The position numbers were made by a program, and so were the translations under genes. A DNA stretch of 64,000 nucleotides, taken from NCBI GenBank assembly GCA_964560525.1, contig CAZLLO010000004.1, positions 530-64,529 on the forward strand, in the 5' to 3' direction. Source of the DNA: an uncultured Candidatus Saccharibacteria bacterium (GTDB lineage Bacteria > Patescibacteriota > Dojkabacteria > SC72). The first letter of the stretch is position 1, and every line of letters starts with the position of its first letter. Shown here in pieces: positions 1-64,000 of this stretch. A model generated the notes under the pieces. It ran no database searches. It worked only from the letters and a program-made list of their open reading frames with translations, and was not told where the DNA came from.

Positions 1-1318
1 TTTTACAATATCTTGTATATTTCCAGCATTCTGTGAAGCACTTTTTTCAAACATATCTAATTCATCTGAGATGTCTTTGTTGTTTGAAATACAATCTTTT
101 AGCATTTCTTCAGCCTTTCCTTTAGTAATCTTTCCTTCTTTAAATTTCATAATTAATAATGAAAGATCATTCATATCAATCTCTTTTTCACCTTCTAATG
201 CAAATACCGTTCCCATCAACCAGTTAGCCGCTTCTTGTGCTGCTATTTTCGGTTCTAATTTTTCTGAGAGTAGGGTTTGTAATTTCTCAAAGTAGGAAGC
301 ATCTTTTCTGGAAGCAGATATGACCTCTGCCGCATACTGAGAAATACTCCAATCATTCATATATCGGGTTATCTTCTCATGTGGTAGTTCCACTAACTCA
401 GACTTTACTCTTTCAATATCTTCATTAGAGACCTCAATCACTGGAATATCTGGTTCTGGCATATATCTGTAATCGTCTGCGGTTTCTTTGGATCTTTGGA
501 ACTCTGTTACATTCTTGTTTGCATTCCAACCTCTAGTTTGCTGTATTGGTTTCTTACCTTCTTCAAGTTCTTTGGTTAATCTTTCTACTTCAAATTCAAT
601 AGCTTTTTCTACGGCTGTGATTGATCCAATGTTCTTTACTTCTACCTTTGGATTTAATTCATAGTCTCCAATTGGTAATATTTTCCCATCTTTCTCTTCC
701 CATCTTCCTTTTTCCTGTATAGAGATATTGGGTTCGCATCTCATCTGTCCTTTCTCCATGTCTGCGTCAGAGATATCCAAATATCTCGCAATCTGCCTTA
801 TCTGTGTTGCAAAGTCCTTCGCATCTCTAGCATTCCTAATACATGGTTTTGTAACAATCTCAATTAGTGGAACTCCTGATTTATTGTAATCAATTAGGGA
901 GTAATCATTTTCAGAAGTTGAAGTGTGATGTGTTGATTTTGCTACATCTTCTTCTTGGTGGATTCTTTCAATTTTTACTTCAAAGCCATTTGGTAATGTA
1001 ACTGATCCGTTAGAACAGATTGGATTCTTGTACTGGCTAATCTGGTAGCCTTTTGGTAAGTCTGGGTAGAAGTAATGTTTTCGATCAAAATATATTTCAT
1101 TTGCAATGGTACAGTTAGTAGCCAATCCCATGAGCATACACAATTCAATGGCTCGTTTGTTTGGAACTGGTAGTGCACCTGGTAACCCCATACATACTGG
1201 GCATACATGGGAGTTAGGTTCTTTCTGGAAGTATCCAGTAGGGCATGTGCAGAACATCTTGGATTTGGTTTTGGTCTGTACATGTATTTCTAGACCGATT
1301 ATTGTGTCATATTCCATA
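1..1318 (-). CDS. gatB: Asp-tRNA(Asn)/Glu-tRNA(Gln) amidotransferase subunit B, truncated at window edge (C-terminal ~35 aa missing)
   Basis: Minus-strand frame is open from the ATG at 1318 to position 1. Translation starts MEYDTIIGLEIHVQTKTKSKMFC and continues with GatB-like blocks (PVCMGLPGALPV, FDRKHYFYPDLPKGYQISQY). It is absent from the ORF track only because no stop lies inside the window. Confidence 0.85.
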
Positions 1319-1337
1319 GTCAGTAATGTTACCAGCT

Positions 1338-2417
1338 TTATACAATTTCATCAAGGAAAATATCGTCTTTAGAGGGTTCTTTTGCAGAGATATAGTATGT
1401 TCCTCTCCCTTTGCCTTTGGCTTTGATGTATCCCTTTTCTACCATATCCTGAAGATCTCTGTATGAGGTCATAAAGGAGATTCCCATCATTTTGGTATAT
1501 TTGTTCCTCGTTACCTTGAAGTTTACAGCGATATAGTCAAGGAGTTTAATCTGTCGTGGATTTAGTAATACTTCTATGGCTCCTTGATTTCTTACTTTTT
1601 TAATATGTACATCCTTGTATTCTTTGGATACCTCTATAACTGTGTAAGAGAGAGAGTAAAGAAATGCTTCTAAGAACATAGTCATATCATGTTTGCCCTT
1701 TGAAAGCTTGAATGCAGAGGTTAAGTCCTCGCCAATGTATTCTAATGCTCTGAAATATGGGAATATATTGTCTGGATTGTAGCCATATGTTTTTGCAAGT
1801 ATTTCTAATGTAAGTATGGCTGTTGCTTGGTTACCTGCGAGGAAGGGTGCTTTGTCTATGAATTCATACAGTAGTATTCCTAGTTTTATGAGAAAGTGGT
1901 TATGATCTTTTCCATTTTTTACCCAATCAAACAAATCATTGAAGTAATCTCCTGGGTCAATGTTTGGGTAAAAATCTCTGTACTTGTACCATGTATCATA
2001 TATTTCATTTGGTTTTTCACTAAATCCTCTTAATTTTGCTAGATCCCAATCGTCTGCTATGTTCTTCATTAGAAGTTTGTTGATATGTGTACTTAATTCT
2101 ATTGATGGTTTTAATGCATTTGTAGGTCCATATGAGTTGATGAAATCTTTTACATTTCTAAAGTTTGTGAATATCTTTAAATTTTTTCTTTGTGATGGTT
2201 GTTCTTGTCCTCTTTGTATTTGTAATGCTTTATTATATCCTAATGGATTTCCGATCAGTTCTCCTAGTTTCTCTGTATCCTCTGCATCGTATTTCTCTTG
2301 TATTATGGATTTGTATTTTTCTGGTAATGGATAGTGGGTAATGTCTGCTACTGCTAACTCATATTTGATGAGGTAATTGAGTATGAGGCTTGTTATTGTG
2401 TATTGTGGTGTCTTCAT
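1338..2417 (-). CDS. Fic/DOC-family protein with degenerate Fic motif and C-terminal winged-helix-like domain
   Basis: Fic-like core in which the canonical HPFx[DE]GNGRxxR position reads APFLAGNQATAI. A C-terminal wHTH-like segment (KLLDYIAVNFKVTRNKY...DLQDMVEKGYIKAKGKGRGTYY) is typical of long Fic proteins. Start placed at ATG 2417 (MKTPQY...) because the longer ORF to 2495 would overlap tRNA-Thr. Confidence 0.55.
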   Translation of the reverse strand: MKTPQYTITSLILNYLIKYELAVADITHYPLPEKYKSIIQEKYDAEDTEKLGELIGNPLGYNKALQIQRGQEQPSQRKNLKIFTNFRNVKDFINSYGPTNALKPSIELSTHINKLLMKNIADDWDLAKLRGFSEKPNEIYDTWYKYRDFYPNIDPGDYFNDLFDWVKNGKDHNHFLIKLGILLYEFIDKAPFLAGNQATAILTLEILAKTYGYNPDNIFPYFRALEYIGEDLTSAFKLSKGKHDMTMFLEAFLYSLSYTVIEVSKEYKDVHIKKVRNQGAIEVLLNPRQIKLLDYIAVNFKVTRNKYTKMMGISFMTSYRDLQDMVEKGYIKAKGKGRGTYYISAKEPSKDDIFLDEIV

Positions 2418-2437
2418 TTGTGTATATATATTTAACA

Positions 2438-2510
2438 AGCTAATGGGTGGCCTCGAACCACCGACCTTTCCCTTACGAAGGGATTGCTCTACCAACTGAG
2501 CTACATCAGC
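2438..2510 (-). tRNA. tRNA-Thr (anticodon CGT)
   Basis: Reverse complement GCTGATGTAGCTCAGTTGGTAGAGCAATCCCTTCGTAAGGGAAAGGTCGGTGGTTCGAGGCCACCCATTAGCT folds as a cloverleaf: 7-bp acceptor (one GU), D-stem GCTC/GAGC, anticodon loop TTCGTAA, T-arm GGTGG-TTCGAGG-CCACC. Very similar to E. coli tRNA-Thr. No encoded CCA. Confidence 0.85.
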
Positions 2511-2585
2511 TTAATGTAACGATATTGTAACAAAGAGGATGGGTAATGACAAGAAAAACGATGGGAAATTTTTATATTTGTTACC

Positions 2586-2620
2586 GTTCCTCTGCGATTG
2601 TTTGTGAACCGCAGAGGAAC
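2586..2620. terminator. Perfect 11-bp inverted repeat (GTTCCTCTGCG / CGCAGAGGAAC) with 13-nt loop downstream of the 2650..3411 gene; candidate terminator or stem-loop
   Basis: Inverted repeat read directly. Flanking T-tract is weak, so terminator function is uncertain. Confidence 0.35.
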
Positions 2621-2649
2621 ACTTACTGATTTATATTTCTTTACAATTT

Positions 2650-3411
2650 CTAGTTGTTTTGTAGTCGGATTCTTCGTGGAATTTCTTTTCCTGATATAAG
2701 GAAGAGATCTGGCTTTTGTGATACCAAGGCGGATTGGAATGGATTACCATCCTGATCGAGAATGGATGCTACAATCCGATTGTCTGGATTGTATACAATT
2801 TCTCGGAGGCATTTACATGCACTTTTGGGTTGTTCCCAAAGGATGCAAGGATCGCCTGCGTCGTAACGAATCCAGAATTTTTGGGGTTGAAAATCTTTTT
2901 GCATTGGAAGACCATTGAAAAGGTCGTCCTTTTGCTTTGTGGTTATTATCCAACATTCTTTGCTGAACTTGCCATCTTCTTGGTTGAAATGCCCAATGGC
3001 AATCTCATCAGGATAGAGAATCACAAGCTTTTCTGGTGCAGGAGTTGGCTTGATTTTCTGTTTAAGCAACTCTTTTTCCAAGGTTGGATACCTCTTCACA
3101 TCCTCAATTCTCGCCATTGTAGAGAGTGGTTTGCCCATTTCTAATGGTCTAGAATAGAGGAGCTTCTTAGCGGTACCAAGACCTTTTTTGTAGTCCTCAA
3201 CAATGATGAACCCATAACCCTGGAAAATTAGTTGGGTTGTAGTTCCATCTTGAGAAGCCTCAAAAAATGGCTCTTCACTTGTCAAATTACTGTGCAAAAT
3301 GCTAATTTCATCCCCTCCAGCTACTTTCAGTAGCCTAATGTGTTTCCCGTACCAACAGCACTTCCCAATTTGTAACATTATCCCTCCATATGCGATGTTG
3401 TACTCATCCAA
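2650..3411 (-). CDS. Hypothetical protein (253 aa), orphan gene between tRNA-Thr and tRNA-Gly
   Basis: Long clean ORF with no recognisable family motif. Antisense plus-strand ORFs 2718..3144 are judged spurious. Confidence 0.5.
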   Translation of the reverse strand: MDEYNIAYGGIMLQIGKCCWYGKHIRLLKVAGGDEISILHSNLTSEEPFFEASQDGTTTQLIFQGYGFIIVEDYKKGLGTAKKLLYSRPLEMGKPLSTMARIEDVKRYPTLEKELLKQKIKPTPAPEKLVILYPDEIAIGHFNQEDGKFSKECWIITTKQKDDLFNGLPMQKDFQPQKFWIRYDAGDPCILWEQPKSACKCLREIVYNPDNRIVASILDQDGNPFQSALVSQKPDLFLISGKEIPRRIRLQNN

Positions 3412-3574
3412 GATATTGCTATGAATGGCTATATACCAATTAATATAATTAGCATAGAGCCATCCATAGTTACTAGAAATTGTTAAAGATCAAGCTATTA
3501 AAAATAGAATATTATGAAATAGCTAGTCAGTACAAGGATTATATCACTAGTAAGGGCTTGAAACTATAGGGGTA

Positions 3575-3650
3575 TGGAGCGAGAGACGGGACTCGAACCC
3601 GCGACATTCTCCTTGGGAAGGAGACATTCTACCAATTGAATTACTCTCGC
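3575..3650 (-). tRNA. tRNA-Gly (anticodon CCC), CCA encoded
   Basis: Reverse complement GCGAGAGTAATTCAATTGGTAGAATGTCTCCTTCCCAAGGAGAATGTCGCGGGTTCGAGTCCCGTCTCTCGCTCCA: acceptor GCGAGAG/CTCTCGC, anticodon stem TCTCC/GGAGA, loop TTCCCAA, T-arm GCGGG-TTCGAGT-CCCGT. Confidence 0.85.
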
Positions 3651-3670
3651 ATATTATTGTTATTCTACAA

Positions 3671-3703
3671 ATAAAAAGGGACTATTTCTAGTCCCTTTAT
3701 TAA
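3671..3703. terminator. Rho-independent terminator (bidirectional); terminates ytxH-like gene on minus strand
   Basis: Stem AAGGGACT (3676-3683) / AGTCCCTT (3690-3697), 6-nt loop, A-run before and T-run after, so a U-tract follows the hairpin on both strands. Confidence 0.6.
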
Positions 3704-3722
3704 ATCAATACCAATCTATTAG

Positions 3723-4091
3723 TTATTTGTTAAATTCTGTTTTAACAATTTCCCAATCACCTCTTAATTGTGTTCCTAATTTCTTAGCAACCTCTGCTGT
3801 AACAGTTCCATCCTTTTTTATCTCCTCAACCACCTCTGTTACTAATCCCATATATTTAGATTCATCTATCTTGTCTCCTGCCTTTTTAAGTGCATCTAAC
3901 TTTTTCTCTAATGTCTTCTTAGTAACAGCATACATATCCATAGCTTTCTCTTGATATTCCTTAGCTAGTTTCTTCAGATCTTCTTGTGTTTCTTTACCAG
4001 ACTTAGGTGCTAAAAGAATACCTGCTGCAGCTCCAGCTATAGCTCCAAGAAATAGTCCTTTCAAAAATGAAAATGCTTTGTCTCCGTTCAT
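3723..4091 (-). CDS. YtxH-like (DUF948) small membrane/stress protein
   Basis: N-terminal hydrophobic helix (FLGAIAGAAAGILLAPKSGKETQEDL), then a charged coiled-coil-like region; matches the YtxH pattern. Confidence 0.5.
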   Translation of the reverse strand: MNGDKAFSFLKGLFLGAIAGAAAGILLAPKSGKETQEDLKKLAKEYQEKAMDMYAVTKKTLEKKLDALKKAGDKIDESKYMGLVTEVVEEIKKDGTVTAEVAKKLGTQLRGDWEIVKTEFNK

Positions 4092-4349
4092 ATGTTTATA
4101 TCTTTAAATTATATATATCTACATATTAGAACAAGGAGGAGAAAATAGCTACTTCTGTCTGGTCATCTTAATTATGAGGTATGCTACAACGATTAGTAAG
4201 AGAGGAGTTATAACTGCGATTAAAATTGTTCCTAGTGACGATATGTTCATACTCATAATGCTATCATATCTTTGTACAAACAGAAATATTAAGATTGCGA
4301 AGGTGAAGTTTTTTTTGTACGATTTAGGAAATAATTAAAAACAAATGTT

Positions 4350-6299
4350 ATGAAAATACCCAAACTTTCTCGAAAGGCTATTGTTATTATTTGCTCATTA
4401 ATAGGTGTTTTACTGTTTACGGGGATAACAATCCTCCTGTACCCTCAGTTAACATATATTGCCTCAAAAGTAGAAACGGTAATTAATAATGTGGCAGATA
4501 AGGATAAAACAGAGGAAGAAGATCTAAATGCAGATTCTGACACTGATACAAAAGAGCCATCATCATTGGGAGGATACGAGGAAAACATTGTCTTTGAATC
4601 TGATGACGCATATGACTTGGTTCTTAATCCTAACGGACATTTAACCAAGGTAACTCCACCTGTTTCCATTTTTGTAAAATCTGACTCCAGTAAAGACATC
4701 TATGATCCAGATGAGAGGGTGACATGCTATGAAGCAGGTACTATTTCTGGAACTCTAAAAAGCGAAGGGCAGACTATTACCGTAAAATCAGGAACAAAGT
4801 ACTACGCAGCCTCATTTATGGTATATAATTCTCCTTCTGTGCTTTTTGGCCCTTATGAAACCGAAGGGTGGTTTCCATTTGGTGGTATTGTTAGATATTT
4901 CATTAATGATGGGAAGGTATACATTATAAATGATGATGATTTCTTTAGTGCTGCTACAATTTCAGGGATAGGAGAAATTGCAGAGATAGTTCCTGATACG
5001 AATAAAGATGACGATATGGATGATAGTTATGAAATCCATGAAAAAAGTATCCTAGAAAAGAATGTTGTTGTACTTGCCCCAGATGTAAGAAATCCAATTG
5101 ATGATAGTACATATTCTATAAAAGTTTCGAGTGATGATCCTGCTGTATTTAGCTATTATTTCTTTACTTCTACAAAAGGTGGAGAGTTTATCTTCTACGA
5201 TTACAATATCTCTGTTACTCCAGCCCAATCTCTATCGGGATATACAGAGGTAGATAGTTATAATGGATTAAAGATATATCAAAATAGTAAGAAGGGTTTT
5301 AGAATTGTTGATAGAGAGGGTTTCTTGCAGGAAATTTCATATGAGGCCCCTTTTTCTTCATCTGAAGAAGTAACATTTAACTGGTTAGATGGAACTACTT
5401 CTAGTGGTACATATTTTTCTTCATATGGGACTTGCGAGTCTATGAATGATGCAACTGAGGGATATGTATTTGAAGATGTCCCAGAATCTGAGCTTAAGAA
5501 AATTGGTGTTGCCGAGAATACTGATTTGTATGAGAAGAAGAGTTTTGCCACAGATGCATTCACTAAAAAGATGTACAAAGAAGACTATCTCGGTTCAGAA
5601 TATTGGAAATACAATGAAATATCCGATGATGATGCTAAGGCTCTGACATATGATGAATATCTCTCATATCATCCAGTAATATATGTTAAAGATATATATG
5701 GTGAATATATTAGATATACAAACAGCGATTTCTTTGCAGTTGGTGGATGTGCCAAGCCAGCTATATATTTGTATCCTCAGAAAACAACAGAAATATCGGT
5801 AAAAGTCATACCAAATGGTAAATTAACTTTCACATATCCCAAATATGGAAACGGTTGGAATGTTGTTGCATACAAGGATGGGAAAATTGTAAACAAAGCG
5901 GATGGAAGAACTTACAACTATCTCTGGTGGGATTCATATACTTACAAATTAAATGTTCCTGCCAAGGGTTTTGTAATTGAAAAGTCACAGATAGCAGAAT
6001 TTCTGAATGAAAAACTCTCAGCTATGAATCTTAACGAAAGTGAGAAAGCAGAATTTAAGGCATACTGGATTCCAAAGATTCAATATGAAGATTCTGAATA
6101 TATCTTCGTTACATTCTTGTTCAATGATGAAGTTAACCAAGTTGCAAAATTAGAAGTTGATCCAAAGCCAGAAAGTAGCTTCCGTGTATTTATGCTTTAC
6201 AAACCTGTTGATGATGGATATTTTGCAGAACCTCTAGATCTTAAAAATGTAAGCAGAACAGGATATATGCTTGTAGAGTGGGGAGGTGCTAAACTCTAA
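4350..6299 (+). CDS. Hypothetical membrane-anchored extracytoplasmic protein (649 aa)
   Basis: N-terminal TM/signal anchor (AIVIICSLIGVLLFTGITILLY), acidic linker, large extracellular portion with no recognised catalytic motif. Confidence 0.55.
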   Translation: MKIPKLSRKAIVIICSLIGVLLFTGITILLYPQLTYIASKVETVINNVADKDKTEEEDLNADSDTDTKEPSSLGGYEENIVFESDDAYDLVLNPNGHLTKVTPPVSIFVKSDSSKDIYDPDERVTCYEAGTISGTLKSEGQTITVKSGTKYYAASFMVYNSPSVLFGPYETEGWFPFGGIVRYFINDGKVYIINDDDFFSAATISGIGEIAEIVPDTNKDDDMDDSYEIHEKSILEKNVVVLAPDVRNPIDDSTYSIKVSSDDPAVFSYYFFTSTKGGEFIFYDYNISVTPAQSLSGYTEVDSYNGLKIYQNSKKGFRIVDREGFLQEISYEAPFSSSEEVTFNWLDGTTSSGTYFSSYGTCESMNDATEGYVFEDVPESELKKIGVAENTDLYEKKSFATDAFTKKMYKEDYLGSEYWKYNEISDDDAKALTYDEYLSYHPVIYVKDIYGEYIRYTNSDFFAVGGCAKPAIYLYPQKTTEISVKVIPNGKLTFTYPKYGNGWNVVAYKDGKIVNKADGRTYNYLWWDSYTYKLNVPAKGFVIEKSQIAEFLNEKLSAMNLNESEKAEFKAYWIPKIQYEDSEYIFVTFLFNDEVNQVAKLEVDPKPESSFRVFMLYKPVDDGYFAEPLDLKNVSRTGYMLVEWGGAKL

Positions 6300-6927
6300 T
6301 ATGATATATCCAACATTAGATTTAGAAAAGACACTCTGGAAGAAAGGCTTTAAATTTGTAGCAGGACTAGATGAGGCAGGACGAGGTCCACTTGCAGGTC
6401 CTGTTGTAGCAGGATGCGTATGTATTACTTCTCCAGAGCAAGCAATAGAAAGTGTTAGAGATAGTAAGAAGATGACAGAGAAACAAAGGAATGAAGCATA
6501 TGATTTGATAATTCAAAAATCTAGTGGGTATGGTATAGGAGTTGTTGATGCTAAGCGGATAGACAAGATTGGTATAAGACATGCAGTGTTGGAGGCTATG
6601 ACAAAGGCAGTGGAGGAAACAGAGAAGATGCTAAAACAAAGAATAGACTATATCATTGCAGACGGTGGAATCTATCTCATTGAGGACTACAATATGGAAA
6701 GTATTAACAAAGGAGATCTTAATCATTATTCCATTGCTGCGGGATCTGTACTTGCCAAGGTTACAAGAGATAGAATAATGAACCAATACGCAAATAAATT
6801 TCCTCAATATGGGTTTGAAAGACATGTCGGATATGGTACTAAACTACATATGGAAATGATAAGGAAATATGGGCCATGTGAGATACACAGGATGAGTTTC
6901 GCACCACTTAACAAGATGGCCGTTTGA
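6286..6927 (+). CDS. rnhB: Ribonuclease HII
   Basis: GLDEAGRGPLAGPVVAGCV motif and downstream RNase HII blocks. The alternative start at 6301 (MIYPT...) would sit just after the upstream stop. Confidence 0.85.
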   Translation: MLNSNMIYPTLDLEKTLWKKGFKFVAGLDEAGRGPLAGPVVAGCVCITSPEQAIESVRDSKKMTEKQRNEAYDLIIQKSSGYGIGVVDAKRIDKIGIRHAVLEAMTKAVEETEKMLKQRIDYIIADGGIYLIEDYNMESINKGDLNHYSIAAGSVLAKVTRDRIMNQYANKFPQYGFERHVGYGTKLHMEMIRKYGPCEIHRMSFAPLNKMAV

Positions 6928-7457
6928 CATGTATTATAGGGTGGAGTAAGCTTTATTCATACAATATTTTAATACAAATATTTATGACTCATGACCTTAC
7001 TGATCCTGATGCCCAGAAGAAAATAATTGATTGCCTGGAAGGTTATAAAGATTGGTATGACTTTGAACAATTACATACCTTTAACATAGGACAAAAAGAA
7101 GATCTTCATCTAGAAGAAATTTTTCAATGTTTAGGATTCTTTGGCTCTGATAATCATGTAAATCCTGAAAAAGATGGTATATTCTTCTCTATAAATGTCG
7201 ACGAGGAACCAAGTCTATACTACAAAAGAAATGCCAATACCATCAAAAATCCTATTGCTGCAACTATGAATGATAATCCTAAAATTGGAATTATTCTTAA
7301 TAGATATACAAATAAACTTGATTATTTCATTTGGGGTGGCTATGTATCTGGAGGAATTATTCGTTCAGACATAGATGGGAGTTCTAATAGAGGTAAATAT
7401 ATAGAGCTTGCAAATTGTTTAGTTGATATAGCCGAAAGACAAGTAGCTGTAGCCTAA
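6924..7457 (+). CDS. Hypothetical protein (177 aa; possibly starting at Met 6984)
   Basis: ORF with ATGA-type overlap to the rnhB stop. No recognisable motif. Confidence 0.45.
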   Translation: MTCIIGWSKLYSYNILIQIFMTHDLTDPDAQKKIIDCLEGYKDWYDFEQLHTFNIGQKEDLHLEEIFQCLGFFGSDNHVNPEKDGIFFSINVDEEPSLYYKRNANTIKNPIAATMNDNPKIGIILNRYTNKLDYFIWGGYVSGGIIRSDIDGSSNRGKYIELANCLVDIAERQVAVA

Positions 7458-7476
7458 TTTCTAATAACATCTTAAT

Positions 7477-8451
7477 ATGGTAAGCAGTTCAACTCTTGAG
7501 TTACAAAATGATAATAGGGGAATAGTAGAAGAGCTTGCAGAAGAAGTGCCTAATAATACTGTTATAATATACTCTTTTAATGAGCTCCGAGAAAGAGAGA
7601 CTTCTATGAGGGATGTCTCTGATTCACTTGTGAGTATGAATGTTTACGAACAGAATGAAGAAATCGATTGGAATAATATGTCGATTCTTCTTTCGAAAGA
7701 TTCTGAATTTGGTTTACGATTATTGCTATTAAACAAAAAGATTGCAGAAGATGAGGTATTGGCTTCTCACTTAAAGGATCAGCAAGATCTTTTTTATCTT
7801 GGATTGCAGCTTGATACTGAAGGGAATAGCTTTTTTGTTGTTTCAAATAGCGTAGATCCAGAATTTCGTTTAGTAGAAGAAAATATGACAGTTGCACAGC
7901 ATTCTTTTGTCGCAGCATTGATGTTTTCGGTTCTGACGAGTTCGTACAATGATTTTGACGAAGATGGAGAAAAAGTTCTTAGAACGAAAGAGAAAGATAC
8001 AAAGAAAAGATATGAAAGAGAAATAGGAAGAGGAGTTAAAGAGTTGTTAAAAGAAAGCCCTGTTATCAAAACAAATTTTGATAAGAAAAAGGTAAATTCT
8101 TCCGATCTTAGTGGATATCTGATTAAAGAATCTTTAGCGAAATTGGGATTTTCAAGAGAAGAGTTAGATTCTTTAAAAGCAAAAATATGTGCCTATCATA
8201 ACCTGAATGGTGAGTTTGGATTGTTCTTTGTGGAGAAAGGGTCTGATGAAAATGATATTGTTGGTTCACAGAAGATGCATTGTGGTATTACAATATCTCC
8301 TAATGGGAAATTTAAGTTCTATATCTCTAAAGGTACTAAGGATAGTGAACAAATAATTCTGGGTAAGGATGCGGATTTAAAGTATTTTGAGTTTGTTAAT
8401 AGGCTTCTCTTTTACATTAGATGTTTAAATAACGGTAGGTATTGTCAATAA
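7477..8451 (+). CDS. Hypothetical protein (324 aa)
   Basis: Clean ORF 20 nt downstream of the previous gene. No recognisable motif. Confidence 0.5.
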   Translation: MVSSSTLELQNDNRGIVEELAEEVPNNTVIIYSFNELRERETSMRDVSDSLVSMNVYEQNEEIDWNNMSILLSKDSEFGLRLLLLNKKIAEDEVLASHLKDQQDLFYLGLQLDTEGNSFFVVSNSVDPEFRLVEENMTVAQHSFVAALMFSVLTSSYNDFDEDGEKVLRTKEKDTKKRYEREIGRGVKELLKESPVIKTNFDKKKVNSSDLSGYLIKESLAKLGFSREELDSLKAKICAYHNLNGEFGLFFVEKGSDENDIVGSQKMHCGITISPNGKFKFYISKGTKDSEQIILGKDADLKYFEFVNRLLFYIRCLNNGRYCQ

Positions 8452-8498
8452 TTAATATCAAGGATATAATCTTCTCTGTTATTCATGTATTTATACAT

Positions 8499-8572
8499 GG
8501 GCCGCTAGCTCATCCGGTTAGAGCAACTGCCTTTTAAGCAGTAGGTGCTGGGTCCGAGTCCCAGGCGGCTCA
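8499..8572 (+). tRNA. tRNA-Lys (anticodon TTT)
   Basis: GGGCCGCTAGCTCATCCGGTTAGAGCAACTGCCTTTTAAGCAGTAGGTGCTGGGTCCGAGTCCCAGGCGGCTCA: acceptor GGGCCGC/GCGGCTC (one GU), D-stem GCTC/GAGC, anticodon stem ACTGC/GCAGT, loop CTTTTAA, T-arm CTGGG-TCCGAGT-CCCAG. Confidence 0.85.
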
Positions 8573-8810
8573 AATTCTGAGACATTTCCAAGGACGATGT
8601 AGTCTTTTACCTCCTCAGAATTCTGATTTTATGTTCTTTTGTAGTGATAAGAAAAAGATAGCCTTTGATATTGTTCCCTCCTCCAAAAAGTCTCTGAAAC
8701 AAACCCAAGAATTACAAATAGACCTGGATTCTCGAGAAATAAAGAATATATAGAGGAATATTTGAGACCTGAGGATGATTAAAACTTGGTTATAATCTGG
8801 AACAAAAACA

Positions 8811-9848
8811 TCATCTTAATCTTATTTGCATACATAGATCAATGTAGTATCTCCCATTCTCATTATAAATAGTTCCAAATTCGTGCCTCGATGTGCTAGG
8901 AGTATCAAAATAAGAGTTGCTAAGTAAAAATTGTAACAGATCAAGATTATTGTATACATAAAAACCTAGGATATCACCAGAGGAGACTACGACTAGAAGA
9001 CCGTTCGCAATATTCAGTAAGTTCCATTCGATAGAGGGCATCATTCCCTTTAGAATTGCTTCAAGAAATTGACCTGCTTTCCGTTCAGAATCAAGTAGGA
9101 TTAAATCATTAAGATGTCTAGATAGATTCTTTTCTCCGTTCATATATGCGTCCAAGAGGGATTCTGCAAGGAATTTAGGGAATAGAGTATCAATTTTCCT
9201 AAGGTTAGATTCAAAAACAGGAGATTTGCAGCTTTCATAAGATATTCCTGAATCAATGGCTCTTATAGCTCGGAGCCTTTTGGTTACATCAATGCTCTCC
9301 GAGGCGGTGGTAATTTTATTGATAGCCTGGACCTGTTCCTCTGTTATATTTTCTATTTGATATCTTATTTTTGTTTGTCCTGATGCGTTTAATAGGGTAG
9401 GTTTCCCAGAGAGAAAAGATTTGACACTGAAGAAATCACTGACAATTGTACTTAACTTAGGATCTTTTAAGGTTAATTTCAGATCGCCTTTTACGTGGGA
9501 ACTTGACTTGATTCCTCCACCAAAATATCTATCAGAGAATTCGTTTGCACTGTTTACAGAAAAGGTTGTACTACTCTCCTCTAATATCGCTTTTAGAATA
9601 TCATTTTTTACTTTCTCAATTAGTACCCTATCTATTTCTTCTGTGTGTCCGCTATGACTTATTGATATTGGTGAACCGTCCTCTAATTCGAAGTTTGTAA
9701 GCTCGTCTGCAGATGAGACTTTCTTTACGATATATTTTAACTCTTCTCTTGGTTTGAGACAGCTGTTGGCGCCATAGAAATAGCCGTCTAACAATAGCTT
9801 TAGCATCGTGTATAGCTCTGACCATTCACCTCTATTTGCTGTTATCAT
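8811..9848 (-). CDS. Putative type II restriction endonuclease (partner of the adjacent C5-methyltransferase)
   Basis: 345-aa ORF whose start overlaps the stop of the m5C methyltransferase gene, the classic M-R operon arrangement. No family motif recognised by eye, so the call rests on context. Confidence 0.45.
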   Translation of the reverse strand: MITANRGEWSELYTMLKLLLDGYFYGANSCLKPREELKYIVKKVSSADELTNFELEDGSPISISHSGHTEEIDRVLIEKVKNDILKAILEESSTTFSVNSANEFSDRYFGGGIKSSSHVKGDLKLTLKDPKLSTIVSDFFSVKSFLSGKPTLLNASGQTKIRYQIENITEEQVQAINKITTASESIDVTKRLRAIRAIDSGISYESCKSPVFESNLRKIDTLFPKFLAESLLDAYMNGEKNLSRHLNDLILLDSERKAGQFLEAILKGMMPSIEWNLLNIANGLLVVVSSGDILGFYVYNNLDLLQFLLSNSYFDTPSTSRHEFGTIYNENGRYYIDLCMQIRLR

Positions 9849-10746
9849 TCTTATTTCTAAGTAAATTTATAACATTTTGCGCAACTGCCTGGATCATTGG
9901 AATTGCGACACTATTGCCAAGTTGTTTCATTGCCTGTGCTTCTGATACTGGAAATTCAAATGTGTTAGGGAACCCTTGCATCTTTAATCCTTCTTTCGGG
10001 GTTAATCTTCTTTCTTTACCATTTACAAGATAAGTGTCCCAATTTCTTCTATCGTGAAGTCCAGAGCCACGACCGCCAACTCTTAAGGTGAATCCTATTT
10101 TCTTAGGGCATTCTCCTTCAAAAATATCTGACATTGTATATTTTAGAGGAACTGGTTTAGGAAATTCAAACTCAATTGATTTGTCTTTGAACCCTACCAT
10201 TAATAATCTATGCCTGTTTTGTGGTATACCATAATCACTGGCAGCAAGAACTTTGTAATAGAAAGAATACCCCATCTCTTCTAAGATATCTTTCATTCTT
10301 AATAACGTTTGACCATTCTGATGGAGGAATAAGCCTTTTACATTTTCTAAAATAAAAGCTTTTGGCTGTTTTACTTTTATTATTCTGGCAATATCAAAAA
10401 ATAATGTGCCACGTGTGTCACCAAAACCCTTTTTGAATCCAGCAACACTAAAAGGTTGACAAGGGAAACCAGCGCAAAGGATATCAAAATCAGGAATTTT
10501 ATTCTCATCAACCTTGGTAATATCTCCAGCAAATTGCTCATCATTAAATACTTCTGGCGAAATCTTTTTGAAATTAGTTTTGTAAGTTTTACGAGCATAT
10601 TTATCCATTTCACTAACATATACACATTTTGCGCCAACATTATGAAGAGCTAGGTGAATACCACCAATTCCAGCAAATAGATCTATGAATCTTAGAGGTT
10701 CGTTTTGTTTATCTGTCATAAATTTAATTCTATCAGTTACGTGCAT
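9832..10746 (-). CDS. DNA (cytosine-5)-methyltransferase, type II R-M system
   Basis: Motif I FIDLFAGIGGIHLAL (FxGxG), motif IV GFPCQPFSVAG (PCQ), motif VI ENVKGL (ENV), motif VIII QNRHRLLMVG, motif X GNSVAIPMIQAV. Confidence 0.85.
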   Translation of the reverse strand: MHVTDRIKFMTDKQNEPLRFIDLFAGIGGIHLALHNVGAKCVYVSEMDKYARKTYKTNFKKISPEVFNDEQFAGDITKVDENKIPDFDILCAGFPCQPFSVAGFKKGFGDTRGTLFFDIARIIKVKQPKAFILENVKGLFLHQNGQTLLRMKDILEEMGYSFYYKVLAASDYGIPQNRHRLLMVGFKDKSIEFEFPKPVPLKYTMSDIFEGECPKKIGFTLRVGGRGSGLHDRRNWDTYLVNGKERRLTPKEGLKMQGFPNTFEFPVSEAQAMKQLGNSVAIPMIQAVAQNVINLLRNKNDNSK

Positions 10747-10976
10747 AGTCTTAAATAGGCGATGCTAATTATCTTGATAACACAGTCGTTCTATTCTCAT
10801 ATAGTATTTATATCTAGACTTGTAGGGGTTATACCTAACCGCTTTAATAAAGAGCCGAGGCTTAGCAACCTTTTCATGATTTGTTGCAAAATATTTTCAG
10901 GCTGCTCACTTTTCATCCTCTAGACTTATCCACATCCTTACCATATAATTATGTATTAATCTAACCCACTATCCCT

Positions 10977-12284
10977 ATGTCAGAGAAGATAGGATTTGTG
11001 AGTAACGATATTAATTCCCAAACTACCCAAACAGATCTGTATTCAAAAGAGCTCATATTCAATGGAGCTTTACGTTTCTTTGCACACCCAAGTAAGGATA
11101 TAGATAGAAAATCATTTAAGATAGCTAAAACGGTACTCTCAGAAATAGAGACTTGGGAATTGGAATATGGTAAAAAGAATTTCTCCAAACTGAAAAACAA
11201 TGCAATATTAGTAGCGTATCTCTCATACAAGTTTGGTGAAATAGTAGGATTAACACAGAAGGAGCTTTCTAACGTATATATTGCAGGGCTAGTACAAGAC
11301 ATAGGTAAAACATACATGTGTGGTGGTAACAAAGCTCTTGCCTATGAATATATTACTTCTCCTCTTAAGAAAGGTGAGAAAGGGTTTGAGAAGATTCTTG
11401 AAGCTCTAAAGCTATACCCTGTTCAAACAAAAAAATATTTACAAGCCAGAACAAAATTAAACTTTGAGATTGTAGAAACTGCATTTAACTACCATTCTGT
11501 CTACAGTAATCTATTTAAAGAGGGTTATCCAGGAACGGACAAAACCATATCTCAACTTGATACTGTGCTATGGTTTGCAGATAGCTTAAGCGCTATATCC
11601 TTCAGCAGTATCCCACAGTTACAGAGAAACTATAGCAAGGATAGGTATGTATCTTTAATGGAGGCTTTGGATTTGCTAAGAGAACAAACAGAAGAGAAGC
11701 TTCCTAAATTTTGGAACAAGACATCGGGTGTTACATTAATGAGCTTGGTATTTACAATGGTAATGGGTATGGCATCTACTAGCAAGATACATGCTGCAGG
11801 ATATACTTCTGATCAAGTTGTTACACTAGCAAATGAATATAGAGAACAACAGGGGTTAAAACCATTAACTGTTGATGAAAAGTTGGCTAAGGCTGCATAT
11901 GACAAAGCAAAAGATATGTTTGAAAAAGGCTATTGGGATCACTATGGTCCTAATGGTGAAACTCCTTGGCAGTTCATACGTGGTGAGGGTTATGAGTATT
12001 CATATGCTGGTGAGAACCTAGCAAAAGGCTTCTCCGATGTTGAGCAGCTAAACAAAGCATGGATTGAGAGTCCTGCACATAGGGATAATTTAGTAAAGCC
12101 AGAATATACAGGTATTGGTGTGGCAGTTATGGATGGTACTTTAGATGGTCAGGATGTTACATTGGTTGTTCAGATATTTGCAAAAGAGAAAACTAATACA
12201 GAGAATGCAACTAGCACAGAGAAGAATATATTTGATAGTTTTAGAGATTTCATAGAACGTATTAAGGAAGAATTAAAGGTGTAG
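10977..12284 (+). CDS. Membrane protein: N-terminal degenerate HD/HD-GYP-like domain, single TM, C-terminal CAP/SCP (YkwD-like) domain
   Basis: HD-domain-like block AILVAYLSYKFGEIVGL...AGLVQDIGKTY (His replaced by Gln in the LLHDIGK position) plus YHSVYSNLFKEGYPG (GYP-like). TM VTLMSLVFTMVMGMA. C-terminal CAP block YWDHYGPNGETPWQ...AGENLAKG...WIESPAHRDNLV...GIGVAV. Confidence 0.55.
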   Translation: MSEKIGFVSNDINSQTTQTDLYSKELIFNGALRFFAHPSKDIDRKSFKIAKTVLSEIETWELEYGKKNFSKLKNNAILVAYLSYKFGEIVGLTQKELSNVYIAGLVQDIGKTYMCGGNKALAYEYITSPLKKGEKGFEKILEALKLYPVQTKKYLQARTKLNFEIVETAFNYHSVYSNLFKEGYPGTDKTISQLDTVLWFADSLSAISFSSIPQLQRNYSKDRYVSLMEALDLLREQTEEKLPKFWNKTSGVTLMSLVFTMVMGMASTSKIHAAGYTSDQVVTLANEYREQQGLKPLTVDEKLAKAAYDKAKDMFEKGYWDHYGPNGETPWQFIRGEGYEYSYAGENLAKGFSDVEQLNKAWIESPAHRDNLVKPEYTGIGVAVMDGTLDGQDVTLVVQIFAKEKTNTENATSTEKNIFDSFRDFIERIKEELKV

Positions 12285-12294
12285 ATGGTATACT

Positions 12295-12933
12295 TTGAGT
12301 ATGCTAGATCAACAAATCTTAAATGAATACAACAGACTTCAGAATATCCATGGTGAACCAACTTTAGATCCCATTATTAGTGGTGGTCAGTATATCAATC
12401 CCGATATTTGTTTCGTCTTTATGAACCCTACTGGACGTAATGTCGCAGCCGAGAAATCTTGGGCATCAATTAAATCCCCATGGCTTGGTACTAAGAATAT
12501 ATGGAATATATTTTCTAAATTAAATATGTTAGACGAAATAGTATTCACAGAAATACAAAAAAGAAAACCCAAAGATTGGGATTATGATTTTGCAAATAGG
12601 GTATATGAGGATATAACCAAAAGAGGGATATATATTACTAATTTAGCTAAGTGTACACAGATTGATGCAAGGCCATTACCGAATAGTGTGTTTAAAGAAT
12701 ATTTAGATCTTTTATTTATGGAATTAGATATTGTTAAACCTAAAAAGATTGTTACATTTGGGAATCAGGTGAGTAGTATATTCTTAGATACAAATATATC
12801 TGTATCAAAGGATAGGAAGAAGGTGTTTATGCATAATAATATTCCTACATTACCTGTATATTATCCTGTGGGTCAGGGTAGAAGGAATATGGATCTTGCT
12901 GTAGAGGATATTGAGTGGTTTATGAATAACTAA
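12295..12933 (+). CDS. Uracil-DNA glycosylase superfamily protein (family not assigned)
   Basis: Beta-strand plus xxNPG motif ICFVFMNPTGRN near the N-terminus and YITNLAKC mid-protein resemble the UDG/MUG/SMUG fold. The C-terminal motif is atypical (YYPVGQGRRN). Confidence 0.4.
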   Translation: MSMLDQQILNEYNRLQNIHGEPTLDPIISGGQYINPDICFVFMNPTGRNVAAEKSWASIKSPWLGTKNIWNIFSKLNMLDEIVFTEIQKRKPKDWDYDFANRVYEDITKRGIYITNLAKCTQIDARPLPNSVFKEYLDLLFMELDIVKPKKIVTFGNQVSSIFLDTNISVSKDRKKVFMHNNIPTLPVYYPVGQGRRNMDLAVEDIEWFMNN

Positions 12934-14372
12934 AGATTCAGTATTACTCTTCCAACACCGTCTTCAACACCCTGTCCAAGATGTAATAGTGTTTGTTCAT
13001 CAAAATGTTTCCCTATGAACTGTATACCAGTAGGCATACCATTAGATAATCCAGAAGGAACTGTTAAACCAGGTAATCCAACCTCTGAGCTACCCTCTGC
13101 TAATACATCCGCTATTTCACCAAACAATGGATTATCTGCATCCTTGTCTCTAAGGGCTACCGATGGAGTAGTAGGAGCTACAATAGCATCATACTTACCT
13201 AATACATTCTCCAAATCTTCTCTAATTAACTGTCGAACCTGTTCTGATTTTCTAAAATATTCATCAGCATATCCTGCAGAGAGTGAGAATGTTCCAGTCA
13301 TAATTCTTCGCTTAGCTTCTTCTCCAAAACCTTCACCCCTGGTAGATTCGTAGAATATCTTTACATTTTCATTCCTGCTACCTTCTAAACCATATCTAGT
13401 ACCATCATATCTGGCTAAGTTAGAAGATACCTCGCTTCTACAAGTAATGGTATATACTGCCATCCCAAACTTAGGATCCATGATATGTACTTCTTCAATG
13501 ATTGCTCCTAAATCTTTCAATATCTTTATACTATTTTCAAAGTTCTTTCTAACCCCATCTTCAATATCTAAATCTAAATATTCCTTAGGTAATGCTAATC
13601 TCATTCCCTTTATCTTGTTTACATCCAATTGTGATAGGTAATCCTGTATTGGAAGTTTTGAAGATGTAAAATCATGTGGATCATATCCTGCGATTATACC
13701 TAACATATATGCTGCATCCTTAACTGTCTTAACTATTGGTCCTGGGCAATCTAGGGATGATCCCATTGCTAATACTCCATATCTTGGTACTCTTCCATAT
13801 GTTGGCTTTAAGCCTACAGTTCCACACCATGAGGAGGGTAATCTAATGGAGCCTGCTGTTTCAGTGCCTAGGGAGCCTGTACATAGGTCTGCAGCTATTG
13901 CAGCAGCTGAACCTCCACTTGATCCTCCGGGTAGTGTTTCTTTGTTCCAAGGGTTTCTAGTAGGTCCATAATATGATGTAACGGTGGATGATCCATGACA
14001 GAACTGATCGAGGTTGGTTTTACCAAGTATAATGGCTGATTCATCTAAGATTCTTTTAGTTACTGTTGATTCATATACGGGGGTATATCCATCTAGGATG
14101 TGTGATGCACATGTGGTTAAGATATCTTTTGTAGAGAATACATCTTTAACAGCTATGGGAATCCCAGCGAGTTTTTTGTCTTTTAATGTCTCAAAGTTGT
14201 TGTCAAAATCAGATGCTTTTTTTAGTGCATTCTCTGCATCTACTGTGATATATGCATTTAATTCTTTGTCTAGCTTGGAAATTCGTTGTAGGTAATAATT
14301 AGTTGCTTCTGTTGCGGATATTTCTTTTGAGAGTAGTTTTTCTCTGAGTTCTGTAATACTAAGATTTTCCAC
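12930..14372 (-). CDS. gatA: Glu-tRNA(Gln)/Asp-tRNA(Asn) amidotransferase subunit A (amidase signature family)
   Basis: Amidase signature GGSSGGSAAAIAADLCTGSLGTETAGSIRLP and overall GatA length of 480 aa. Confidence 0.85.
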   Translation of the reverse strand: MENLSITELREKLLSKEISATEATNYYLQRISKLDKELNAYITVDAENALKKASDFDNNFETLKDKKLAGIPIAVKDVFSTKDILTTCASHILDGYTPVYESTVTKRILDESAIILGKTNLDQFCHGSSTVTSYYGPTRNPWNKETLPGGSSGGSAAAIAADLCTGSLGTETAGSIRLPSSWCGTVGLKPTYGRVPRYGVLAMGSSLDCPGPIVKTVKDAAYMLGIIAGYDPHDFTSSKLPIQDYLSQLDVNKIKGMRLALPKEYLDLDIEDGVRKNFENSIKILKDLGAIIEEVHIMDPKFGMAVYTITCRSEVSSNLARYDGTRYGLEGSRNENVKIFYESTRGEGFGEEAKRRIMTGTFSLSAGYADEYFRKSEQVRQLIREDLENVLGKYDAIVAPTTPSVALRDKDADNPLFGEIADVLAEGSSEVGLPGLTVPSGLSNGMPTGIQFIGKHFDEQTLLHLGQGVEDGVGRVILNL

Positions 14373-14411
14373 CTGTTGTGTTAAGAATATATTAATTACT
14401 ATGCAATTCTA

Positions 14412-15002
14412 TCAAAGAATCCATAAAATTAGAATGGATATGGTTGCTGAAACTAGTGTCCCTATGATTGTTTGCATAGGAGTATGTTTTTTTAGAATTA
14501 CTCTGGATACTGCAATAAATGGGGTAAATATGAAGATGAGTGGTAAAAAATCTGCATATGGGAAAAGGAATAAAAGGGTGAAGAATAGTAGTGTGGAATA
14601 TGTCATATGACCACTCATTTTCCAATAAAGTGTAACTATGGTTAATACACAGGTTACAGTAAAGATAGCTAATGTTACTTGAGTTAAGATGGTATCTTTA
14701 AGTAGTAGGGTTAGAAGGAACAATATTAAATAGCTAATGGTGGTAATAGTGAAATATGGTGGTCTTTCTTCTCGTTTTGTAAATTCGTAATCAGATATCT
14801 TACCCATTTTTCTTAAAATGAAGAATGGGGCTATTGTTGCTGTAATGTACAAGAAAGGGAAAAGGATTTTGTAAAAAATATTAATATCTGATATCGCAAA
14901 TGCGATTGTTGGTGTAAGTATCATTGTAAAGAAGCCGTTGAATATCTCTGATACTATTCTAGATATTTTTGTCAGTAGTTTCTTGTTCATATATCCAACC
15001 AT
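14412..15002 (-). CDS. PAP2-family membrane phosphatase
   Basis: Polytopic membrane protein with the three PAP2 motifs: KREERP (KxxxxxxRP), MSGH (PSGH), SRVILKKH (SRxxxxxH). Confidence 0.55.
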   Translation of the reverse strand: MVGYMNKKLLTKISRIVSEIFNGFFTMILTPTIAFAISDINIFYKILFPFLYITATIAPFFILRKMGKISDYEFTKREERPPYFTITTISYLILFLLTLLLKDTILTQVTLAIFTVTCVLTIVTLYWKMSGHMTYSTLLFFTLLFLFPYADFLPLIFIFTPFIAVSRVILKKHTPMQTIIGTLVSATISILILWIL

Positions 15003-15053
15003 TGTAGCGTAGATGGGGGTATAAAAAAAGGTATGTTCTATGAACAGAGGAGA

Positions 15054-15737
15054 TTATTCTGTTGCTCTTGTTGCTATAACAATGGCTCTTTTCCAATTTG
15101 TACCTATGGGCCAGCACGACATTAATGTTAATGTATCTTCATCCATATACTTACCTAAATACTTGGTGTCTGTAGAATCAACTATTTTCGTTTCTAGAAC
15201 TAGATATTTATATATATCACTATTGTAGCTGATATATATTGGGTCACCATTTTCTAACTCATTTAGTAGATAGAAATAGACATTGAAATTGCGTTGCTCA
15301 TAGAAGTTTACAGCGGAATGGGCAAAAAGGAATGTATTTCCTGTTTGATTTGGTAATGATGTTCCTTCTGCATGAGCGATTCCTTGACTTAATGCTGAGT
15401 TATATGCTTCTTTATCTACTGGATTTACATTGGAGATTACCTTTGCATTGGCTTTTATTTTTGGAATATATATTCCAAAATCTTTATCTACAAATATTGT
15501 TTCTGTTGACTTGGTAATTATTTTTGTGACCTCATTATTATCAGAAGAAATTTTAAGGGGGAGTGTTTCTTCCGAGGGTGTGAATACATAGCTGAAATAA
15601 GCGAAGATGAGGGGTTTGTATGTTACAAAAAGGAATGTACATCCAACGAATAGCAGGAGGATACCTACATAACGTAAGTATCCTCTTTTATTACTACTTG
15701 ATTTCGTTTCCTCTATTTCGTTTTCTTGCATAAACAT
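15054..15737 (-). CDS. Sortase family transpeptidase
   Basis: N-terminal TM anchor, conserved His region (FLFAHS), catalytic TLxTC motif (TLTLMSCWP) and downstream Arg (KRAIVIATR). Lies immediately downstream of an LPXTG substrate. Confidence 0.7.
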   Translation of the reverse strand: MFMQENEIEETKSSSNKRGYLRYVGILLLFVGCTFLFVTYKPLIFAYFSYVFTPSEETLPLKISSDNNEVTKIITKSTETIFVDKDFGIYIPKIKANAKVISNVNPVDKEAYNSALSQGIAHAEGTSLPNQTGNTFLFAHSAVNFYEQRNFNVYFYLLNELENGDPIYISYNSDIYKYLVLETKIVDSTDTKYLGKYMDEDTLTLMSCWPIGTNWKRAIVIATRATE

Positions 15738-18700
15738 ATGAGATACTGATTATTGTTATTGCTCCCACCCCTATTAAAACATATTTTAACCAGCTCCATA
15801 CGTTTGATTGAGTTTCTTCATCAGTTACACCTTTGACCTCTTCGTTTGTATTTGTGTCTGTATTATCTTCTGTAGTTTCGGTACCTTTTACTTCTTCTAC
15901 AGGGACTACTGTTGGCGTAACTGGTGTGGTAGGTGTTGCTGGAACTATTGTAACTACAACAGTTTTATCTGTAACAAATGTAGATGTGTTATCTGCAACG
16001 TCTAATGCTCTTACTGCATAGAAGTAGGTTTGTCCACATACAGGCTGTGTATCAGAATATGTAACTAATTGATTTGGTCCTGCAACTATTTCTTTTATCA
16101 ACGTAGAACTGTCCGCTGTAAAGGTTGCTTTGTCAGATCTGAATATTTGTACTTTTGCTGTCTGTCCATCATTTGCAGTTGTGAATTCCAAATTATTTGT
16201 ACAACTTGCTGTTGTTTTGGTGTAATTCAATACTGGAGATGGTTCAACTAGATCTATGATGACTGAAACTTTGTCAGAAGTTACTTCATCTGCGCCTGCT
16301 TTTGCTACTACATAGAATTCATATGTTCCATCTGAAGTTACTACAGAGCTATCAACTACACAGTTTCCACTATTTCCAATTGTATTCAATGTATACTCTG
16401 GACCAAAAGCGCCATGAGTTGTTTCGTAACATTGCACAGTAATACTTCTTGATTGAATATCTAATGCTACAAATCCAACCTCGAAGCTTGATTCGCTGTA
16501 TGGTGTTTTTGGTTGTTCAATTTCTACGGCTAGGTCGCCAGAATCTGCATATGCTCTTGTTGGCATTACTAAAGAAGTTATACCAACTAATGCAACTACT
16601 AAAAGACCTAGAACTTTCATCATTTTCTTTTTCGGACTAAATATTATGAATGCAAGACCAAGTAACATTGTACATATTGCGCCAATTGTTAATATTGTGC
16701 TTGCACCTGTATCTGGGAGTGTTTGTTCATCTGTTATACCAAGAACTTGCCCTTGCTCAACTGGTTCAGTGATGTTAACGTCTGTGCTTGCAAAGAATCC
16801 TGTTGCTGCACTTCCCAAAGTTCTGTTATCAGTTAGGGTTACTCCCTCTGTCCATGCGAGATCTTTGTACTTTCCTGCGTCTAATGTGTCAGAGATATTA
16901 CCAACATATGTCAGTGTTATAACTTCTCCTTCAAGCATCTTCCCAAGATTCCATTTTCCTGGGCTTGCATAGGTTGGTTCGGTCGTTATACTTTGTGCTT
17001 TCAAATTACCTCTAATATTGGAAATTGCTGTCCATGAACCTACTTGGTATTTGATACCGGCAGGTGGAAGATCTACAACTTTTACATTTTCAATTATATA
17101 ATTTCCACCATCATCTTGTGATTCAGGTGCAGTTACGATCAAGGTGTAAAGGACATTGCTTCCTGCTACCAAGCTTACGCCACCAGCATTATTTGCTTTT
17201 GCTATTTGTAATTCTGGTACAATTATTCGGTTTGTACATACTACTTCAATATTTTCGCCATTACCGACATAGAACGTACCGGTTCCCATAAGTGATGGTC
17301 TTTCATTTATTACATGACATCCTAGTGAAAGGAATCCATCTTTTTCTAGCTCATTTATAGAGTAAGGACCTGCATCTAAGTTACTAAATGTAGCTACCTT
17401 ATTATTTGAGGCATCGTTTGTATCACTAATGGTTTGTATATTTGTAAGATCATTATTTAGTGTTACATTGAATTCTGTATCAGAGTAGACACCTTCACCA
17501 ATATAGTCTGCGTTAACAACATCCTTGTACACTGTTATGGTTCCTGGCTGAGCTGTATTTGTTATTGTACATGTAACATCATCTTCTGGTGCCAATGTAA
17601 CCACGTTTCCATTGAGAACGCCTTCTTTATCACATGACCATTGTGAAGCAGTGAATCCATCAGGTCCTTCTTCAGAAAGTGTATATGTTTGTCTTGGTGT
17701 TACTACATGGAATGCTCCTTCATCTCCTACAGCTGAGAATCCATATCTGTCTCCTGTTGCACTTAATATCCAATTGCTTGAAAAACCATCTGAATTGTAT
17801 GCATTTTCAACAGACTTCACTAATTTCAAAGTAGGGACATATGTTAGAGAGACATTTGCTGTTGCTGAAGCACTGTCTGTATTCTCTTCATCATCCATTA
17901 CTGTTGCAGTAAATACGTTAGTATGTATTGCTGGTGCAACACCTGCTGGGACTGAGAATGTATGTTCGAATGAACAACTTGAATTTCCTGCTAAGACTGT
18001 TCCTACGTTACAATCTAAATCTCCTGTTAAATCTCCGAATTTGTCATCAACTAAGTCCATAATCATTACACTTTCTGCAGTATTGTTTTGTATTGTGAAT
18101 GTAAATAATACATCTGCACCTGTTTCAGGTACCGATTCCACAGAAGCAGTCTTAGTTACAGTGATATCTGGATTTACATTGTAGAATGAGATAACCTCGT
18201 TGTCATGATTTCCAGTTGTATTTGTTTCATCATCTTGAGCTTCTACAACAAAGACATTCTCATGATCTGCACTTCCTGCATCTCCAGAGATGAACTTTGT
18301 AAGAGTGAATGAACATGAAGCATTTTGAGCTAATGTTGTTCCTACTTTACATGTATCATTTCCATCAAGAGTACCAAATACACTATCGTTGAGGTATGTG
18401 ATATTTACACTTTCTGAGCTTGTATTCTTTACAGTATAAGTGAATGTTACATTCTGACCTGTTTCAGGGATATCGTTATCATTTGCTGTTTTATTTACTT
18501 CAATTGTAGGAAAGTGATCTATATCTGTATTAGTAATTGTACATGTCTTAGATTCTCCGATTCCTATTGTTCCAGAACAGTTATTTCCTATGGATTGTGT
18601 ATAGTTACTTGTGTTGTATAGCTCTGTTACATTATATGATCCTGCATTTAGTGTTAGGGTTGTTCCTGCTTCGGATCCCGCAAAAGATGGGTTAGAAACG

Positions 18701-21700
18701 TTTGTTCCTGACACCAGCATTTGGAAGTTTGCTGCAACGCTATTTGTGTCATTTGTATTGTTTACAACGTGTTTTACAACTGTTAATTGTGGCGCAATAT
18801 CATTGTTAGTTATTGTACATACAAGATTTTCGCCTTCATTAAGTGTTACTGTGCCACCAAGTACACTTGGGCACTTTGTATCACCAGTTATTGAAACAAA
18901 TGAGTAACCGAAGAGGCCAGCTTCATTTAATGTAATTGCTTCATTAGCATTTACATTTAATGTTTGTCCTGATGTTACACTTGTTCCTCCAACTGTTAGT
19001 CCAAAGTCATTTGCTGTAGCGTTCCCTCCATGGTTGTTATTTACTATCTTTGTAAGTGTAATTGTTGGTGCAACGTCATTATTGGTTATTGTACATATCG
19101 CATCCTGCCCCTCATTTAAAATAAGAGGATTGGATAGGGTGGCACCGGTCATATAATCAACACAGCTCCACGTGCCCTCTGTATATCCAGCCAAATCTGC
19201 TTCCGAAAGCATATATGATGTGTTTGAAAGTGCGGTTGGAGTAGCGGTATATGTTGTTGTATTTCCAGATGCGGTGCCAGAATCAAAGGATAGTGCCGAA
19301 CCATTCATCTTAATATCAAAGTCTCCAATTACGGCATTACCACCATTGTCGTTAACAACATTTTTAATGACTGTTAGGGTTGGTGCAATATCATTATTAG
19401 TTATTGTACATACTGCTGTATCACCGACACTTAAAGTTATTGTGCTTCCTGTTACAGCTATTCCTCCATTCTTTACACATGACCATGGCCCTGAAGTATA
19501 TGCTGCTCCAGTGCTATTTTCATTAAGTGTGTATGTTCCAGCTTTAAATGTTGAATCACTGACAACATCTGTATGTCCTGAAGCTCCTTGTCCGCTAATA
19601 ATTCCAGCACTTCCGCCATCTGCGCTTAATGTCCAGTAGGATTCAGTTTCATTTCCATTATTATCTGTAACTAAAATCTTGTCTAAGACAAGAACAGGTG
19701 CAATATCATCATTGGTTATCGTACATGTGACATCTTCATCCAAATGAAGAGTAAGTTTATCACCTAGGAGAGACCCACCATCGCATGACCAATTACTTGC
19801 TACATATCCTGATGGACCAGATTCACTTAATGTATATTCTACTCCTGCTTTTACAGTATGAAATTCATTAGCATCTCCTTCATCCATGAATCCACCATCT
19901 GAGCCAGAGGCTGTGAGATCCCACATATGTGCAGTTTCATTCCCACCATTGTCTGTAGTTAATGTTTTAATCAATTTCAAGGTTGGAGCTATATCATTAT
20001 TTGTAATTACACAAGTATCCCCTGCATGTATATTCTCGCAATTGGAGTATGTAGTTTCATAGCCTGCATACGAAGGTTCAGTAATATCATACTGGAAACC
20101 TTCTAAGACTGTTATATCGTTAGTTCCGTCAGATTCGAATGGTATCACTGTCCCATTCTCCACTTGGAACCCAAAGCTATCTTTGTTTAGTGTTGATCCC
20201 CCATTATCATTGGTTAATATTTTAACCACATGTATTGTTCCTAGGCTTCTGGTATTTGTAAATGTACATACTAAATCTTGTCCTGAAGTTAGAATTACGG
20301 ATTGACCTTCAACAGCACCATAGCTTGTTCCATTGCATGTTAGGTTTGTTACATTGAAGTTAGCTTTTTGATCTTCAGAGATTGTGTATGTACCTGGGTT
20401 TACAGAAACGGTAGATCCTGTGGAATGATTTCCATTTCCATTGATATCCCATGTCCAATCAGTTGCACCAGTTATATCTATTACACCATCTGCATTTGTA
20501 TCTACATTCTTAAGGACAGTAATTGTTGGATATTTAACGTTTATGAAGTTATTCCCAAAATCATTTTCCCCAGGGAGTAATGTTATATCAAGATATTCAG
20601 CAGTTGGGTATATTTTGTACCAACCAGAACCAATAGTAAGAGCCTCTCTTAATTGATATGTGCCCGAAACTAGATTACTAAAGCCATACGCTCCGTTGAT
20701 ATCTGTTGTTGTTTCGTCGATTTTAATCCCATTTTTGTATAGCTCAATTGTCCAACCAAATACACCAGTTCTATCGTTAGTTGCATAGTCGCCATCTGCG
20801 TCATTGTATTTGTGTCCACCGATAGCTCCTCTCATGACATTAACGAAAGTACAAGTTACTGATTCTCCAGCTGATATATTTATTGCGGTATTTAAACTTC
20901 CATCAGTACATGAGGAGGTTGAATCCCATCCACTAACAGCATTCTCTGTTACAGAGTATGTTGCAGGTAGAAGATTTGTGAATGTTCTTGTATTTGATCC
21001 GAATACACTTCCATCATCGGTTAAGGAGAAATTTGTTAATCCTATACCCGAGGTATTGAATTCAAAAGATTGTATGCTATTTGGATTTGCATCTTTTACA
21101 ATTGTAAGTGATGCATACTTTGTATTAGTTATTGTACATATTGCACTTTGTCCATATGTTAGATTCCCGTTACATCCTGAACTGTAAGTTACATTAAAGC
21201 TACTTCCTGGGTCTACTTCTGTAATTGCATAATTAGATCCTGGGACTACAAATATTGTATTACTTCCATCTGTTTCAAATGGTACTGCTATTCCTCCATC
21301 TACCTTGTAGCTGAAGTTACTAAAAGAAGTACTATCTCCAAGCAAAACTTTTTCAATAGTTAATGTTGGGAGTTTTCGGTTTGTAATTGTACATGTTTTG
21401 GTTTCATTAATTCCGACAACAACATTCGTACATGTATTTGAAGTTTGACCCCATCCGGCAGGTACAGTTTCTGTAACAGAATATGTTCCTGCTGATACAG
21501 AATAGTCTTTATCTGTAGAATCTGAGATTGTTCCAGTTGTAACACCAAATATTGCGCCTGCTGATGCAGAGGCATTAATGTCAAATAACGTTGTATCTCC
21601 TGCAGGTAACGTTGTTTTTTGTACTATCAAATGGCTTCTTGAGATACCATTGTAGTAGCTAGTATCACTTGCAGAGAGAGTACCACTTGTGACGGTTGCA

Positions 21701-23532
21701 GTATTTGTAAATTGTCCAGCCATTACAGTACCTGATGCGGTACATGTCATTGAAGCCCCAGATGCAAGTGATGTGCTTGGACATGTTATTGTTTCTGCAG
21801 GATTATCCGTTACAGTGATGTTGTTTAATGTTGTATTCCCAGTATTCTGTACTACATATTGCCATGTTACAGAATCTCCGACATAGAGATTGTCTCCAGG
21901 AGCTGCAGTAATATCTTGATTGTTTGTCTTTTTAATAATACTGATTGCAGGTCTTTCTACTAATACTGAAGAAAGGTGACCAACCAAAAATGCCGAGTTG
22001 TCTTTTTGTTCCTCAGTTATGAATGCAGAGAGTGCTGATCCACTTGGGTACTCACTAACAAAACCATCAATAACTAATGTATATTGAACATCATCAATTA
22101 CAAATACTTGTGTACCATAACTGTTTGGGAATGTGACTTTGTCATCACATGGTGTGCCTGATATTTGGTAGGCAGGACAGTAGTATATGTTTCCATTAGA
22201 AGTTTCTTCTATTGCGAAACCATATGTTAAAACTTGGTTTGCAATATCTGGTCTATTAAAATCTAGTGTTATTTGTAATGTTGCACCTGTAGCGGCTGTA
22301 CCGGCCTGTGTTCCCCAGTTCATGTGGGTGAGCATACCGAGATAGAAGGTGTTTCCTTCGTTAAATGACTGTGCTCCACTATTTGTAAATTTTAATCCAC
22401 TCTTGGTTGATCCAGCTGGGGTTCCCCACCTTATTTCATTTGTATTTATTCCACTGTAACCACTTCCACCAGATATTGATGTCCATATTCCTGTAACGGA
22501 GGTCATAGCATATTTATCTAAAGGATTGTCTACTAGGACAGGAGGTGTTATTGGAATAGAGTAGTGTACTTTTACTTGCAAAGCATCTAATGAAGCAGTA
22601 CTTCCACCGCTTGTTGCGTCAACTTTTACCTTAAAGCTTGTGTTAAAATCACTTACTGTCCAAGTCTCTCCCCATAAATCAGAGATGCTTCCAAGTGTAA
22701 TTGTTGTATCTGAGCTAGTAAGTGATGTTGTTTTTGTAGAAGAATATGAATCAGGAATGCTGTTTGATTGATTCCACAGAGAAACATCAAAATTCCTTCC
22801 GCCAGTTTTTCCTTCTAAGAATACCTCAATACCCGTGATTGTAGCGTTTGAAGGTATAGATATGTCTGGGAAACTGTATTCAGCATAATCATTACTACTG
22901 TCAAAGGTAGCATATTGATTATCAGAAACCCATCCATTATTGTATGTTCCAACGCTGTTATTATTTTCAGTTTTATCTGCAGAGACTAAAATAAAGAGTG
23001 TGAAGTGATTCAAGTCCTCAACCTTAACAGTATTTCCTTGATCTACAACAGGATTACTAACCTCTTGAACATTATCCAATAACTCACTTCTATTCTCAGC
23101 ATATACAACCTTTGTATTATTAGAACTAGAAGGAAGTGTTAAGTCATATTCAAAAGTACCATCCATCATACTAGTATTAATATCATATGCCTTGTTTGAT
23201 ACAGCTCCTGTAGCATCTACCTCTTCATTTGTAAGAGTGATTTCATTAATGGATAGGGTAGAGGGATTTGAAGGAAGTTTTGTGAATGTCACAGTAACAT
23301 CACTATTTTGTGGAGCAACATAGGTCTCTCCTAAAACAACAACATTGGATGTAACTGGGGGATTCCCATTTGTAATCCATGTGGGATCTGAAATTCCAAC
23401 ATCAAGAATATCTTGGCTATTATCCGTAGAGATGAGATCATCTATAGCCATTACAGATGGTGCAAATGAATAACAGGTAAGAATAACAGAAGTAAATATC
23501 TTCCCAATCACGCTCAAAGATTTCTTTTTCAT
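15694..23532 (-). CDS. Giant cell-surface repeat protein (2612 aa as one ORF): N-terminal signal peptide, many about 100-aa Ig-like/CnaB/DUF11-type repeats, LPDTG sorting signal at codons ~2272-2303, then an in-frame C-terminal 309-aa module with its own signal peptide and TM anchor
   Basis: Uninterrupted minus-strand ORF. Signal peptide MKKKSLSVIGKIFTSVILTCYSFAPSVMA. Repeats end in ...CTITNNDIAP(T/Q/V)L. One SdrD-B/CnaB-like unit (GGHKYNDADGDYATNDRTGVFGWTIELYKNG). LPDTG + hydrophobic stretch + KKK at 16624-16719. Confidence 0.75.
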   Translation of the reverse strand: MKKKSLSVIGKIFTSVILTCYSFAPSVMAIDDLISTDNSQDILDVGISDPTWITNGNPPVTSNVVVLGETYVAPQNSDVTVTFTKLPSNPSTLSINEITLTNEEVDATGAVSNKAYDINTSMMDGTFEYDLTLPSSSNNTKVVYAENRSELLDNVQEVSNPVVDQGNTVKVEDLNHFTLFILVSADKTENNNSVGTYNNGWVSDNQYATFDSSNDYAEYSFPDISIPSNATITGIEVFLEGKTGGRNFDVSLWNQSNSIPDSYSSTKTTSLTSSDTTITLGSISDLWGETWTVSDFNTSFKVKVDATSGGSTASLDALQVKVHYSIPITPPVLVDNPLDKYAMTSVTGIWTSISGGSGYSGINTNEIRWGTPAGSTKSGLKFTNSGAQSFNEGNTFYLGMLTHMNWGTQAGTAATGATLQITLDFNRPDIANQVLTYGFAIEETSNGNIYYCPAYQISGTPCDDKVTFPNSYGTQVFVIDDVQYTLVIDGFVSEYPSGSALSAFITEEQKDNSAFLVGHLSSVLVERPAISIIKKTNNQDITAAPGDNLYVGDSVTWQYVVQNTGNTTLNNITVTDNPAETITCPSTSLASGASMTCTASGTVMAGQFTNTATVTSGTLSASDTSYYNGISRSHLIVQKTTLPAGDTTLFDINASASAGAIFGVTTGTISDSTDKDYSVSAGTYSVTETVPAGWGQTSNTCTNVVVGINETKTCTITNRKLPTLTIEKVLLGDSTSFSNFSYKVDGGIAVPFETDGSNTIFVVPGSNYAITEVDPGSSFNVTYSSGCNGNLTYGQSAICTITNTKYASLTIVKDANPNSIQSFEFNTSGIGLTNFSLTDDGSVFGSNTRTFTNLLPATYSVTENAVSGWDSTSSCTDGSLNTAINISAGESVTCTFVNVMRGAIGGHKYNDADGDYATNDRTGVFGWTIELYKNGIKIDETTTDINGAYGFSNLVSGTYQLREALTIGSGWYKIYPTAEYLDITLLPGENDFGNNFINVKYPTITVLKNVDTNADGVIDITGATDWTWDINGNGNHSTGSTVSVNPGTYTISEDQKANFNVTNLTCNGTSYGAVEGQSVILTSGQDLVCTFTNTRSLGTIHVVKILTNDNGGSTLNKDSFGFQVENGTVIPFESDGTNDITVLEGFQYDITEPSYAGYETTYSNCENIHAGDTCVITNNDIAPTLKLIKTLTTDNGGNETAHMWDLTASGSDGGFMDEGDANEFHTVKAGVEYTLSESGPSGYVASNWSCDGGSLLGDKLTLHLDEDVTCTITNDDIAPVLVLDKILVTDNNGNETESYWTLSADGGSAGIISGQGASGHTDVVSDSTFKAGTYTLNENSTGAAYTSGPWSCVKNGGIAVTGSTITLSVGDTAVCTITNNDIAPTLTVIKNVVNDNGGNAVIGDFDIKMNGSALSFDSGTASGNTTTYTATPTALSNTSYMLSEADLAGYTEGTWSCVDYMTGATLSNPLILNEGQDAICTITNNDVAPTITLTKIVNNNHGGNATANDFGLTVGGTSVTSGQTLNVNANEAITLNEAGLFGYSFVSITGDTKCPSVLGGTVTLNEGENLVCTITNNDIAPQLTVVKHVVNNTNDTNSVAANFQMLVSGTNVSNPSFAGSEAGTTLTLNAGSYNVTELYNTSNYTQSIGNNCSGTIGIGESKTCTITNTDIDHFPTIEVNKTANDNDIPETGQNVTFTYTVKNTSSESVNITYLNDSVFGTLDGNDTCKVGTTLAQNASCSFTLTKFISGDAGSADHENVFVVEAQDDETNTTGNHDNEVISFYNVNPDITVTKTASVESVPETGADVLFTFTIQNNTAESVMIMDLVDDKFGDLTGDLDCNVGTVLAGNSSCSFEHTFSVPAGVAPAIHTNVFTATVMDDEENTDSASATANVSLTYVPTLKLVKSVENAYNSDGFSSNWILSATGDRYGFSAVGDEGAFHVVTPRQTYTLSEEGPDGFTASQWSCDKEGVLNGNVVTLAPEDDVTCTITNTAQPGTITVYKDVVNADYIGEGVYSDTEFNVTLNNDLTNIQTISDTNDASNNKVATFSNLDAGPYSINELEKDGFLSLGCHVINERPSLMGTGTFYVGNGENIEVVCTNRIIVPELQIAKANNAGGVSLVAGSNVLYTLIVTAPESQDDGGNYIIENVKVVDLPPAGIKYQVGSWTAISNIRGNLKAQSITTEPTYASPGKWNLGKMLEGEVITLTYVGNISDTLDAGKYKDLAWTEGVTLTDNRTLGSAATGFFASTDVNITEPVEQGQVLGITDEQTLPDTGASTILTIGAICTMLLGLAFIIFSPKKKMMKVLGLLVVALVGITSLVMPTRAYADSGDLAVEIEQPKTPYSESSFEVGFVALDIQSRSITVQCYETTHGAFGPEYTLNTIGNSGNCVVDSSVVTSDGTYEFYVVAKAGADEVTSDKVSVIIDLVEPSPVLNYTKTTASCTNNLEFTTANDGQTAKVQIFRSDKATFTADSSTLIKEIVAGPNQLVTYSDTQPVCGQTYFYAVRALDVADNTSTFVTDKTVVVTIVPATPTTPVTPTVVPVEEVKGTETTEDNTDTNTNEEVKGVTDEETQSNVWSWLKYVLIGVGAITIISISYVYARKRNRGNEIK
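16624..16719 (-). other. LPXTG sortase sorting signal (LPDTG, 22-residue hydrophobic segment, KKK) internal to the giant ORF, followed directly by ATG ATG
   Basis: Codons CTC CCA GAT ACA GGT ... AGT CCG AAA AAG AAA ATG ATG AAA GTT read directly from the reverse complement of 16561-16719. Confidence 0.65.
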
Positions 23533-23734
23533 GAATCTTCAAGTTCCTCTAAATTTATATCTAGCGGAAGTTTTCCTTTGAAATAGTCGCCGCAAAACCT
23601 CTCTGTGCAGATCGGTTTCGCCATTAGCTCCACTTGATTTATATAGCGACCAAAACGAAATCAAGTATCATCGCCCCTGCCCCATAATAATATATCTTTT
23701 GGAAGTATGAAGTCAATATCCCCTTAAAAGTGAA

Positions 23735-25915
23735 CTATTGGTGAACTATAATTAACCTGTGCAATGCTCTAGTCATTCCCACGTATAACAATCTCCATGT
23801 TAATTCTGTATCAGGATATAGATCCTGATTAATATCCATAATGATGACAGAATCAAATTCTAGACCCTTTGCTTGTTCAATTGGTAATATCAATACCCCT
23901 TGCTTATAGTCACTTTCAGAGTAATTAACAATATCTCTCTGTATCTCCCCCTCATATTCTTTTAATATTGTGTAAATATCTTGTGCGTGGTTTTTATCCC
24001 TACAAAGTATTGCGCAAGTAACAGCTCCTTTTTCAAATTGCGTTTTAATATCTTCTACTATCTTATGTACCTCTTTCGTAGAACAATTTTTAAATGTAGT
24101 AGGTAGTGTGATCTCCTTAACTTCTTCACCATGTCTTAATACTGCTTCAGGTAATTTATATCCATGTGGAAACTTATCTTTAAATATATTATTAGCGTAA
24201 TCTATAATTTCAACAGTTGTTCTATAACATCTCTGAAGTTGATGGAAAGAGGCTGTCTTTTGTGTGATTGTTTTGACCAATTCTATAACCCCTTGCCAAT
24301 CTCTAATGTAAAAAGGAGGAATGATTGATTGTGCTAAATCACCTGCAATTGTAATATTCCCACTCTTAGCCACCTTGAGTAATGTTGCTAGTTGTATGTA
24401 GCTAATATCTTGTGCTTCATCAACCATAATGTGGTCTCTCTCCATGAATTTTGTTCCGTATATTTTTTGATGCAAATATACCATTGGAGCTAGATCTTCA
24501 ATTCGGTAATATGATGTCCTTCCAGAATTAGTTAATGCTTTTGTAGAATAGCTTTTGCAGTCAGAGCTAAGAAGGTCTGTTTTGAATAACTTCTTGTAGA
24601 GGGTATATATATTTACATTTTTATTAAAGTATCCAAGTATTTCTTTTCTTCTTTCGCTATCATCGTTGAAGTAGGTGTCTACATATCCAGTTTTTGCCTG
24701 TTCAAACTGTTTTGCTGCGAATGCATAATCTACAGAAAGTCCAAGCCTTTCTTCCATATCTATATTGGGGAACTCATTTTTTAATTCATAATATCTTCTT
24801 CGGATTCTTTCTTTCCTAGAATAGGGGATGTTCTCTAGTAAATTGGATTCAAATTCTTCAAAATATTTATCCAATATATTCAAAAATTCTATACTACCCT
24901 TAAATTCTTTTATTCTTAAATCATCTGCTAGTGGAGATATGATGAAGTTATCATTCCAACCTAACGCTCGTTTGCCCCAGAAGAGATAGGTTTGGGTATC
25001 TACTCTTTCTACTCCAAGATCAGGTAATACATCTGAGACATAATCTATGAACATTTGGTTAGGTGCGATTATGAGGGAGTTCTCGGGTGTGATAGTCTGT
25101 TTATGTGCATAGAAGAGGTAAGCAAGTCTATGAAGGAGAATTGTGGTCTTACCACTTCCTGCTACTCCTTGTATTATCACAGGTTTATTTATCTCTTCTC
25201 TAATGATCTCATTCTGTTGTGCTTGTATAGTTGAAACAATATCTTGGAGCTTCTGACCTAATCTTTCGTTTAGTTGTGCTAGTAAGAATTCATCTGCAGC
25301 AACATTTCCTGACTTAGCATCGTATATTCCTTTGATTCTAGCTCTTGATATTTGAAACTGTCTTTTTTGCTGTAAATCACCGTTTCTTTGACCTATTGGT
25401 GCTACAAAAGATACGTTTTTCGTTGGTCCTGAATTTTCGTAATAGAGGTTTGCAATTGGTGCTCTCCAATCGGTAATAATTGGAATATGAGTTTCCTCAT
25501 CCATCAAGGCAAATTTACCGATATAGAGGATCAGGGACTTTTTAGTAGAACTATCGTATGGGAGAAAGACTATCTTCCCAAAGTATGGAGAATCAAGTGC
25601 TATTAACTCGGAATTTATCCTATCTACTAACTGGTTAATTTGCTTTAGAAGTTGGTTGTATACACCCTTGGCGGCTTTAATATCGTCTTCACCACTTTCC
25701 ATATTTATGATATCTATCTGATGCTCAAGCTCTATCTCTAATTTCTCTAATCTAGGAATTAATTGCTTGATGAGGAGAACTTTTCTTTTAGTAACCTCTT
25801 GTAATCTAGGATATTCTTCTTGCTCTAATGTGGAGGGATTTGTAATGTCTGAAAAAGAAGCCACTTCGTCCAGATCCTTGTACAAAGGATTTAGATATTT
25901 TTTGAATGTTTGCAT
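23735..25915 (-). CDS. UvrD/Rep-type superfamily 1 DNA helicase, HelD-like
   Basis: Walker A IIQGVAGSGKTTILLHRLAYL, DEAQD box (IMVDEAQDISY), C-terminal motif VGMTRALHRLIIV. Length and N-terminal extension resemble HelD. Confidence 0.65.
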   Translation of the reverse strand: MQTFKKYLNPLYKDLDEVASFSDITNPSTLEQEEYPRLQEVTKRKVLLIKQLIPRLEKLEIELEHQIDIINMESGEDDIKAAKGVYNQLLKQINQLVDRINSELIALDSPYFGKIVFLPYDSSTKKSLILYIGKFALMDEETHIPIITDWRAPIANLYYENSGPTKNVSFVAPIGQRNGDLQQKRQFQISRARIKGIYDAKSGNVAADEFLLAQLNERLGQKLQDIVSTIQAQQNEIIREEINKPVIIQGVAGSGKTTILLHRLAYLFYAHKQTITPENSLIIAPNQMFIDYVSDVLPDLGVERVDTQTYLFWGKRALGWNDNFIISPLADDLRIKEFKGSIEFLNILDKYFEEFESNLLENIPYSRKERIRRRYYELKNEFPNIDMEERLGLSVDYAFAAKQFEQAKTGYVDTYFNDDSERRKEILGYFNKNVNIYTLYKKLFKTDLLSSDCKSYSTKALTNSGRTSYYRIEDLAPMVYLHQKIYGTKFMERDHIMVDEAQDISYIQLATLLKVAKSGNITIAGDLAQSIIPPFYIRDWQGVIELVKTITQKTASFHQLQRCYRTTVEIIDYANNIFKDKFPHGYKLPEAVLRHGEEVKEITLPTTFKNCSTKEVHKIVEDIKTQFEKGAVTCAILCRDKNHAQDIYTILKEYEGEIQRDIVNYSESDYKQGVLILPIEQAKGLEFDSVIIMDINQDLYPDTELTWRLLYVGMTRALHRLIIVHQ

Positions 25916-26003
25916 TTGGAATTTCGGCTTTAGAAATTACAGCCCGAAATGATACAAAATATACTAGGGTAAGTCAAATATTTTGTGATATATTATTATC
26001 TAT

Positions 26004-26567
26004 ATGAGTAATCAATTGAAGCTTTTGATATATATTGTTTTTGTAGTCGCTATATTTTTCTTTGTACAAACAAAATTTCATATATTCAATATCTCTGTTA
26101 TAGATCCTAACAAGACATCGACAGAAGAAAATAATGATGTACAAAGTGGGAATACTGCAAGTATAGATGCGGAAGTTGGGAATAGTGTTGAAATTATAAC
26201 TGGAGGAAATACTTCTGTTAAAATTAATGTTGAATTAGCACAAACAGCTACAGAGAAATCGACTGGATTATCTTTTAGAAAATACCTTGGGGATTATGAT
26301 GGAATGCTCTTTGTATATGATTCTGAAGTGACTACGCCTTTCTGGATGAAGGATATGCAAATGCCGTTGGATATGATTTTCTTAGATGATCAGAATTTCG
26401 TTGTTGATATAAAGGGGAGCCAAGCACCGTGTACTGCCACATATTGTCCTTCAATATATTCTTCACAACCATATAAGTATGTTTTAGAGGTTAATTCTGG
26501 ATTTTGTGAGAGGAATAGTATTACCATTGGTAATAGTATGGTGTTGTACTTGAAATCTGTTAATTAG
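26004..26567 (+). CDS. DUF192 (UPF0127) domain protein with N-terminal membrane anchor
   Basis: TM anchor then DGMLFVYDSEVTTPFWMKDMQMPLDMIFLDDQNFVVD, matching the DUF192 core. Confidence 0.6.
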   Translation: MSNQLKLLIYIVFVVAIFFFVQTKFHIFNISVIDPNKTSTEENNDVQSGNTASIDAEVGNSVEIITGGNTSVKINVELAQTATEKSTGLSFRKYLGDYDGMLFVYDSEVTTPFWMKDMQMPLDMIFLDDQNFVVDIKGSQAPCTATYCPSIYSSQPYKYVLEVNSGFCERNSITIGNSMVLYLKSVN

Positions 26568-28093
26568 GTGGTTCTGACCAAGGATTGGCCATTCATTTCT
26601 GTAGGTTTGATTACTCCCATAATATCCAAAATCGTAGGAGCTATATCCTTTAGTGAGCCGTAGGGTAGGAAACGGTTAGTAATATTTGTTCCTGCTATTA
26701 TGCATGGTACAGGATTTAAGGAATGCTCAGTATCTACGGATCCATTCTCAAGGTTTATCATCTCTTCTACATTTCCATGATCTGCAGTTATAATTACAGC
26801 ACCACCCTGGCTTAGGAATAGATTTACTAGCTCATGTACACAGTAGTCTACGGTTTGAACTGCTTTAACTCCAGCATTTAGTACTCCTGAATGTCCTACC
26901 ATATCGGCATTTGCAAAATTTACTAGTATGAAGTCATATGCCTTACTAGAGATCCTTTGTCCGAGTACATTCAATATTTCTAGTGCACTCATCTCAGGTT
27001 TCAAGTCATAGGTTGCTACCTGTGGTGAAGGTATGGCTATCTGATCTTCGTTTGCATATATAACGGATGCACCACCATTGAAGAAATAGGTTACATGGGG
27101 GAATTTTTCTGTCTCTGCGATTCTTAATTGTCTGAGTCCTACAGAATCTATAACTTTACCAAGGGGTAGATTTACGTATTGTTTTGGGAAGAGAACTACA
27201 GTGGGAAAACCTTTGCTATATTCAACCATCCCTGCAAAGTACAGATTTTGTATAGGATCATGCTTGAATGCTGAGAAATTAGGATCTGCGAAGGCTTGAG
27301 AGAGTTGTAATGCCCTGTCTGGTCTGAAGTTTAGCATTATTACTGCATCGTTAGTTTTGATTTTACTATCATTGACTACAATTGGTTCCATAAATTCATC
27401 TGTGACACCTTTGGAATAATACGTATCAATAGCCTGTCCATAGCTTGTGAATTTCTCCCCAATATTTCTTGTTAGAAGATAGTACGCCCTTTCTGTCCTA
27501 TCCCATTGATTATTCCTATCCATTGCAAAATATCTACCAACAATTGTCCCTATCTTCCCAATACCTCTATCCAGGCAGTATTTATCTATATCTGTTAAAT
27601 ACTGGAGTGCGTTATTAGTTGGGGTATCTCTTCCATCTGTGAAAGCATGTATGTATATATTTCCCTCAAAATTTGCTTTTGCAAAAAAATCCAATACAGC
27701 TTTGAAGTGGTCTATATGTGAGTGTACAGAGCCATCACTTAGCAAACCCATGAGGTGTATATCGCTATTATTTCTTAATGCATGGGCTAACGCTCCTTTT
27801 AAAGCATCGTTATTGAGAAGCAATCCTTTTTGTATTGCATTGTTTATTCTTGGAAACGTTTGTGCAACAACATTACCAGCACCAAGGTTAAGATGTCCAA
27901 CCTCACTGTTACCTCTAACATTTTTAGGTAAACCAACGGCTTCTCCTGAGGCTAATAAATATGTGTGAGGATATATGTTCCAAAGGGTCGAAAGATTCTG
28001 TGGATTTGCTAAAGTAACTGCATTCCCTTGATTTTTAGGAGCAGCACCTAGACCGTCTAATATTATTAACAGGACTTTTTGTTTTACTTTCAT
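26564..28093 (-). CDS. gpmI: 2,3-bisphosphoglycerate-independent phosphoglycerate mutase
   Basis: N-terminus VLLIILDGLGAAPKNQGNAV...RGNSEVGHLNLGAG and iPGM length. Confidence 0.85.
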   Translation of the reverse strand: MKVKQKVLLIILDGLGAAPKNQGNAVTLANPQNLSTLWNIYPHTYLLASGEAVGLPKNVRGNSEVGHLNLGAGNVVAQTFPRINNAIQKGLLLNNDALKGALAHALRNNSDIHLMGLLSDGSVHSHIDHFKAVLDFFAKANFEGNIYIHAFTDGRDTPTNNALQYLTDIDKYCLDRGIGKIGTIVGRYFAMDRNNQWDRTERAYYLLTRNIGEKFTSYGQAIDTYYSKGVTDEFMEPIVVNDSKIKTNDAVIMLNFRPDRALQLSQAFADPNFSAFKHDPIQNLYFAGMVEYSKGFPTVVLFPKQYVNLPLGKVIDSVGLRQLRIAETEKFPHVTYFFNGGASVIYANEDQIAIPSPQVATYDLKPEMSALEILNVLGQRISSKAYDFILVNFANADMVGHSGVLNAGVKAVQTVDYCVHELVNLFLSQGGAVIITADHGNVEEMINLENGSVDTEHSLNPVPCIIAGTNITNRFLPYGSLKDIAPTILDIMGVIKPTEMNGQSLVRTT

Positions 28094-28172
28094 GGGCAGT
28101 TATAAATATATTCTGGCATATTTTCGAAATTTATTCTATAATCACACCTGGTTTAAATATTAATACAGAAAA

Positions 28173-28631
28173 ATGGATAAAAATATATTAAAAAACATAG
28201 AAGAGAGTCTGCTACAAAAGAGACCTGATGTTATGGTAGGTGACACTGTTAAGTTATACATGAAGGTTAAGGAAGGTGCAAAGGAAAGAATACAGATGTA
28301 TGAGGGTGTTGTTATTGCTATCAATGGTAGCGGTATTAATACCAATATTACAGTAAGGAAGATTTCTTACGGTATTGGTGTTGAAAAGATTGTTCCTTTA
28401 CATTCTCCTGTTTTAAGTAAGATTGAGATTGTTAAAAGAGGTACAGTTAGAAGATCAAAGCTATATTTCTTGAGAGATAGGGTTGGAAAGAGAGCTTTGA
28501 AGATTAACAAGATTAAGGATGTCTTTATGACGGATGAGGTTGAGGTTCCTGAGGTTGGAGAAGCTTCTACAGAAGAAGTTGTTACAGAGACACCTGTTGA
28601 AGAGGTAGTTGAAGAAAAGACAGAAGCTTAG
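28173..28631 (+). CDS. rplS: 50S ribosomal protein L19 with acidic C-terminal extension
   Basis: RPDVMVGDTVKLYMKVKEGAKERIQMYEGVVIAINGSGINTNITVRKISYGIGVEKIVPLHSP...KRGTVRRSKLYFLRDRVGKRA. Confidence 0.85.
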   Translation: MDKNILKNIEESLLQKRPDVMVGDTVKLYMKVKEGAKERIQMYEGVVIAINGSGINTNITVRKISYGIGVEKIVPLHSPVLSKIEIVKRGTVRRSKLYFLRDRVGKRALKINKIKDVFMTDEVEVPEVGEASTEEVVTETPVEEVVEEKTEA

Positions 28632-28652
28632 TATTATTAAAAATACTACTGC

Positions 28653-28729
28653 GCGGGGGTAGTTCAATTGGTTAGAATGTCTGTTTTCCAAACAGAGGGT
28701 TGCGGGTTCGAGCCCCGTCCCCCGCTCCA
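28653..28729 (+). tRNA. tRNA-Gly (anticodon TCC), CCA encoded
   Basis: GCGGGGGTAGTTCAATTGGTTAGAATGTCTGTTTTCCAAACAGAGGGTTGCGGGTTCGAGCCCCGTCCCCCGCTCCA: acceptor GCGGGGG/CCCCCGC, anticodon stem TCTGT/ACAGA, loop TTTCCAA, T-arm GCGGG-TTCGAGC-CCCGT. Confidence 0.85.
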
Positions 28730-28788
28730 TATCTATATATGGAAATGTAGTCCCACTGTAACTTATCCACAATTTGTAATATAATACT

Positions 28789-29364
28789 GTGCATATGCAA
28801 AACGCAGATGTACCTTTATGGGACAAAGGAGACAAAACAGATGATTATGCCAAAGGTGGTGGTAGTGGTTTTTCTTTTTTTGATTCAGATGTAAAAGGTG
28901 ATAAAACCGAGGATGTGGAAAAGGTTTATGAATTGGTGTTAGGTAGAAAACCTACTTCTAGAGAGCTTTCTTACTATAGATATGCTCCTGTTAAAAAGGA
29001 TGAGATATTAAAGAAGCTTTTGAAGAGCGATGAGCATAAAGATCTTGTAAAAAAAGGGAGAGAGTATCCAGAATTAGAAGAGAGAGAAAAACTTGGACAG
29101 AGTACTATCTTGAAACTTAAACATAGTATTGAAGATCAACAAGAGGAATTTAAGGAAACAAAGGCTATACTGCAAGAAAAAAATAGAGAAATAGGGGTAC
29201 TAAGAGAAGAAAAAAATATTCCATATGTTACACAATCATTTTTAGAGGGCAAGGGAGTTGTGTACTATCAAAGTGCTGCACAGACACAAAAGAGCGAGAG
29301 AGTTGGAGTTTCAAAGAATTGGTTAGACAAGCTTTTTTATTTTATTCAAAATCTATCTAAATAG
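28789..29364 (+). CDS. Hypothetical protein with DUF4214-like segment and coiled-coil region
   Basis: VYELVLGRKPTSRELSYYRY resembles the DUF4214 LGRxP...Y(W/Y) signature. The rest is charged coiled-coil. Confidence 0.45.
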   Translation: MHMQNADVPLWDKGDKTDDYAKGGGSGFSFFDSDVKGDKTEDVEKVYELVLGRKPTSRELSYYRYAPVKKDEILKKLLKSDEHKDLVKKGREYPELEEREKLGQSTILKLKHSIEDQQEEFKETKAILQEKNREIGVLREEKNIPYVTQSFLEGKGVVYYQSAAQTQKSERVGVSKNWLDKLFYFIQNLSK

Positions 29365-29366
29365 TC

Positions 29367-29570
29367 ATGACACCTAGAATATTAGCAAAGAAATTAAAAG
29401 ACGCACGTGAGGAGGTAGGTTATTCTCAGAAAGAATTAGGGCTAAGAGTTGGGCTATCAGATAAGTCTATCAGTATCTATGAGAAAGGTTCTGTATATCC
29501 CCCAATATCCAACCTATTAAGAATAGCGAAAGAGCTAAAGAAAGAGATTGGTTTCTTTTTTAAAGATTAA
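29367..29570 (+). CDS. XRE-family helix-turn-helix transcriptional regulator (67 aa)
   Basis: LAKKLKDAREEVGYSQKELGLRVGLSDKSISIYEKGSVYPPISNLLRIAKEL is a classic Cro/C1-type HTH. Confidence 0.65.
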   Translation: MTPRILAKKLKDAREEVGYSQKELGLRVGLSDKSISIYEKGSVYPPISNLLRIAKELKKEIGFFFKD

Positions 29571-30202
29571 CGAGGAGGAGTGAGCCAGCTTTTTGCTTTT
29601 TTACTGTATTTCTTAACAAGTTTTTTAATACCCCAGATTGCAAGTACTATTATTCCAACGATTATTAATATTTCTAGCACTAACAAGAGTATGTAGGGAG
29701 TACCTACTGGTTGTGATACTAATTCTTTACTTAATACCAGTGTATCTTCTACGCTATTTGTGTAATTAGTATCGTATTGCCAAGAAACAACACTAACACT
29801 AATAGTGAATGTACCCTTAGCTGTTGGTCTTACAACTGCTTTGTAACTGTATTCTTGCTCCGTTGCCATTGACACGAAACCTTGTGTTCTTGGTGAAATA
29901 GAAAGACTTGCGGAGGAACTATTCCAAGTCATCTGTGTTTTTGCAGAGTTAATATGTGGTACTACGGTTAATGTATAAAGAATGCTGTTATCAAGTGGAG
30001 ATTGAAGTTCTTGTGTTAATGTTAAATCGAAGTACTTATTAGTAGCCTTTGTTGTATTCTCATCAATTTGTGTTTCTAATGTATAGTCTCCAGTAGATTC
30101 TTCTGTTGTTGTCGTTGTGGTAGTTGTATCTTGTGCGAATACGTACCCAAAAGAAGTTAGACAGAGTAAAAGAGAGAGTATCAGGGTTGTTATCTTTTTC
30201 AT
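29567..30202 (-). CDS. Hypothetical surface protein: signal peptide, poly-Thr linker, C-terminal TM anchor
   Basis: MKKITTLILSLLLCLTSFGYVFAQDTTTTTTTTEE..., C-terminal ILLLVLEILIIVGIIVLAIWGIKKLVKKYSKK. Confidence 0.5.
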   Translation of the reverse strand: MKKITTLILSLLLCLTSFGYVFAQDTTTTTTTTEESTGDYTLETQIDENTTKATNKYFDLTLTQELQSPLDNSILYTLTVVPHINSAKTQMTWNSSSASLSISPRTQGFVSMATEQEYSYKAVVRPTAKGTFTISVSVVSWQYDTNYTNSVEDTLVLSKELVSQPVGTPYILLLVLEILIIVGIIVLAIWGIKKLVKKYSKKAKSWLTPPR

Positions 30203-30618
30203 TTTAATATCCTATGAATGCTCATATTATATATTTTATATGCCTCTTGGGCTTCATTCTCAGATACATCTAAATCGTCATGTACAATTCTATTACGTAG
30301 TTTATGAATTTCCCAAAGTTCATTGTATTCTCTTTTGCTAAATCTTTTACTTATTAATTTTAAATTATCCCCACATAGTTTAGTATTACTCAGTCGATAT
30401 TGTAATGCCTTGGAGAGAATATTGTCTAGTTTAATAACCGTATCTCTTCTTCTAGCTAGATCATCACTAAAAGCTCCTGCTTTTAATGCTTCTAAACTGT
30501 TTAACATTCGAGATTTGGTTTTTGTTTTTTCATGCTTCTGACTTGAAGCAACAAGGATGAAGAGACCTGCAATGAAGATTAAAATTAGAACTGTAATTAA
30601 GACTGCATTATTATCCAT
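30199..30618 (-). CDS. Small membrane-anchored protein with C-terminal HEPN-like Rx4H motif
   Basis: N-terminal TM (VLITVLILIFIAGLFILVASS). C-terminal WEIHKLRNRIVHDDLD fits the HEPN/HepT-type R-x4-H signature. Confidence 0.4.
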   Translation of the reverse strand: MDNNAVLITVLILIFIAGLFILVASSQKHEKTKTKSRMLNSLEALKAGAFSDDLARRRDTVIKLDNILSKALQYRLSNTKLCGDNLKLISKRFSKREYNELWEIHKLRNRIVHDDLDVSENEAQEAYKIYNMSIHRILK

Positions 30619-32500
30619 TTTGTTTATGCTTAAATTTCTTTACTAAGAAGTATACCAAATATCCTAAACCAAGAAATGAAGCCAACGAAAGTATCTTTAC
30701 CATTACCTGCATGTATACAGGAATAAATATATCTAAGTCGGATTCCAGTAGGAGTTCCTTTTTGTAATCCATATTTGAAAAGGTAATATTTACGTAAGAA
30801 TTTGAATAGCTTCCAGAATTTGGAATATTAAATTGTAATGTAGCGCTTTGTTTTGGGAGTACAATTTGTGTATTTATATTATTTACTGGATCTACATATC
30901 TTTGTAAGTTCTCAAAGCTGGATTGAGAAATAGCGTAATCTGAAATAGCAATATTCCCCGTGTTAGTAATGTTTATTAACGTTTTAAAATATTTGCTTAA
31001 TATATTATTACTATCAAAAACCAATTGAGCTTCCACAGAGAAATTTGGTACTACTTCTTCTTGAGAACTAGAAGTAACTTTAAAATCATTATCATTGTAA
31101 AAAGTAAGTTTTGGAGCTACAGAGGATTTTCCTCTTACTAGTATGGCTATATGGTCATAGAATTTATCCTTGTAGAGAGATTTGGAAGCGTAGTCCTCTA
31201 AGAAAGGATCTAATGTTAACCATTGGTTTTGAGTATAGTCATATACTTCTACCCAGTAGTTGTAAAAACCATCCGATGTATATCCAGAAATATTGGAAAC
31301 ATACCCAATAACTTGTCTTGCAGGTATACCATATTTTCTAAATACCGTTATTAAGAAATCGGTGTAATCAGAGGGTGTTACTTCGTTGGGATTTGAAACG
31401 AGATTATCAAATCCAACTCTACTGTCTGTTATTATTCCACTAGTTAGTTCCTTTTGTGGATTCAGGCGATCTATAACGTATGAATACAGATATTTGTATA
31501 CTAATTCTTGTGTGTCTTTAGAAACATCTTGAATATTAGAGAAACCCTCAGGGATGTTTAATTTCTTCTCTCTCAAATAATTATCAATCCTCGTAAATTC
31601 ATTCTTTTGTGTAACACTCCAGTATCCAGTATTCTGGGTTAAAAATGCGTCTAAAGCAGAAGTATCCTCAGAAGCATCATGCTTTAGTATGTATCCTTTA
31701 ATCATGCAATCAGTAGTTTTCTGAGGGGCTAATGTATATTGAAATATGTAATTTCCATCTTCATCCTGCTTGGCTATATTGGGAAGTGGGCTGATTTCAT
31801 CCCAGATAATCGTTTGATTTGCCCCATCAGCTGGTAATATCAACTCAAATGTCTGATTCTCGTCTTCTAATGAGTTTGTGAAGGTTTTTGATACTTCGAA
31901 TTTGTATGAGATTTGTTTCCCAAAAAGTATGGATAGTTTGTTGTGTATAGGTTTGAGAATAGTAATCTGATAGTTATCTCCAATACTTTTTATGCTTTGT
32001 ACAGTATCTGAAGTCCATAGTGGTTCTCCAAGGGTTTTTGAATATGTTACAGTAATACTTTTTGTCGTTGTATCTTGTACTGAGGATGGTATATTGTACG
32101 AATCTGTACTAGAAGAGGTTCGTGTATATATCAATCTTAGTTTTAATGGTGTATTAGATCGTACAACTGCATTGTTAAGGTCTAAGAGTACATCAGTAGC
32201 TCCTGTCCTTTGATGGTTAGTGCAGGAGTATTCTTTGCTTGTATTGTAGTTGTAACATTTGACCTTGAGATTCTCTTCTGGGATTGTTGCAGTATAGTAA
32301 GATATAACCCTTGAAGAAGAGGAAGATATTGTAAGAATAGCTTCAGTGCTGATGTTTGTTTCTGTAATATTGTGAACAAAATCACTAGTAAGAGTAAAAG
32401 AATCTACAGCGGATACTTTGGAGGCGCAAAGAAGAGAAATTACAAATACAAGGCTAGATAGCGACAGAATTTTCTTTAAATAGCCATTCAAATCTCTCAT
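30611..32500 (-). CDS. Transglutaminase-like domain surface protein, catalytic triad apparently degenerate; signal peptide and C-terminal TM
   Basis: TGase-core-like block DYTDFLITVFRKYGIPARQVIGYV...NYWVEVYDYTQNQWLTLDP. The Cys of GxCxxFA is replaced (TDFLITVF), the His of HAW is replaced (NYW), Asp is retained (LDP). Confidence 0.5.
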   Translation of the reverse strand: MRDLNGYLKKILSLSSLVFVISLLCASKVSAVDSFTLTSDFVHNITETNISTEAILTISSSSSRVISYYTATIPEENLKVKCYNYNTSKEYSCTNHQRTGATDVLLDLNNAVVRSNTPLKLRLIYTRTSSSTDSYNIPSSVQDTTTKSITVTYSKTLGEPLWTSDTVQSIKSIGDNYQITILKPIHNKLSILFGKQISYKFEVSKTFTNSLEDENQTFELILPADGANQTIIWDEISPLPNIAKQDEDGNYIFQYTLAPQKTTDCMIKGYILKHDASEDTSALDAFLTQNTGYWSVTQKNEFTRIDNYLREKKLNIPEGFSNIQDVSKDTQELVYKYLYSYVIDRLNPQKELTSGIITDSRVGFDNLVSNPNEVTPSDYTDFLITVFRKYGIPARQVIGYVSNISGYTSDGFYNYWVEVYDYTQNQWLTLDPFLEDYASKSLYKDKFYDHIAILVRGKSSVAPKLTFYNDNDFKVTSSSQEEVVPNFSVEAQLVFDSNNILSKYFKTLINITNTGNIAISDYAISQSSFENLQRYVDPVNNINTQIVLPKQSATLQFNIPNSGSYSNSYVNITFSNMDYKKELLLESDLDIFIPVYMQVMVKILSLASFLGLGYLVYFLVKKFKHKQNG

Positions 32501-33188
32501 ATTTTCTTAATATTTGTTTTATTACAGGAGTCTTAGGTGTAATTCCATAGTTTAAAATTATCTTATCCCAGTCTAGTTTCTCAGGTTCATTAACAATTTT
32601 GTAATATGGATTTCGGACAGTTTCCTGCTTGGCATTTTTTCTAATAATATAATAGGCTAATCCATTCTTCTCATCAAGGACTACGTGTGGATGAGCATTA
32701 ATACTTAGATATTCTGCGAAGATAAGGTTGGAATTTTGGCGGGTATTTACAACAACTGCACTATATCCAGCGGGTACTATGACCTTTTGCTCTTTTTTCG
32801 CAGTAATCCTTATAATTCGATTGTCTTTGGGAGATCGATATCTTTGTAACAGGATAGTAGCTCCACCATATATAATATCTATTAACCTAGGATATCTGAG
32901 ACACTTAGTAGCTCTGGTTTTTACAAATTCTATCCCAGCTAAGTTTGGTTTTAGTACATAGAAATTTATCTTTAAATCTTTTGAAGCGTATAGATTGTCA
33001 AAGTCTAATCCTTTGTATTTCTTGTAAAAGACTTCAGGGCATGATAATTCTTTGTTAAGAAGTTGTGCTCTTACATCATCTATTGAAATGGAAATTGTCT
33101 CCTGGAATTTCAAATCCTTAGCCTGCAAATCTTCTCCATCATAAATGAGGGGAAAACCAGAAGTTTTCTTAAGGTCTATTTTTGCCAT
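32454..33188 (-). CDS. Cupin-fold protein resembling cupin-type phosphoglucose isomerase, metal-ligand His residues not conserved
   Basis: Blocks IIYGGATILLQRY, KVIVPAGYSAVVVNT and NLIFAEYLSINAHPHV align by eye with the GKGGMLLQ / VVYVPPYWAHR / IFLAIYPADAGHDY regions of archaeal cPGI. The TKGHFHA metal site reads KTRATK here. Confidence 0.35.
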   Translation of the reverse strand: MAKIDLKKTSGFPLIYDGEDLQAKDLKFQETISISIDDVRAQLLNKELSCPEVFYKKYKGLDFDNLYASKDLKINFYVLKPNLAGIEFVKTRATKCLRYPRLIDIIYGGATILLQRYRSPKDNRIIRITAKKEQKVIVPAGYSAVVVNTRQNSNLIFAEYLSINAHPHVVLDEKNGLAYYIIRKNAKQETVRNPYYKIVNEPEKLDWDKIILNYGITPKTPVIKQILRKYERFEWLFKENSVAI

Positions 33189-33212
33189 ATCGGATATTAT
33201 ACCACATGAGGT

Positions 33213-33500
33213 TTAATCCCTAGAAAAGGATTTTAAAAGCTCGGAGAGAATGAATGTGGCTATTATGTAGAAAAGTAGCGCTATCAAGGGAGTTAAAGGT
33301 AATACGAATCTGTCAATCTGTAAGGAATTCGCAGTTATACCATTGAAAGGGCGTATAAATATCTCACTAGTATTCATAATCCAGCCTACAAGAGTATTTT
33401 GGACATTTGCTCCGACAACGGAAAGTACTGTTCTAGCAATCACCAAGGCTTCTATGAGCACAGCTGCAGTATATAATAATCTAATTAAGAATTTGAACAT
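33213..33500 (-). CDS. YggT/Ycf19-family small membrane protein
   Basis: 95 aa, two TM segments, ARTVLSVVGANVQNTLVGWIMNTSEIFIRPFNGI matches the YggT pattern. Confidence 0.5.
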   Translation of the reverse strand: MFKFLIRLLYTAAVLIEALVIARTVLSVVGANVQNTLVGWIMNTSEIFIRPFNGITANSLQIDRFVLPLTPLIALLFYIIATFILSELLKSFSRD

Positions 33501-33502
33501 GG

Positions 33503-34249
33503 CTATAGATTATCTAAGTTATCTGCATAATAATCAAGTTCATTCATGAATCTTGTAACCCCATGAGCCCAAGCATGTGCATTCCCTTGTGCACATGGAG
33601 GACAATATGATGGCTCGATGTCAAAAGGAGTTAAATCAGTACCATAGCCCTGTGCCAGACCCCTGGTAATCTCTTTAATTCCATCTGGCCATGTTGCAAA
33701 CATACTCCAACCATTTGCATTTTTATTTATCCCCCTCCAGCCCCATGCATTGTGAGAACCCTTGGGTATTAAATTCCCAAAAGCAGATTCTACTCCCGAG
33801 ATAGAGGCTACAAGTCTCCAATCTAATCCGTAACTATCTGCTTGTGATATTAAAACAGAAGAATATTGAGCCATTGGGGAGTGATAGTCACTAAGAAATT
33901 TATTCATAGCGACAATTCTTGCATCTATAGTAAAGAATTTCGTCTTACTTATTAAAGCATTATCTTCAATCTGTGTATTAAGATTATACTTCCCAGAATA
34001 TACGTGTATATCAAAAACTGGCGAAAGAGTGTTCATTTCTACGGTTGAAGTATTACGAATGGCTTTTCCAATGACCGCCATGTAAATATTCTCAATATGT
34101 GGTGAAAGAAAAAGATAATATGCTGCAATAAGAAAAATCGCAACCAAGACTCTAGTAATATTAGAGTGCAAAAAAGGCTTAATAGATAGTATATTTAGCT
34201 TTTTGTATATCTCATCTGGCATAATATCCAGTATAACAGAAAGGGGCAA
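33503..34249 (-). CDS. Membrane-anchored glucosaminidase (FlgJ-like muramidase) domain protein
   Basis: N-terminal TM; DWRLVASISGVESAFGNLIPKGSHNAWGW resembles the PF01832 motif A..ESG.G.S.....NN.FG. Confidence 0.45.
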   Translation of the reverse strand: MPLSVILDIMPDEIYKKLNILSIKPFLHSNITRVLVAIFLIAAYYLFLSPHIENIYMAVIGKAIRNTSTVEMNTLSPVFDIHVYSGKYNLNTQIEDNALISKTKFFTIDARIVAMNKFLSDYHSPMAQYSSVLISQADSYGLDWRLVASISGVESAFGNLIPKGSHNAWGWRGINKNANGWSMFATWPDGIKEITRGLAQGYGTDLTPFDIEPSYCPPCAQGNAHAWAHGVTRFMNELDYYADNLDNL

Positions 34250-34257
34250 TATTTGTT

Positions 34258-37200
34258 ATGTTCACTCATCTACATTTACATACAGAATACTCTTTGTTGG
34301 ACGCGACTATTAGAATTCCAGCATTGATACAGAAGCTTCAATCTTCGGGTATGACCTCTTGTGCAATTACCGACCATGGGAATATGTACGGTGTATTCAA
34401 ATTTCAAAATGCGATGAAAGAAGCTGGGCTTAAACCAATCATTGGTTGTGAGATCTATGTAGCACCTAGAGAAATGGATAAAAAGGAATTTGGTATCGAT
34501 AATAAATACTACCATCTAATTCTCTTGGCTAAAAATCTCGTAGGATACAAGAATTTAATGAAAATTGTATCTACTGCCCATATGGATGGTTTTTACTACA
34601 AACCAAGGATAGATTTTGAGACACTTTCTAAGTATACAGAGGGCCTGATATGTACATCTGCTTGTCTTGCGGGGCCTGTTTCTAGACCATTGTTAGAAAG
34701 CAACTATAATTTGGCTTTAGAAACAGCTAAAAAATACAATGAGATTTTCAAAGACAACTTCTATATTGAAATTCAGAGAAATGGTATGGAGGAACAGGTT
34801 AAAGTAAATGAGGGTTTAATCAAAATTTCAAAAGAATTAAAGCTTCCACTTGTAGCGACTTGTGATGCACATTATCTTAATAAGGAGGATGCGGAGATAC
34901 AAGAAATCCTTTGGTGCATCAGTGATGGTACAACTATGGATGATCCCAAGAAAAGAACTATGCCTACAAATGAGTTCTATGTTAAAACTCCAGAGGAGAT
35001 GTCAGAACTATTTAAAGATCTTCCAGAAGCTGTTGAGAATACCCTAAAGATAGCTGATTTAATTGAAATTTACGATATTACATTTGGAAGGGTTGAACCC
35101 CACTTCTTAGACTTACCAGAGGGATATACTCCTGCAACATATTTAAAAGAGCTTGCCTACAAAGGAGCAGAAGATAAATATGGGAGGATGGATCAAGCAC
35201 TAAAAGATCGTTTGGAGTATGAGTTAACCATAATCAATGACAAGGGCTACAATGATTACTTTCTAGTGGTCCGTGACTTTGTAGCTTTTTGTAGGAACAA
35301 TGGTATTGTAGTGGGTATGAGAGGCTCAGGATGTGGTTCTGTCGTTGCATATGCGGTAGAGATTACAAACATTGAACCAATAGGGTGGGAATTGTACTTT
35401 GAAAGATTTTTAAACCCAGAAAGACCAAGTCCTCCTGACTTTGATATCGATATTGCAGATAAAAGAAGAGATGAGCTAATACAGTACACCATGGAGAAGT
35501 ATGGTGCAGATAATGTAAAACAGATTGGTACATTTAGTAAACTTCAGACAAGACAAGCGATTAGAGATGTATCTCGAGTCATAGGGGTTGATTTGGAAAC
35601 AGCAAACAAACTTTCTAAAATGGTTGAGATTGTGTTTGGCCATGCCAAAGATATTGACTATATGGTTGAACATAACCCAGAGTTTGCAGAGATCATAAAC
35701 TCTTCTGACACGACACTTCATTTAGCTGAAATTGTACGGAAAGTTGCAGGATTATGTCGAGGTGTTTCTACTCATGCCTGTGGCATTATTGTTGCTCCTC
35801 AACCAGTTGTTAACTACGCTCCTGTACAAAGGGATTCTCATGGTGGTGGTATTGGTATGACACAATATGAAATGTTTGATATTGAGCCTATTGGGTTAAT
35901 GAAATTTGATTTCCTTGGACTCCGTAATCTAAATATTATCGGTTCTGCCATTAAAAAGATAGAAAAAAGTAGGAACGAGACTGTTGATCTTAGAGTCATA
36001 GATAAACATGATGCAGAATCGTTCAAAGTTATACGTGGTGGAAATACAATAGGTATCTTCCAAATGGAAAGTGAGGGGATGAAACGAACTATCCGTGCAC
36101 TCAAACCAGAAACACAGGAAGACATCTGTTACATATTAGCCGCATATCGTCCTGGTCCTATGCAGTATATCCCTGAGTATGTAGCTGTAAAAGAAGGTAA
36201 ACAAGCTCCAGATTATATCTTCGAACAATTAGAACCTGTACTTTCAATCACCAGAGGTGTCATCACATATCAGGAACAGGTTATGAAAATTGCACAGGTT
36301 GTTGCAGGATATTCTCTTGGTAAGGCAGATGTTTTAAGAAGAGCAATGGGTAAAAAGAAAGTAGAAATCATGGCGGCAGAAAAGCCAAAGTTTGTAGAAG
36401 GTGCAAGAGCAAACGGTTTCGATGAAGAGAAAGTAGACAAGATATGGGATAAATTAATACAGTTTGCAAACTACGGTTTTAACAAAGCACATAGTGCTTC
36501 ATATGCTACTGTTGCATATTGGACCGCATATCTAAAAGCACACTACCCACTTGAATTCATGGCTGCACTCCTAGAGGGAGATTTGGATAATTTCGATAGG
36601 GTAATATTGGATTTAGGGGAATGTGAAAGACTTGGGATTGAGGTATTGCCACCCAATATTAATGAAAGCGGTTACTATTTTGATGTAGAAAATGATCATG
36701 CTATTAGATTTGGGCTTGGAGGTATAAAGAATGTAGGAGAAGACGTGGTTAAATGTGTGGTAGAAGAAAGAAAGAGTAAAGGAGAGTTTAAACATTTGGA
36801 TGATTTTGTACATAGGGTGTATCAAAATATTGGGAAAAGAGCGATGGAATACTTAGTAATGGCTGGTACGATGGATACCTTTGGAGACAGAAATGCTTTG
36901 CTTCAAGTTCTCCCCAATATATATGAGAAAGAAAAAGTTCGTAACAAATCTGTATCTTTGGGACAGATAGATTTCTTTTCTCTTATGCAAGGTGAGACAA
37001 AAACAGAAGAAACAGTCGGTATGACACCGCTTCCAAATGTAGAGAAAACACCTGTTTCTCAAGCCCTTGCCTGGGAAAAAGAACTTCTAGGATTGTATTT
37101 TTCAAGCCATCCACTTGATGCATTCCAGGAATTTTTTGAAAGCAAAAATGTCATACCACTAAAACAGGCGTTAGATACAAAAGAAAATAATGCATTGGTA

Positions 37201-37653
37201 ATTCTTGGTGTTATGGTAGACAAGATAAGGAAAATAACCACTAAAAAAGGTGATATTATGGCCTTTCTAACCATAGAAGATAAATCGGGAACCTCAGACG
37301 CTATTGTCTTCCCTAGAGTGTATCAAGAATTAAAGGATACTCTAGTTACGAACAAGCCTATGCTCATAGCGGGTAAAATTAATGAAAAGGATGGAGAAAA
37401 AAGCATTGTTATAGAAAAAGCAAAATATATTGATGAAGAGAAATGTAAGTCAGAGTTTAATGGTATTACATTTAGAATTAGACCTGTTCATAGTGAGGAA
37501 GAGGTTGCACAGCTCAAAGCATTCATAGCAAATTCTGAAGGAGATTTGCCAGTAAAGATAATTGTGGATGATGGAGAGCATAAGAAGACAGTCATGCTAT
37601 CTAAAACGATAGCTATGAATGAAGAAACAAAGAAGTGGTTAAGGAAGTTCTAG
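34258..37653 (+). CDS. dnaE: DNA polymerase III alpha subunit
   Basis: PHP domain FTHLHLHTEYSLLDATIRI...AITDHGNMYG, polymerase core and OB-fold tail; 1131 aa. Confidence 0.9.
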   Translation: MFTHLHLHTEYSLLDATIRIPALIQKLQSSGMTSCAITDHGNMYGVFKFQNAMKEAGLKPIIGCEIYVAPREMDKKEFGIDNKYYHLILLAKNLVGYKNLMKIVSTAHMDGFYYKPRIDFETLSKYTEGLICTSACLAGPVSRPLLESNYNLALETAKKYNEIFKDNFYIEIQRNGMEEQVKVNEGLIKISKELKLPLVATCDAHYLNKEDAEIQEILWCISDGTTMDDPKKRTMPTNEFYVKTPEEMSELFKDLPEAVENTLKIADLIEIYDITFGRVEPHFLDLPEGYTPATYLKELAYKGAEDKYGRMDQALKDRLEYELTIINDKGYNDYFLVVRDFVAFCRNNGIVVGMRGSGCGSVVAYAVEITNIEPIGWELYFERFLNPERPSPPDFDIDIADKRRDELIQYTMEKYGADNVKQIGTFSKLQTRQAIRDVSRVIGVDLETANKLSKMVEIVFGHAKDIDYMVEHNPEFAEIINSSDTTLHLAEIVRKVAGLCRGVSTHACGIIVAPQPVVNYAPVQRDSHGGGIGMTQYEMFDIEPIGLMKFDFLGLRNLNIIGSAIKKIEKSRNETVDLRVIDKHDAESFKVIRGGNTIGIFQMESEGMKRTIRALKPETQEDICYILAAYRPGPMQYIPEYVAVKEGKQAPDYIFEQLEPVLSITRGVITYQEQVMKIAQVVAGYSLGKADVLRRAMGKKKVEIMAAEKPKFVEGARANGFDEEKVDKIWDKLIQFANYGFNKAHSASYATVAYWTAYLKAHYPLEFMAALLEGDLDNFDRVILDLGECERLGIEVLPPNINESGYYFDVENDHAIRFGLGGIKNVGEDVVKCVVEERKSKGEFKHLDDFVHRVYQNIGKRAMEYLVMAGTMDTFGDRNALLQVLPNIYEKEKVRNKSVSLGQIDFFSLMQGETKTEETVGMTPLPNVEKTPVSQALAWEKELLGLYFSSHPLDAFQEFFESKNVIPLKQALDTKENNALVILGVMVDKIRKITTKKGDIMAFLTIEDKSGTSDAIVFPRVYQELKDTLVTNKPMLIAGKINEKDGEKSIVIEKAKYIDEEKCKSEFNGITFRIRPVHSEEEVAQLKAFIANSEGDLPVKIIVDDGEHKKTVMLSKTIAMNEETKKWLRKF

Positions 37654-37667
37654 TGATATAATAGGTA

Positions 37668-39131
37668 ATGAATTCACAAATACAAAGGAAATTAGAAATA
37701 TTACCCCATAAACCAGGAGTATATAGATTCCTAAATAAAAAAGGGGAAATAATGTACATAGGTAAAGCAATCGACCTATACAATCGTGTAAGGTCATATT
37801 TTGCTAAAGACATCTCTGATCGTCCAAGAATTGTTCAAATGATGCCAATGGTAGAAGATTTTGAAATTACCGAAGTAAATAATGAAATAGAAGCATTAGT
37901 ACTAGAATCAGCATTAATTAAAAAATATGATCCCAAATACAATTCCGATCTAAAAGACGGAAAATCATATGCATGGATATATGTTTCAACAAAAGATAAA
38001 TTCCCAACTGTAGAAATTGTTAGAACTTTAAACAAGAAGGAATACAGCAGAGGAGAATTATTTGGTCCATATCCCAGTGGATTAGCTGTAAAACGGATCT
38101 TTACATATCTTAGAAAGTTGTATCCTTTCTGTAACTGTTGCCAAGAGGGTTCCAAAGAATCCCTCTACTACCACCTAGGCCTATGTCCTGGTCCATATCA
38201 AGGTCATATATCAGAAAAAGAATACAGAGGGAATATTAATGAAATCATTAAGTTCCTAAAAGGTCGGAAGAAGGGACAAATACAAGAATTAGTTAAAGAG
38301 ATGAAACAGTATTCAGCAAGTAAACAGTATGAAAAAGCAGCAAATCTTAGGGATAGAATTAACGATTTGGAATACTTAGGGGAAAAGATTGAGTTTACAT
38401 ACTTTGATACAGAGGAGGAATATACACAAAAACGGAAGAATCTTTTAAAGAAGAATTTTGATGGGCTTCGAACAGAATTAGGGCTTTCAAAGCTAGAAAG
38501 AATCGAATGCTACGACATCTCCAATACACAAGGGAAAGAAGCCTATGGCTCTATGGTAGTTGCACAAAACGGAGAAATAAATAGGGGAGAATACAGAATA
38601 TTTAAAATACAAGGACAGGATACTCCAAATGATCCCGCTATGTTAAGTGAAGTGCTAAAAAGGAGGTTTGCAAACAAAGAATTTACAACATGGCCCGATA
38701 TTGTGCTTATCGATGGAGGTAAGTCACAGTTAGGTGTGGTAAAGAAAAACATTCCAGATGATATTTTCATATTAGGTATTTCAAAGGGAAAACGTTTAAA
38801 AAGGAAAGGTGGAAGACTTCTTGATGAGTTCTGGGGTATGTATGAAGATGATGTTAAACAACTTGATATACAGAACAAAAGCATATTGATAGATCTAAGG
38901 GATGAAGCACATAGGTTTGCTATAACCCACCATAGGAAAGCAAGGTCGAAAGAGAGCCAAAGGTCTATACTGGAATCTATACAAGGTATTGGTCCTAAAC
39001 GAAGGAAAGAGTTGATGACAGTATTTGGTAGTATAGAAAATATCAAAAAAGCCTCAGTTGAAGAATTAGCAACAGTTTTGAAGAATAATGAAATAGCAAA
39101 AGAAGTGTATAACTATTTTAATATTTCTTAG
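37668..39131 (+). CDS. uvrC: Excinuclease ABC subunit C (short form, 487 aa)
   Basis: GIY-YIG motif GVYRFLNKKGEIMYIGKAIDLYNRVRSYF and C-terminal HhH QGIGPKRRKELMTVFGSIENIKKASVEELA. Confidence 0.8.
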   Translation: MNSQIQRKLEILPHKPGVYRFLNKKGEIMYIGKAIDLYNRVRSYFAKDISDRPRIVQMMPMVEDFEITEVNNEIEALVLESALIKKYDPKYNSDLKDGKSYAWIYVSTKDKFPTVEIVRTLNKKEYSRGELFGPYPSGLAVKRIFTYLRKLYPFCNCCQEGSKESLYYHLGLCPGPYQGHISEKEYRGNINEIIKFLKGRKKGQIQELVKEMKQYSASKQYEKAANLRDRINDLEYLGEKIEFTYFDTEEEYTQKRKNLLKKNFDGLRTELGLSKLERIECYDISNTQGKEAYGSMVVAQNGEINRGEYRIFKIQGQDTPNDPAMLSEVLKRRFANKEFTTWPDIVLIDGGKSQLGVVKKNIPDDIFILGISKGKRLKRKGGRLLDEFWGMYEDDVKQLDIQNKSILIDLRDEAHRFAITHHRKARSKESQRSILESIQGIGPKRRKELMTVFGSIENIKKASVEELATVLKNNEIAKEVYNYFNIS

Positions 39132-40209
39132 AGCTTTGTGGCTGAATTTCTTCTAGAATGTAGTCAACAAAAGGGTTCTGGAGTACATTTGAATCAATTA
39201 TATATACGAGTTTGTTGTAAGTATTTGGGATTACTACTATCTGATCTGTAATTGATTTTGTTCCTATTGTTCCTCTCAGCCCAGTTCCCCATCGAGTTGA
39301 GATTACGACAGTATTAATTACGTTCCATTTCTCTTCGCTGCTTGTATTAAGCTGAGCCACATAATCGTCTACAAAATAATCTAAAGCTTTTGTTCCTGAT
39401 TTTCCGATAGGGGTTAAATATATCTTTTCGTTAGTTCCTATCTTACTCATGAGAAGTTGTTGTTCACTGGAGTTATATATGGAGACCTTGTAGGATAGTA
39501 TATATTCTTTTGGTATTGGCAATATCCATGGAAAATCTGGGAGTAAATCTTGTGCATCTTCATCTGTTAATAAAAGTTCCCTTTCTGTTTTTAATGCAAC
39601 TCTGTCGGCTAATCCGCTTTGGGCTTGTGTTGTTGAGATTGTCTCGTACCAGACATCGTTATATTTAGAATAGATTCTCAACCCTTGATTCTCTTTGGTC
39701 CAGTATTGTCCATATTCCTTGTCTTCCGATTCCATAGATACCATCTGTACAAATGTCCAGCCATATGTAGGAAGTTTTTCATTATAATATTCAAATACTT
39801 CATCAATATTAGTTCCATTTGGTAGCCTATACCCAGAGCTTCCACTTGCTAGAAATGTTTTTACAGAATCTAAATCCATACTGTTTGCAAATATGAATGA
39901 GGAATTGGGATAGGCAGGCATGTTTTCAATACCAATAATGTATGTCTGTTCCTGGATCTTTTCTCTATTTCTAAGTTTATTTATATATACTACAGCAAGA
40001 TATGCTATGGCTAGAAATATGGCTATTAAGCCAACATATATAGCAAGTTGAGGAATATGCACATTTCTCTTCCTTGAGATTGAGGAATTCTTTTTCTTAA
40101 ATATTTGAAATTTCGGTTTACGTATTTGTCTTAGGTTGTTCTTCTTTACAGGCATGTAGATATTCTTATCTTTTCTGGTGGTATGTTTTATTCTTCTGAG
40201 GGGCTTCAT
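39118..40209 (-). CDS. Hypothetical membrane-anchored protein (basic N-terminus, one TM, extracytoplasmic domain)
   Basis: TM LAIYVGLIAIFLAIAYLAVVYI. No recognised motif. Confidence 0.5.
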   Translation of the reverse strand: MKPLRRIKHTTRKDKNIYMPVKKNNLRQIRKPKFQIFKKKNSSISRKRNVHIPQLAIYVGLIAIFLAIAYLAVVYINKLRNREKIQEQTYIIGIENMPAYPNSSFIFANSMDLDSVKTFLASGSSGYRLPNGTNIDEVFEYYNEKLPTYGWTFVQMVSMESEDKEYGQYWTKENQGLRIYSKYNDVWYETISTTQAQSGLADRVALKTERELLLTDEDAQDLLPDFPWILPIPKEYILSYKVSIYNSSEQQLLMSKIGTNEKIYLTPIGKSGTKALDYFVDDYVAQLNTSSEEKWNVINTVVISTRWGTGLRGTIGTKSITDQIVVIPNTYNKLVYIIDSNVLQNPFVDYILEEIQPQSSKKY

Positions 40210-40283
40210 AATTATCCATTATATCCATTTTTAGTCTTACAAGTATATATATTTTTGTAGTATAATCTCGGAGTTGTTATTAA

Positions 40284-40357
40284 TGCGGGATCGTCTAATG
40301 GTAGGACATTGGCCTTTGAAGCCAAGTATCATAGTTCGAATCTATGTCCCGCAACCA
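40284..40357 (+). tRNA. tRNA-Gln (anticodon TTG), CCA encoded
   Basis: TGCGGGATCGTCTAATGGTAGGACATTGGCCTTTGAAGCCAAGTATCATAGTTCGAATCTATGTCCCGCAACCA: U1:A72 acceptor as in E. coli tRNA-Gln, D-stem GTCT/GGAC, anticodon stem TTGGC/GCCAA, loop CTTTGAA, T-arm CATAG-TTCGAAT-CTATG. Confidence 0.8.
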
Positions 40358-40365
40358 TTATATGT

Positions 40366-41298
40366 TTATCTATAATACATATATGCAATAAGCATTATGT
40401 AGGATATAAGCATAAATAATCCCTCTCTACGACTAATGTAGAACTTCTTTCCAATGAATGCGGCGACTATCAACACCAAGTTGTACAATACTAATACAAC
40501 TAATTCATAAATATAGTCTTGAAAAGGTAAAGAAACAATAAAAGAAGAAATACCAATAATAAAGAACAAATTAAAGAAATTAGAACCAATAATATTACCA
40601 AGACTCAATGCGTATCTACCTTTTTTAAGTGCAATAACCGAAACCATCAGTTCTGGTAGGGAGGAACCAATTGCAAGGATTGTGAACCCTGCGAAACCCT
40701 CAGAAATATGAAGTAGATTTGCTAGATTAACAGCCGAATCCACTGAGAACTTACCACCTGCTGCGATAAGAATTAGACTTAAAACAATCATAATCGGGTG
40801 AATCTTTGTGTGTCTAGGGTGTTCTATTGTTGTACTTTTCTTTTCCCTTTTGTATACCAGTAGAAAATATGCTGCAAAAATCACCAGTAATATTATTCCT
40901 GCTACCCAGTTTATTTGTCCTTTTGTGAAATATAATATTCCTAAGAATATCACCACACTCAGAACAGAGAGAGGAATATCAAATTTTAGATTTGATTTAT
41001 TAATCTTTATAGCTCCAAAGAGTGTAGTTATGGCAAGAATAAAACCGATATTAGCAATACTACTTCCGATTACATTGCTTGTTGTTACAGCTACATTCCC
41101 TTGAATTGCAGCAACAAGGCTAATTATGAATTCTGGTAGGGAAGTACCAAAAGCAACAATTGTAATACCAATTAAAAATTCTGGTATGTGATATTTTCTA
41201 GCAAGTGCAGAAGACTGATTAATAAATAGCTCTGCACCTTGTACCAGGGCATATATACTAGCTATTAAAATACCTATATCTAAGACATATTGCCACAT
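40366..41298 (-). CDS. CaCA-family Na+/Ca2+ exchanger (YrbG-like)
   Basis: Two alpha-repeats with GTSLPE signatures (AFGTSLPEFIISL and AIGSSLPELMVSV). Confidence 0.7.
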   Translation of the reverse strand: MWQYVLDIGILIASIYALVQGAELFINQSSALARKYHIPEFLIGITIVAFGTSLPEFIISLVAAIQGNVAVTTSNVIGSSIANIGFILAITTLFGAIKINKSNLKFDIPLSVLSVVIFLGILYFTKGQINWVAGIILLVIFAAYFLLVYKREKKSTTIEHPRHTKIHPIMIVLSLILIAAGGKFSVDSAVNLANLLHISEGFAGFTILAIGSSLPELMVSVIALKKGRYALSLGNIIGSNFFNLFFIIGISSFIVSLPFQDYIYELVVLVLYNLVLIVAAFIGKKFYISRREGLFMLISYIMLIAYMYYR

Positions 41299-41299
41299 A

Positions 41300-42100
41300 T
41301 TAAAGCAGTTTTAATTTAATCATTGCAGCCTTTGTTGCCTCTTCTCCAATCTTAATCAATTCTGTTGGATCTTCTGCTATTGCTGTAAGTGGAAGATTAG
41401 GATCTACGCTAAGATTCAGTGCAATATCAGCGTTTTTAACACTTTCCATAGAAGAGTTGTAAAGGGAAATATCAATCATTGCACTAATAACATCAATAAA
41501 GGAGAGCTTCTCGATATCAAGCTTCCGAGGGAATTTTTCTGAATAGAGATTAACAGCTATGACTTTTTGTGCCCCCATTTCTCTTACAACATTAACTGGA
41601 ACAGGATTAGTATTCCCCCCATCTATTAGTACCATATCATTGTATTTCACAGGTCTTAGAAGTAATGGGATTGAGATACTTGCCCTAATTGCTTCTAAAA
41701 GATTTCCCTCTTTTAAAACTACTGGTTGTGCAGTATTTAAATCTGTAGCTATTGCTGCAAATGGAATTTTTGTATCCTGTATTAATGTGTTTCTCCCAAT
41801 ATACCCATCTAAAAGATTAAGGACTTTTTCACCTTTAAAAATGCTTGATTTTAGGGAAGGATCAAAAAAAGCATTAAACATGTCTTTGTAATCACTAGAA
41901 TATGCCAAATCCTCAATCATCTTAATATCTTTTGTGAGCGCATATAGTCCACCTACAACGGAACCAATACTTGTACCAGCAATATAGTCGATTGCAATAT
42001 TATTCTTCTCCAATTCTTTAATAACACCTATATGTGCAATACCTTTAGCTGCACCAGCTCCTAAAGCTAGGCCAATTTTCTTTCTAAATAAATGGAACAT
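41300..42100 (-). CDS. Patatin-like phospholipase
   Basis: GxGxxG (GLALGAGAAKGIAHIG) and GxSxG (GTSIGS) patatin motifs. Confidence 0.75.
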   Translation of the reverse strand: MFHLFRKKIGLALGAGAAKGIAHIGVIKELEKNNIAIDYIAGTSIGSVVGGLYALTKDIKMIEDLAYSSDYKDMFNAFFDPSLKSSIFKGEKVLNLLDGYIGRNTLIQDTKIPFAAIATDLNTAQPVVLKEGNLLEAIRASISIPLLLRPVKYNDMVLIDGGNTNPVPVNVVREMGAQKVIAVNLYSEKFPRKLDIEKLSFIDVISAMIDISLYNSSMESVKNADIALNLSVDPNLPLTAIAEDPTELIKIGEEATKAAMIKLKLL

Positions 42101-42109
42101 GGCAGTATA

Positions 42110-44074
42110 TTATAAATTAGATTGTATCTCTTTTATTTGATCTCTTAATTCGGCTGCTTTTTCAAATTGTAAACTATCAGCAGCAACTAACATTTGTGTT
42201 TCTAATTTCTTAATTAATAGCTTCTTTTGTTTTTGATCTAAAGCTTCAATATATTTATCATCAACTTCTATCTCTTCTTCTTTTTCTATTAATGACCCTC
42301 TTATTTCTTTTGATATTGAAGTAGGGGTTATATTGTTTTCTAAATTATATTTTTCTTGATATGCTCTTCTTCTGTTAGTTTCTTCAATAGCGAATTTCAT
42401 GCTATCTGTAATCTTGTCTGCATACATAATAACACGACCATTAACATGACGTGCAGCTCTTCCAATTGTTTGTACTAAGCTAGTTTTAGATCTTAGGAAA
42501 CCTTCTTTATCAGCATCTAAAATTAAGATTAATGATACCTCAGGTAGGTCGAGTCCTTCTCTTAAAAGGTTAATCCCAACCAGTACATCATATTTACCTA
42601 ATCTTAAATCTCTAAGAATATCTACTCTTTCAACTGTATCGATGTCAGAGTGTAAATACTGTACCTTGATATTCATCTCCTTGAGATAATCTGTAAGATC
42701 TTCTGCCATTTTCTTAGTAAGTGTTGTAACCAAGACTCTTTGACCATTTCTAACGTTTGCCTCAATCTCTGTAATGACGTCATCTATCTGACCTTCGGTT
42801 TTTCTCACCTCTATCTTAGGATCTAACAAACCAGTTGGTCTTGTCAGCAACTCTACAATTGTTTTATTACTATCCTGAATCTCATACTCAGATGGTGTAG
42901 CGGATATATACAGTGTATTTCCTTGCTTTTGTGTGAACTCTTTAAAATTTAGCGGTCTATTATCTCTAGCACTTGGTAATCTAAATCCATATTCAATTAG
43001 GTTATCCTTTCTTGCTTTATCTCCATTAAACATTCCACCAATTTGAGGAATAGTTATGTGTGATTCATCAATGAAAAGGAGATAGTCATCTGGGAAGTAA
43101 TCTAACAAAGTATATGGTGGCTCTCCTGTTTTTCGGCCATCAAAATATATGGAGTAGTTTTCCATACTCTTACAGTATCCAACTTCCTGTAGCATCTCTA
43201 TATCATAGTTGGTCTTCTGTTCTAATCTGTAAGCTTCTATTTCTTTCCCAATATTTTTTAAGAATGCAGCTCTCTGAGCCAGATCCGCTTGTATGCGCTT
43301 ACTGGCTTCTTTTATGACCTCATCAGAGTAGACCAAAGATGTAGCTGGAAAGATTAATATTTCCTTCATCTCTTGTATCTTGTGCTTTGAAATAGGATCT
43401 ACTTTGTATATATTTTCAATCTTCTCTCCCCACATCTCTATACGAATTGAATACTCCTCGTAAGGTGGGAAGATCTCAATAATATCGCCATTAATTCTAA
43501 ATACTCCTGTATCAAAATCATAAGTATCTCGTATATATCTCATTGAAACTAGCTCTCTTGCTAGGTCTGATAGGTTGTATGAATGTCCTTGTCTCAATTC
43601 GAGAGATTTATTCTCATAGTTTGAAGGATCCCCAATATTGTAGATACAAGAAACAGATGCGATTACAATTGTATCTCTTCTTGTTAATGCAGAATTCATT
43701 GCTCCAAACCTCAGATTCTCAATTTCTTTGTTAACTTCAGACTCTTTCTCAATGTAAAGATCTTTGGCAGGGATATATGCTTCTGGTTGGTAGTAATCGT
43801 AGTAGGAGACAAAGTACTTTACCGAATTTTCAGGAAAGTATTCTTTAAATTCCTCATATAACTGTGCTGCCAAAGTTTTGTTGTGTGAGATTATGAGTGT
43901 AGGTCTATTAAGGTTTTGTATGATATTTGCCATAACAAAGGTCTTTCCAGAACCAGTAACACCAAAGAGTATTTGGCGATCTTTACCATTTTCTTCATTT
44001 AACAAAATCTGCTCAACGGCTTTTTGTTGATCTGGAGAAGTATTGTATGGAGCTTGTAATTTGAATGAATCCAT
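42110..44074 (-). CDS. uvrB: Excinuclease ABC subunit B
   Basis: Walker A GVTGSGKTFVMANII, helicase motifs, C-terminal UVR coiled-coil (QMLVAADSLQFEKAAELRDQI). Confidence 0.9.
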   Translation of the reverse strand: MDSFKLQAPYNTSPDQQKAVEQILLNEENGKDRQILFGVTGSGKTFVMANIIQNLNRPTLIISHNKTLAAQLYEEFKEYFPENSVKYFVSYYDYYQPEAYIPAKDLYIEKESEVNKEIENLRFGAMNSALTRRDTIVIASVSCIYNIGDPSNYENKSLELRQGHSYNLSDLARELVSMRYIRDTYDFDTGVFRINGDIIEIFPPYEEYSIRIEMWGEKIENIYKVDPISKHKIQEMKEILIFPATSLVYSDEVIKEASKRIQADLAQRAAFLKNIGKEIEAYRLEQKTNYDIEMLQEVGYCKSMENYSIYFDGRKTGEPPYTLLDYFPDDYLLFIDESHITIPQIGGMFNGDKARKDNLIEYGFRLPSARDNRPLNFKEFTQKQGNTLYISATPSEYEIQDSNKTIVELLTRPTGLLDPKIEVRKTEGQIDDVITEIEANVRNGQRVLVTTLTKKMAEDLTDYLKEMNIKVQYLHSDIDTVERVDILRDLRLGKYDVLVGINLLREGLDLPEVSLILILDADKEGFLRSKTSLVQTIGRAARHVNGRVIMYADKITDSMKFAIEETNRRRAYQEKYNLENNITPTSISKEIRGSLIEKEEEIEVDDKYIEALDQKQKKLLIKKLETQMLVAADSLQFEKAAELRDQIKEIQSNL

Positions 44075-44117
44075 TCATCGATTCTAGCAGATATCAGTTT
44101 GTGTTAAAATAGTTGAT

Positions 44118-45941
44118 ATGGATAGACCAATATTGAACAAATTAACACCAGAGGTTATTAACCAAATTGCAGCAGGCGAGGTTATAGAGCGTCCTGCATC
44201 TGTAGTAAAAGAGCTTGTAGACAATGCTATCGATGCCAAGTCTACTAGGATAGCTATACGTGTTAATGGTGGTGGAATGAATATGATTGAGGTAAGTGAT
44301 AATGGTGTTGGAATTCCAAAAGAGAATCTAGATAGTGTTTTTGATGCTCATACGACCTCAAAATTAAAGAGTATCGAGGATCTTAATACCCTAATGAGTA
44401 TGGGATTTAGGGGAGAGGCACTTTCAACTATTACTTCCGTGGCAAAGGTAACATTGGTATCAAAATTTGAAAATGAAGAGATTGGGAATGAAATTAGATA
44501 TGATGAAAACGGTAAATCACAGATAAAGAAAAGCCCTCGGGAAGTAGGAACTTCTGTAAAGGTTGAAGAGCTTTTTTACAATATCCCTGCTAGAAGAAAA
44601 TATCTTAAATCGGAACAAACAGAATATCGAAAAATATATGAATTGCTTTCTAAGTATTTCTTAGTATATCCAAATATACATTTCACTCTTGAAAAAGATG
44701 GCAAAGGTGTTCTAGACCTTCCTATTGTTAAGGATGCTAAGCCGGGTGATATTTGTATTGAAAGGGTTAAAGATATTTTCCCTGGAGATACGGGATTGAG
44801 TCTTTTCTATGATGGCTCTGGCATACATATGAACGGTTATACAGCACATCCTTCGTTGCATGGGCCTAAGCTTACTAAACAGTATATCTTTATAAATGGA
44901 AGACCTATTTCTGAGCATGGTATTGTTAGAGCTGTTTATGAGGGCTATTCTAGATATCTTCCATTTGGTGAGAAGATACCCTTTGTATTAAACCTAACAG
45001 TACGTCCTGATCTTGTAGATGTTAATGTCCATCCTAGAAAAGAAGAAGTTCGTTTTGAAAATGCATTTAGAATATATTCTGCTGTTGAAGAAGCGATTAG
45101 ACATACTTTAGAAAAAGCTCTTTCTTACAAAACTAATGGTGAAGCTGGATCTGCTCCTAGAGATTTCTCACAAATGAGAGAGATGTTTAAGCCTCATCAA
45201 GGTTCATCTTCGCAAAAAGATTATTCAGCTTCTGGGTATAACGAAATTGCATTTAATAATAAGGCTTCATCAGTGAGAGATAGTCTGCTATTTTCTAAAC
45301 AATTATTAAGTGAGAATAGGGTAACAGAAACATCTCCATTACCGTTTGATAACAGTATAGAGAATAATTCTATTAGAAATATTTTCCAGATATTTAACAA
45401 GTACATTGTTGTCGAATTTGAAAATGAAAAGCTTTGGGTAATTGATCAACATGCTGCTGCAGAGAGGATTAATTTTGAAAAGATATCCAAAAGAGAAAAA
45501 GGGAATCTTACGACTCAAAACCTTCTTGTTCCCTCTAGTATGAATTTCTCAAAAGAAGAGCTTTTGTTTTTAGAAGAATACAAAGATTTCTTTGAAGAAT
45601 TAGGTTTCAAATATGATATAACGGAATCGAGTATCAGTGTTTTAAGTACACCTGTTGAATTTTCTATGGATATTGAAAAAATGTTTAAGGAGATTTTTGA
45701 ATTAAGTGATTCGCCAGAAACATTACGAAAGAATTTTGAGAAACTGAAACATGATATACTTGCAACAATTGCATGCCACACAAGTGTTAGATCTGGGCAA
45801 CAACTGGATCGATCTGAAATGTTGAGTATGTACAAAGAGCTTCTGAATTGTGAGAACCCATATAGCTGTCCCCATGGGAGACCTGCAATATGGAAGATGT
45901 CTTTGAGTGAAATAGATAAAAATTTTGAAAGAACATATTAA
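44118..45941 (+). CDS. mutL: DNA mismatch repair protein MutL
   Basis: GHKL ATPase N-terminus INQIAAGEVIERPASVVKELVDNAIDA, C-terminal dimerisation domain. Confidence 0.85.
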   Translation: MDRPILNKLTPEVINQIAAGEVIERPASVVKELVDNAIDAKSTRIAIRVNGGGMNMIEVSDNGVGIPKENLDSVFDAHTTSKLKSIEDLNTLMSMGFRGEALSTITSVAKVTLVSKFENEEIGNEIRYDENGKSQIKKSPREVGTSVKVEELFYNIPARRKYLKSEQTEYRKIYELLSKYFLVYPNIHFTLEKDGKGVLDLPIVKDAKPGDICIERVKDIFPGDTGLSLFYDGSGIHMNGYTAHPSLHGPKLTKQYIFINGRPISEHGIVRAVYEGYSRYLPFGEKIPFVLNLTVRPDLVDVNVHPRKEEVRFENAFRIYSAVEEAIRHTLEKALSYKTNGEAGSAPRDFSQMREMFKPHQGSSSQKDYSASGYNEIAFNNKASSVRDSLLFSKQLLSENRVTETSPLPFDNSIENNSIRNIFQIFNKYIVVEFENEKLWVIDQHAAAERINFEKISKREKGNLTTQNLLVPSSMNFSKEELLFLEEYKDFFEELGFKYDITESSISVLSTPVEFSMDIEKMFKEIFELSDSPETLRKNFEKLKHDILATIACHTSVRSGQQLDRSEMLSMYKELLNCENPYSCPHGRPAIWKMSLSEIDKNFERTY

Positions 45942-46645
45942 TGAAAACAGGAACACTATACTTAATACCTACACCAATAAATAGCAAAGAATTAAAAGAT
46001 ATTCTCTTACCAGAAGACATATCTATGATTTCCAAGATCAAGACTTTTGTTGTAGAAACTCCTAAGAATGCAAGAAGAAATTTAGGTACATTACCTATGG
46101 ATACTAAGATGCAGGAGATCGTCATGTATGAGCTTAGTGAGCATACTAAAGATTTTGAAATCAATGCTCTAATAAAACCTTTATTAAATGGTGAAGATGT
46201 TGGGTTAATGTCTGATGCAGGTGTACCAAGTGTTGCGGACCCTGGCTATAGGGTCGTAAGAGAGGCTCAGAGGTATGATATTAAGATTGTACCATTAGTA
46301 GGACCATCCTCAATTCTTTTAGCTCTTATGGCTTCTGGTTTGAATGGGCAGAATTTTGCTTTTAATGGATATATACCAAAGGATAGTGAAGAATTAAAGA
46401 AAAAGATAAAATTCTTGGAAAATTTAGCCATAAAGATTAATCAAACACAAATTTTTATGGATACACCATATCGTAATCAGAAATTGTTTGAGTCTGTAAT
46501 GCAAGTTTGTAACCCAGAGACATATTTATGCATCGCATTTAATGTTGGTGCAGATGATGGATATATTAAAACAATGAAAGTGAGAGATTGGGCGAAATGT
46601 AAGATTGTACTTCCAAAAGCCCCATGTCTATTTCTTCTAAACTAG
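45941..46645 (+). CDS. rsmI: Tetrapyrrole-methylase-family 16S rRNA (cytidine1402-2'-O)-methyltransferase RsmI/YraL-like
   Basis: GLMSDAGVPSVADPGYRVVREAQRYDIKIVPLVGPSSILLALMASGL...FAFNGYIP. Confidence 0.6.
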   Translation: MKTGTLYLIPTPINSKELKDILLPEDISMISKIKTFVVETPKNARRNLGTLPMDTKMQEIVMYELSEHTKDFEINALIKPLLNGEDVGLMSDAGVPSVADPGYRVVREAQRYDIKIVPLVGPSSILLALMASGLNGQNFAFNGYIPKDSEELKKKIKFLENLAIKINQTQIFMDTPYRNQKLFESVMQVCNPETYLCIAFNVGADDGYIKTMKVRDWAKCKIVLPKAPCLFLLN

Positions 46646-47620
46646 TTATTTTCTCAATAGCTTGTACATTCGGTAGAGGATGTATGGGATCTTCTTTGTG
46701 ATTAAATCATAAGTTCCAGGGTATGAGACCTCTAATCCATTATTTTCATTTACAAAGTTCCTTTTGAATCTAGTTACACCTGGCCATCTTCTCTCATCGA
46801 TTCCCCAGAAATCATAGTATCTAAACCCTGCTTTTTGTGCATCTGTAATACACTTCCATTGCAACAGGAAAGGAGCCATTACATTACGATTCTCATTGGA
46901 GGATGCACCATGCAGATAGGTTACTGTATCACCATAATAAGTCATGAGATGTGCACATATGATTTTCCCATCATATTCACCAACCATTAGTTTTGCAAAG
47001 TTGGGATCCAGGGAGAGAAGCTTTGAATAGTATGCTTGTGAGTGTGCACTAAATCCATCTCTTTTGGTTGTTTCCTTTAGTAAATCTAGAAAAGCGGGGT
47101 AATCACTTTTAGTTGCTTCTCTTACGATTACATTATTTCTTTGTGCTACCTTAATATTGTATCTTGTCTTGTGATGTACAGTTTTCAGAATTTCTTCTTC
47201 AGAATTAGCTAGGTCTAGCATTAAAGTTTTGCTTGGTTGCAAATCTTCAACCTTATGAAGTTCTTTTGATGATAGAAGTGTGGTATCTAGAAGGTCACAT
47301 TTCCAGAACATAGCATTTGATTGCTGAGAGAGTGTCTTTATTATATCTATGAATTCTTGAGATTTAAATTCTTCAGGAAGAAGAATTAATGGTGATCTTG
47401 GTGAGTAGAGATATGAAAATCCAAAAGGGAGGATATTTTTTATAGTATTGAAGAGTGCAATAGGAGCCCCTGTGTTTGTGAAAAGTCCAAATCTCTTAAT
47501 CTCTTTCCCCAATGATTGTTGGAACTCTCCCCATTGCCAAGCAAGCAGTAACTGTGATTGATCTTGTTGGGATACAATATTATCCCATTGGTTTTTATCT
47601 TCGATTTCTTTAAGAATCAT
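46646..47620 (-). CDS. FemAB-family peptidoglycan peptide-bridge aminoacyltransferase
   Basis: FemAB-like architecture and blocks (HKTRYNIKVAQRN, GTYDLITKK, FKRNF). Confidence 0.55.
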   Translation of the reverse strand: MILKEIEDKNQWDNIVSQQDQSQLLLAWQWGEFQQSLGKEIKRFGLFTNTGAPIALFNTIKNILPFGFSYLYSPRSPLILLPEEFKSQEFIDIIKTLSQQSNAMFWKCDLLDTTLLSSKELHKVEDLQPSKTLMLDLANSEEEILKTVHHKTRYNIKVAQRNNVIVREATKSDYPAFLDLLKETTKRDGFSAHSQAYYSKLLSLDPNFAKLMVGEYDGKIICAHLMTYYGDTVTYLHGASSNENRNVMAPFLLQWKCITDAQKAGFRYYDFWGIDERRWPGVTRFKRNFVNENNGLEVSYPGTYDLITKKIPYILYRMYKLLRK

Positions 47621-47639
47621 GAGTATATACTACTAGAAA

Positions 47640-49355
47640 TTACCAACTTCCACCACCACCACCACCAAATCCACCACCACTACTTCCTCCACTAAAACCG
47701 CTAAACCCTGACCCACCTTTTGAAGAAGCAAACCCATTAGCACTATTACTTGGTGTCGCATGAGAAACAACTTGTTGGTTCATATGGTTTAGAGAGTTCA
47801 TCATGAGGTAAGAGTTAAACATATTTGTGTCACCTTCATACCAATATGGCTGTTCGGTGTATATGTCTTCAAACTCTTTTGCCCATTTCTTTTCTAATCC
47901 AAAGATCATTGCGTAGGGAAGAAGTTTCTCAAAAAGGCCAAGATATTTCTTGGGATTATCATGGAATTCAATTCTGTGCTGTTCTGCGGTCTTAATGTAA
48001 AGTTTCAAGCCCTCTAATTCGTAGAAGATCTCATTGCCTTCCTTTGTTCGTTTATCTATTTGGTATGCAAATATGAAAACTATTACGAAAGAAATTAGTA
48101 AGCCAAATAACCAGCTGGCAGCTGCATTCTCTACAAAGTACCTTATTAGAAACAGGGTCAACGATATTGCGATGATTGCAATTACAAAGAAGATAGATTG
48201 TATTTTTCGCTGGTGAATAGAAAGATAGTTATCTTCATAAAGTTGATTATCAACAGAAGTTTTCAGTGTTTGAACAACATTGTAAAATTTGTTACTAAGA
48301 TTTTTTAAGCTCACAGTATCTTTACTACCAAACAATCCTTCGTACAGTATTTTCTCGTTTTTATCTTGTGGTGCCTCTTTTTCAGTTTTAATTAATTCAT
48401 AATCCTTCTTCGATACTTGCTTTATCTTAATATATTTATTTATTGCAAGATGGATTATCTGTGCAGTTATGGTGCTGTTAACAAGGTTCTTCTTGAAAAG
48501 ATATCCAGCAGTTAACGGATTAAAACCTTTAGGAACATCATAGTTTGGAATAACTGTGATCTTTTTATTTTTATTGATAATAGGAGAAAGGATCAATACA
48601 ACAATGATTGCCAAAATAGGAAGAAAGAAACCGAGATTTGCGAATATTGTTTGTACCCTTTGCTGATTTGTTGTGTCTGCTATTGTGCCCTTTGGCATGG
48701 CTAGAACAACGGTAAGTCCCTCATATGTATTAAGATTGTTTGCTTTCACAGACACCTTATTCCCCCCAAGTTCCGTAAATGTGCAATTTGACTCTGTAGA
48801 ATCTGTGGTACCTGTATAGCAAAGTTTATCTGTGATTTCTCCTGGTACTATGATATTAGCAATTACCTCATTTATGGGAACTTCCCATCCAGTACCTGTG
48901 ACATTTATATATAGTTCATCATGGTCATCAAAATAATTGATTGCATATATCAATTTATAGTCTAAAACAAAGGTATAATCTCCTGTAATAGTGGTATCTG
49001 CATCTCCAATTTTGAATATCACATATCCGTTATTAGTACTTCTATCATATGATGTAAATTGATCATTCGGGAAATCCTTCTGAAAATAGTAAAGGTCGTT
49101 AAGTTTTAATAGTGTTGGTCTTTTAAAGGATCCAGATGTCTTGTAGCTGACAGGAATTTCTCTGTATATTCCATGCCTTGCGAAAGTGAAGTGATAGTCT
49201 ATTTTCTCATTTATAGAAATGGACGCGTCTTGGTTAAGTGTTATCTCGCTATTAAACGTCTTAACATAATCGGTATATTCTTCTGCAAATATTTTTGTAG
49301 GTAATATTGAAACAATACCCAACACTAGTGAAAGCGCAATGAATAGCTTCTTCAT
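47640..49355 (-). CDS. DUF2207-family membrane protein with Gly-rich C-terminal tail
   Basis: Signal peptide, extracellular domain, TMs, tail GGSGFSGFSGGSSGGGFGGGGGGSW. Conserved partner of LemA. Confidence 0.65.
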   Translation of the reverse strand: MKKLFIALSLVLGIVSILPTKIFAEEYTDYVKTFNSEITLNQDASISINEKIDYHFTFARHGIYREIPVSYKTSGSFKRPTLLKLNDLYYFQKDFPNDQFTSYDRSTNNGYVIFKIGDADTTITGDYTFVLDYKLIYAINYFDDHDELYINVTGTGWEVPINEVIANIIVPGEITDKLCYTGTTDSTESNCTFTELGGNKVSVKANNLNTYEGLTVVLAMPKGTIADTTNQQRVQTIFANLGFFLPILAIIVVLILSPIINKNKKITVIPNYDVPKGFNPLTAGYLFKKNLVNSTITAQIIHLAINKYIKIKQVSKKDYELIKTEKEAPQDKNEKILYEGLFGSKDTVSLKNLSNKFYNVVQTLKTSVDNQLYEDNYLSIHQRKIQSIFFVIAIIAISLTLFLIRYFVENAAASWLFGLLISFVIVFIFAYQIDKRTKEGNEIFYELEGLKLYIKTAEQHRIEFHDNPKKYLGLFEKLLPYAMIFGLEKKWAKEFEDIYTEQPYWYEGDTNMFNSYLMMNSLNHMNQQVVSHATPSNSANGFASSKGGSGFSGFSGGSSGGGFGGGGGGSW

Positions 49356-49365
49356 ATTTTTCCTA

Positions 49366-49917
49366 TTAGAACTTTATTTCAACATTCTTTTGCTCTTCAT
49401 CTGTTGCTTCAAAGAATGGTTCTGCCTTAAATCCAAACATTCCAGCTAAGATATTGTTTGGGAAGACGACGATCATCGTATTAAAGTCTCTAACAGTACC
49501 ATTGTAAAATCTTCTAGATTTTTGAATATTATCTTCTAAATCCTTTAAACTTGCCTGTAAATCTAAGAAGTTGGTATTTGCTTTCAATTCGGGGTAATTT
49601 TCTGCTAATGCAAATATTTTAGAGAGACCCTTTGAAAGTTGATCTTCCAATCCAGCTTTTTCTTCAAATGATTCCGATGACATTGCCTTGTTTCTTAACT
49701 CTGTAACAGCTTCGAATGTACCTTTTTCATGCTGAGCATAGCCTTTTACAATCTCTACAAGATTAGGAATCATGTCATATCTTTGTTTAAGAATTGTTTC
49801 AATATCTGCTGAAGCTTCGCTTATTAAAACTTTTTGCTTTGAAAGTCTGTTGTAAAGAGATACCAGGATTATTGCTAAGAGCAATACGATTCCTAATGTT
49901 ATGTACAGCGCTGTCAT
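49366..49917 (-). CDS. lemA: LemA-family protein
   Basis: N-terminal TM then LYNRLSKQKVLISEASADIETILKQRYDMIPNLVE. Confidence 0.75.
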   Translation of the reverse strand: MTALYITLGIVLLLAIILVSLYNRLSKQKVLISEASADIETILKQRYDMIPNLVEIVKGYAQHEKGTFEAVTELRNKAMSSESFEEKAGLEDQLSKGLSKIFALAENYPELKANTNFLDLQASLKDLEDNIQKSRRFYNGTVRDFNTMIVVFPNNILAGMFGFKAEPFFEATDEEQKNVEIKF

Positions 49918-49974
49918 TTTTGTATTTATTCAACTTATATCTTTCTATTTTAGATTCTTTCAATATGGAATGCA

Positions 49975-50008
49975 ACATAAAAAGAAACCCCTCCGATGGA
50001 GGGGTTAT
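49975..50008 (-). terminator. Rho-independent terminator downstream of the lysine-rich small gene
   Basis: Stem AACCCCTCC (49986-49994) / GGAGGGGTT (49998-50006), 3-nt loop. On the minus strand a T-tract follows (plus-strand AAAAAGAAA at 49977-49985). Confidence 0.6.
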
Positions 50009-50030
50009 ACATGCGAATTGTAAGTACGGA

Positions 50031-50225
50031 CTATTTCTTCTTAGCTACCTTTTTTGTAGCTTTCTTTTTAACAACTTTCTTTGCAGTTGTTTTCTTTACA
50101 GCCTTTTTAGCAACTTTTTTCTTTGCTACTTTTTTTACAGCTTTTTTGACAACTTTCTTTTTCATTGTCTTTTTTGCTGCTGGCTTTTTAACAACCTTTT
50201 TCTTTGTTGTTTTAGCTTTGGGCAT
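50031..50225 (-). CDS. Lysine/alanine-rich histone-H1-like basic protein (64 aa)
   Basis: MPKAKTTKKKVVKKPAAKKTMKKKVVKKAVKKVAKKKVAKKAVKK... is a periodic K-V/A repeat. Followed by a strong terminator. The overlapping plus-strand ORFs are its poly-Phe antisense. Confidence 0.45.
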   Translation of the reverse strand: MPKAKTTKKKVVKKPAAKKTMKKKVVKKAVKKVAKKKVAKKAVKKTTAKKVVKKKATKKVAKKK

Positions 50226-50317
50226 TTTTGTAAAGCTAATAGATTAATACTATTAATTTAACACTTGGGGAATGTTTGTCAATATCTTCGAGGGGAGGAT
50301 CAGTTACTGGTTATTTA

Positions 50318-50563
50318 CTATATTGATTCTTCACTACTGAATTCGAAGTATTTGAAACTTGCATCTTCGTGAGAAGCAGATTCTAGTATATATATTATGA
50401 ATGGCTCAACGTCACTGGTTCGACTTATTTTTCCATTCTCATTAAGACCAGAGGTGCAAGCGTAGCCAGGGGCTCCGCAGGTTACTATAACAGGGAACAT
50501 TATTACGAAGATAATGATTGCAAGAATAATAATCAATGTTCGGTTTCTTTTTTTTGTATACAT
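50318..50563 (-). CDS. Hypothetical small membrane protein (81 aa)
   Basis: Basic N-terminus plus one TM (LIIILAIIIFVIMFPVIV). Confidence 0.3.
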   Translation of the reverse strand: MYTKKRNRTLIIILAIIIFVIMFPVIVTCGAPGYACTSGLNENGKISRTSDVEPFIIYILESASHEDASFKYFEFSSEESI

Positions 50564-50587
50564 CTATTTATTTGTAAATTTATCTTC

Positions 50588-51580
50588 CTATTTTAATATT
50601 GTAATCAGGGTATATGCAAGGTAACCTAGAATCATAACAAGACCAGAGATTTTGCTCAATGTTTTATTTCTCCCAAGGAGTTTCATTTCGGCAAGAATAA
50701 GTATAACCATCACAGCACCGTATAGATTTACAAAGAAAGTGTCGTTCATTACACCTGCCCCCACGTTAAATGGTTTAAGGATTGCTAATAGGCCTATACC
50801 TAACCCTAAATTTAGAATATTTCCACCAAATACATTCCCAACAATAAGATCATTATTTCCTTTTTTTGCTGCTACGATACTAGCTACGATTGTAGGAATG
50901 GAAGTACCTATACCTACAAGAGTTAAACCTAATATATAGCTACTAATCCCTGTGGCTTGAGAGAAAATCGGAGTAAGCAGAGTTATACCAAGTGATGCGA
51001 CTAAGATAACTAAGATCAATATCGCGATACTAAATAGCTGTTTCCCGACATCCGTAGCATCAACTTTATGATGTTTCAGTCCTACAACATTTTTAAAATC
51101 TTCCTCAGTATCTTTGTTTTTATGTAGATATCCATATTGAATAATAATGACCCATGCAGCCACTAAGAAAAGAACTAAAATAATTCCATCGACCCTGGAT
51201 ATTTGTCCATCTATTATTAATGCAGTAAAGAGAGCAGTAATTGCAAAGTACAAGGGAATTTCTTTTTCAAATACTTCTTGCTTTACCATGATTGTCGTCA
51301 TAAAGGCTGGAATACCTAAAGCAAGGCCAAGATTTACATAGTTAGTACCTATGAGATTACCTAGAGCGATATCTTGTTGATTCCCAATGAATGCCATGAT
51401 ACTTACAAGTAGAGTTGGAGCTCCTGTTGTTAATGCTACAAGAGTTGTTCCAATGAGTATGTCACTTACACCAATATTCCTCGCAAGTTTGATGGAAATA
51501 TTTACAAGATATTTTCCACTAAAGGTTAATATGATAAAGCAGACAATGAGTCCAAGTGTAGATAATAGAAACGCTGACAT
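50588..51580 (-). CDS. CaCA-family Na+/Ca2+ exchanger, second paralogue
   Basis: Alpha-repeat signatures ALTTGAPTLLVSI and IGTSIPTIVASI. Start moved to Met at 51580 because the track start (51619) overlaps tRNA-Pro. Confidence 0.6.
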   Translation of the reverse strand: MSAFLLSTLGLIVCFIILTFSGKYLVNISIKLARNIGVSDILIGTTLVALTTGAPTLLVSIMAFIGNQQDIALGNLIGTNYVNLGLALGIPAFMTTIMVKQEVFEKEIPLYFAITALFTALIIDGQISRVDGIILVLFLVAAWVIIIQYGYLHKNKDTEEDFKNVVGLKHHKVDATDVGKQLFSIAILILVILVASLGITLLTPIFSQATGISSYILGLTLVGIGTSIPTIVASIVAAKKGNNDLIVGNVFGGNILNLGLGIGLLAILKPFNVGAGVMNDTFFVNLYGAVMVILILAEMKLLGRNKTLSKISGLVMILGYLAYTLITILK

Positions 51581-51607
51581 ATGAGCAGATTGATCAAATA
51601 TAGAATA

Positions 51608-51681
51608 TCGGGGTGACACGACTTGAACGTGCGACCTCTGCGTCCCAAACGCAGCGTTCTAGCCAACTGAACTACACCCCG
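51608..51681 (-). tRNA. tRNA-Pro (anticodon TGG)
   Basis: CGGGGTGTAGTTCAGTTGGCTAGAACGCTGCGTTTGGGACGCAGAGGTCGCACGTTCAAGTCGTGTCACCCCGA: D-stem GTTC/GAAC, anticodon stem CTGCG/CGCAG, loop TTTGGGA with G37, T-arm GCACG-TTCAAGT-CGTGT. Confidence 0.85.
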
Positions 51682-51708
51682 ATAACTGTGTGATTTTAAC
51701 ATAACATA

Positions 51709-51743
51709 TCAAAAGAAAAAAGGGAGATGTTTAGTCTCCCTTT
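51709..51743 (-). terminator. Rho-independent terminator downstream of the 51769..52104 gene
   Basis: Stem AAAGGGAGA / TCTCCCTTT with loop TGTTTAG. Minus-strand reading gives the hairpin followed by TTTTTCTTTTG. Confidence 0.55.
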
Positions 51744-51768
51744 AAATAACAATTCAAAAATGACTTCT

Positions 51769-52104
51769 TTATATTGCAGAGAGTAGCTTTAGAGCTAAAT
51801 CTGTTACTACGGGGATATCAAATCTCTCACCCTTGTATGCTTTAACCATACCAACAATCATCAATACCAATGTAAGTGGTGCAAGCAACCAACCTATGAT
51901 TGGAACCCATGTGAAGAGTTGTAAAACTCCAACCAATGTATATTGAGCACCCATATATCTAACAAAATCATCATCTTTCTCAACTAACATAAGGATAAGA
52001 CCAACAATAGGAATACATGCGAGTACACCCATCCATTGGTTCTTTTCATTATACTTAATACCGTCTAATGTAAAAACTTTCTTTGCTTTTTTCTCTGTAG
52101 CCAT
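51769..52104 (-). CDS. DUF4870-like small membrane protein
   Basis: Two TM helices, ...KAYKGERFDIPVV tail typical of this family. Confidence 0.4.
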   Translation of the reverse strand: MATEKKAKKVFTLDGIKYNEKNQWMGVLACIPIVGLILMLVEKDDDFVRYMGAQYTLVGVLQLFTWVPIIGWLLAPLTLVLMIVGMVKAYKGERFDIPVVTDLALKLLSAI

Positions 52105-52165
52105 AGTTACTAATTAAATAAATTATATTTCCTAAGGATACAATCACTTTTCTCCATTTGCAAGG

Positions 52166-52252
52166 GGTATACTATAAGTAGTTGCAGGGACATGGTGTAG
52201 AGGTATACTGGTATATATAAATTATTAACATAATATATATGGGAGGTATACT
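52166..52252 (+). promoter_or_regulatory. Cluster of GGTATACT / GTATAC palindromic elements spanning the lexA promoter and start codon; candidate LexA operator(s)
   Basis: GGTATACT at 52166-52173, 52202-52209 and 52245-52252, plus the inverted repeat TATAC-TG-GTATA at 52204-52215. Confidence 0.3.
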
Positions 52253-52895
52253 GACAGGGAAACAAGAATTAGTGCTTAAAGCTATTAGAGATTTTTTCTT
52301 AGAAAATAGCTATGCACCATCATTATCAGAGCTGCAAAAGCTTTTAGGAATTTCTACTAAGCGTGGAGTTGTAATACATTTAATGGCGCTGGAGAAGAAG
52401 GGGTATATCATTAGAACTAATGAACCAAGGGGTATACGTTTAGTAGACGAAAATGACGAGGCTATTAGTTTTGAATATCTGGTAGGTATACCTATCTTAG
52501 GGTATGTAAACGCTGGAACACCACTTGTGAGTGCTGAAGAAGAGAACTTAGGTGTAATAAAGGTGCAAGATAATTTATTAGGCAAAATAAAGAAAGGATT
52601 GTTTTCAGTAATTGTAAAAGGAGACTCCATGAATGAAGAAATTGTTGGAGATACAAAGATATCAGATGGGAATTATCTAATAGTAGATAAGAACAGCACG
52701 GTTGAGGATGGTGATGTTGTCGTGGCGATTATAGAGAACTCTGCCACAGTAAAAAAGATAAAGAAAGATAAAGATATGATAGTTTTATATCCTCATTCTA
52801 GTAATCCCATACATCAGCCAATTTTCATAAACAGAGATTGGAGCGGTTTAATTAATGGGAAAGTAGTAAAAGTTCTCAAAAAACCAACTACCTAA
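52239..52895 (+). CDS. lexA: LexA repressor
   Basis: N-terminal wHTH (LSELQKLLGISTKRGVVIHLMALEKKGYI), Ala-Gly cleavage site (VNAGTP), S24 peptidase Ser (VKGDSMNE) and Lys (VKKIKKD). Confidence 0.85.
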   Translation: MGGILTGKQELVLKAIRDFFLENSYAPSLSELQKLLGISTKRGVVIHLMALEKKGYIIRTNEPRGIRLVDENDEAISFEYLVGIPILGYVNAGTPLVSAEEENLGVIKVQDNLLGKIKKGLFSVIVKGDSMNEEIVGDTKISDGNYLIVDKNSTVEDGDVVVAIIENSATVKKIKKDKDMIVLYPHSSNPIHQPIFINRDWSGLINGKVVKVLKKPTT

Positions 52896-53586
52896 TCTCT
52901 ACATTTAGAACATAAGGCTTAATATTTCTCTTTAGGGTTCTTAATTCTGCCTCTGTAAAAGAATTCGTAGAAGAAAGAGTAGGGTTTATTGTCTTACCAG
53001 GTCTAAAATTTTGTACATAGTACTGTTTAGCCCCTTTGATCATTTGACCAATACTTATTGAAGAGTTTGTATCGTGTATTCCTTTGACATAAGTAGTTCT
53101 AAATTCGTAATCAACGCCAGAGTTCATAATAGTAGAGATAGATTCACTAATTTTCTTTAGTGTATTTTCACCGGTATATGTAGTGTAGTCTTTTTCTGGA
53201 TATTTGATATCCATGGAGACATAGTCTAAAAGGTTTTTCTTAAGAAGATTTGAGAGTTTCTTAGGAAGGAGGCCATTAGTATCAAGTTTAACTAGATAGC
53301 CCATGTCCTTGATTTTAATAACAAAATCCTCCAGCTCATCGTACAAAAGAGGTTCTCCTCCAGTAATGACTACTGCATCTAGCTTCCCTGTACGACTCTT
53401 TAAGAATCTTAATACTTTCTCATTATCAAAAGTATCTTCTTCTTTGAGTTCATGAATGACTAATTCAGGATTATGACAATACTCACACCTTAAATTACAG
53501 CCATGTGTGAATATTATGGCAGAAATCTTGCCAGGGTAGTCAATTAACGAAACTTTTTCTAAGCCTGCGATTCTGAACATGGACAT
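52888..53586 (-). CDS. nrdG: Anaerobic ribonucleoside-triphosphate reductase activating protein (radical SAM)
   Basis: CNLRCEYCHNPEL (CxxxCxxC) cluster near the N-terminus. Lies in the nrdD operon. Confidence 0.85.
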   Translation of the reverse strand: MSMFRIAGLEKVSLIDYPGKISAIIFTHGCNLRCEYCHNPELVIHELKEEDTFDNEKVLRFLKSRTGKLDAVVITGGEPLLYDELEDFVIKIKDMGYLVKLDTNGLLPKKLSNLLKKNLLDYVSMDIKYPEKDYTTYTGENTLKKISESISTIMNSGVDYEFRTTYVKGIHDTNSSISIGQMIKGAKQYYVQNFRPGKTINPTLSSTNSFTEAELRTLKRNIKPYVLNVEIR

Positions 53587-53714
53587 TCTGTCATTTTAAA
53601 GAATTTTCTATCTCCCCATTCAGCCTGCTTCCCTACGTTCCATTGGCTTACAGGTCTGATATATCCTACAACTCTAGAATATACCTCACATCTTTGTCTT
53701 GTAACTTTCTTCAT
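53559..53714 (-). CDS. 51-aa micro-ORF carrying the class III RNR (NrdD) glycyl-radical motif, separate from and out of frame with nrdD
   Basis: Translation MKKVTRQRCEVYSRVVGYIRPVSQWNVGKQAEWGDRKFFKMTECPCSESQA. SRVVGYIRPVSQWNVGKQAE matches the NrdD C-terminal glycyl-radical consensus (RVxGY...P..N.GKQ.E..R). 28-nt AT-rich spacer with stops in all three frames separates it from the nrdD stop. Confidence 0.5.
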   Translation of the reverse strand: MKKVTRQRCEVYSRVVGYIRPVSQWNVGKQAEWGDRKFFKMTECPCSESQA

Positions 53715-53742
53715 ATTATTGGGCAATTAATTTAAATATATA

Positions 53743-55806
53743 CTAAATAACTTCATCAAACTCCATACCATCTCTATAACCAACCTCAATATCACACTTA
53801 GGACAGTACCTATGTTCTCCAGGTATATACCCATGTTTAGGACATACACTAAAGGTAGGAGTTAAAGAGAAATATGGTAATTTGTAATTTTCTGCTATCT
53901 TCCTGACTAGATTCTTTACGCTTGTAGGAGAAGAAATCTTCTCACCAATATACAAATGCAACACTGTGCCACCTGTATATTTACATTGATATTCATCTTG
54001 TTTATCTAAAGCTTCAAAAATATCATCGGTAAAATTCACAGGAAGCTGAGAACTATTTGTATAGTAGGGAATAGCTCCAGGTTTCTCAACCATATCCGCC
54101 GCAGTTATAATATCGGGGAACTTCTTTTTATCTGCTTTTGCAAACTTGTAGGTAGCACCCTCACCAGGAGATGCCTCTAGATTAAACATTTGATTGGTCT
54201 TAGCCTGGTAATCCATTAGTTTCTCTCTCATATGGTCCATTATTTCTAACCCAAACTCTCGACCTTCTTCAGAAGTTATACCCTTGTCTCTATCCTTGAA
54301 GAAGTTTACTAGAGATTCATTCAATCCTAATATACCAATAGTATTGAAGTGATTCTTGTAATATTCTCCAAATCTTTTTTTAACATCTGCAAGATAGAAC
54401 TTGGAGTATGGGTAAAGCCCTTTCTCTGTATACTTCTCGATGAAATCACGCTTTATGAGCAAACTCTCCTTTGCCAGCTCCATCATACGATCCAATCTCT
54501 CGAAATATTCCTTCTTTGTTTTACTCAAATACCCGATCTTAGGTAAATTAATTGTCACAACACCTAAACTCCCTGTTAAAGGATTGGCACCAAAGAGACC
54601 ACCACCTCTTTTTCTAAGTTCTCTGTTATCTAATCTCAACCTACAACACATACTTCTAGCATCATCAGGATTCATATCGGAATTGATGAAGTTAGAGAAG
54701 TAAGGGATACCGTATTTAGCTGTCATCTCCCATACAGGTTTGTAGTTGGGATTCTCCCAATCAAAATTCTTAGTAATATTGTATGTAGGTATTGGGAAAG
54801 AGAATAATCTTCCTTGAGAATCACCCTCCATCATTACTTCACAGAAAGCTCTATTTAACATACCCATTTCTTCTGTGAAATCTTTGTATTTCTCCTTTTG
54901 AACCTTTCCTCCTATGATTACACCCTGCTCAGCTAAAATTCCTGAAGGAATTAAATCCATTGTGATATTGGTAAAAGGTGTTTGGCATCCTACTCTTGTA
55001 GGTACATTCATGTTATACAAGAATTCTTGCATCTTTTGCTTAACCTCTTTGTAGGTTAATTTGTCATATCTGATAAAAGGAGCTAGATAGGTATCAAAAC
55101 TAGAAAAGGCTTGGGCTCCAGCTGCCTCATGCTGCAAGGTGTAGAAGAAGTTAACACATTGACCAAGAGCTGCACCAAGATGTTTTGCAGGCCCAGAAGA
55201 TATCTTACCAGAAACACCTGTGAAGCCTTTTAGAAGCAAATCCTCTAAACTCCAACCACAACAATATACTGCCAACATACCAAGATCATGGATATGAATA
55301 TCCTTATCTATATTCGCGTTTGATATTTCTTTGGGATATATACTGTGAAGCCAATAGTTAGCTTGAATTGTAGAAGATAGGTAGTTATTTAAACCTTGCC
55401 ATGAGTAGGTCATGTTGCTATTTTCGTTTACCTGCCAATCAAGCTGATCAATATATCCTCTAACAAGAGTATCAGCATCTACAAGAGATTTGATATTCAT
55501 TACCTGATTCTTTAAATCCACGAAAAGCCCAAATGCAATAGATGTTTTTCCATGGCCCATATCTATTAAGACCTGTTTTACAACATCTGCTATTTCCTCT
55601 GTTTTAACATATTTTCGTTTAGGATATTTTGCTACTAGTCTTGCTATCACCTCATTAGTTATCTCTTCAGCTCTTTTTCTATCATGCCCGCCAACACTCT
55701 CTGCTGCCTTAAATACACCAGTAGAAATTCTTTCACTCTCAAACTTAACAATTCTTCCATCTCTCTTCTTGACCTGGAACGGGACTTGTTTTTTTAGGGC
55801 AGCCAT
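53743..55806 (-). CDS. nrdD: Anaerobic ribonucleoside-triphosphate reductase catalytic subunit (class III), ending after the Zn-ribbon without a canonical glycyl-radical tail
   Basis: N-terminal ATP-cone (KRDGRIVKFESERI), NrdD core, C-terminal Zn site CPKHG...YCPKCD. ORF stops 16 aa after the last Cys. Confidence 0.9.
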   Translation of the reverse strand: MAALKKQVPFQVKKRDGRIVKFESERISTGVFKAAESVGGHDRKRAEEITNEVIARLVAKYPKRKYVKTEEIADVVKQVLIDMGHGKTSIAFGLFVDLKNQVMNIKSLVDADTLVRGYIDQLDWQVNENSNMTYSWQGLNNYLSSTIQANYWLHSIYPKEISNANIDKDIHIHDLGMLAVYCCGWSLEDLLLKGFTGVSGKISSGPAKHLGAALGQCVNFFYTLQHEAAGAQAFSSFDTYLAPFIRYDKLTYKEVKQKMQEFLYNMNVPTRVGCQTPFTNITMDLIPSGILAEQGVIIGGKVQKEKYKDFTEEMGMLNRAFCEVMMEGDSQGRLFSFPIPTYNITKNFDWENPNYKPVWEMTAKYGIPYFSNFINSDMNPDDARSMCCRLRLDNRELRKRGGGLFGANPLTGSLGVVTINLPKIGYLSKTKKEYFERLDRMMELAKESLLIKRDFIEKYTEKGLYPYSKFYLADVKKRFGEYYKNHFNTIGILGLNESLVNFFKDRDKGITSEEGREFGLEIMDHMREKLMDYQAKTNQMFNLEASPGEGATYKFAKADKKKFPDIITAADMVEKPGAIPYYTNSSQLPVNFTDDIFEALDKQDEYQCKYTGGTVLHLYIGEKISSPTSVKNLVRKIAENYKLPYFSLTPTFSVCPKHGYIPGEHRYCPKCDIEVGYRDGMEFDEVI

Positions 55807-55824
55807 CTAGTGTGTATTAAAAAT

Positions 55825-56286
55825 TTAAAGTTTTTCTAAACTATTTATTTCTTCTTTAACATCATTAAGATCCTTAAATTCTTTGTAAACAGATGCAAAA
55901 CGAATATATGCCAATGGGTCTTTGTGTCTTAGCCACTCTAATATCATATGGCCAATTTCCTTTGAAGTAACAGGCTCTTCGCTGTTAATAACATACCTTT
56001 CAACCTCTTCTGCAAAATCCTCAACCTCTTGTGCACTAACAATATTTTCATTAATAGCTTTACGTACACCTTTTACTATTTTGTTTACGTCAAATATTTC
56101 TAAAGAGCCATCTTTCTTAACTATTGAAACATCCATTTTTTCGATTCTTTCATATGTAGTAAATCGTTTACCACATCTCAAACACTGACGTCTCCGTCGG
56201 GTTGAGCTATCTTCTCGATTATCTCGCTTGTCTACTACTTTCGTTGTATCGCAAGCACAAAATGGACATCTCATATTTTTATACAC
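55825..56286 (-). CDS. nrdR: Transcriptional repressor NrdR
   Basis: Zn-ribbon MRCPFCACDTTKVVDKR...QCLRCGKRFTTYE plus ATP-cone. Likely true start is MRCPFC at 56271. Confidence 0.85.
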   Translation of the reverse strand: MYKNMRCPFCACDTTKVVDKRDNREDSSTRRRRQCLRCGKRFTTYERIEKMDVSIVKKDGSLEIFDVNKIVKGVRKAINENIVSAQEVEDFAEEVERYVINSEEPVTSKEIGHMILEWLRHKDPLAYIRFASVYKEFKDLNDVKEEINSLEKL

Positions 56287-56298
56287 AACATATTGTGT
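56283..56298. promoter_or_regulatory. NrdR box (ACACAACATATTGTGT) at the nrdR-nrdD-nrdG operon start
   Basis: 15/16 match to the NrdR-box consensus acaCwAtATaTwGtgt, positioned at/just upstream of the nrdR start codon. Confidence 0.6.
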
Positions 56299-56487
56299 GT
56301 GTCTCTAAGCTACCCCCAACCAGTAGTATCGGTCAAGAGCCGATAGTGCACATGTTGTATAGTCATTGATTTATCAATACAACATACAGTAGGAAAATAT
56401 TACAGGACTAGTTATGGAATATATAAGACTTTGACTACATGAACAGAAGCAGATAACATATATAACTAAGTTTATAACTCAAAAATT

Positions 56488-56976
56488 GTGATAATCGATT
56501 TAAAATCTTTTCCTGCATTACGTGAATCAGAATTAAAAGGTAAAACAATTGTTTGTACCTCTGGCTTCTTTGACCCAATACATCCAGGGCATGTTTCTTG
56601 TATTATGGAATCTAAAAAATTCGGAGATATATTAATAGTTGTCGTCGATGGTGATCAAAGAGCCGTAACAAAGAAAGGAAAATCCTTTATGCCCGAGATG
56701 GATAGAGCATATATTGTTGACCATCTTCCTGGGGTTGATTATGTAACGATATATAATCATCCAACTGAAAACAATTGTATTGAAGCCATTGATATTATAC
56801 GTCCTGATGTCTTTACAAAAGGTGGCGATAGAGTGGGTAATACAACACCAGAGGCAAAGTTAATAGAAGGTTATGGTGGAAGAATAGAATATAATGTTGG
56901 GGATCCCAAGATATGGTCTAGCTCTGACTACCTAGAAGATTGGCATCAGTTTCGAAAAACGCAAGAAACTACCTAA
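56488..56976 (+). CDS. Cytidylyltransferase-like nucleotidyltransferase (RfaE domain II / TagD-like)
   Basis: CTSGFFDPIHPGHV (HxGH motif), overall resemblance to the HldE/RfaE adenylyltransferase domain ending ...TKGGD. Confidence 0.6.
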   Translation: MIIDLKSFPALRESELKGKTIVCTSGFFDPIHPGHVSCIMESKKFGDILIVVVDGDQRAVTKKGKSFMPEMDRAYIVDHLPGVDYVTIYNHPTENNCIEAIDIIRPDVFTKGGDRVGNTTPEAKLIEGYGGRIEYNVGDPKIWSSSDYLEDWHQFRKTQETT

Positions 56977-57892
56977 CCAATCGTGATAAATATGTATATA
57001 TAGCATTTGCTGCAATACCTCCCTCAGAGACAGCTGTTATAACCTGCCTAAAGCCATTTGAAGCAGTTGTACAATCACCAGCAGCCCATATACCATCAAC
57101 ATTGGTTGCTTGTGTTTGATCAACCTTAATATATTTCTTCTCATCTGTATCTATACCTAATTTCTCGGATAATACGGCATTAGGTTCAGAGCCTATTTCT
57201 ATGAACATACCATTTACCTCAACATATTCGTTTCCATTATATGGTTGTGATAGCTTGATTCTTTCTAATCTAGGCTCTCCCTCAAGTCCAATTGGTAATG
57301 TTTTCAATATTATTTCTACATTTGGTTTCTTCATTAATTGTTCAACCCACATAGGTTCTCCAAGCAATTCAGTACCTCTATAGATGAGATAGACCTTCTT
57401 AGCAATATCAGAAAGCATAGAAGCAGACATTACTGCCGCATTCTTTCCTCCTACAACAGCTACGGTTTTATCTTTGTAAAACATAGCATCACAGGTAGCG
57501 CAATAGGAGAGACCCTTACCAAGGTATTTATCTTCCCCAGGTAGCATTAGTTTATTCCTCTCCGTTCCTGTTGTAAGTATCACTGTTTTAGCTTCATATT
57601 CATTATTTCTGTCAGTGTATACATGGAATACTTCATCAAACTTTTTAATGTCCACAACGCTTTCATATACTACCTCACCACCCAAATCTTTAGCCTGTTT
57701 TTCAAATAACATACCTAATTCAAGTCCAGTAATATCTGGTAATCCAGGGTAGTTACACACCTTATGTGCTTCTGATATAGTTCCACCAACTATTTTTCCT
57801 AATATGATATTCGTAAGCTTGTATCTGCTAGAGTAAATACTAGCAGCGTATGCTGCGGGTCCGCTTCCTATTATTGCTATATCGTATGTCAT
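56969..57892 (-). CDS. trxB: Thioredoxin reductase
   Basis: FAD motif DIAIIGSGPAAYAASIY, redox-active CATCD, NAD(P) motif VAVVGGKNAA. Confidence 0.85.
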   Translation of the reverse strand: MTYDIAIIGSGPAAYAASIYSSRYKLTNIILGKIVGGTISEAHKVCNYPGLPDITGLELGMLFEKQAKDLGGEVVYESVVDIKKFDEVFHVYTDRNNEYEAKTVILTTGTERNKLMLPGEDKYLGKGLSYCATCDAMFYKDKTVAVVGGKNAAVMSASMLSDIAKKVYLIYRGTELLGEPMWVEQLMKKPNVEIILKTLPIGLEGEPRLERIKLSQPYNGNEYVEVNGMFIEIGSEPNAVLSEKLGIDTDEKKYIKVDQTQATNVDGIWAAGDCTTASNGFRQVITAVSEGGIAANAIYTYLSRLVR

Positions 57893-57977
57893 ATATGTTA
57901 GAGATTACAAATTAGAAGATATTTCAATTTATACATTCTAGCATATATGTAAATAGGTGAGACAGAAGTAAAGAATG

Positions 57978-58742
57978 CTACACTATTGTTCCCCAATCAA
58001 GAGTATTTGTTAATATTTCAGCCTTGTTCTTTCTAACAATAACCATATATTCAAACATAACACTGTTACCACCATTCTGTGTATGTACAGACCATTCATC
58101 CTCATCAATGTAAGCTTTTCCATTATCATCGACAACCTGGCATTCGATACATATAACCATGCCATCGACTAGTAATTCTTCTGTGCCCTTTCTACCATAT
58201 GAAAGAATTTCTGGATCTTCATGAAGAGATTTACCAATACCATGGCCAGCATACATCTTTAAAACATTAAAACCACTATCTTTAGCAGCTTTCTCCATTT
58301 CATACCCCAGATCTCCTGTATGATTACCAACTACAGCCTTAGTAATTGCATTCTCTACCGCAGCTCTACCAGCCTCTAAAAGCTTTACATTTTGTTTTGA
58401 AGGTATTCCTACACTCCAGGTCCAACAGTGATCTGTAAAATATCCTTTATATATGATTCCCATATCTATGGAAACTAAATCACCTTTTTTAAGGGGTGTA
58501 TTACTGGGGATACCATGTACGGCAACATCGTTAACAGATATACATGTATTATATTTGTAATCTCCGACAGTTTTGAAACTAGACCTTACACCATATTTTG
58601 CACATAATTGTCCTGCCAGAATATCTAATTCTAAGGAAGTAATACCCTCATGGATGTTTTCTCCTAGTTGTTTAAGAATATCAACAGAAATTTCTGTTGC
58701 TTCTCTCAGCATTAATTCATCTTTTGGATTCTTTATAATCAT
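57978..58742 (-). CDS. map: Methionine aminopeptidase type I
   Basis: Pita-bread fold metal ligands: SIDMGIIYKGYFTDHCWTW, GHGIGKSLHEDP, C-terminal EY. Confidence 0.85.
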   Translation of the reverse strand: MIIKNPKDELMLREATEISVDILKQLGENIHEGITSLELDILAGQLCAKYGVRSSFKTVGDYKYNTCISVNDVAVHGIPSNTPLKKGDLVSIDMGIIYKGYFTDHCWTWSVGIPSKQNVKLLEAGRAAVENAITKAVVGNHTGDLGYEMEKAAKDSGFNVLKMYAGHGIGKSLHEDPEILSYGRKGTEELLVDGMVICIECQVVDDNGKAYIDEDEWSVHTQNGGNSVMFEYMVIVRKNKAEILTNTLDWGTIV

Positions 58743-58761
58743 GCCCGTATTATACCTCTAA

Positions 58762-59922
58762 CTAGCCAATAATATATAGTTCTTCCTCAGCTCTTGTGAC
58801 AGCTGTATAGAGCCATCTTCGCCAATTATCATCTGTCATTCGAGGAAATCTTTCCTCAAAAACAATTACTCTCTTTGCCTGACTACCCTGTGCCTTGTGT
58901 ACTGTTAATGCATATCCAAAATCAAATAAATTCATATTTTCAACCAAATGTTGTGTCAATGTTTCTGGTTTTCCAAATTGTTCCACACTTATATGTCCTG
59001 CAAATATATCATCTTCACCATCCAATGCTATTTCTACATCATAGAAATGTGCTCTCTCGTCTTTAAAGATAGAGAGAATTGTACCTGTCATACCATTGAA
59101 TATTCCAACACTAGCATTATTTTTTAAACATATAACTCGATCACCATACTTAGGTTCAGGTGAATCAAATTCTAATAACTGCCTAATACCTTTATTCAAA
59201 TCAACCCTTGTTCTATTGTATCCTGTCAAAACCATGGTTTGGTCATCAAAAGTTTCTAATTTGCTAGTTAAAAATTCTTGTGTATTTTCATCCTTCTTAG
59301 AGATTTTACGTACAGTGCTAGAAAAATCTAATTGTGGTATGTGACCATACCTTCTTGCTATCTCAGAAACTTTAATGATTGGGTTATCCCTCTCTTGCCT
59401 AAAAATTTCTTCTAATTTGAGGGTAGGGGTTTCCATTAAATTAAAACTGCCCTCTACAGGTGGTAATTGCCCATGATCTCCAGAGGCTAGAATAGGTACA
59501 CCAAAACTGAGTAAATCATCCCATATCTGTTTTGTAACCATTGAAGCTTCATCGACAATTATCAGATCGTAGGAGAATTCTTCTTGAAGCTTTTTCTCCC
59601 AACCAATAATATTGTCTTTATCATCACAAATGGCTTTGTAGATTAATCCATGTATCGTGCCAATATAGTCGGACTTATTAATAGAAGCAGCTTCTTTAAG
59701 CTTGCGTTGCAACACGCGTGCCGCTTTCCCCGTATAACTACAGTATGCAATTTTAATGTTCTTTTTCTCCTTGTGAAGATATTGTCCAAGGTATCCCAAC
59801 AATGTTGTTTTACCTGTTCCAGCATATCCCCCAAAGGTTAGATATTGCACAGGATTCTCCCTATACCACTGTAATATATCATCCAAGATATTTTTTTGTT
59901 TTTCAGAAAATGCTATGTCCAC
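58762..59922 (-). CDS. RecD/Pif1-like SF1B DNA helicase (AAA_30 + UvrD_C_2 type, 386 aa)
   Basis: Walker A GGYAGTGKTTLLGYL, Walker B IIVDEASMV, C-terminal YALTVHKAQGSQAKRVIVF. Confidence 0.6.
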   Translation of the reverse strand: MDIAFSEKQKNILDDILQWYRENPVQYLTFGGYAGTGKTTLLGYLGQYLHKEKKNIKIAYCSYTGKAARVLQRKLKEAASINKSDYIGTIHGLIYKAICDDKDNIIGWEKKLQEEFSYDLIIVDEASMVTKQIWDDLLSFGVPILASGDHGQLPPVEGSFNLMETPTLKLEEIFRQERDNPIIKVSEIARRYGHIPQLDFSSTVRKISKKDENTQEFLTSKLETFDDQTMVLTGYNRTRVDLNKGIRQLLEFDSPEPKYGDRVICLKNNASVGIFNGMTGTILSIFKDERAHFYDVEIALDGEDDIFAGHISVEQFGKPETLTQHLVENMNLFDFGYALTVHKAQGSQAKRVIVFEERFPRMTDDNWRRWLYTAVTRAEEELYIIG

Positions 59923-61404
59923 TTGAGATATGTAAAGATAATTGATAGATTAAAGGACATGTCTAATGTATATAGTATAGTAAAAAAGAGCAAGTTAGCA
60001 CAAATAGTTATTGTACTATCTTTGTTTTTGTTGATGCCAAGCGTTGTACATGCTCAAACAACATCTACGGAATTAAAGTCCTTCACCTATTTTACAGGTA
60101 TAGGGTGCCCTCATTGTGCTAAGGTTTCTCCTGTATTACATGAGAAAGTCAATGCACAAAAGGGTTTGCTTATGATCGAGTACGAAATATACCAAGAGTC
60201 TTCCAATGCAACAGTTTTGTATAGCTACAATTCAAAATATGGCTATCAATTAGCTATTCCCTTAACTTTGTATGCTCCAAAAGATTTTGACCAAGGTGAT
60301 TCCCCAATTCTTAATAATTTTGATACTCAAATATCTAAACTTCCTGTGAATACAATTGAACTATCAAAAAGCACTGTAAGCTGGAGTGATCTTAACCTAA
60401 ATGATTTCGAAGGTAGAGTAAAACTATTTACGAAGGATAGGGTAGCTTTACAAAATACATCACAAGATTTATCTAATGAACAAGAGGGTCAGATAAAAGA
60501 ATTTCTAACTACAACAGATTTAGATACCTATGTACAAACTGTACAAGGGACACAGATAAAGGATCTGATAATTGAGTATTCGGGAGGGAATGAGGTGTAT
60601 ACCCACGGTGTTAATATTGGTTCGTGGACTTTGCTTTGGAGAGGAAACAATGATGCAAAAATCGTAATAGGAGATACTGTGAATACGAATGTTGATAAAA
60701 ACAGTTCAAATAATATTTCATGGGCTAAGATTTCAACACTAGCGCTTACGGATTCTATTAACCCATGTGCATTGTCTGTATTGCTCATGATGCTAATAGC
60801 TATTGCTACATACCATCCTAAAGATAAAAAACAGATATTGTGGGCTGGTTTAGCATTTGTTGCTGCGGTATTCATTACATACTTTGTATATGGATTACTA
60901 ATTGTTAAGGCTTTTGAAGTGGTTCAGGGGATTAGCAGCATTAAGTTGTATCTGTATAAGGGGTTGGGTGCTGGCGCAATTATTCTAGGATTACTTGAGA
61001 TCAAGGATTTCTTCTTTTACAAACCAGGATCTATTGGTACTGAGATGCCTATGATTTTTAGACCTAAGGTGCAGCAGATTCTTGCTAAAGTCACATCTCC
61101 ACTCGGGGCTTTTGGGTTGGGTATGTTTGTTACTTTGTTCTTACTTCCTTGTACTATTGGCCCATACATTATACTGGGTGGTATGCTTTCCTATGGTGAG
61201 TTTGCGAGCGCGTTACCATATCTTACTGTTTACAATTTGATTTTTATACTTCCAATGGTTGTAATAATACTTCTGGTTTTCTTTGGTTCTAAGAGTATTA
61301 AACAAGTTACTCAGTGGAGAGAAAAGAACGTAAAAATAATGCATCTAATTATTGGCATTATATTCATACTTTTAGGAGCATCTATGTTCTTTGGATTGTT
61401 TTAA
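59896..61404 (+). CDS. Thiol:disulfide interchange protein: periplasmic thioredoxin-like CxxC domain fused to CcdA/DsbD-type transmembrane domain
   Basis: Signal anchor, GIGCPHCAK CxxC, C-terminal polytopic domain with NPCALSV and LPCTIGPY Cys pair. Probable true start at 59959 (MSNVY...). Confidence 0.6.
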   Translation: MFFRKCYVHLRYVKIIDRLKDMSNVYSIVKKSKLAQIVIVLSLFLLMPSVVHAQTTSTELKSFTYFTGIGCPHCAKVSPVLHEKVNAQKGLLMIEYEIYQESSNATVLYSYNSKYGYQLAIPLTLYAPKDFDQGDSPILNNFDTQISKLPVNTIELSKSTVSWSDLNLNDFEGRVKLFTKDRVALQNTSQDLSNEQEGQIKEFLTTTDLDTYVQTVQGTQIKDLIIEYSGGNEVYTHGVNIGSWTLLWRGNNDAKIVIGDTVNTNVDKNSSNNISWAKISTLALTDSINPCALSVLLMMLIAIATYHPKDKKQILWAGLAFVAAVFITYFVYGLLIVKAFEVVQGISSIKLYLYKGLGAGAIILGLLEIKDFFFYKPGSIGTEMPMIFRPKVQQILAKVTSPLGAFGLGMFVTLFLLPCTIGPYIILGGMLSYGEFASALPYLTVYNLIFILPMVVIILLVFFGSKSIKQVTQWREKNVKIMHLIIGIIFILLGASMFFGLF

Positions 61405-61669
61405 ATAGCCAGTGAAATGTTTCAATTGTTAATTATATGAGTTGCCTATAATAGGGGTTGTACTAACGATATGGGTACAAATACTAATGATTTATATCAA
61501 TATTTATTAGTAATATAGTGATTTTGTATAGATATTTATCATGATATGTAATATATTCATGATTTCCGATTGTATCGGTGTGGGTGTTCGAGGTGTGTCT
61601 GGGGGTTGGAATAATGTATTGATGCTTGAAAGCAACAAATATAGTATCTCCCAGACACGACCTCTTAAC

Positions 61670-62185
61670 CTATTTCCATTCACCGGAGCCTCCGTAATAA
61701 CGGCTCTGGTTGAAAACTTCATCCAACATGTTATTGGGTTCGTTTTCAAATAAAACTTTTGTTTTGCAATCTTTATTTGGAGTACAAATTACTCTGAAAA
61801 TAGTTCCTTCTTCTTGGATATACCCCAGAATTTGGTTTTCAGAGCAATAGCTCCAACCAGATTGACAGACATAGAGACCTGTAACGGTACCATCCAAAGT
61901 CGTATTATACACAGCATTTACAGTTGTATCGGCTGTATACGAATCGGGTGCCAAGTTCAAGGTCTTTAATGCCTTCCAGACGTCTCCGTTGAAATAACTG
62001 GTAAGGGCTCTAACTAAATTACCCGTACCATAATATTTTATTTCTTCAGAAGACATTTCCCCACTCAAAGCTTTGTTTATGCAATTTGAATCGCATTCAA
62101 AGCTATTTGCATTTACATGCCCATTTGGGATCGTAAGCGCAAGAATGGAGAGGACGACAATTGCTATTTCAAGAATTTTTTTCAT
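61670..62185 (-). CDS. Hypothetical small secreted Cys-rich protein
   Basis: Signal peptide MKKILEIAIVVLSILALTIPNGHVNA with AGGAG RBS about 8 nt upstream; multiple Cys (CDSNC, CQSGWSYC, CTPNKDC). Confidence 0.45.
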   Translation of the reverse strand: MKKILEIAIVVLSILALTIPNGHVNANSFECDSNCINKALSGEMSSEEIKYYGTGNLVRALTSYFNGDVWKALKTLNLAPDSYTADTTVNAVYNTTLDGTVTGLYVCQSGWSYCSENQILGYIQEEGTIFRVICTPNKDCKTKVLFENEPNNMLDEVFNQSRYYGGSGEWK

Positions 62186-62205
62186 TTTTTCTCCTATGTA
62201 AATTT

Positions 62206-62251
62206 GTGGAACTTACATATCTCTATTAGGTAAAAGATATAGAAGTTCCAC
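62206..62251. promoter_or_regulatory. 17-bp-arm imperfect palindrome (GTGGAACTTACATATCT ... AGATATAGAAGTTCCAC) directly upstream of the RBS of the 61670..62185 gene
   Basis: 15/17 complementary arms with 12-nt spacer. Candidate operator or 5'-UTR stem-loop. Confidence 0.3.
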
Positions 62252-62462
62252 AAATAAGAGAAGATTTTGGAAATAGGTTTTTAAAAGAACAGTTACATGT
62301 AATTTCAAATTACCTGTAACTTAACATAGTACTAATGAAAGAAATATAAATTATGAAATTTATATCTATATTTATTAGTAATATATCTTCAATTTCGAGA
62401 TGGTATCCAATGTGCTTTTTAGCAATGTTGGATACCATCCGAAAAGGTTTATCTAGTTATCA

Positions 62463-62795
62463 TTAAAAAAGATGATAACCGACGGACATAATTAAAGCTA
62501 AGGCAACTCCGAACATGAGGGTAAAGAAAGATAATTTCTTCAATTCTTTCCACTCACTAAGAAGGCCACATATGTCAACAATTACAGTTATCCATAACAA
62601 CATTGTATATGCGCCCTTGGCAAGTGAGAAATTATAGATTATACCAAGGAATAGGAAGGCCGTTCCCAGTGCGTATAGTACCATCGCGAGTTGAGACCAT
62701 CCAGAGCTTTTTTTGGTAATTGAAAGTGTTTTTATAAAAAAAACACATACTTGCAATATTGCCACTACACTTAACAAAATATCCTTTGTCTCCAT
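62463..62795 (-). CDS. Hypothetical small membrane protein (110 aa, about 3 TM)
   Basis: Hydrophobic helices throughout. 12-bp perfect inverted repeat (62399-62439) downstream. Confidence 0.35.
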   Translation of the reverse strand: METKDILLSVVAILQVCVFFIKTLSITKKSSGWSQLAMVLYALGTAFLFLGIIYNFSLAKGAYTMLLWITVIVDICGLLSEWKELKKLSFFTLMFGVALALIMSVGYHLF

Positions 62796-63109
62796 TTCTC
62801 TCCTTTCCCATATATGGGAGTATAAATTTTTTAGATTTTGTATTACACAAACTTTAAACCTTCAAGATAGATTTAAAAGCACAAAGTTTGTGTAATTGGG
62901 AGAGTGATAAACCTTTTTAAAGAGCAGTATAGATTTATTCAACCTATAGTACATTATACCACATTGTTTTAATTTTATACAAAAGTATATCTAATTCCAA
63001 GAAAAAGAACGTACTCTACTTTTTTCTCAATTTAATCTTTTTACAGGTCTATTCCTTTTAGAATATTTTAGTATATACTAAATATATCTAATCTGCCTAA
63101 ATAGATGCT

Positions 63110-64000
63110 ATGGGAATAGTAATGTCTAAAAAGAAAAAATACCTCATACTTTTGATTAGCATGTTAACCTTAGCTGCTATTACAGCAGGAATATACCTAT
63201 TCATTAACCCTAAAGTAAATAGCTCAACCTTATACTCTGTAGATAAATATTCGGATGTTACTAATTGGTGTGATACTAGTATAAAGGACAACACCTTGTC
63301 TATCGATTGCAAAGCGTTGTTAATCAATATTGATGCGAATAGTTGTTTTGAAGTACAAGTAATAACTAAGGATAAAGAATTAAGGGATTTAAATGTGTGC
63401 GAGAGCGATGATATATTAACATATACTAATGATATATTGGGGTACAAGAATCTAATGCCAGTTGATGTGGTATTTACATATACTAAGAGTGGGATATTGG
63501 AGAATTATTCATTTAGTAATGTGTCCTTTTTAAAAATGGAGGATACATATGTACAATCTGTTGTTAATGAAGATATTGCCAATTTAGTAACTATTGATTC
63601 TAAAACTACAACAATACAGAATAGTATTAACTTCTGCCCAAGATTAGAATTGTTACCTGAATATGTAACAGAAGAAAATAAAAAAACATATGATATATTT
63701 TACAGTACCTCTAAATTAGACCAGAGTTTCTTTTCTGATGGCTCACTATATAATACCCCGATAAACGAACTAAAATTAATTTTCGGATGTGAATCTCAGA
63801 TTACAAGTGGGTACAAAGATTTATGTACAACTAAAAATATTAATATTACAAGTAACTTAGAACAAGCCTTATTGCAAATGCCCAAAAATATAAATTTTGC
63901 TCAAGGTTTTGGGGAGTTTGATATTTCTACACTTCACAATATTTCCATAATTTATGATGGTGAAGAATTCACACGTTTTAGTGACGAATCAGGAATATTA
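63110..64000 (+). CDS. Hypothetical secreted/membrane-anchored protein, 3' end beyond window
   Basis: Plus-strand frame is open from ATG 63110 (or 63122) to the window end: MGIVMSKKKKYLILLISMLTLAAITAGIYLF... Absent from the ORF track because no stop lies in the window. The minus-strand ORF 63097..63447 is judged spurious. Confidence 0.5.
   Translation, partial: MGIVMSKKKKYLILLISMLTLAAITAGIYLFINPKVNSSTLYSVDKYSDVTNWCDTSIKDNTLSIDCKALLINIDANSCFEVQVITKDKELRDLNVCESDDILTYTNDILGYKNLMPVDVVFTYTKSGILENYSFSNVSFLKMEDTYVQSVVNEDIANLVTIDSKTTTIQNSINFCPRLELLPEYVTEENKKTYDIFYSTSKLDQSFFSDGSLYNTPINELKLIFGCESQITSGYKDLCTTKNINITSNLEQALLQMPKNINFAQGFGEFDISTLHNISIIYDGEEFTRFSDESGIL

Follow-up and report, generated by a model that had tools for sequence, protein, structure and literature searches.

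Comparative sequence evidence for a giant adhesin fused to a membrane protein across a mid-protein sortase signal

Current practice, annotation included, takes sortase sorting signals to be confined to the C-terminus. In the window analyzed here (the whole stretch of DNA, 64,000 nucleotides long), a scan of all six frames found LPxTG with a hydrophobic segment after it only once, as the LPDTG of a very long ORF, and there 309 in-frame residues follow the PKKK tail, so that the signal is not at the extreme C-terminus. This raises the question of whether the single frame is genuine and, if it is, how its two parts could each reach their destination. The features concerned are as follows:

15694..23532, minus strand: polyprotein ORF, a single frame of 2612 codons comprising adhesin, sorting signal, signal peptide, and module (translation)
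23446..23532, minus strand: predicted N-terminal Sec-type signal peptide of the adhesin, MKKKSLSVIGKIFTSVILTCYSFAPSVMA (n-, h-, and c-regions and VMA↓I, by eye from the translation)
16720..23445, minus strand: mature adhesin, C-terminal end QVLGITDEQT (Pfam, NCBIfam)
16705..16719, minus strand: LPDTG sortase motif (translation, six-frame scan)
16636..16704, minus strand: hydrophobic segment of the sorting signal (TM1), 23 aa, ASTILTIGAICTMLLGLAFIIFS (translation)
16618..16635, minus strand: junction CCG AAA AAG AAA ATG ATG, encoding P K K K M M (reading, comparison with the related loci L014 and L015)
16546..16623, minus strand: internal signal peptide (TM2), MMKVLGLLVVALVGITSLVMPTRAYA, with a predicted signal peptidase I cut after AYA (collinear with stand-alone homologues)
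15937..16545, minus strand: module ectodomain, two beta-sandwich (FnIII/Ig-like) domains (AlphaFold2, Foldseek against PDB, conservation)
15808..15936, minus strand: disordered Thr/Pro/Glu-rich stalk, module aa 230–272, with two EEVKG motifs (translation, model)
15697..15807, minus strand: C-terminal TM anchor and basic tail of the module, WSWLKYVLIGVGAITIISISYVYARKRNRGNEIK (translation, model with helix 275–307)
15054..15737, minus strand: sortase gene with the LTLMSC catalytic-Cys motif (Pfam PF04203, translation)

An identical 2612-aa product is called as a single gene on a 65,194-bp NCBI contig. Pfam and NCBIfam assign to its adhesin part (∼2270 aa; LPDTG is at aa 2272 of 2612) a choice-of-anchor K domain (aa 345–514), DUF7507, SpaA_4, SpaA/SdrD_B, and seven SpaA_2 prealbumin-like domains. 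Translation of the minus strand confirmed what a preliminary description of this DNA had read at the end of the adhesin: LPDTG, the hydrophobic stretch (23 aa by our count), and KKK lie in frame at 16719–16624 (PKKK, the positively charged tail of the sorting signal, at 16635–16624) and run directly into ATG ATG (16623–16618), which, with a signal peptide, opens a 309-aa module ending in a Thr/Pro linker and a hydrophobic C-terminal segment (WSWLKYVLIGVGAITIISISYVYARKRNR). Canonical C-terminal LPXTG signals (PF00746/TIGR01167) likewise consist of LPxTG, a hydrophobic segment of ∼23 aa, and a Lys/Arg tail, and the N-terminal signal peptide and adjoining sortase gene of their substrates are also present here. 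In contrast to these, the signal of the polyprotein is not C-terminal, and its PF00746 (Gram_pos_anchor) score, 17.4 bits, lies below the cut-off of 20 bits. The sortase gene said to adjoin the polyprotein was identified as such (PF04203, E = 1.4e-21) and overlaps the polyprotein 3′ end by 44 nt. In NCBIfam it fell short of the threshold for every named sortase class (best was class C, 72 bits versus 160), and the contig index has no entry with its exact sequence.

Homologues of the module were collected with a profile search of 1.84 billion representative proteins (E ≤ 1e-3), which returned 1159 representative matches. In the best 150 of these 1159, the module was fused in 98, where it forms the C-terminus of proteins of 400–3052 aa, and stood alone in 52, which are ∼320 aa long and have an N-terminal signal peptide; judged from these sequences, the fused form is the commoner state among relatives. 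Of the 98 fused representatives (best 150 of 1159), 95 have, immediately ahead of the module, an LPxTG-like motif and behind it two hydrophobic segments within 110 aa, and because they share this layout, that of LPDTG is not a chance motif. In GTDB genomes, a single-protein query gave no matches, and a search with a 3-sequence alignment found seven loci, all of them fused. Two of the seven are labeled Dojkabacteria, one each Saccharibacteria, Parcubacteria, and Moraniibacteriota, and two are short contigs binned elsewhere. Relatives also keep the order adhesin, module, sortase: a sortase homologue lies directly downstream of the module at 22 of 25 related loci, and of the other three, one has its sortase 3.6 kb away (L012) and two are on contigs that end too early.

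The preliminary description had left three readings of the junction standing: a genuine fusion or polyprotein, a homopolymer error, and programmed frameshifting. Its observation that the +1 frame reads TGA TGA, overlapping ATG ATG, was correct, and with one A fewer the sequence would encode an adhesin ending in ...SPKKK, a double TGA stop, and an ATGA-coupled gene. The junction is indeed just one base from a two-gene arrangement, and that arrangement occurs in other lineages: in the separate-gene loci L003, L020, L023, L024, and L025, the adhesin ends in ...LRRKYD and a stop, and the module ATG lies 8–11 nt before that stop (DNA at the junction). In evolutionary terms, the one-base difference thus holds true, and we propose that a one-base indel interconverts the fused and separate states and that lineages have switched repeatedly. 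As an account of the window itself, however, a homopolymer or assembly error is refuted by the loci of close relatives in other assemblies, all of which are in the same frame at the junction, and retains practically no probability. These are L014 (80% identity, on a 91-kb contig; PKKKMLKILG), L015 (75% identity; PKKKMIKALS), and, compared at the protein level, P0008 (on a syntenic 47-kb contig from a different sample; PKKKMMKVLG). Codons CCN AAA AAG AAA ATG are common to L014, L015, and the window, with the A5-G-A4 tract and the frame identical although neighboring synonymous sites differ (many third positions on either side); more distant relatives are fused through junctions without an A-tract (e.g., TTC AAG AAG TTA AGC TAT in L009), and the rest of the 7.8-kb ORF is free of interruptions. 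Programmed +1 ribosomal frameshifting on the A-rich tract, which would yield a terminated adhesin (...PKKK-stop) besides the read-through fusion, could be suspected from the TGA TGA in the +1 frame and from a local hairpin downstream (z = −2.5). Its stem is not conserved in L014, and the hairpin was rejected as a frameshift stimulator; fused family members have diverse junctions that share no slippery motif, off-frame stops are expected everywhere in a genome of 35% GC, and the zero frame already encodes the complete conserved architecture, for which no frameshift is needed. Frameshifting is therefore unsupported and extremely unlikely. What stands, on strong comparative data, is the fusion, shown by these comparisons to be real, conserved, and widespread: one real reading frame of this Dojkabacteria (candidate-phylum) genome contains a giant adhesin together with a small membrane protein that is usually encoded by the next gene. 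The practical upshot is that the junction should not be "corrected" as a frameshift.

The segment spanning and following the junction is laid out as KKKMMK, VLGLLVVALVGITSLV, and PTRAYA↓D, that is, with the basic n-region, the h-region, and the small −3 and −1 residues of a type I signal peptide. In alignments, it matches the N-terminal signal peptides of the stand-alone homologues column by column. Ala occupies position −1 equally often in both forms (91 of 99 fused, 50 of 52 separate), and at −3 the two share one range of residues (A/V/T). At the level of sequence, this shows the internal segment to be homologous to true N-terminal signal peptides, and both the sortase motif and the predicted signal-peptidase motif to be retained in fused forms. 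The KKK tract is proposed to serve twice, closing the sorting signal as its charged tail and opening the signal peptide as its n-region. The two ectodomain domains comprise module aa 31–123 and 132–225, with four nearly invariant Cys (AlphaFold2 model, pLDDT 82.9), and no family was found for the module in Pfam and NCBIfam. A role of the module as sortase acceptor via a pilin-like YxK lysine was considered and rejected: Arg replaces K136 in 16 of 151 sequences, none of the Lys positions is invariant, and variability of the residue following the signal-peptidase site among homologues also counts against it. With the class C score below its cut-off and no invariant Lys in the module, the locus does not have the characteristics of a sortase-assembled pilus locus.

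Taken together, the sequence features suggest that the membrane-inserted polyprotein probably undergoes two cuts: sortase would act at LPDT↓G, and signal peptidase at AYA↓D. The N-terminal signal peptide would route the ∼2270-aa adhesin through Sec until the hydrophobic segment behind LPDTG acts as stop-transfer, leaving PKKKMMK in the cytoplasm; the next hydrophobic segment would re-enter the membrane as an internal signal peptide and initiate export of the 283-aa module, whose C-terminal helix would again serve as stop-transfer, so that the primary product would span the membrane three times. Signal peptidase I would then cut after AYA, between module residues 26 and 27, and thereby produce a type-I membrane protein whose new N-terminus is DSGDLAVEIEQPK and whose two FnIII-like domains sit on a disordered stalk. 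The sortase from the adjoining downstream gene would cut LPDT↓G and pass the adhesin to the cell wall, and a hairpin of ∼54 aa (G...KKKMMK...AYA) would remain in the membrane. As products of the predicted topology and cleavages, we infer an adhesin linked to the wall and a protein that carries the two FnIII-like domains and is anchored in the membrane, the same two proteins that relatives would make from two genes overlapping by 8–11 nt. The earlier proposal that sortase cleavage releases the module needs to be amended: sortase alone would not free it, and signal peptidase, acting after AYA, is the most likely source of the second cut.

The fusion could also be real and the module nevertheless stem mainly from independent initiation at ATG ATG, with the fused frame as a tolerated by-product. 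In line with this, the junction codon is ATG in the window and likewise in L014, L015, and P0008, the sequence upstream of it is A-rich and unstructured, and Shine-Dalgarno sequences are scarcely used in the genome (just 9 of 46 ORFs have an SD-like motif upstream). However, no SD-like sequence precedes the internal ATG, and the full-length frame would still be translated and still need processing. Sister lineages have I-K-N-L or T-L-I-K, without a start codon, in place of Met-Met, which is therefore dispensable. L007 and L017 keep the full architecture without a start codon at the junction; in L007 and L017/L001, ATG, GTG, and TTG are absent between TM1 and the predicted cleavage site, and in L013 the sole candidate start is a TTG deep in the h-region. 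Because junction start codons are missing in the L007, L017/L001, and L013 lineages, the module can be obtained there solely within the fusion. Independent initiation as the main source of the module is thus unlikely, and some initiation at the junction ATG may occur in the lineage of the window, L014, and L015 (MM, ML, and MI, respectively, at this position). Alternatively, LPDTG might be left uncut, the adhesin being tethered to the membrane in a three-pass protein that carries its mid-protein LPXTG as a relic. This would agree with the C-terminal position of canonical sorting signals and with the low Pfam anchor score, but a relic motif would be expected to decay, whereas a strict LPxTG is found in 93 of 100 fused homologues examined, V[LV]G is conserved before it at fixed spacing in 92 of 95, and the sortase gene remains the immediate neighbor. 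An uncut LPDTG is, accordingly, very unlikely.

The closest precedent for this layout is, by analogy, the arrangement of the streptococcal IgA1/Zmp proteases. In these, LPXTG is not C-terminal and is followed by two predicted membrane-spanning segments (PMC3518915), the second of which, according to the work cited there, was proposed to work as another signal peptide and to provide a second site for signal peptidase (PMC3518915, citing Bender & Weiser 2006, Takenouchi-Ohkubo et al. 2006). LPXTG, two hydrophobic segments, and a predicted second signal peptidase site are common to both, as is the topological logic, in which sorting signal and signal peptide together make up a hairpin. In Zmp, however, LPXTG is near the N-terminus, after a short peptide, and the functional protein is downstream, whereas in the polyprotein a ∼2270-aa adhesin precedes LPXTG and what comes after it is another protein, separately anchored in the membrane. 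Homology between module and Zmp was not detected, the module having a tandem FnIII-like fold and not that of a HEXXH zinc metalloprotease. The polyprotein is thus an analogue of the Zmp/IgA1-protease-type LPXTG domain and not a member of that group. Moreover, its two parts occur as separate genes in relatives, whereas we know of no separate genes for the two parts of Zmp. A bacterial membrane polyprotein split at an internal signal peptide is the FbcH cytochrome b/c1 precursor of Bradyrhizobium. It resembles the polyprotein in that signal peptidase separates two mature membrane or exported proteins at an internal signal sequence within one ORF, and differs in that it belongs to a respiratory complex, consists of unrelated proteins, and involves no sortase step. 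By name and description, the NCBIfam entry "midcut-by-XrtH" (NF033207) also has its sorting signal mid-protein, for a sortase-like system, but the system concerned is exosortase/PEP-CTERM, from Gram-negative bacteria; membership was rejected, the only match being weak (22.7 bits versus a cut-off of 45) and located at aa 1690–1742, far from the junction. In the literature on Patescibacteria/CPR/Saccharibacteria sortases, internal LPXTG, and LPXTG polyproteins, a description of this architecture was not found.

This protein family of uncultured Patescibacteria thus has, in most members (98 of the best 150 of 1159 matches), the sorting signal mid-protein and a second exported protein behind it. 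LPXTG predictors and annotation pipelines will overlook these giant adhesins or describe them wrongly if they accept the signal only at the C-terminus. The conserved partner protein, with two FnIII-like domains, stalk, and TM anchor, is placed between adhesin and sortase and is a candidate component of surface attachment in organisms living attached to other cells. One possibility, though not a likely one, is that co-insertion puts the module beside the adhesin as an obligatory 1:1 partner in assembly or anchoring for the sortase. The dozens of fused and unfused pairs also constitute a natural experiment in which the action of sortase and signal peptidase on a shared TM hairpin can be probed. 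It is conceivable, if rather doubtful, that the fusion is an adaptive way around the need for an internal ribosome-binding site in expressing a second exported protein, with signal peptidase separating the two cistrons at a shared hairpin of sorting signal and signal peptide, in lineages that barely use Shine-Dalgarno sequences and are apparently rich in leaderless genes. If so, the repeated one-base switches between coupled and fused states would track the mode of translation initiation of the lineage. Set against Shine-Dalgarno use, a crude count over non-independent lineages (about 19/198 versus 12/58 ORFs, with L002 as an exception) gives a weak hint that the fused state is linked to low use.

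The open reading frame at 15694..23532 on the minus strand comprises 2612 codons, and its 2612-aa product is on record at NCBI as a single called gene. The N-terminal 2270 aa form an adhesin with seven SpaA_2 domains plus DUF7507, SpaA_4, SpaA and SdrD_B (Pfam); a sub-threshold Gram_pos_anchor match lies at aa 2269-2303. Near the N-terminus of the adhesin, before the SpaA-type repeats, lies the NCBIfam "choice-of-anchor K" domain NF038131 (aa 345-514; 99 bits vs cut-off 30). The frame then continues as follows:

16741-16749, minus strand: VLG of QVLGITDEQT-LPDTG
up to 16720, minus strand: adhesin end ...QGQVLGITDEQT
16719-16705, minus strand: LPDTG
16704-16636, minus strand: hydrophobic segment ASTILTIGAICTMLLGLAFIIFS
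16635-16624, minus strand: PKKK
16623-16618, minus strand: MM (ATG ATG)
from 16617, minus strand: KVLGLLVVALVGITSLVMPTRAYA, then DSGDLAVEIEQPKTP...

Past DSGDLAVEIEQPKTP, a Thr/Pro-rich stretch leads to WSWLKYVLIGVGAITIISISYVYARKRNRGNEIK and the stop codon. In the +1 frame, the junction reads ...RKRK followed by two stops. The preliminary description had laid out LPDTG, KKK, ATG ATG, a 309-aa C-terminal module and this double stop; on the minus strand, all of these details were correct. When all frames of the window were scanned, an LPxTG motif followed by a hydrophobic segment was encountered only this once.

Homologues of the module are of two kinds: stand-alone proteins of ~320 aa that begin with a signal peptide (for example P0004, from a Daviesbacteria genome), and proteins in which the module lies in frame downstream of an LPxTG signal (P0001, P0005). 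The frame of the window is kept in three close relatives from other assemblies: L014 (PKKKMLKILG; 80% identity; 91-kb contig), L015 (PKKKMIKALS; 75% identity) and P0008 (2384 aa; PKKKMMKVLG), the latter on a 47-kb contig of a separate JGI sample whose gene neighbors match those of the window (DUF192, UvrD, polyprotein gene, sortase, ~190-aa gene, GatA, UDG). On the DNA level, CCN AAA AAG AAA ATG is common to the window, L014 and L015, with identical A-tract lengths despite many third-position differences on both flanks of the junction. Thus, the comparison of orthologous loci proposed in the preliminary description refuted the homopolymer error it had considered.

Searched with a profile, 1.84 billion cluster representatives yielded 1159 module homologues at E ≤ 1e-3, of which 518 also passed E ≤ 1e-30. 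The 150 best of the 1159 comprised 98 fused proteins of 400-3052 aa, with the module C-terminal, and 52 stand-alone ones. Of these 98, 95 carried an LPxTG-like motif and, after it, two hydrophobic segments within 110 aa; with six earlier matches counted in, 93 of 100 fused proteins carried a strict LPxTG. All seven loci from GTDB species genomes were fused (labeled Dojkabacteria [two], Saccharibacteria, Parcubacteria and Moraniibacteriota, plus two short contigs binned elsewhere), and their junction sequences are mutually unrelated. Judged from these comparisons, the fusion is real and widespread, which bears out the gene fusion envisaged at the outset. Two short contigs with the fused cassette (L011 and L013) come from MAGs labeled Gammaproteobacteria and Bdellovibrionales; they are probably mis-binned because all other named loci belong to Patescibacteria.

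The separate state was found in L003/L004 (Daviesbacteria), L023 (Gottesmanbacteria), L024, L025 and L020. There, the adhesin ends with LPxTG, a hydrophobic segment and LRRKYD before its stop, and the module ATG lies 8-11 nt ahead of that stop in the +1 frame. In L003, L020, L023, L024 and L025, the codons AGG AGA or AGG AGG, which encode Arg in the sorting-signal tail, double as the Shine-Dalgarno (SD) sequence of the overlapping module gene. A one-base indel would turn this overlap into the fused form; the earlier notion that a single A decides between the two arrangements thus holds in an evolutionary sense, not as a homopolymer error. By parsimony on a rough UPGMA module tree, the 150 representatives need 24 or more switches of state, compared with a mean of 43 when states are shuffled, which indicates that fusion and separation occurred many times; some proteins called "stand-alone" on short contigs may be artefacts. 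Irrespective of state, the genes run adhesin, module, sortase; in 22 of 25 loci the gene directly after the module encodes a sortase homologue, in L012 it is 3.6 kb away, and two more contigs end too early to tell. By a crude count, SD-like motifs seemed somewhat more frequent in separate-gene loci (12 of 58 ORFs) than in fused-type loci (~19 of 198).

The internal hydrophobic segment can be aligned, column by column, to the signal peptides at the N-termini of the stand-alone proteins and, by its sequence, is itself a signal peptide. Ala occupies the -1 position of the predicted cleavage site in 91 of 99 fused and 50 of 52 separate forms, and at -3 fused and separate forms have the same A/V/T/I spectrum, which indicates that selection keeps a signal-peptidase I site whether it is N-terminal or not. 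Upstream of LPxTG, 92 of 95 fused adhesins carry a V[LV]G motif, most commonly at a spacing of four residues; that both elements are kept argues that sortase still acts on fused forms.

How the module is produced was considered in this light. Programmed frameshifting, also raised in the preliminary description, is highly improbable: the junction has no conserved slippery site, and the sole local structure (z = -2.5) is not conserved in L014. Internal initiation at the junction ATG may add some module in the lineage of the window because this codon is conserved in close relatives; against it stand the lack of an SD-like sequence ahead of the ATG, in a genome in which such motifs precede just 9 of the 46 window ORFs (≥120 aa), and sister lineages in which this position has no start codon. 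In L007 and L017/L001, no ATG, GTG or TTG occurs from the first hydrophobic segment to the mature module, and in L013 the sole start-type codon is a TTG deep in the h-region, so translation of the module in these lineages is possible solely within the fusion. Met-Met is thus lineage-specific and not required.

For translation as one polyprotein, we infer export, the topology steps and both cuts as follows. The adhesin would be exported by Sec until the sorting-signal helix halts transfer, leaving KKK cytoplasmic; the next helix, the internal signal peptide, would restart export, now of the module, whose last helix would halt it again. Cleavage by signal peptidase at AYA↓D and by sortase at LPDT↓G would yield three products: a wall-linked adhesin, a type-I membrane protein with a pair of FnIII-like domains, and a residual hairpin of ~54 aa.

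No Pfam or NCBIfam family covers the module. An AlphaFold2 model (51 sequences; mean pLDDT 82.9) predicts:

module aa 31-123 and 132-225: two beta-sandwich domains
module aa 230-272: disordered stalk
module aa 275-307: C-terminal helix

Foldseek matches of this model in the PDB were tandem FnIII/Ig-like proteins alone (cytokine receptors, DCC/neogenin FN5-6, RbmA, transglutaminase barrels), with no enzyme fold among them. Cys 65, 88, 141 and 196 as well as P128, D152, T155 and S214 show little or no variation. A role as pilin-like sortase acceptor is unsupported: there is no invariant Lys, 16 of 151 sequences have Arg in place of K136 (YxK context), and the residue after the predicted cleavage site is not conserved. 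The stalk carries a [VIT]LG motif in 133 of 150 sequences (P0007-P0156), vs 2 of 150 for a folded segment used as control; in the window (15808-15936), EEVKG occurs twice in its place. V[LV]G/[VIT]LG may serve in the stalk, in wall crossing or in processing.

Streptococcal IgA1/Zmp proteases, with LPXTG and two membrane segments, share the topology proposed here but are not homologous to the window polyprotein, in which a complete giant adhesin ends with LPXTG and is followed by a different conserved protein that has an anchor of its own; in relatives, the two are separate genes. No description of an adhesin-module fusion through LPXTG in CPR bacteria was found in the literature searched, and such a fusion is apparently undescribed. 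Offering naturally occurring fused and unfused pairs, the family is relevant to sortase biology and to surface-protein annotation in uncultured bacteria.

Downstream of the polyprotein gene, the window contains:

15054..15737, minus strand: sortase gene (PF04203, E 1.4e-21; LTLMSC catalytic motif)
14412..15002, minus strand: 196-aa gene (weak PAP2 match, 22.8 bits vs cut-off 27.2)
12933..14372: GatA

The sortase gene comes next after the polyprotein, its start overlapping the ORF end by 44 nt. Its product falls under the curated cut-off of every named sortase class (top NCBIfam match class C, 72 bits vs 160) and may therefore represent an unclassified CPR sortase group. The 196-aa gene has no counterpart in more distant loci; the syntenic P0008 contig carries, compared by position alone, a 192-aa gene with no Pfam match recorded. 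At 90% identity, GatA clusters with proteins named Candidatus Dojkabacteria, candidate division WS6 and Patescibacteria group. GC content is ~35%, and long ORFs span the whole window under the standard genetic code. In many ORFs, the ATG is preceded at 5-12 nt by a TATAAT-like hexamer; examples of such, or SD-independent, upstream regions are those of:

32454..33188, minus strand: ORF
37668..39131, plus strand: ORF
39118..40209, minus strand: ORF
41300..42100, minus strand: ORF
57978..58742, minus strand: ORF

Together with the rarity of SD-like motifs, these hexamers suggest that initiation in this genome is commonly leaderless or SD-independent.
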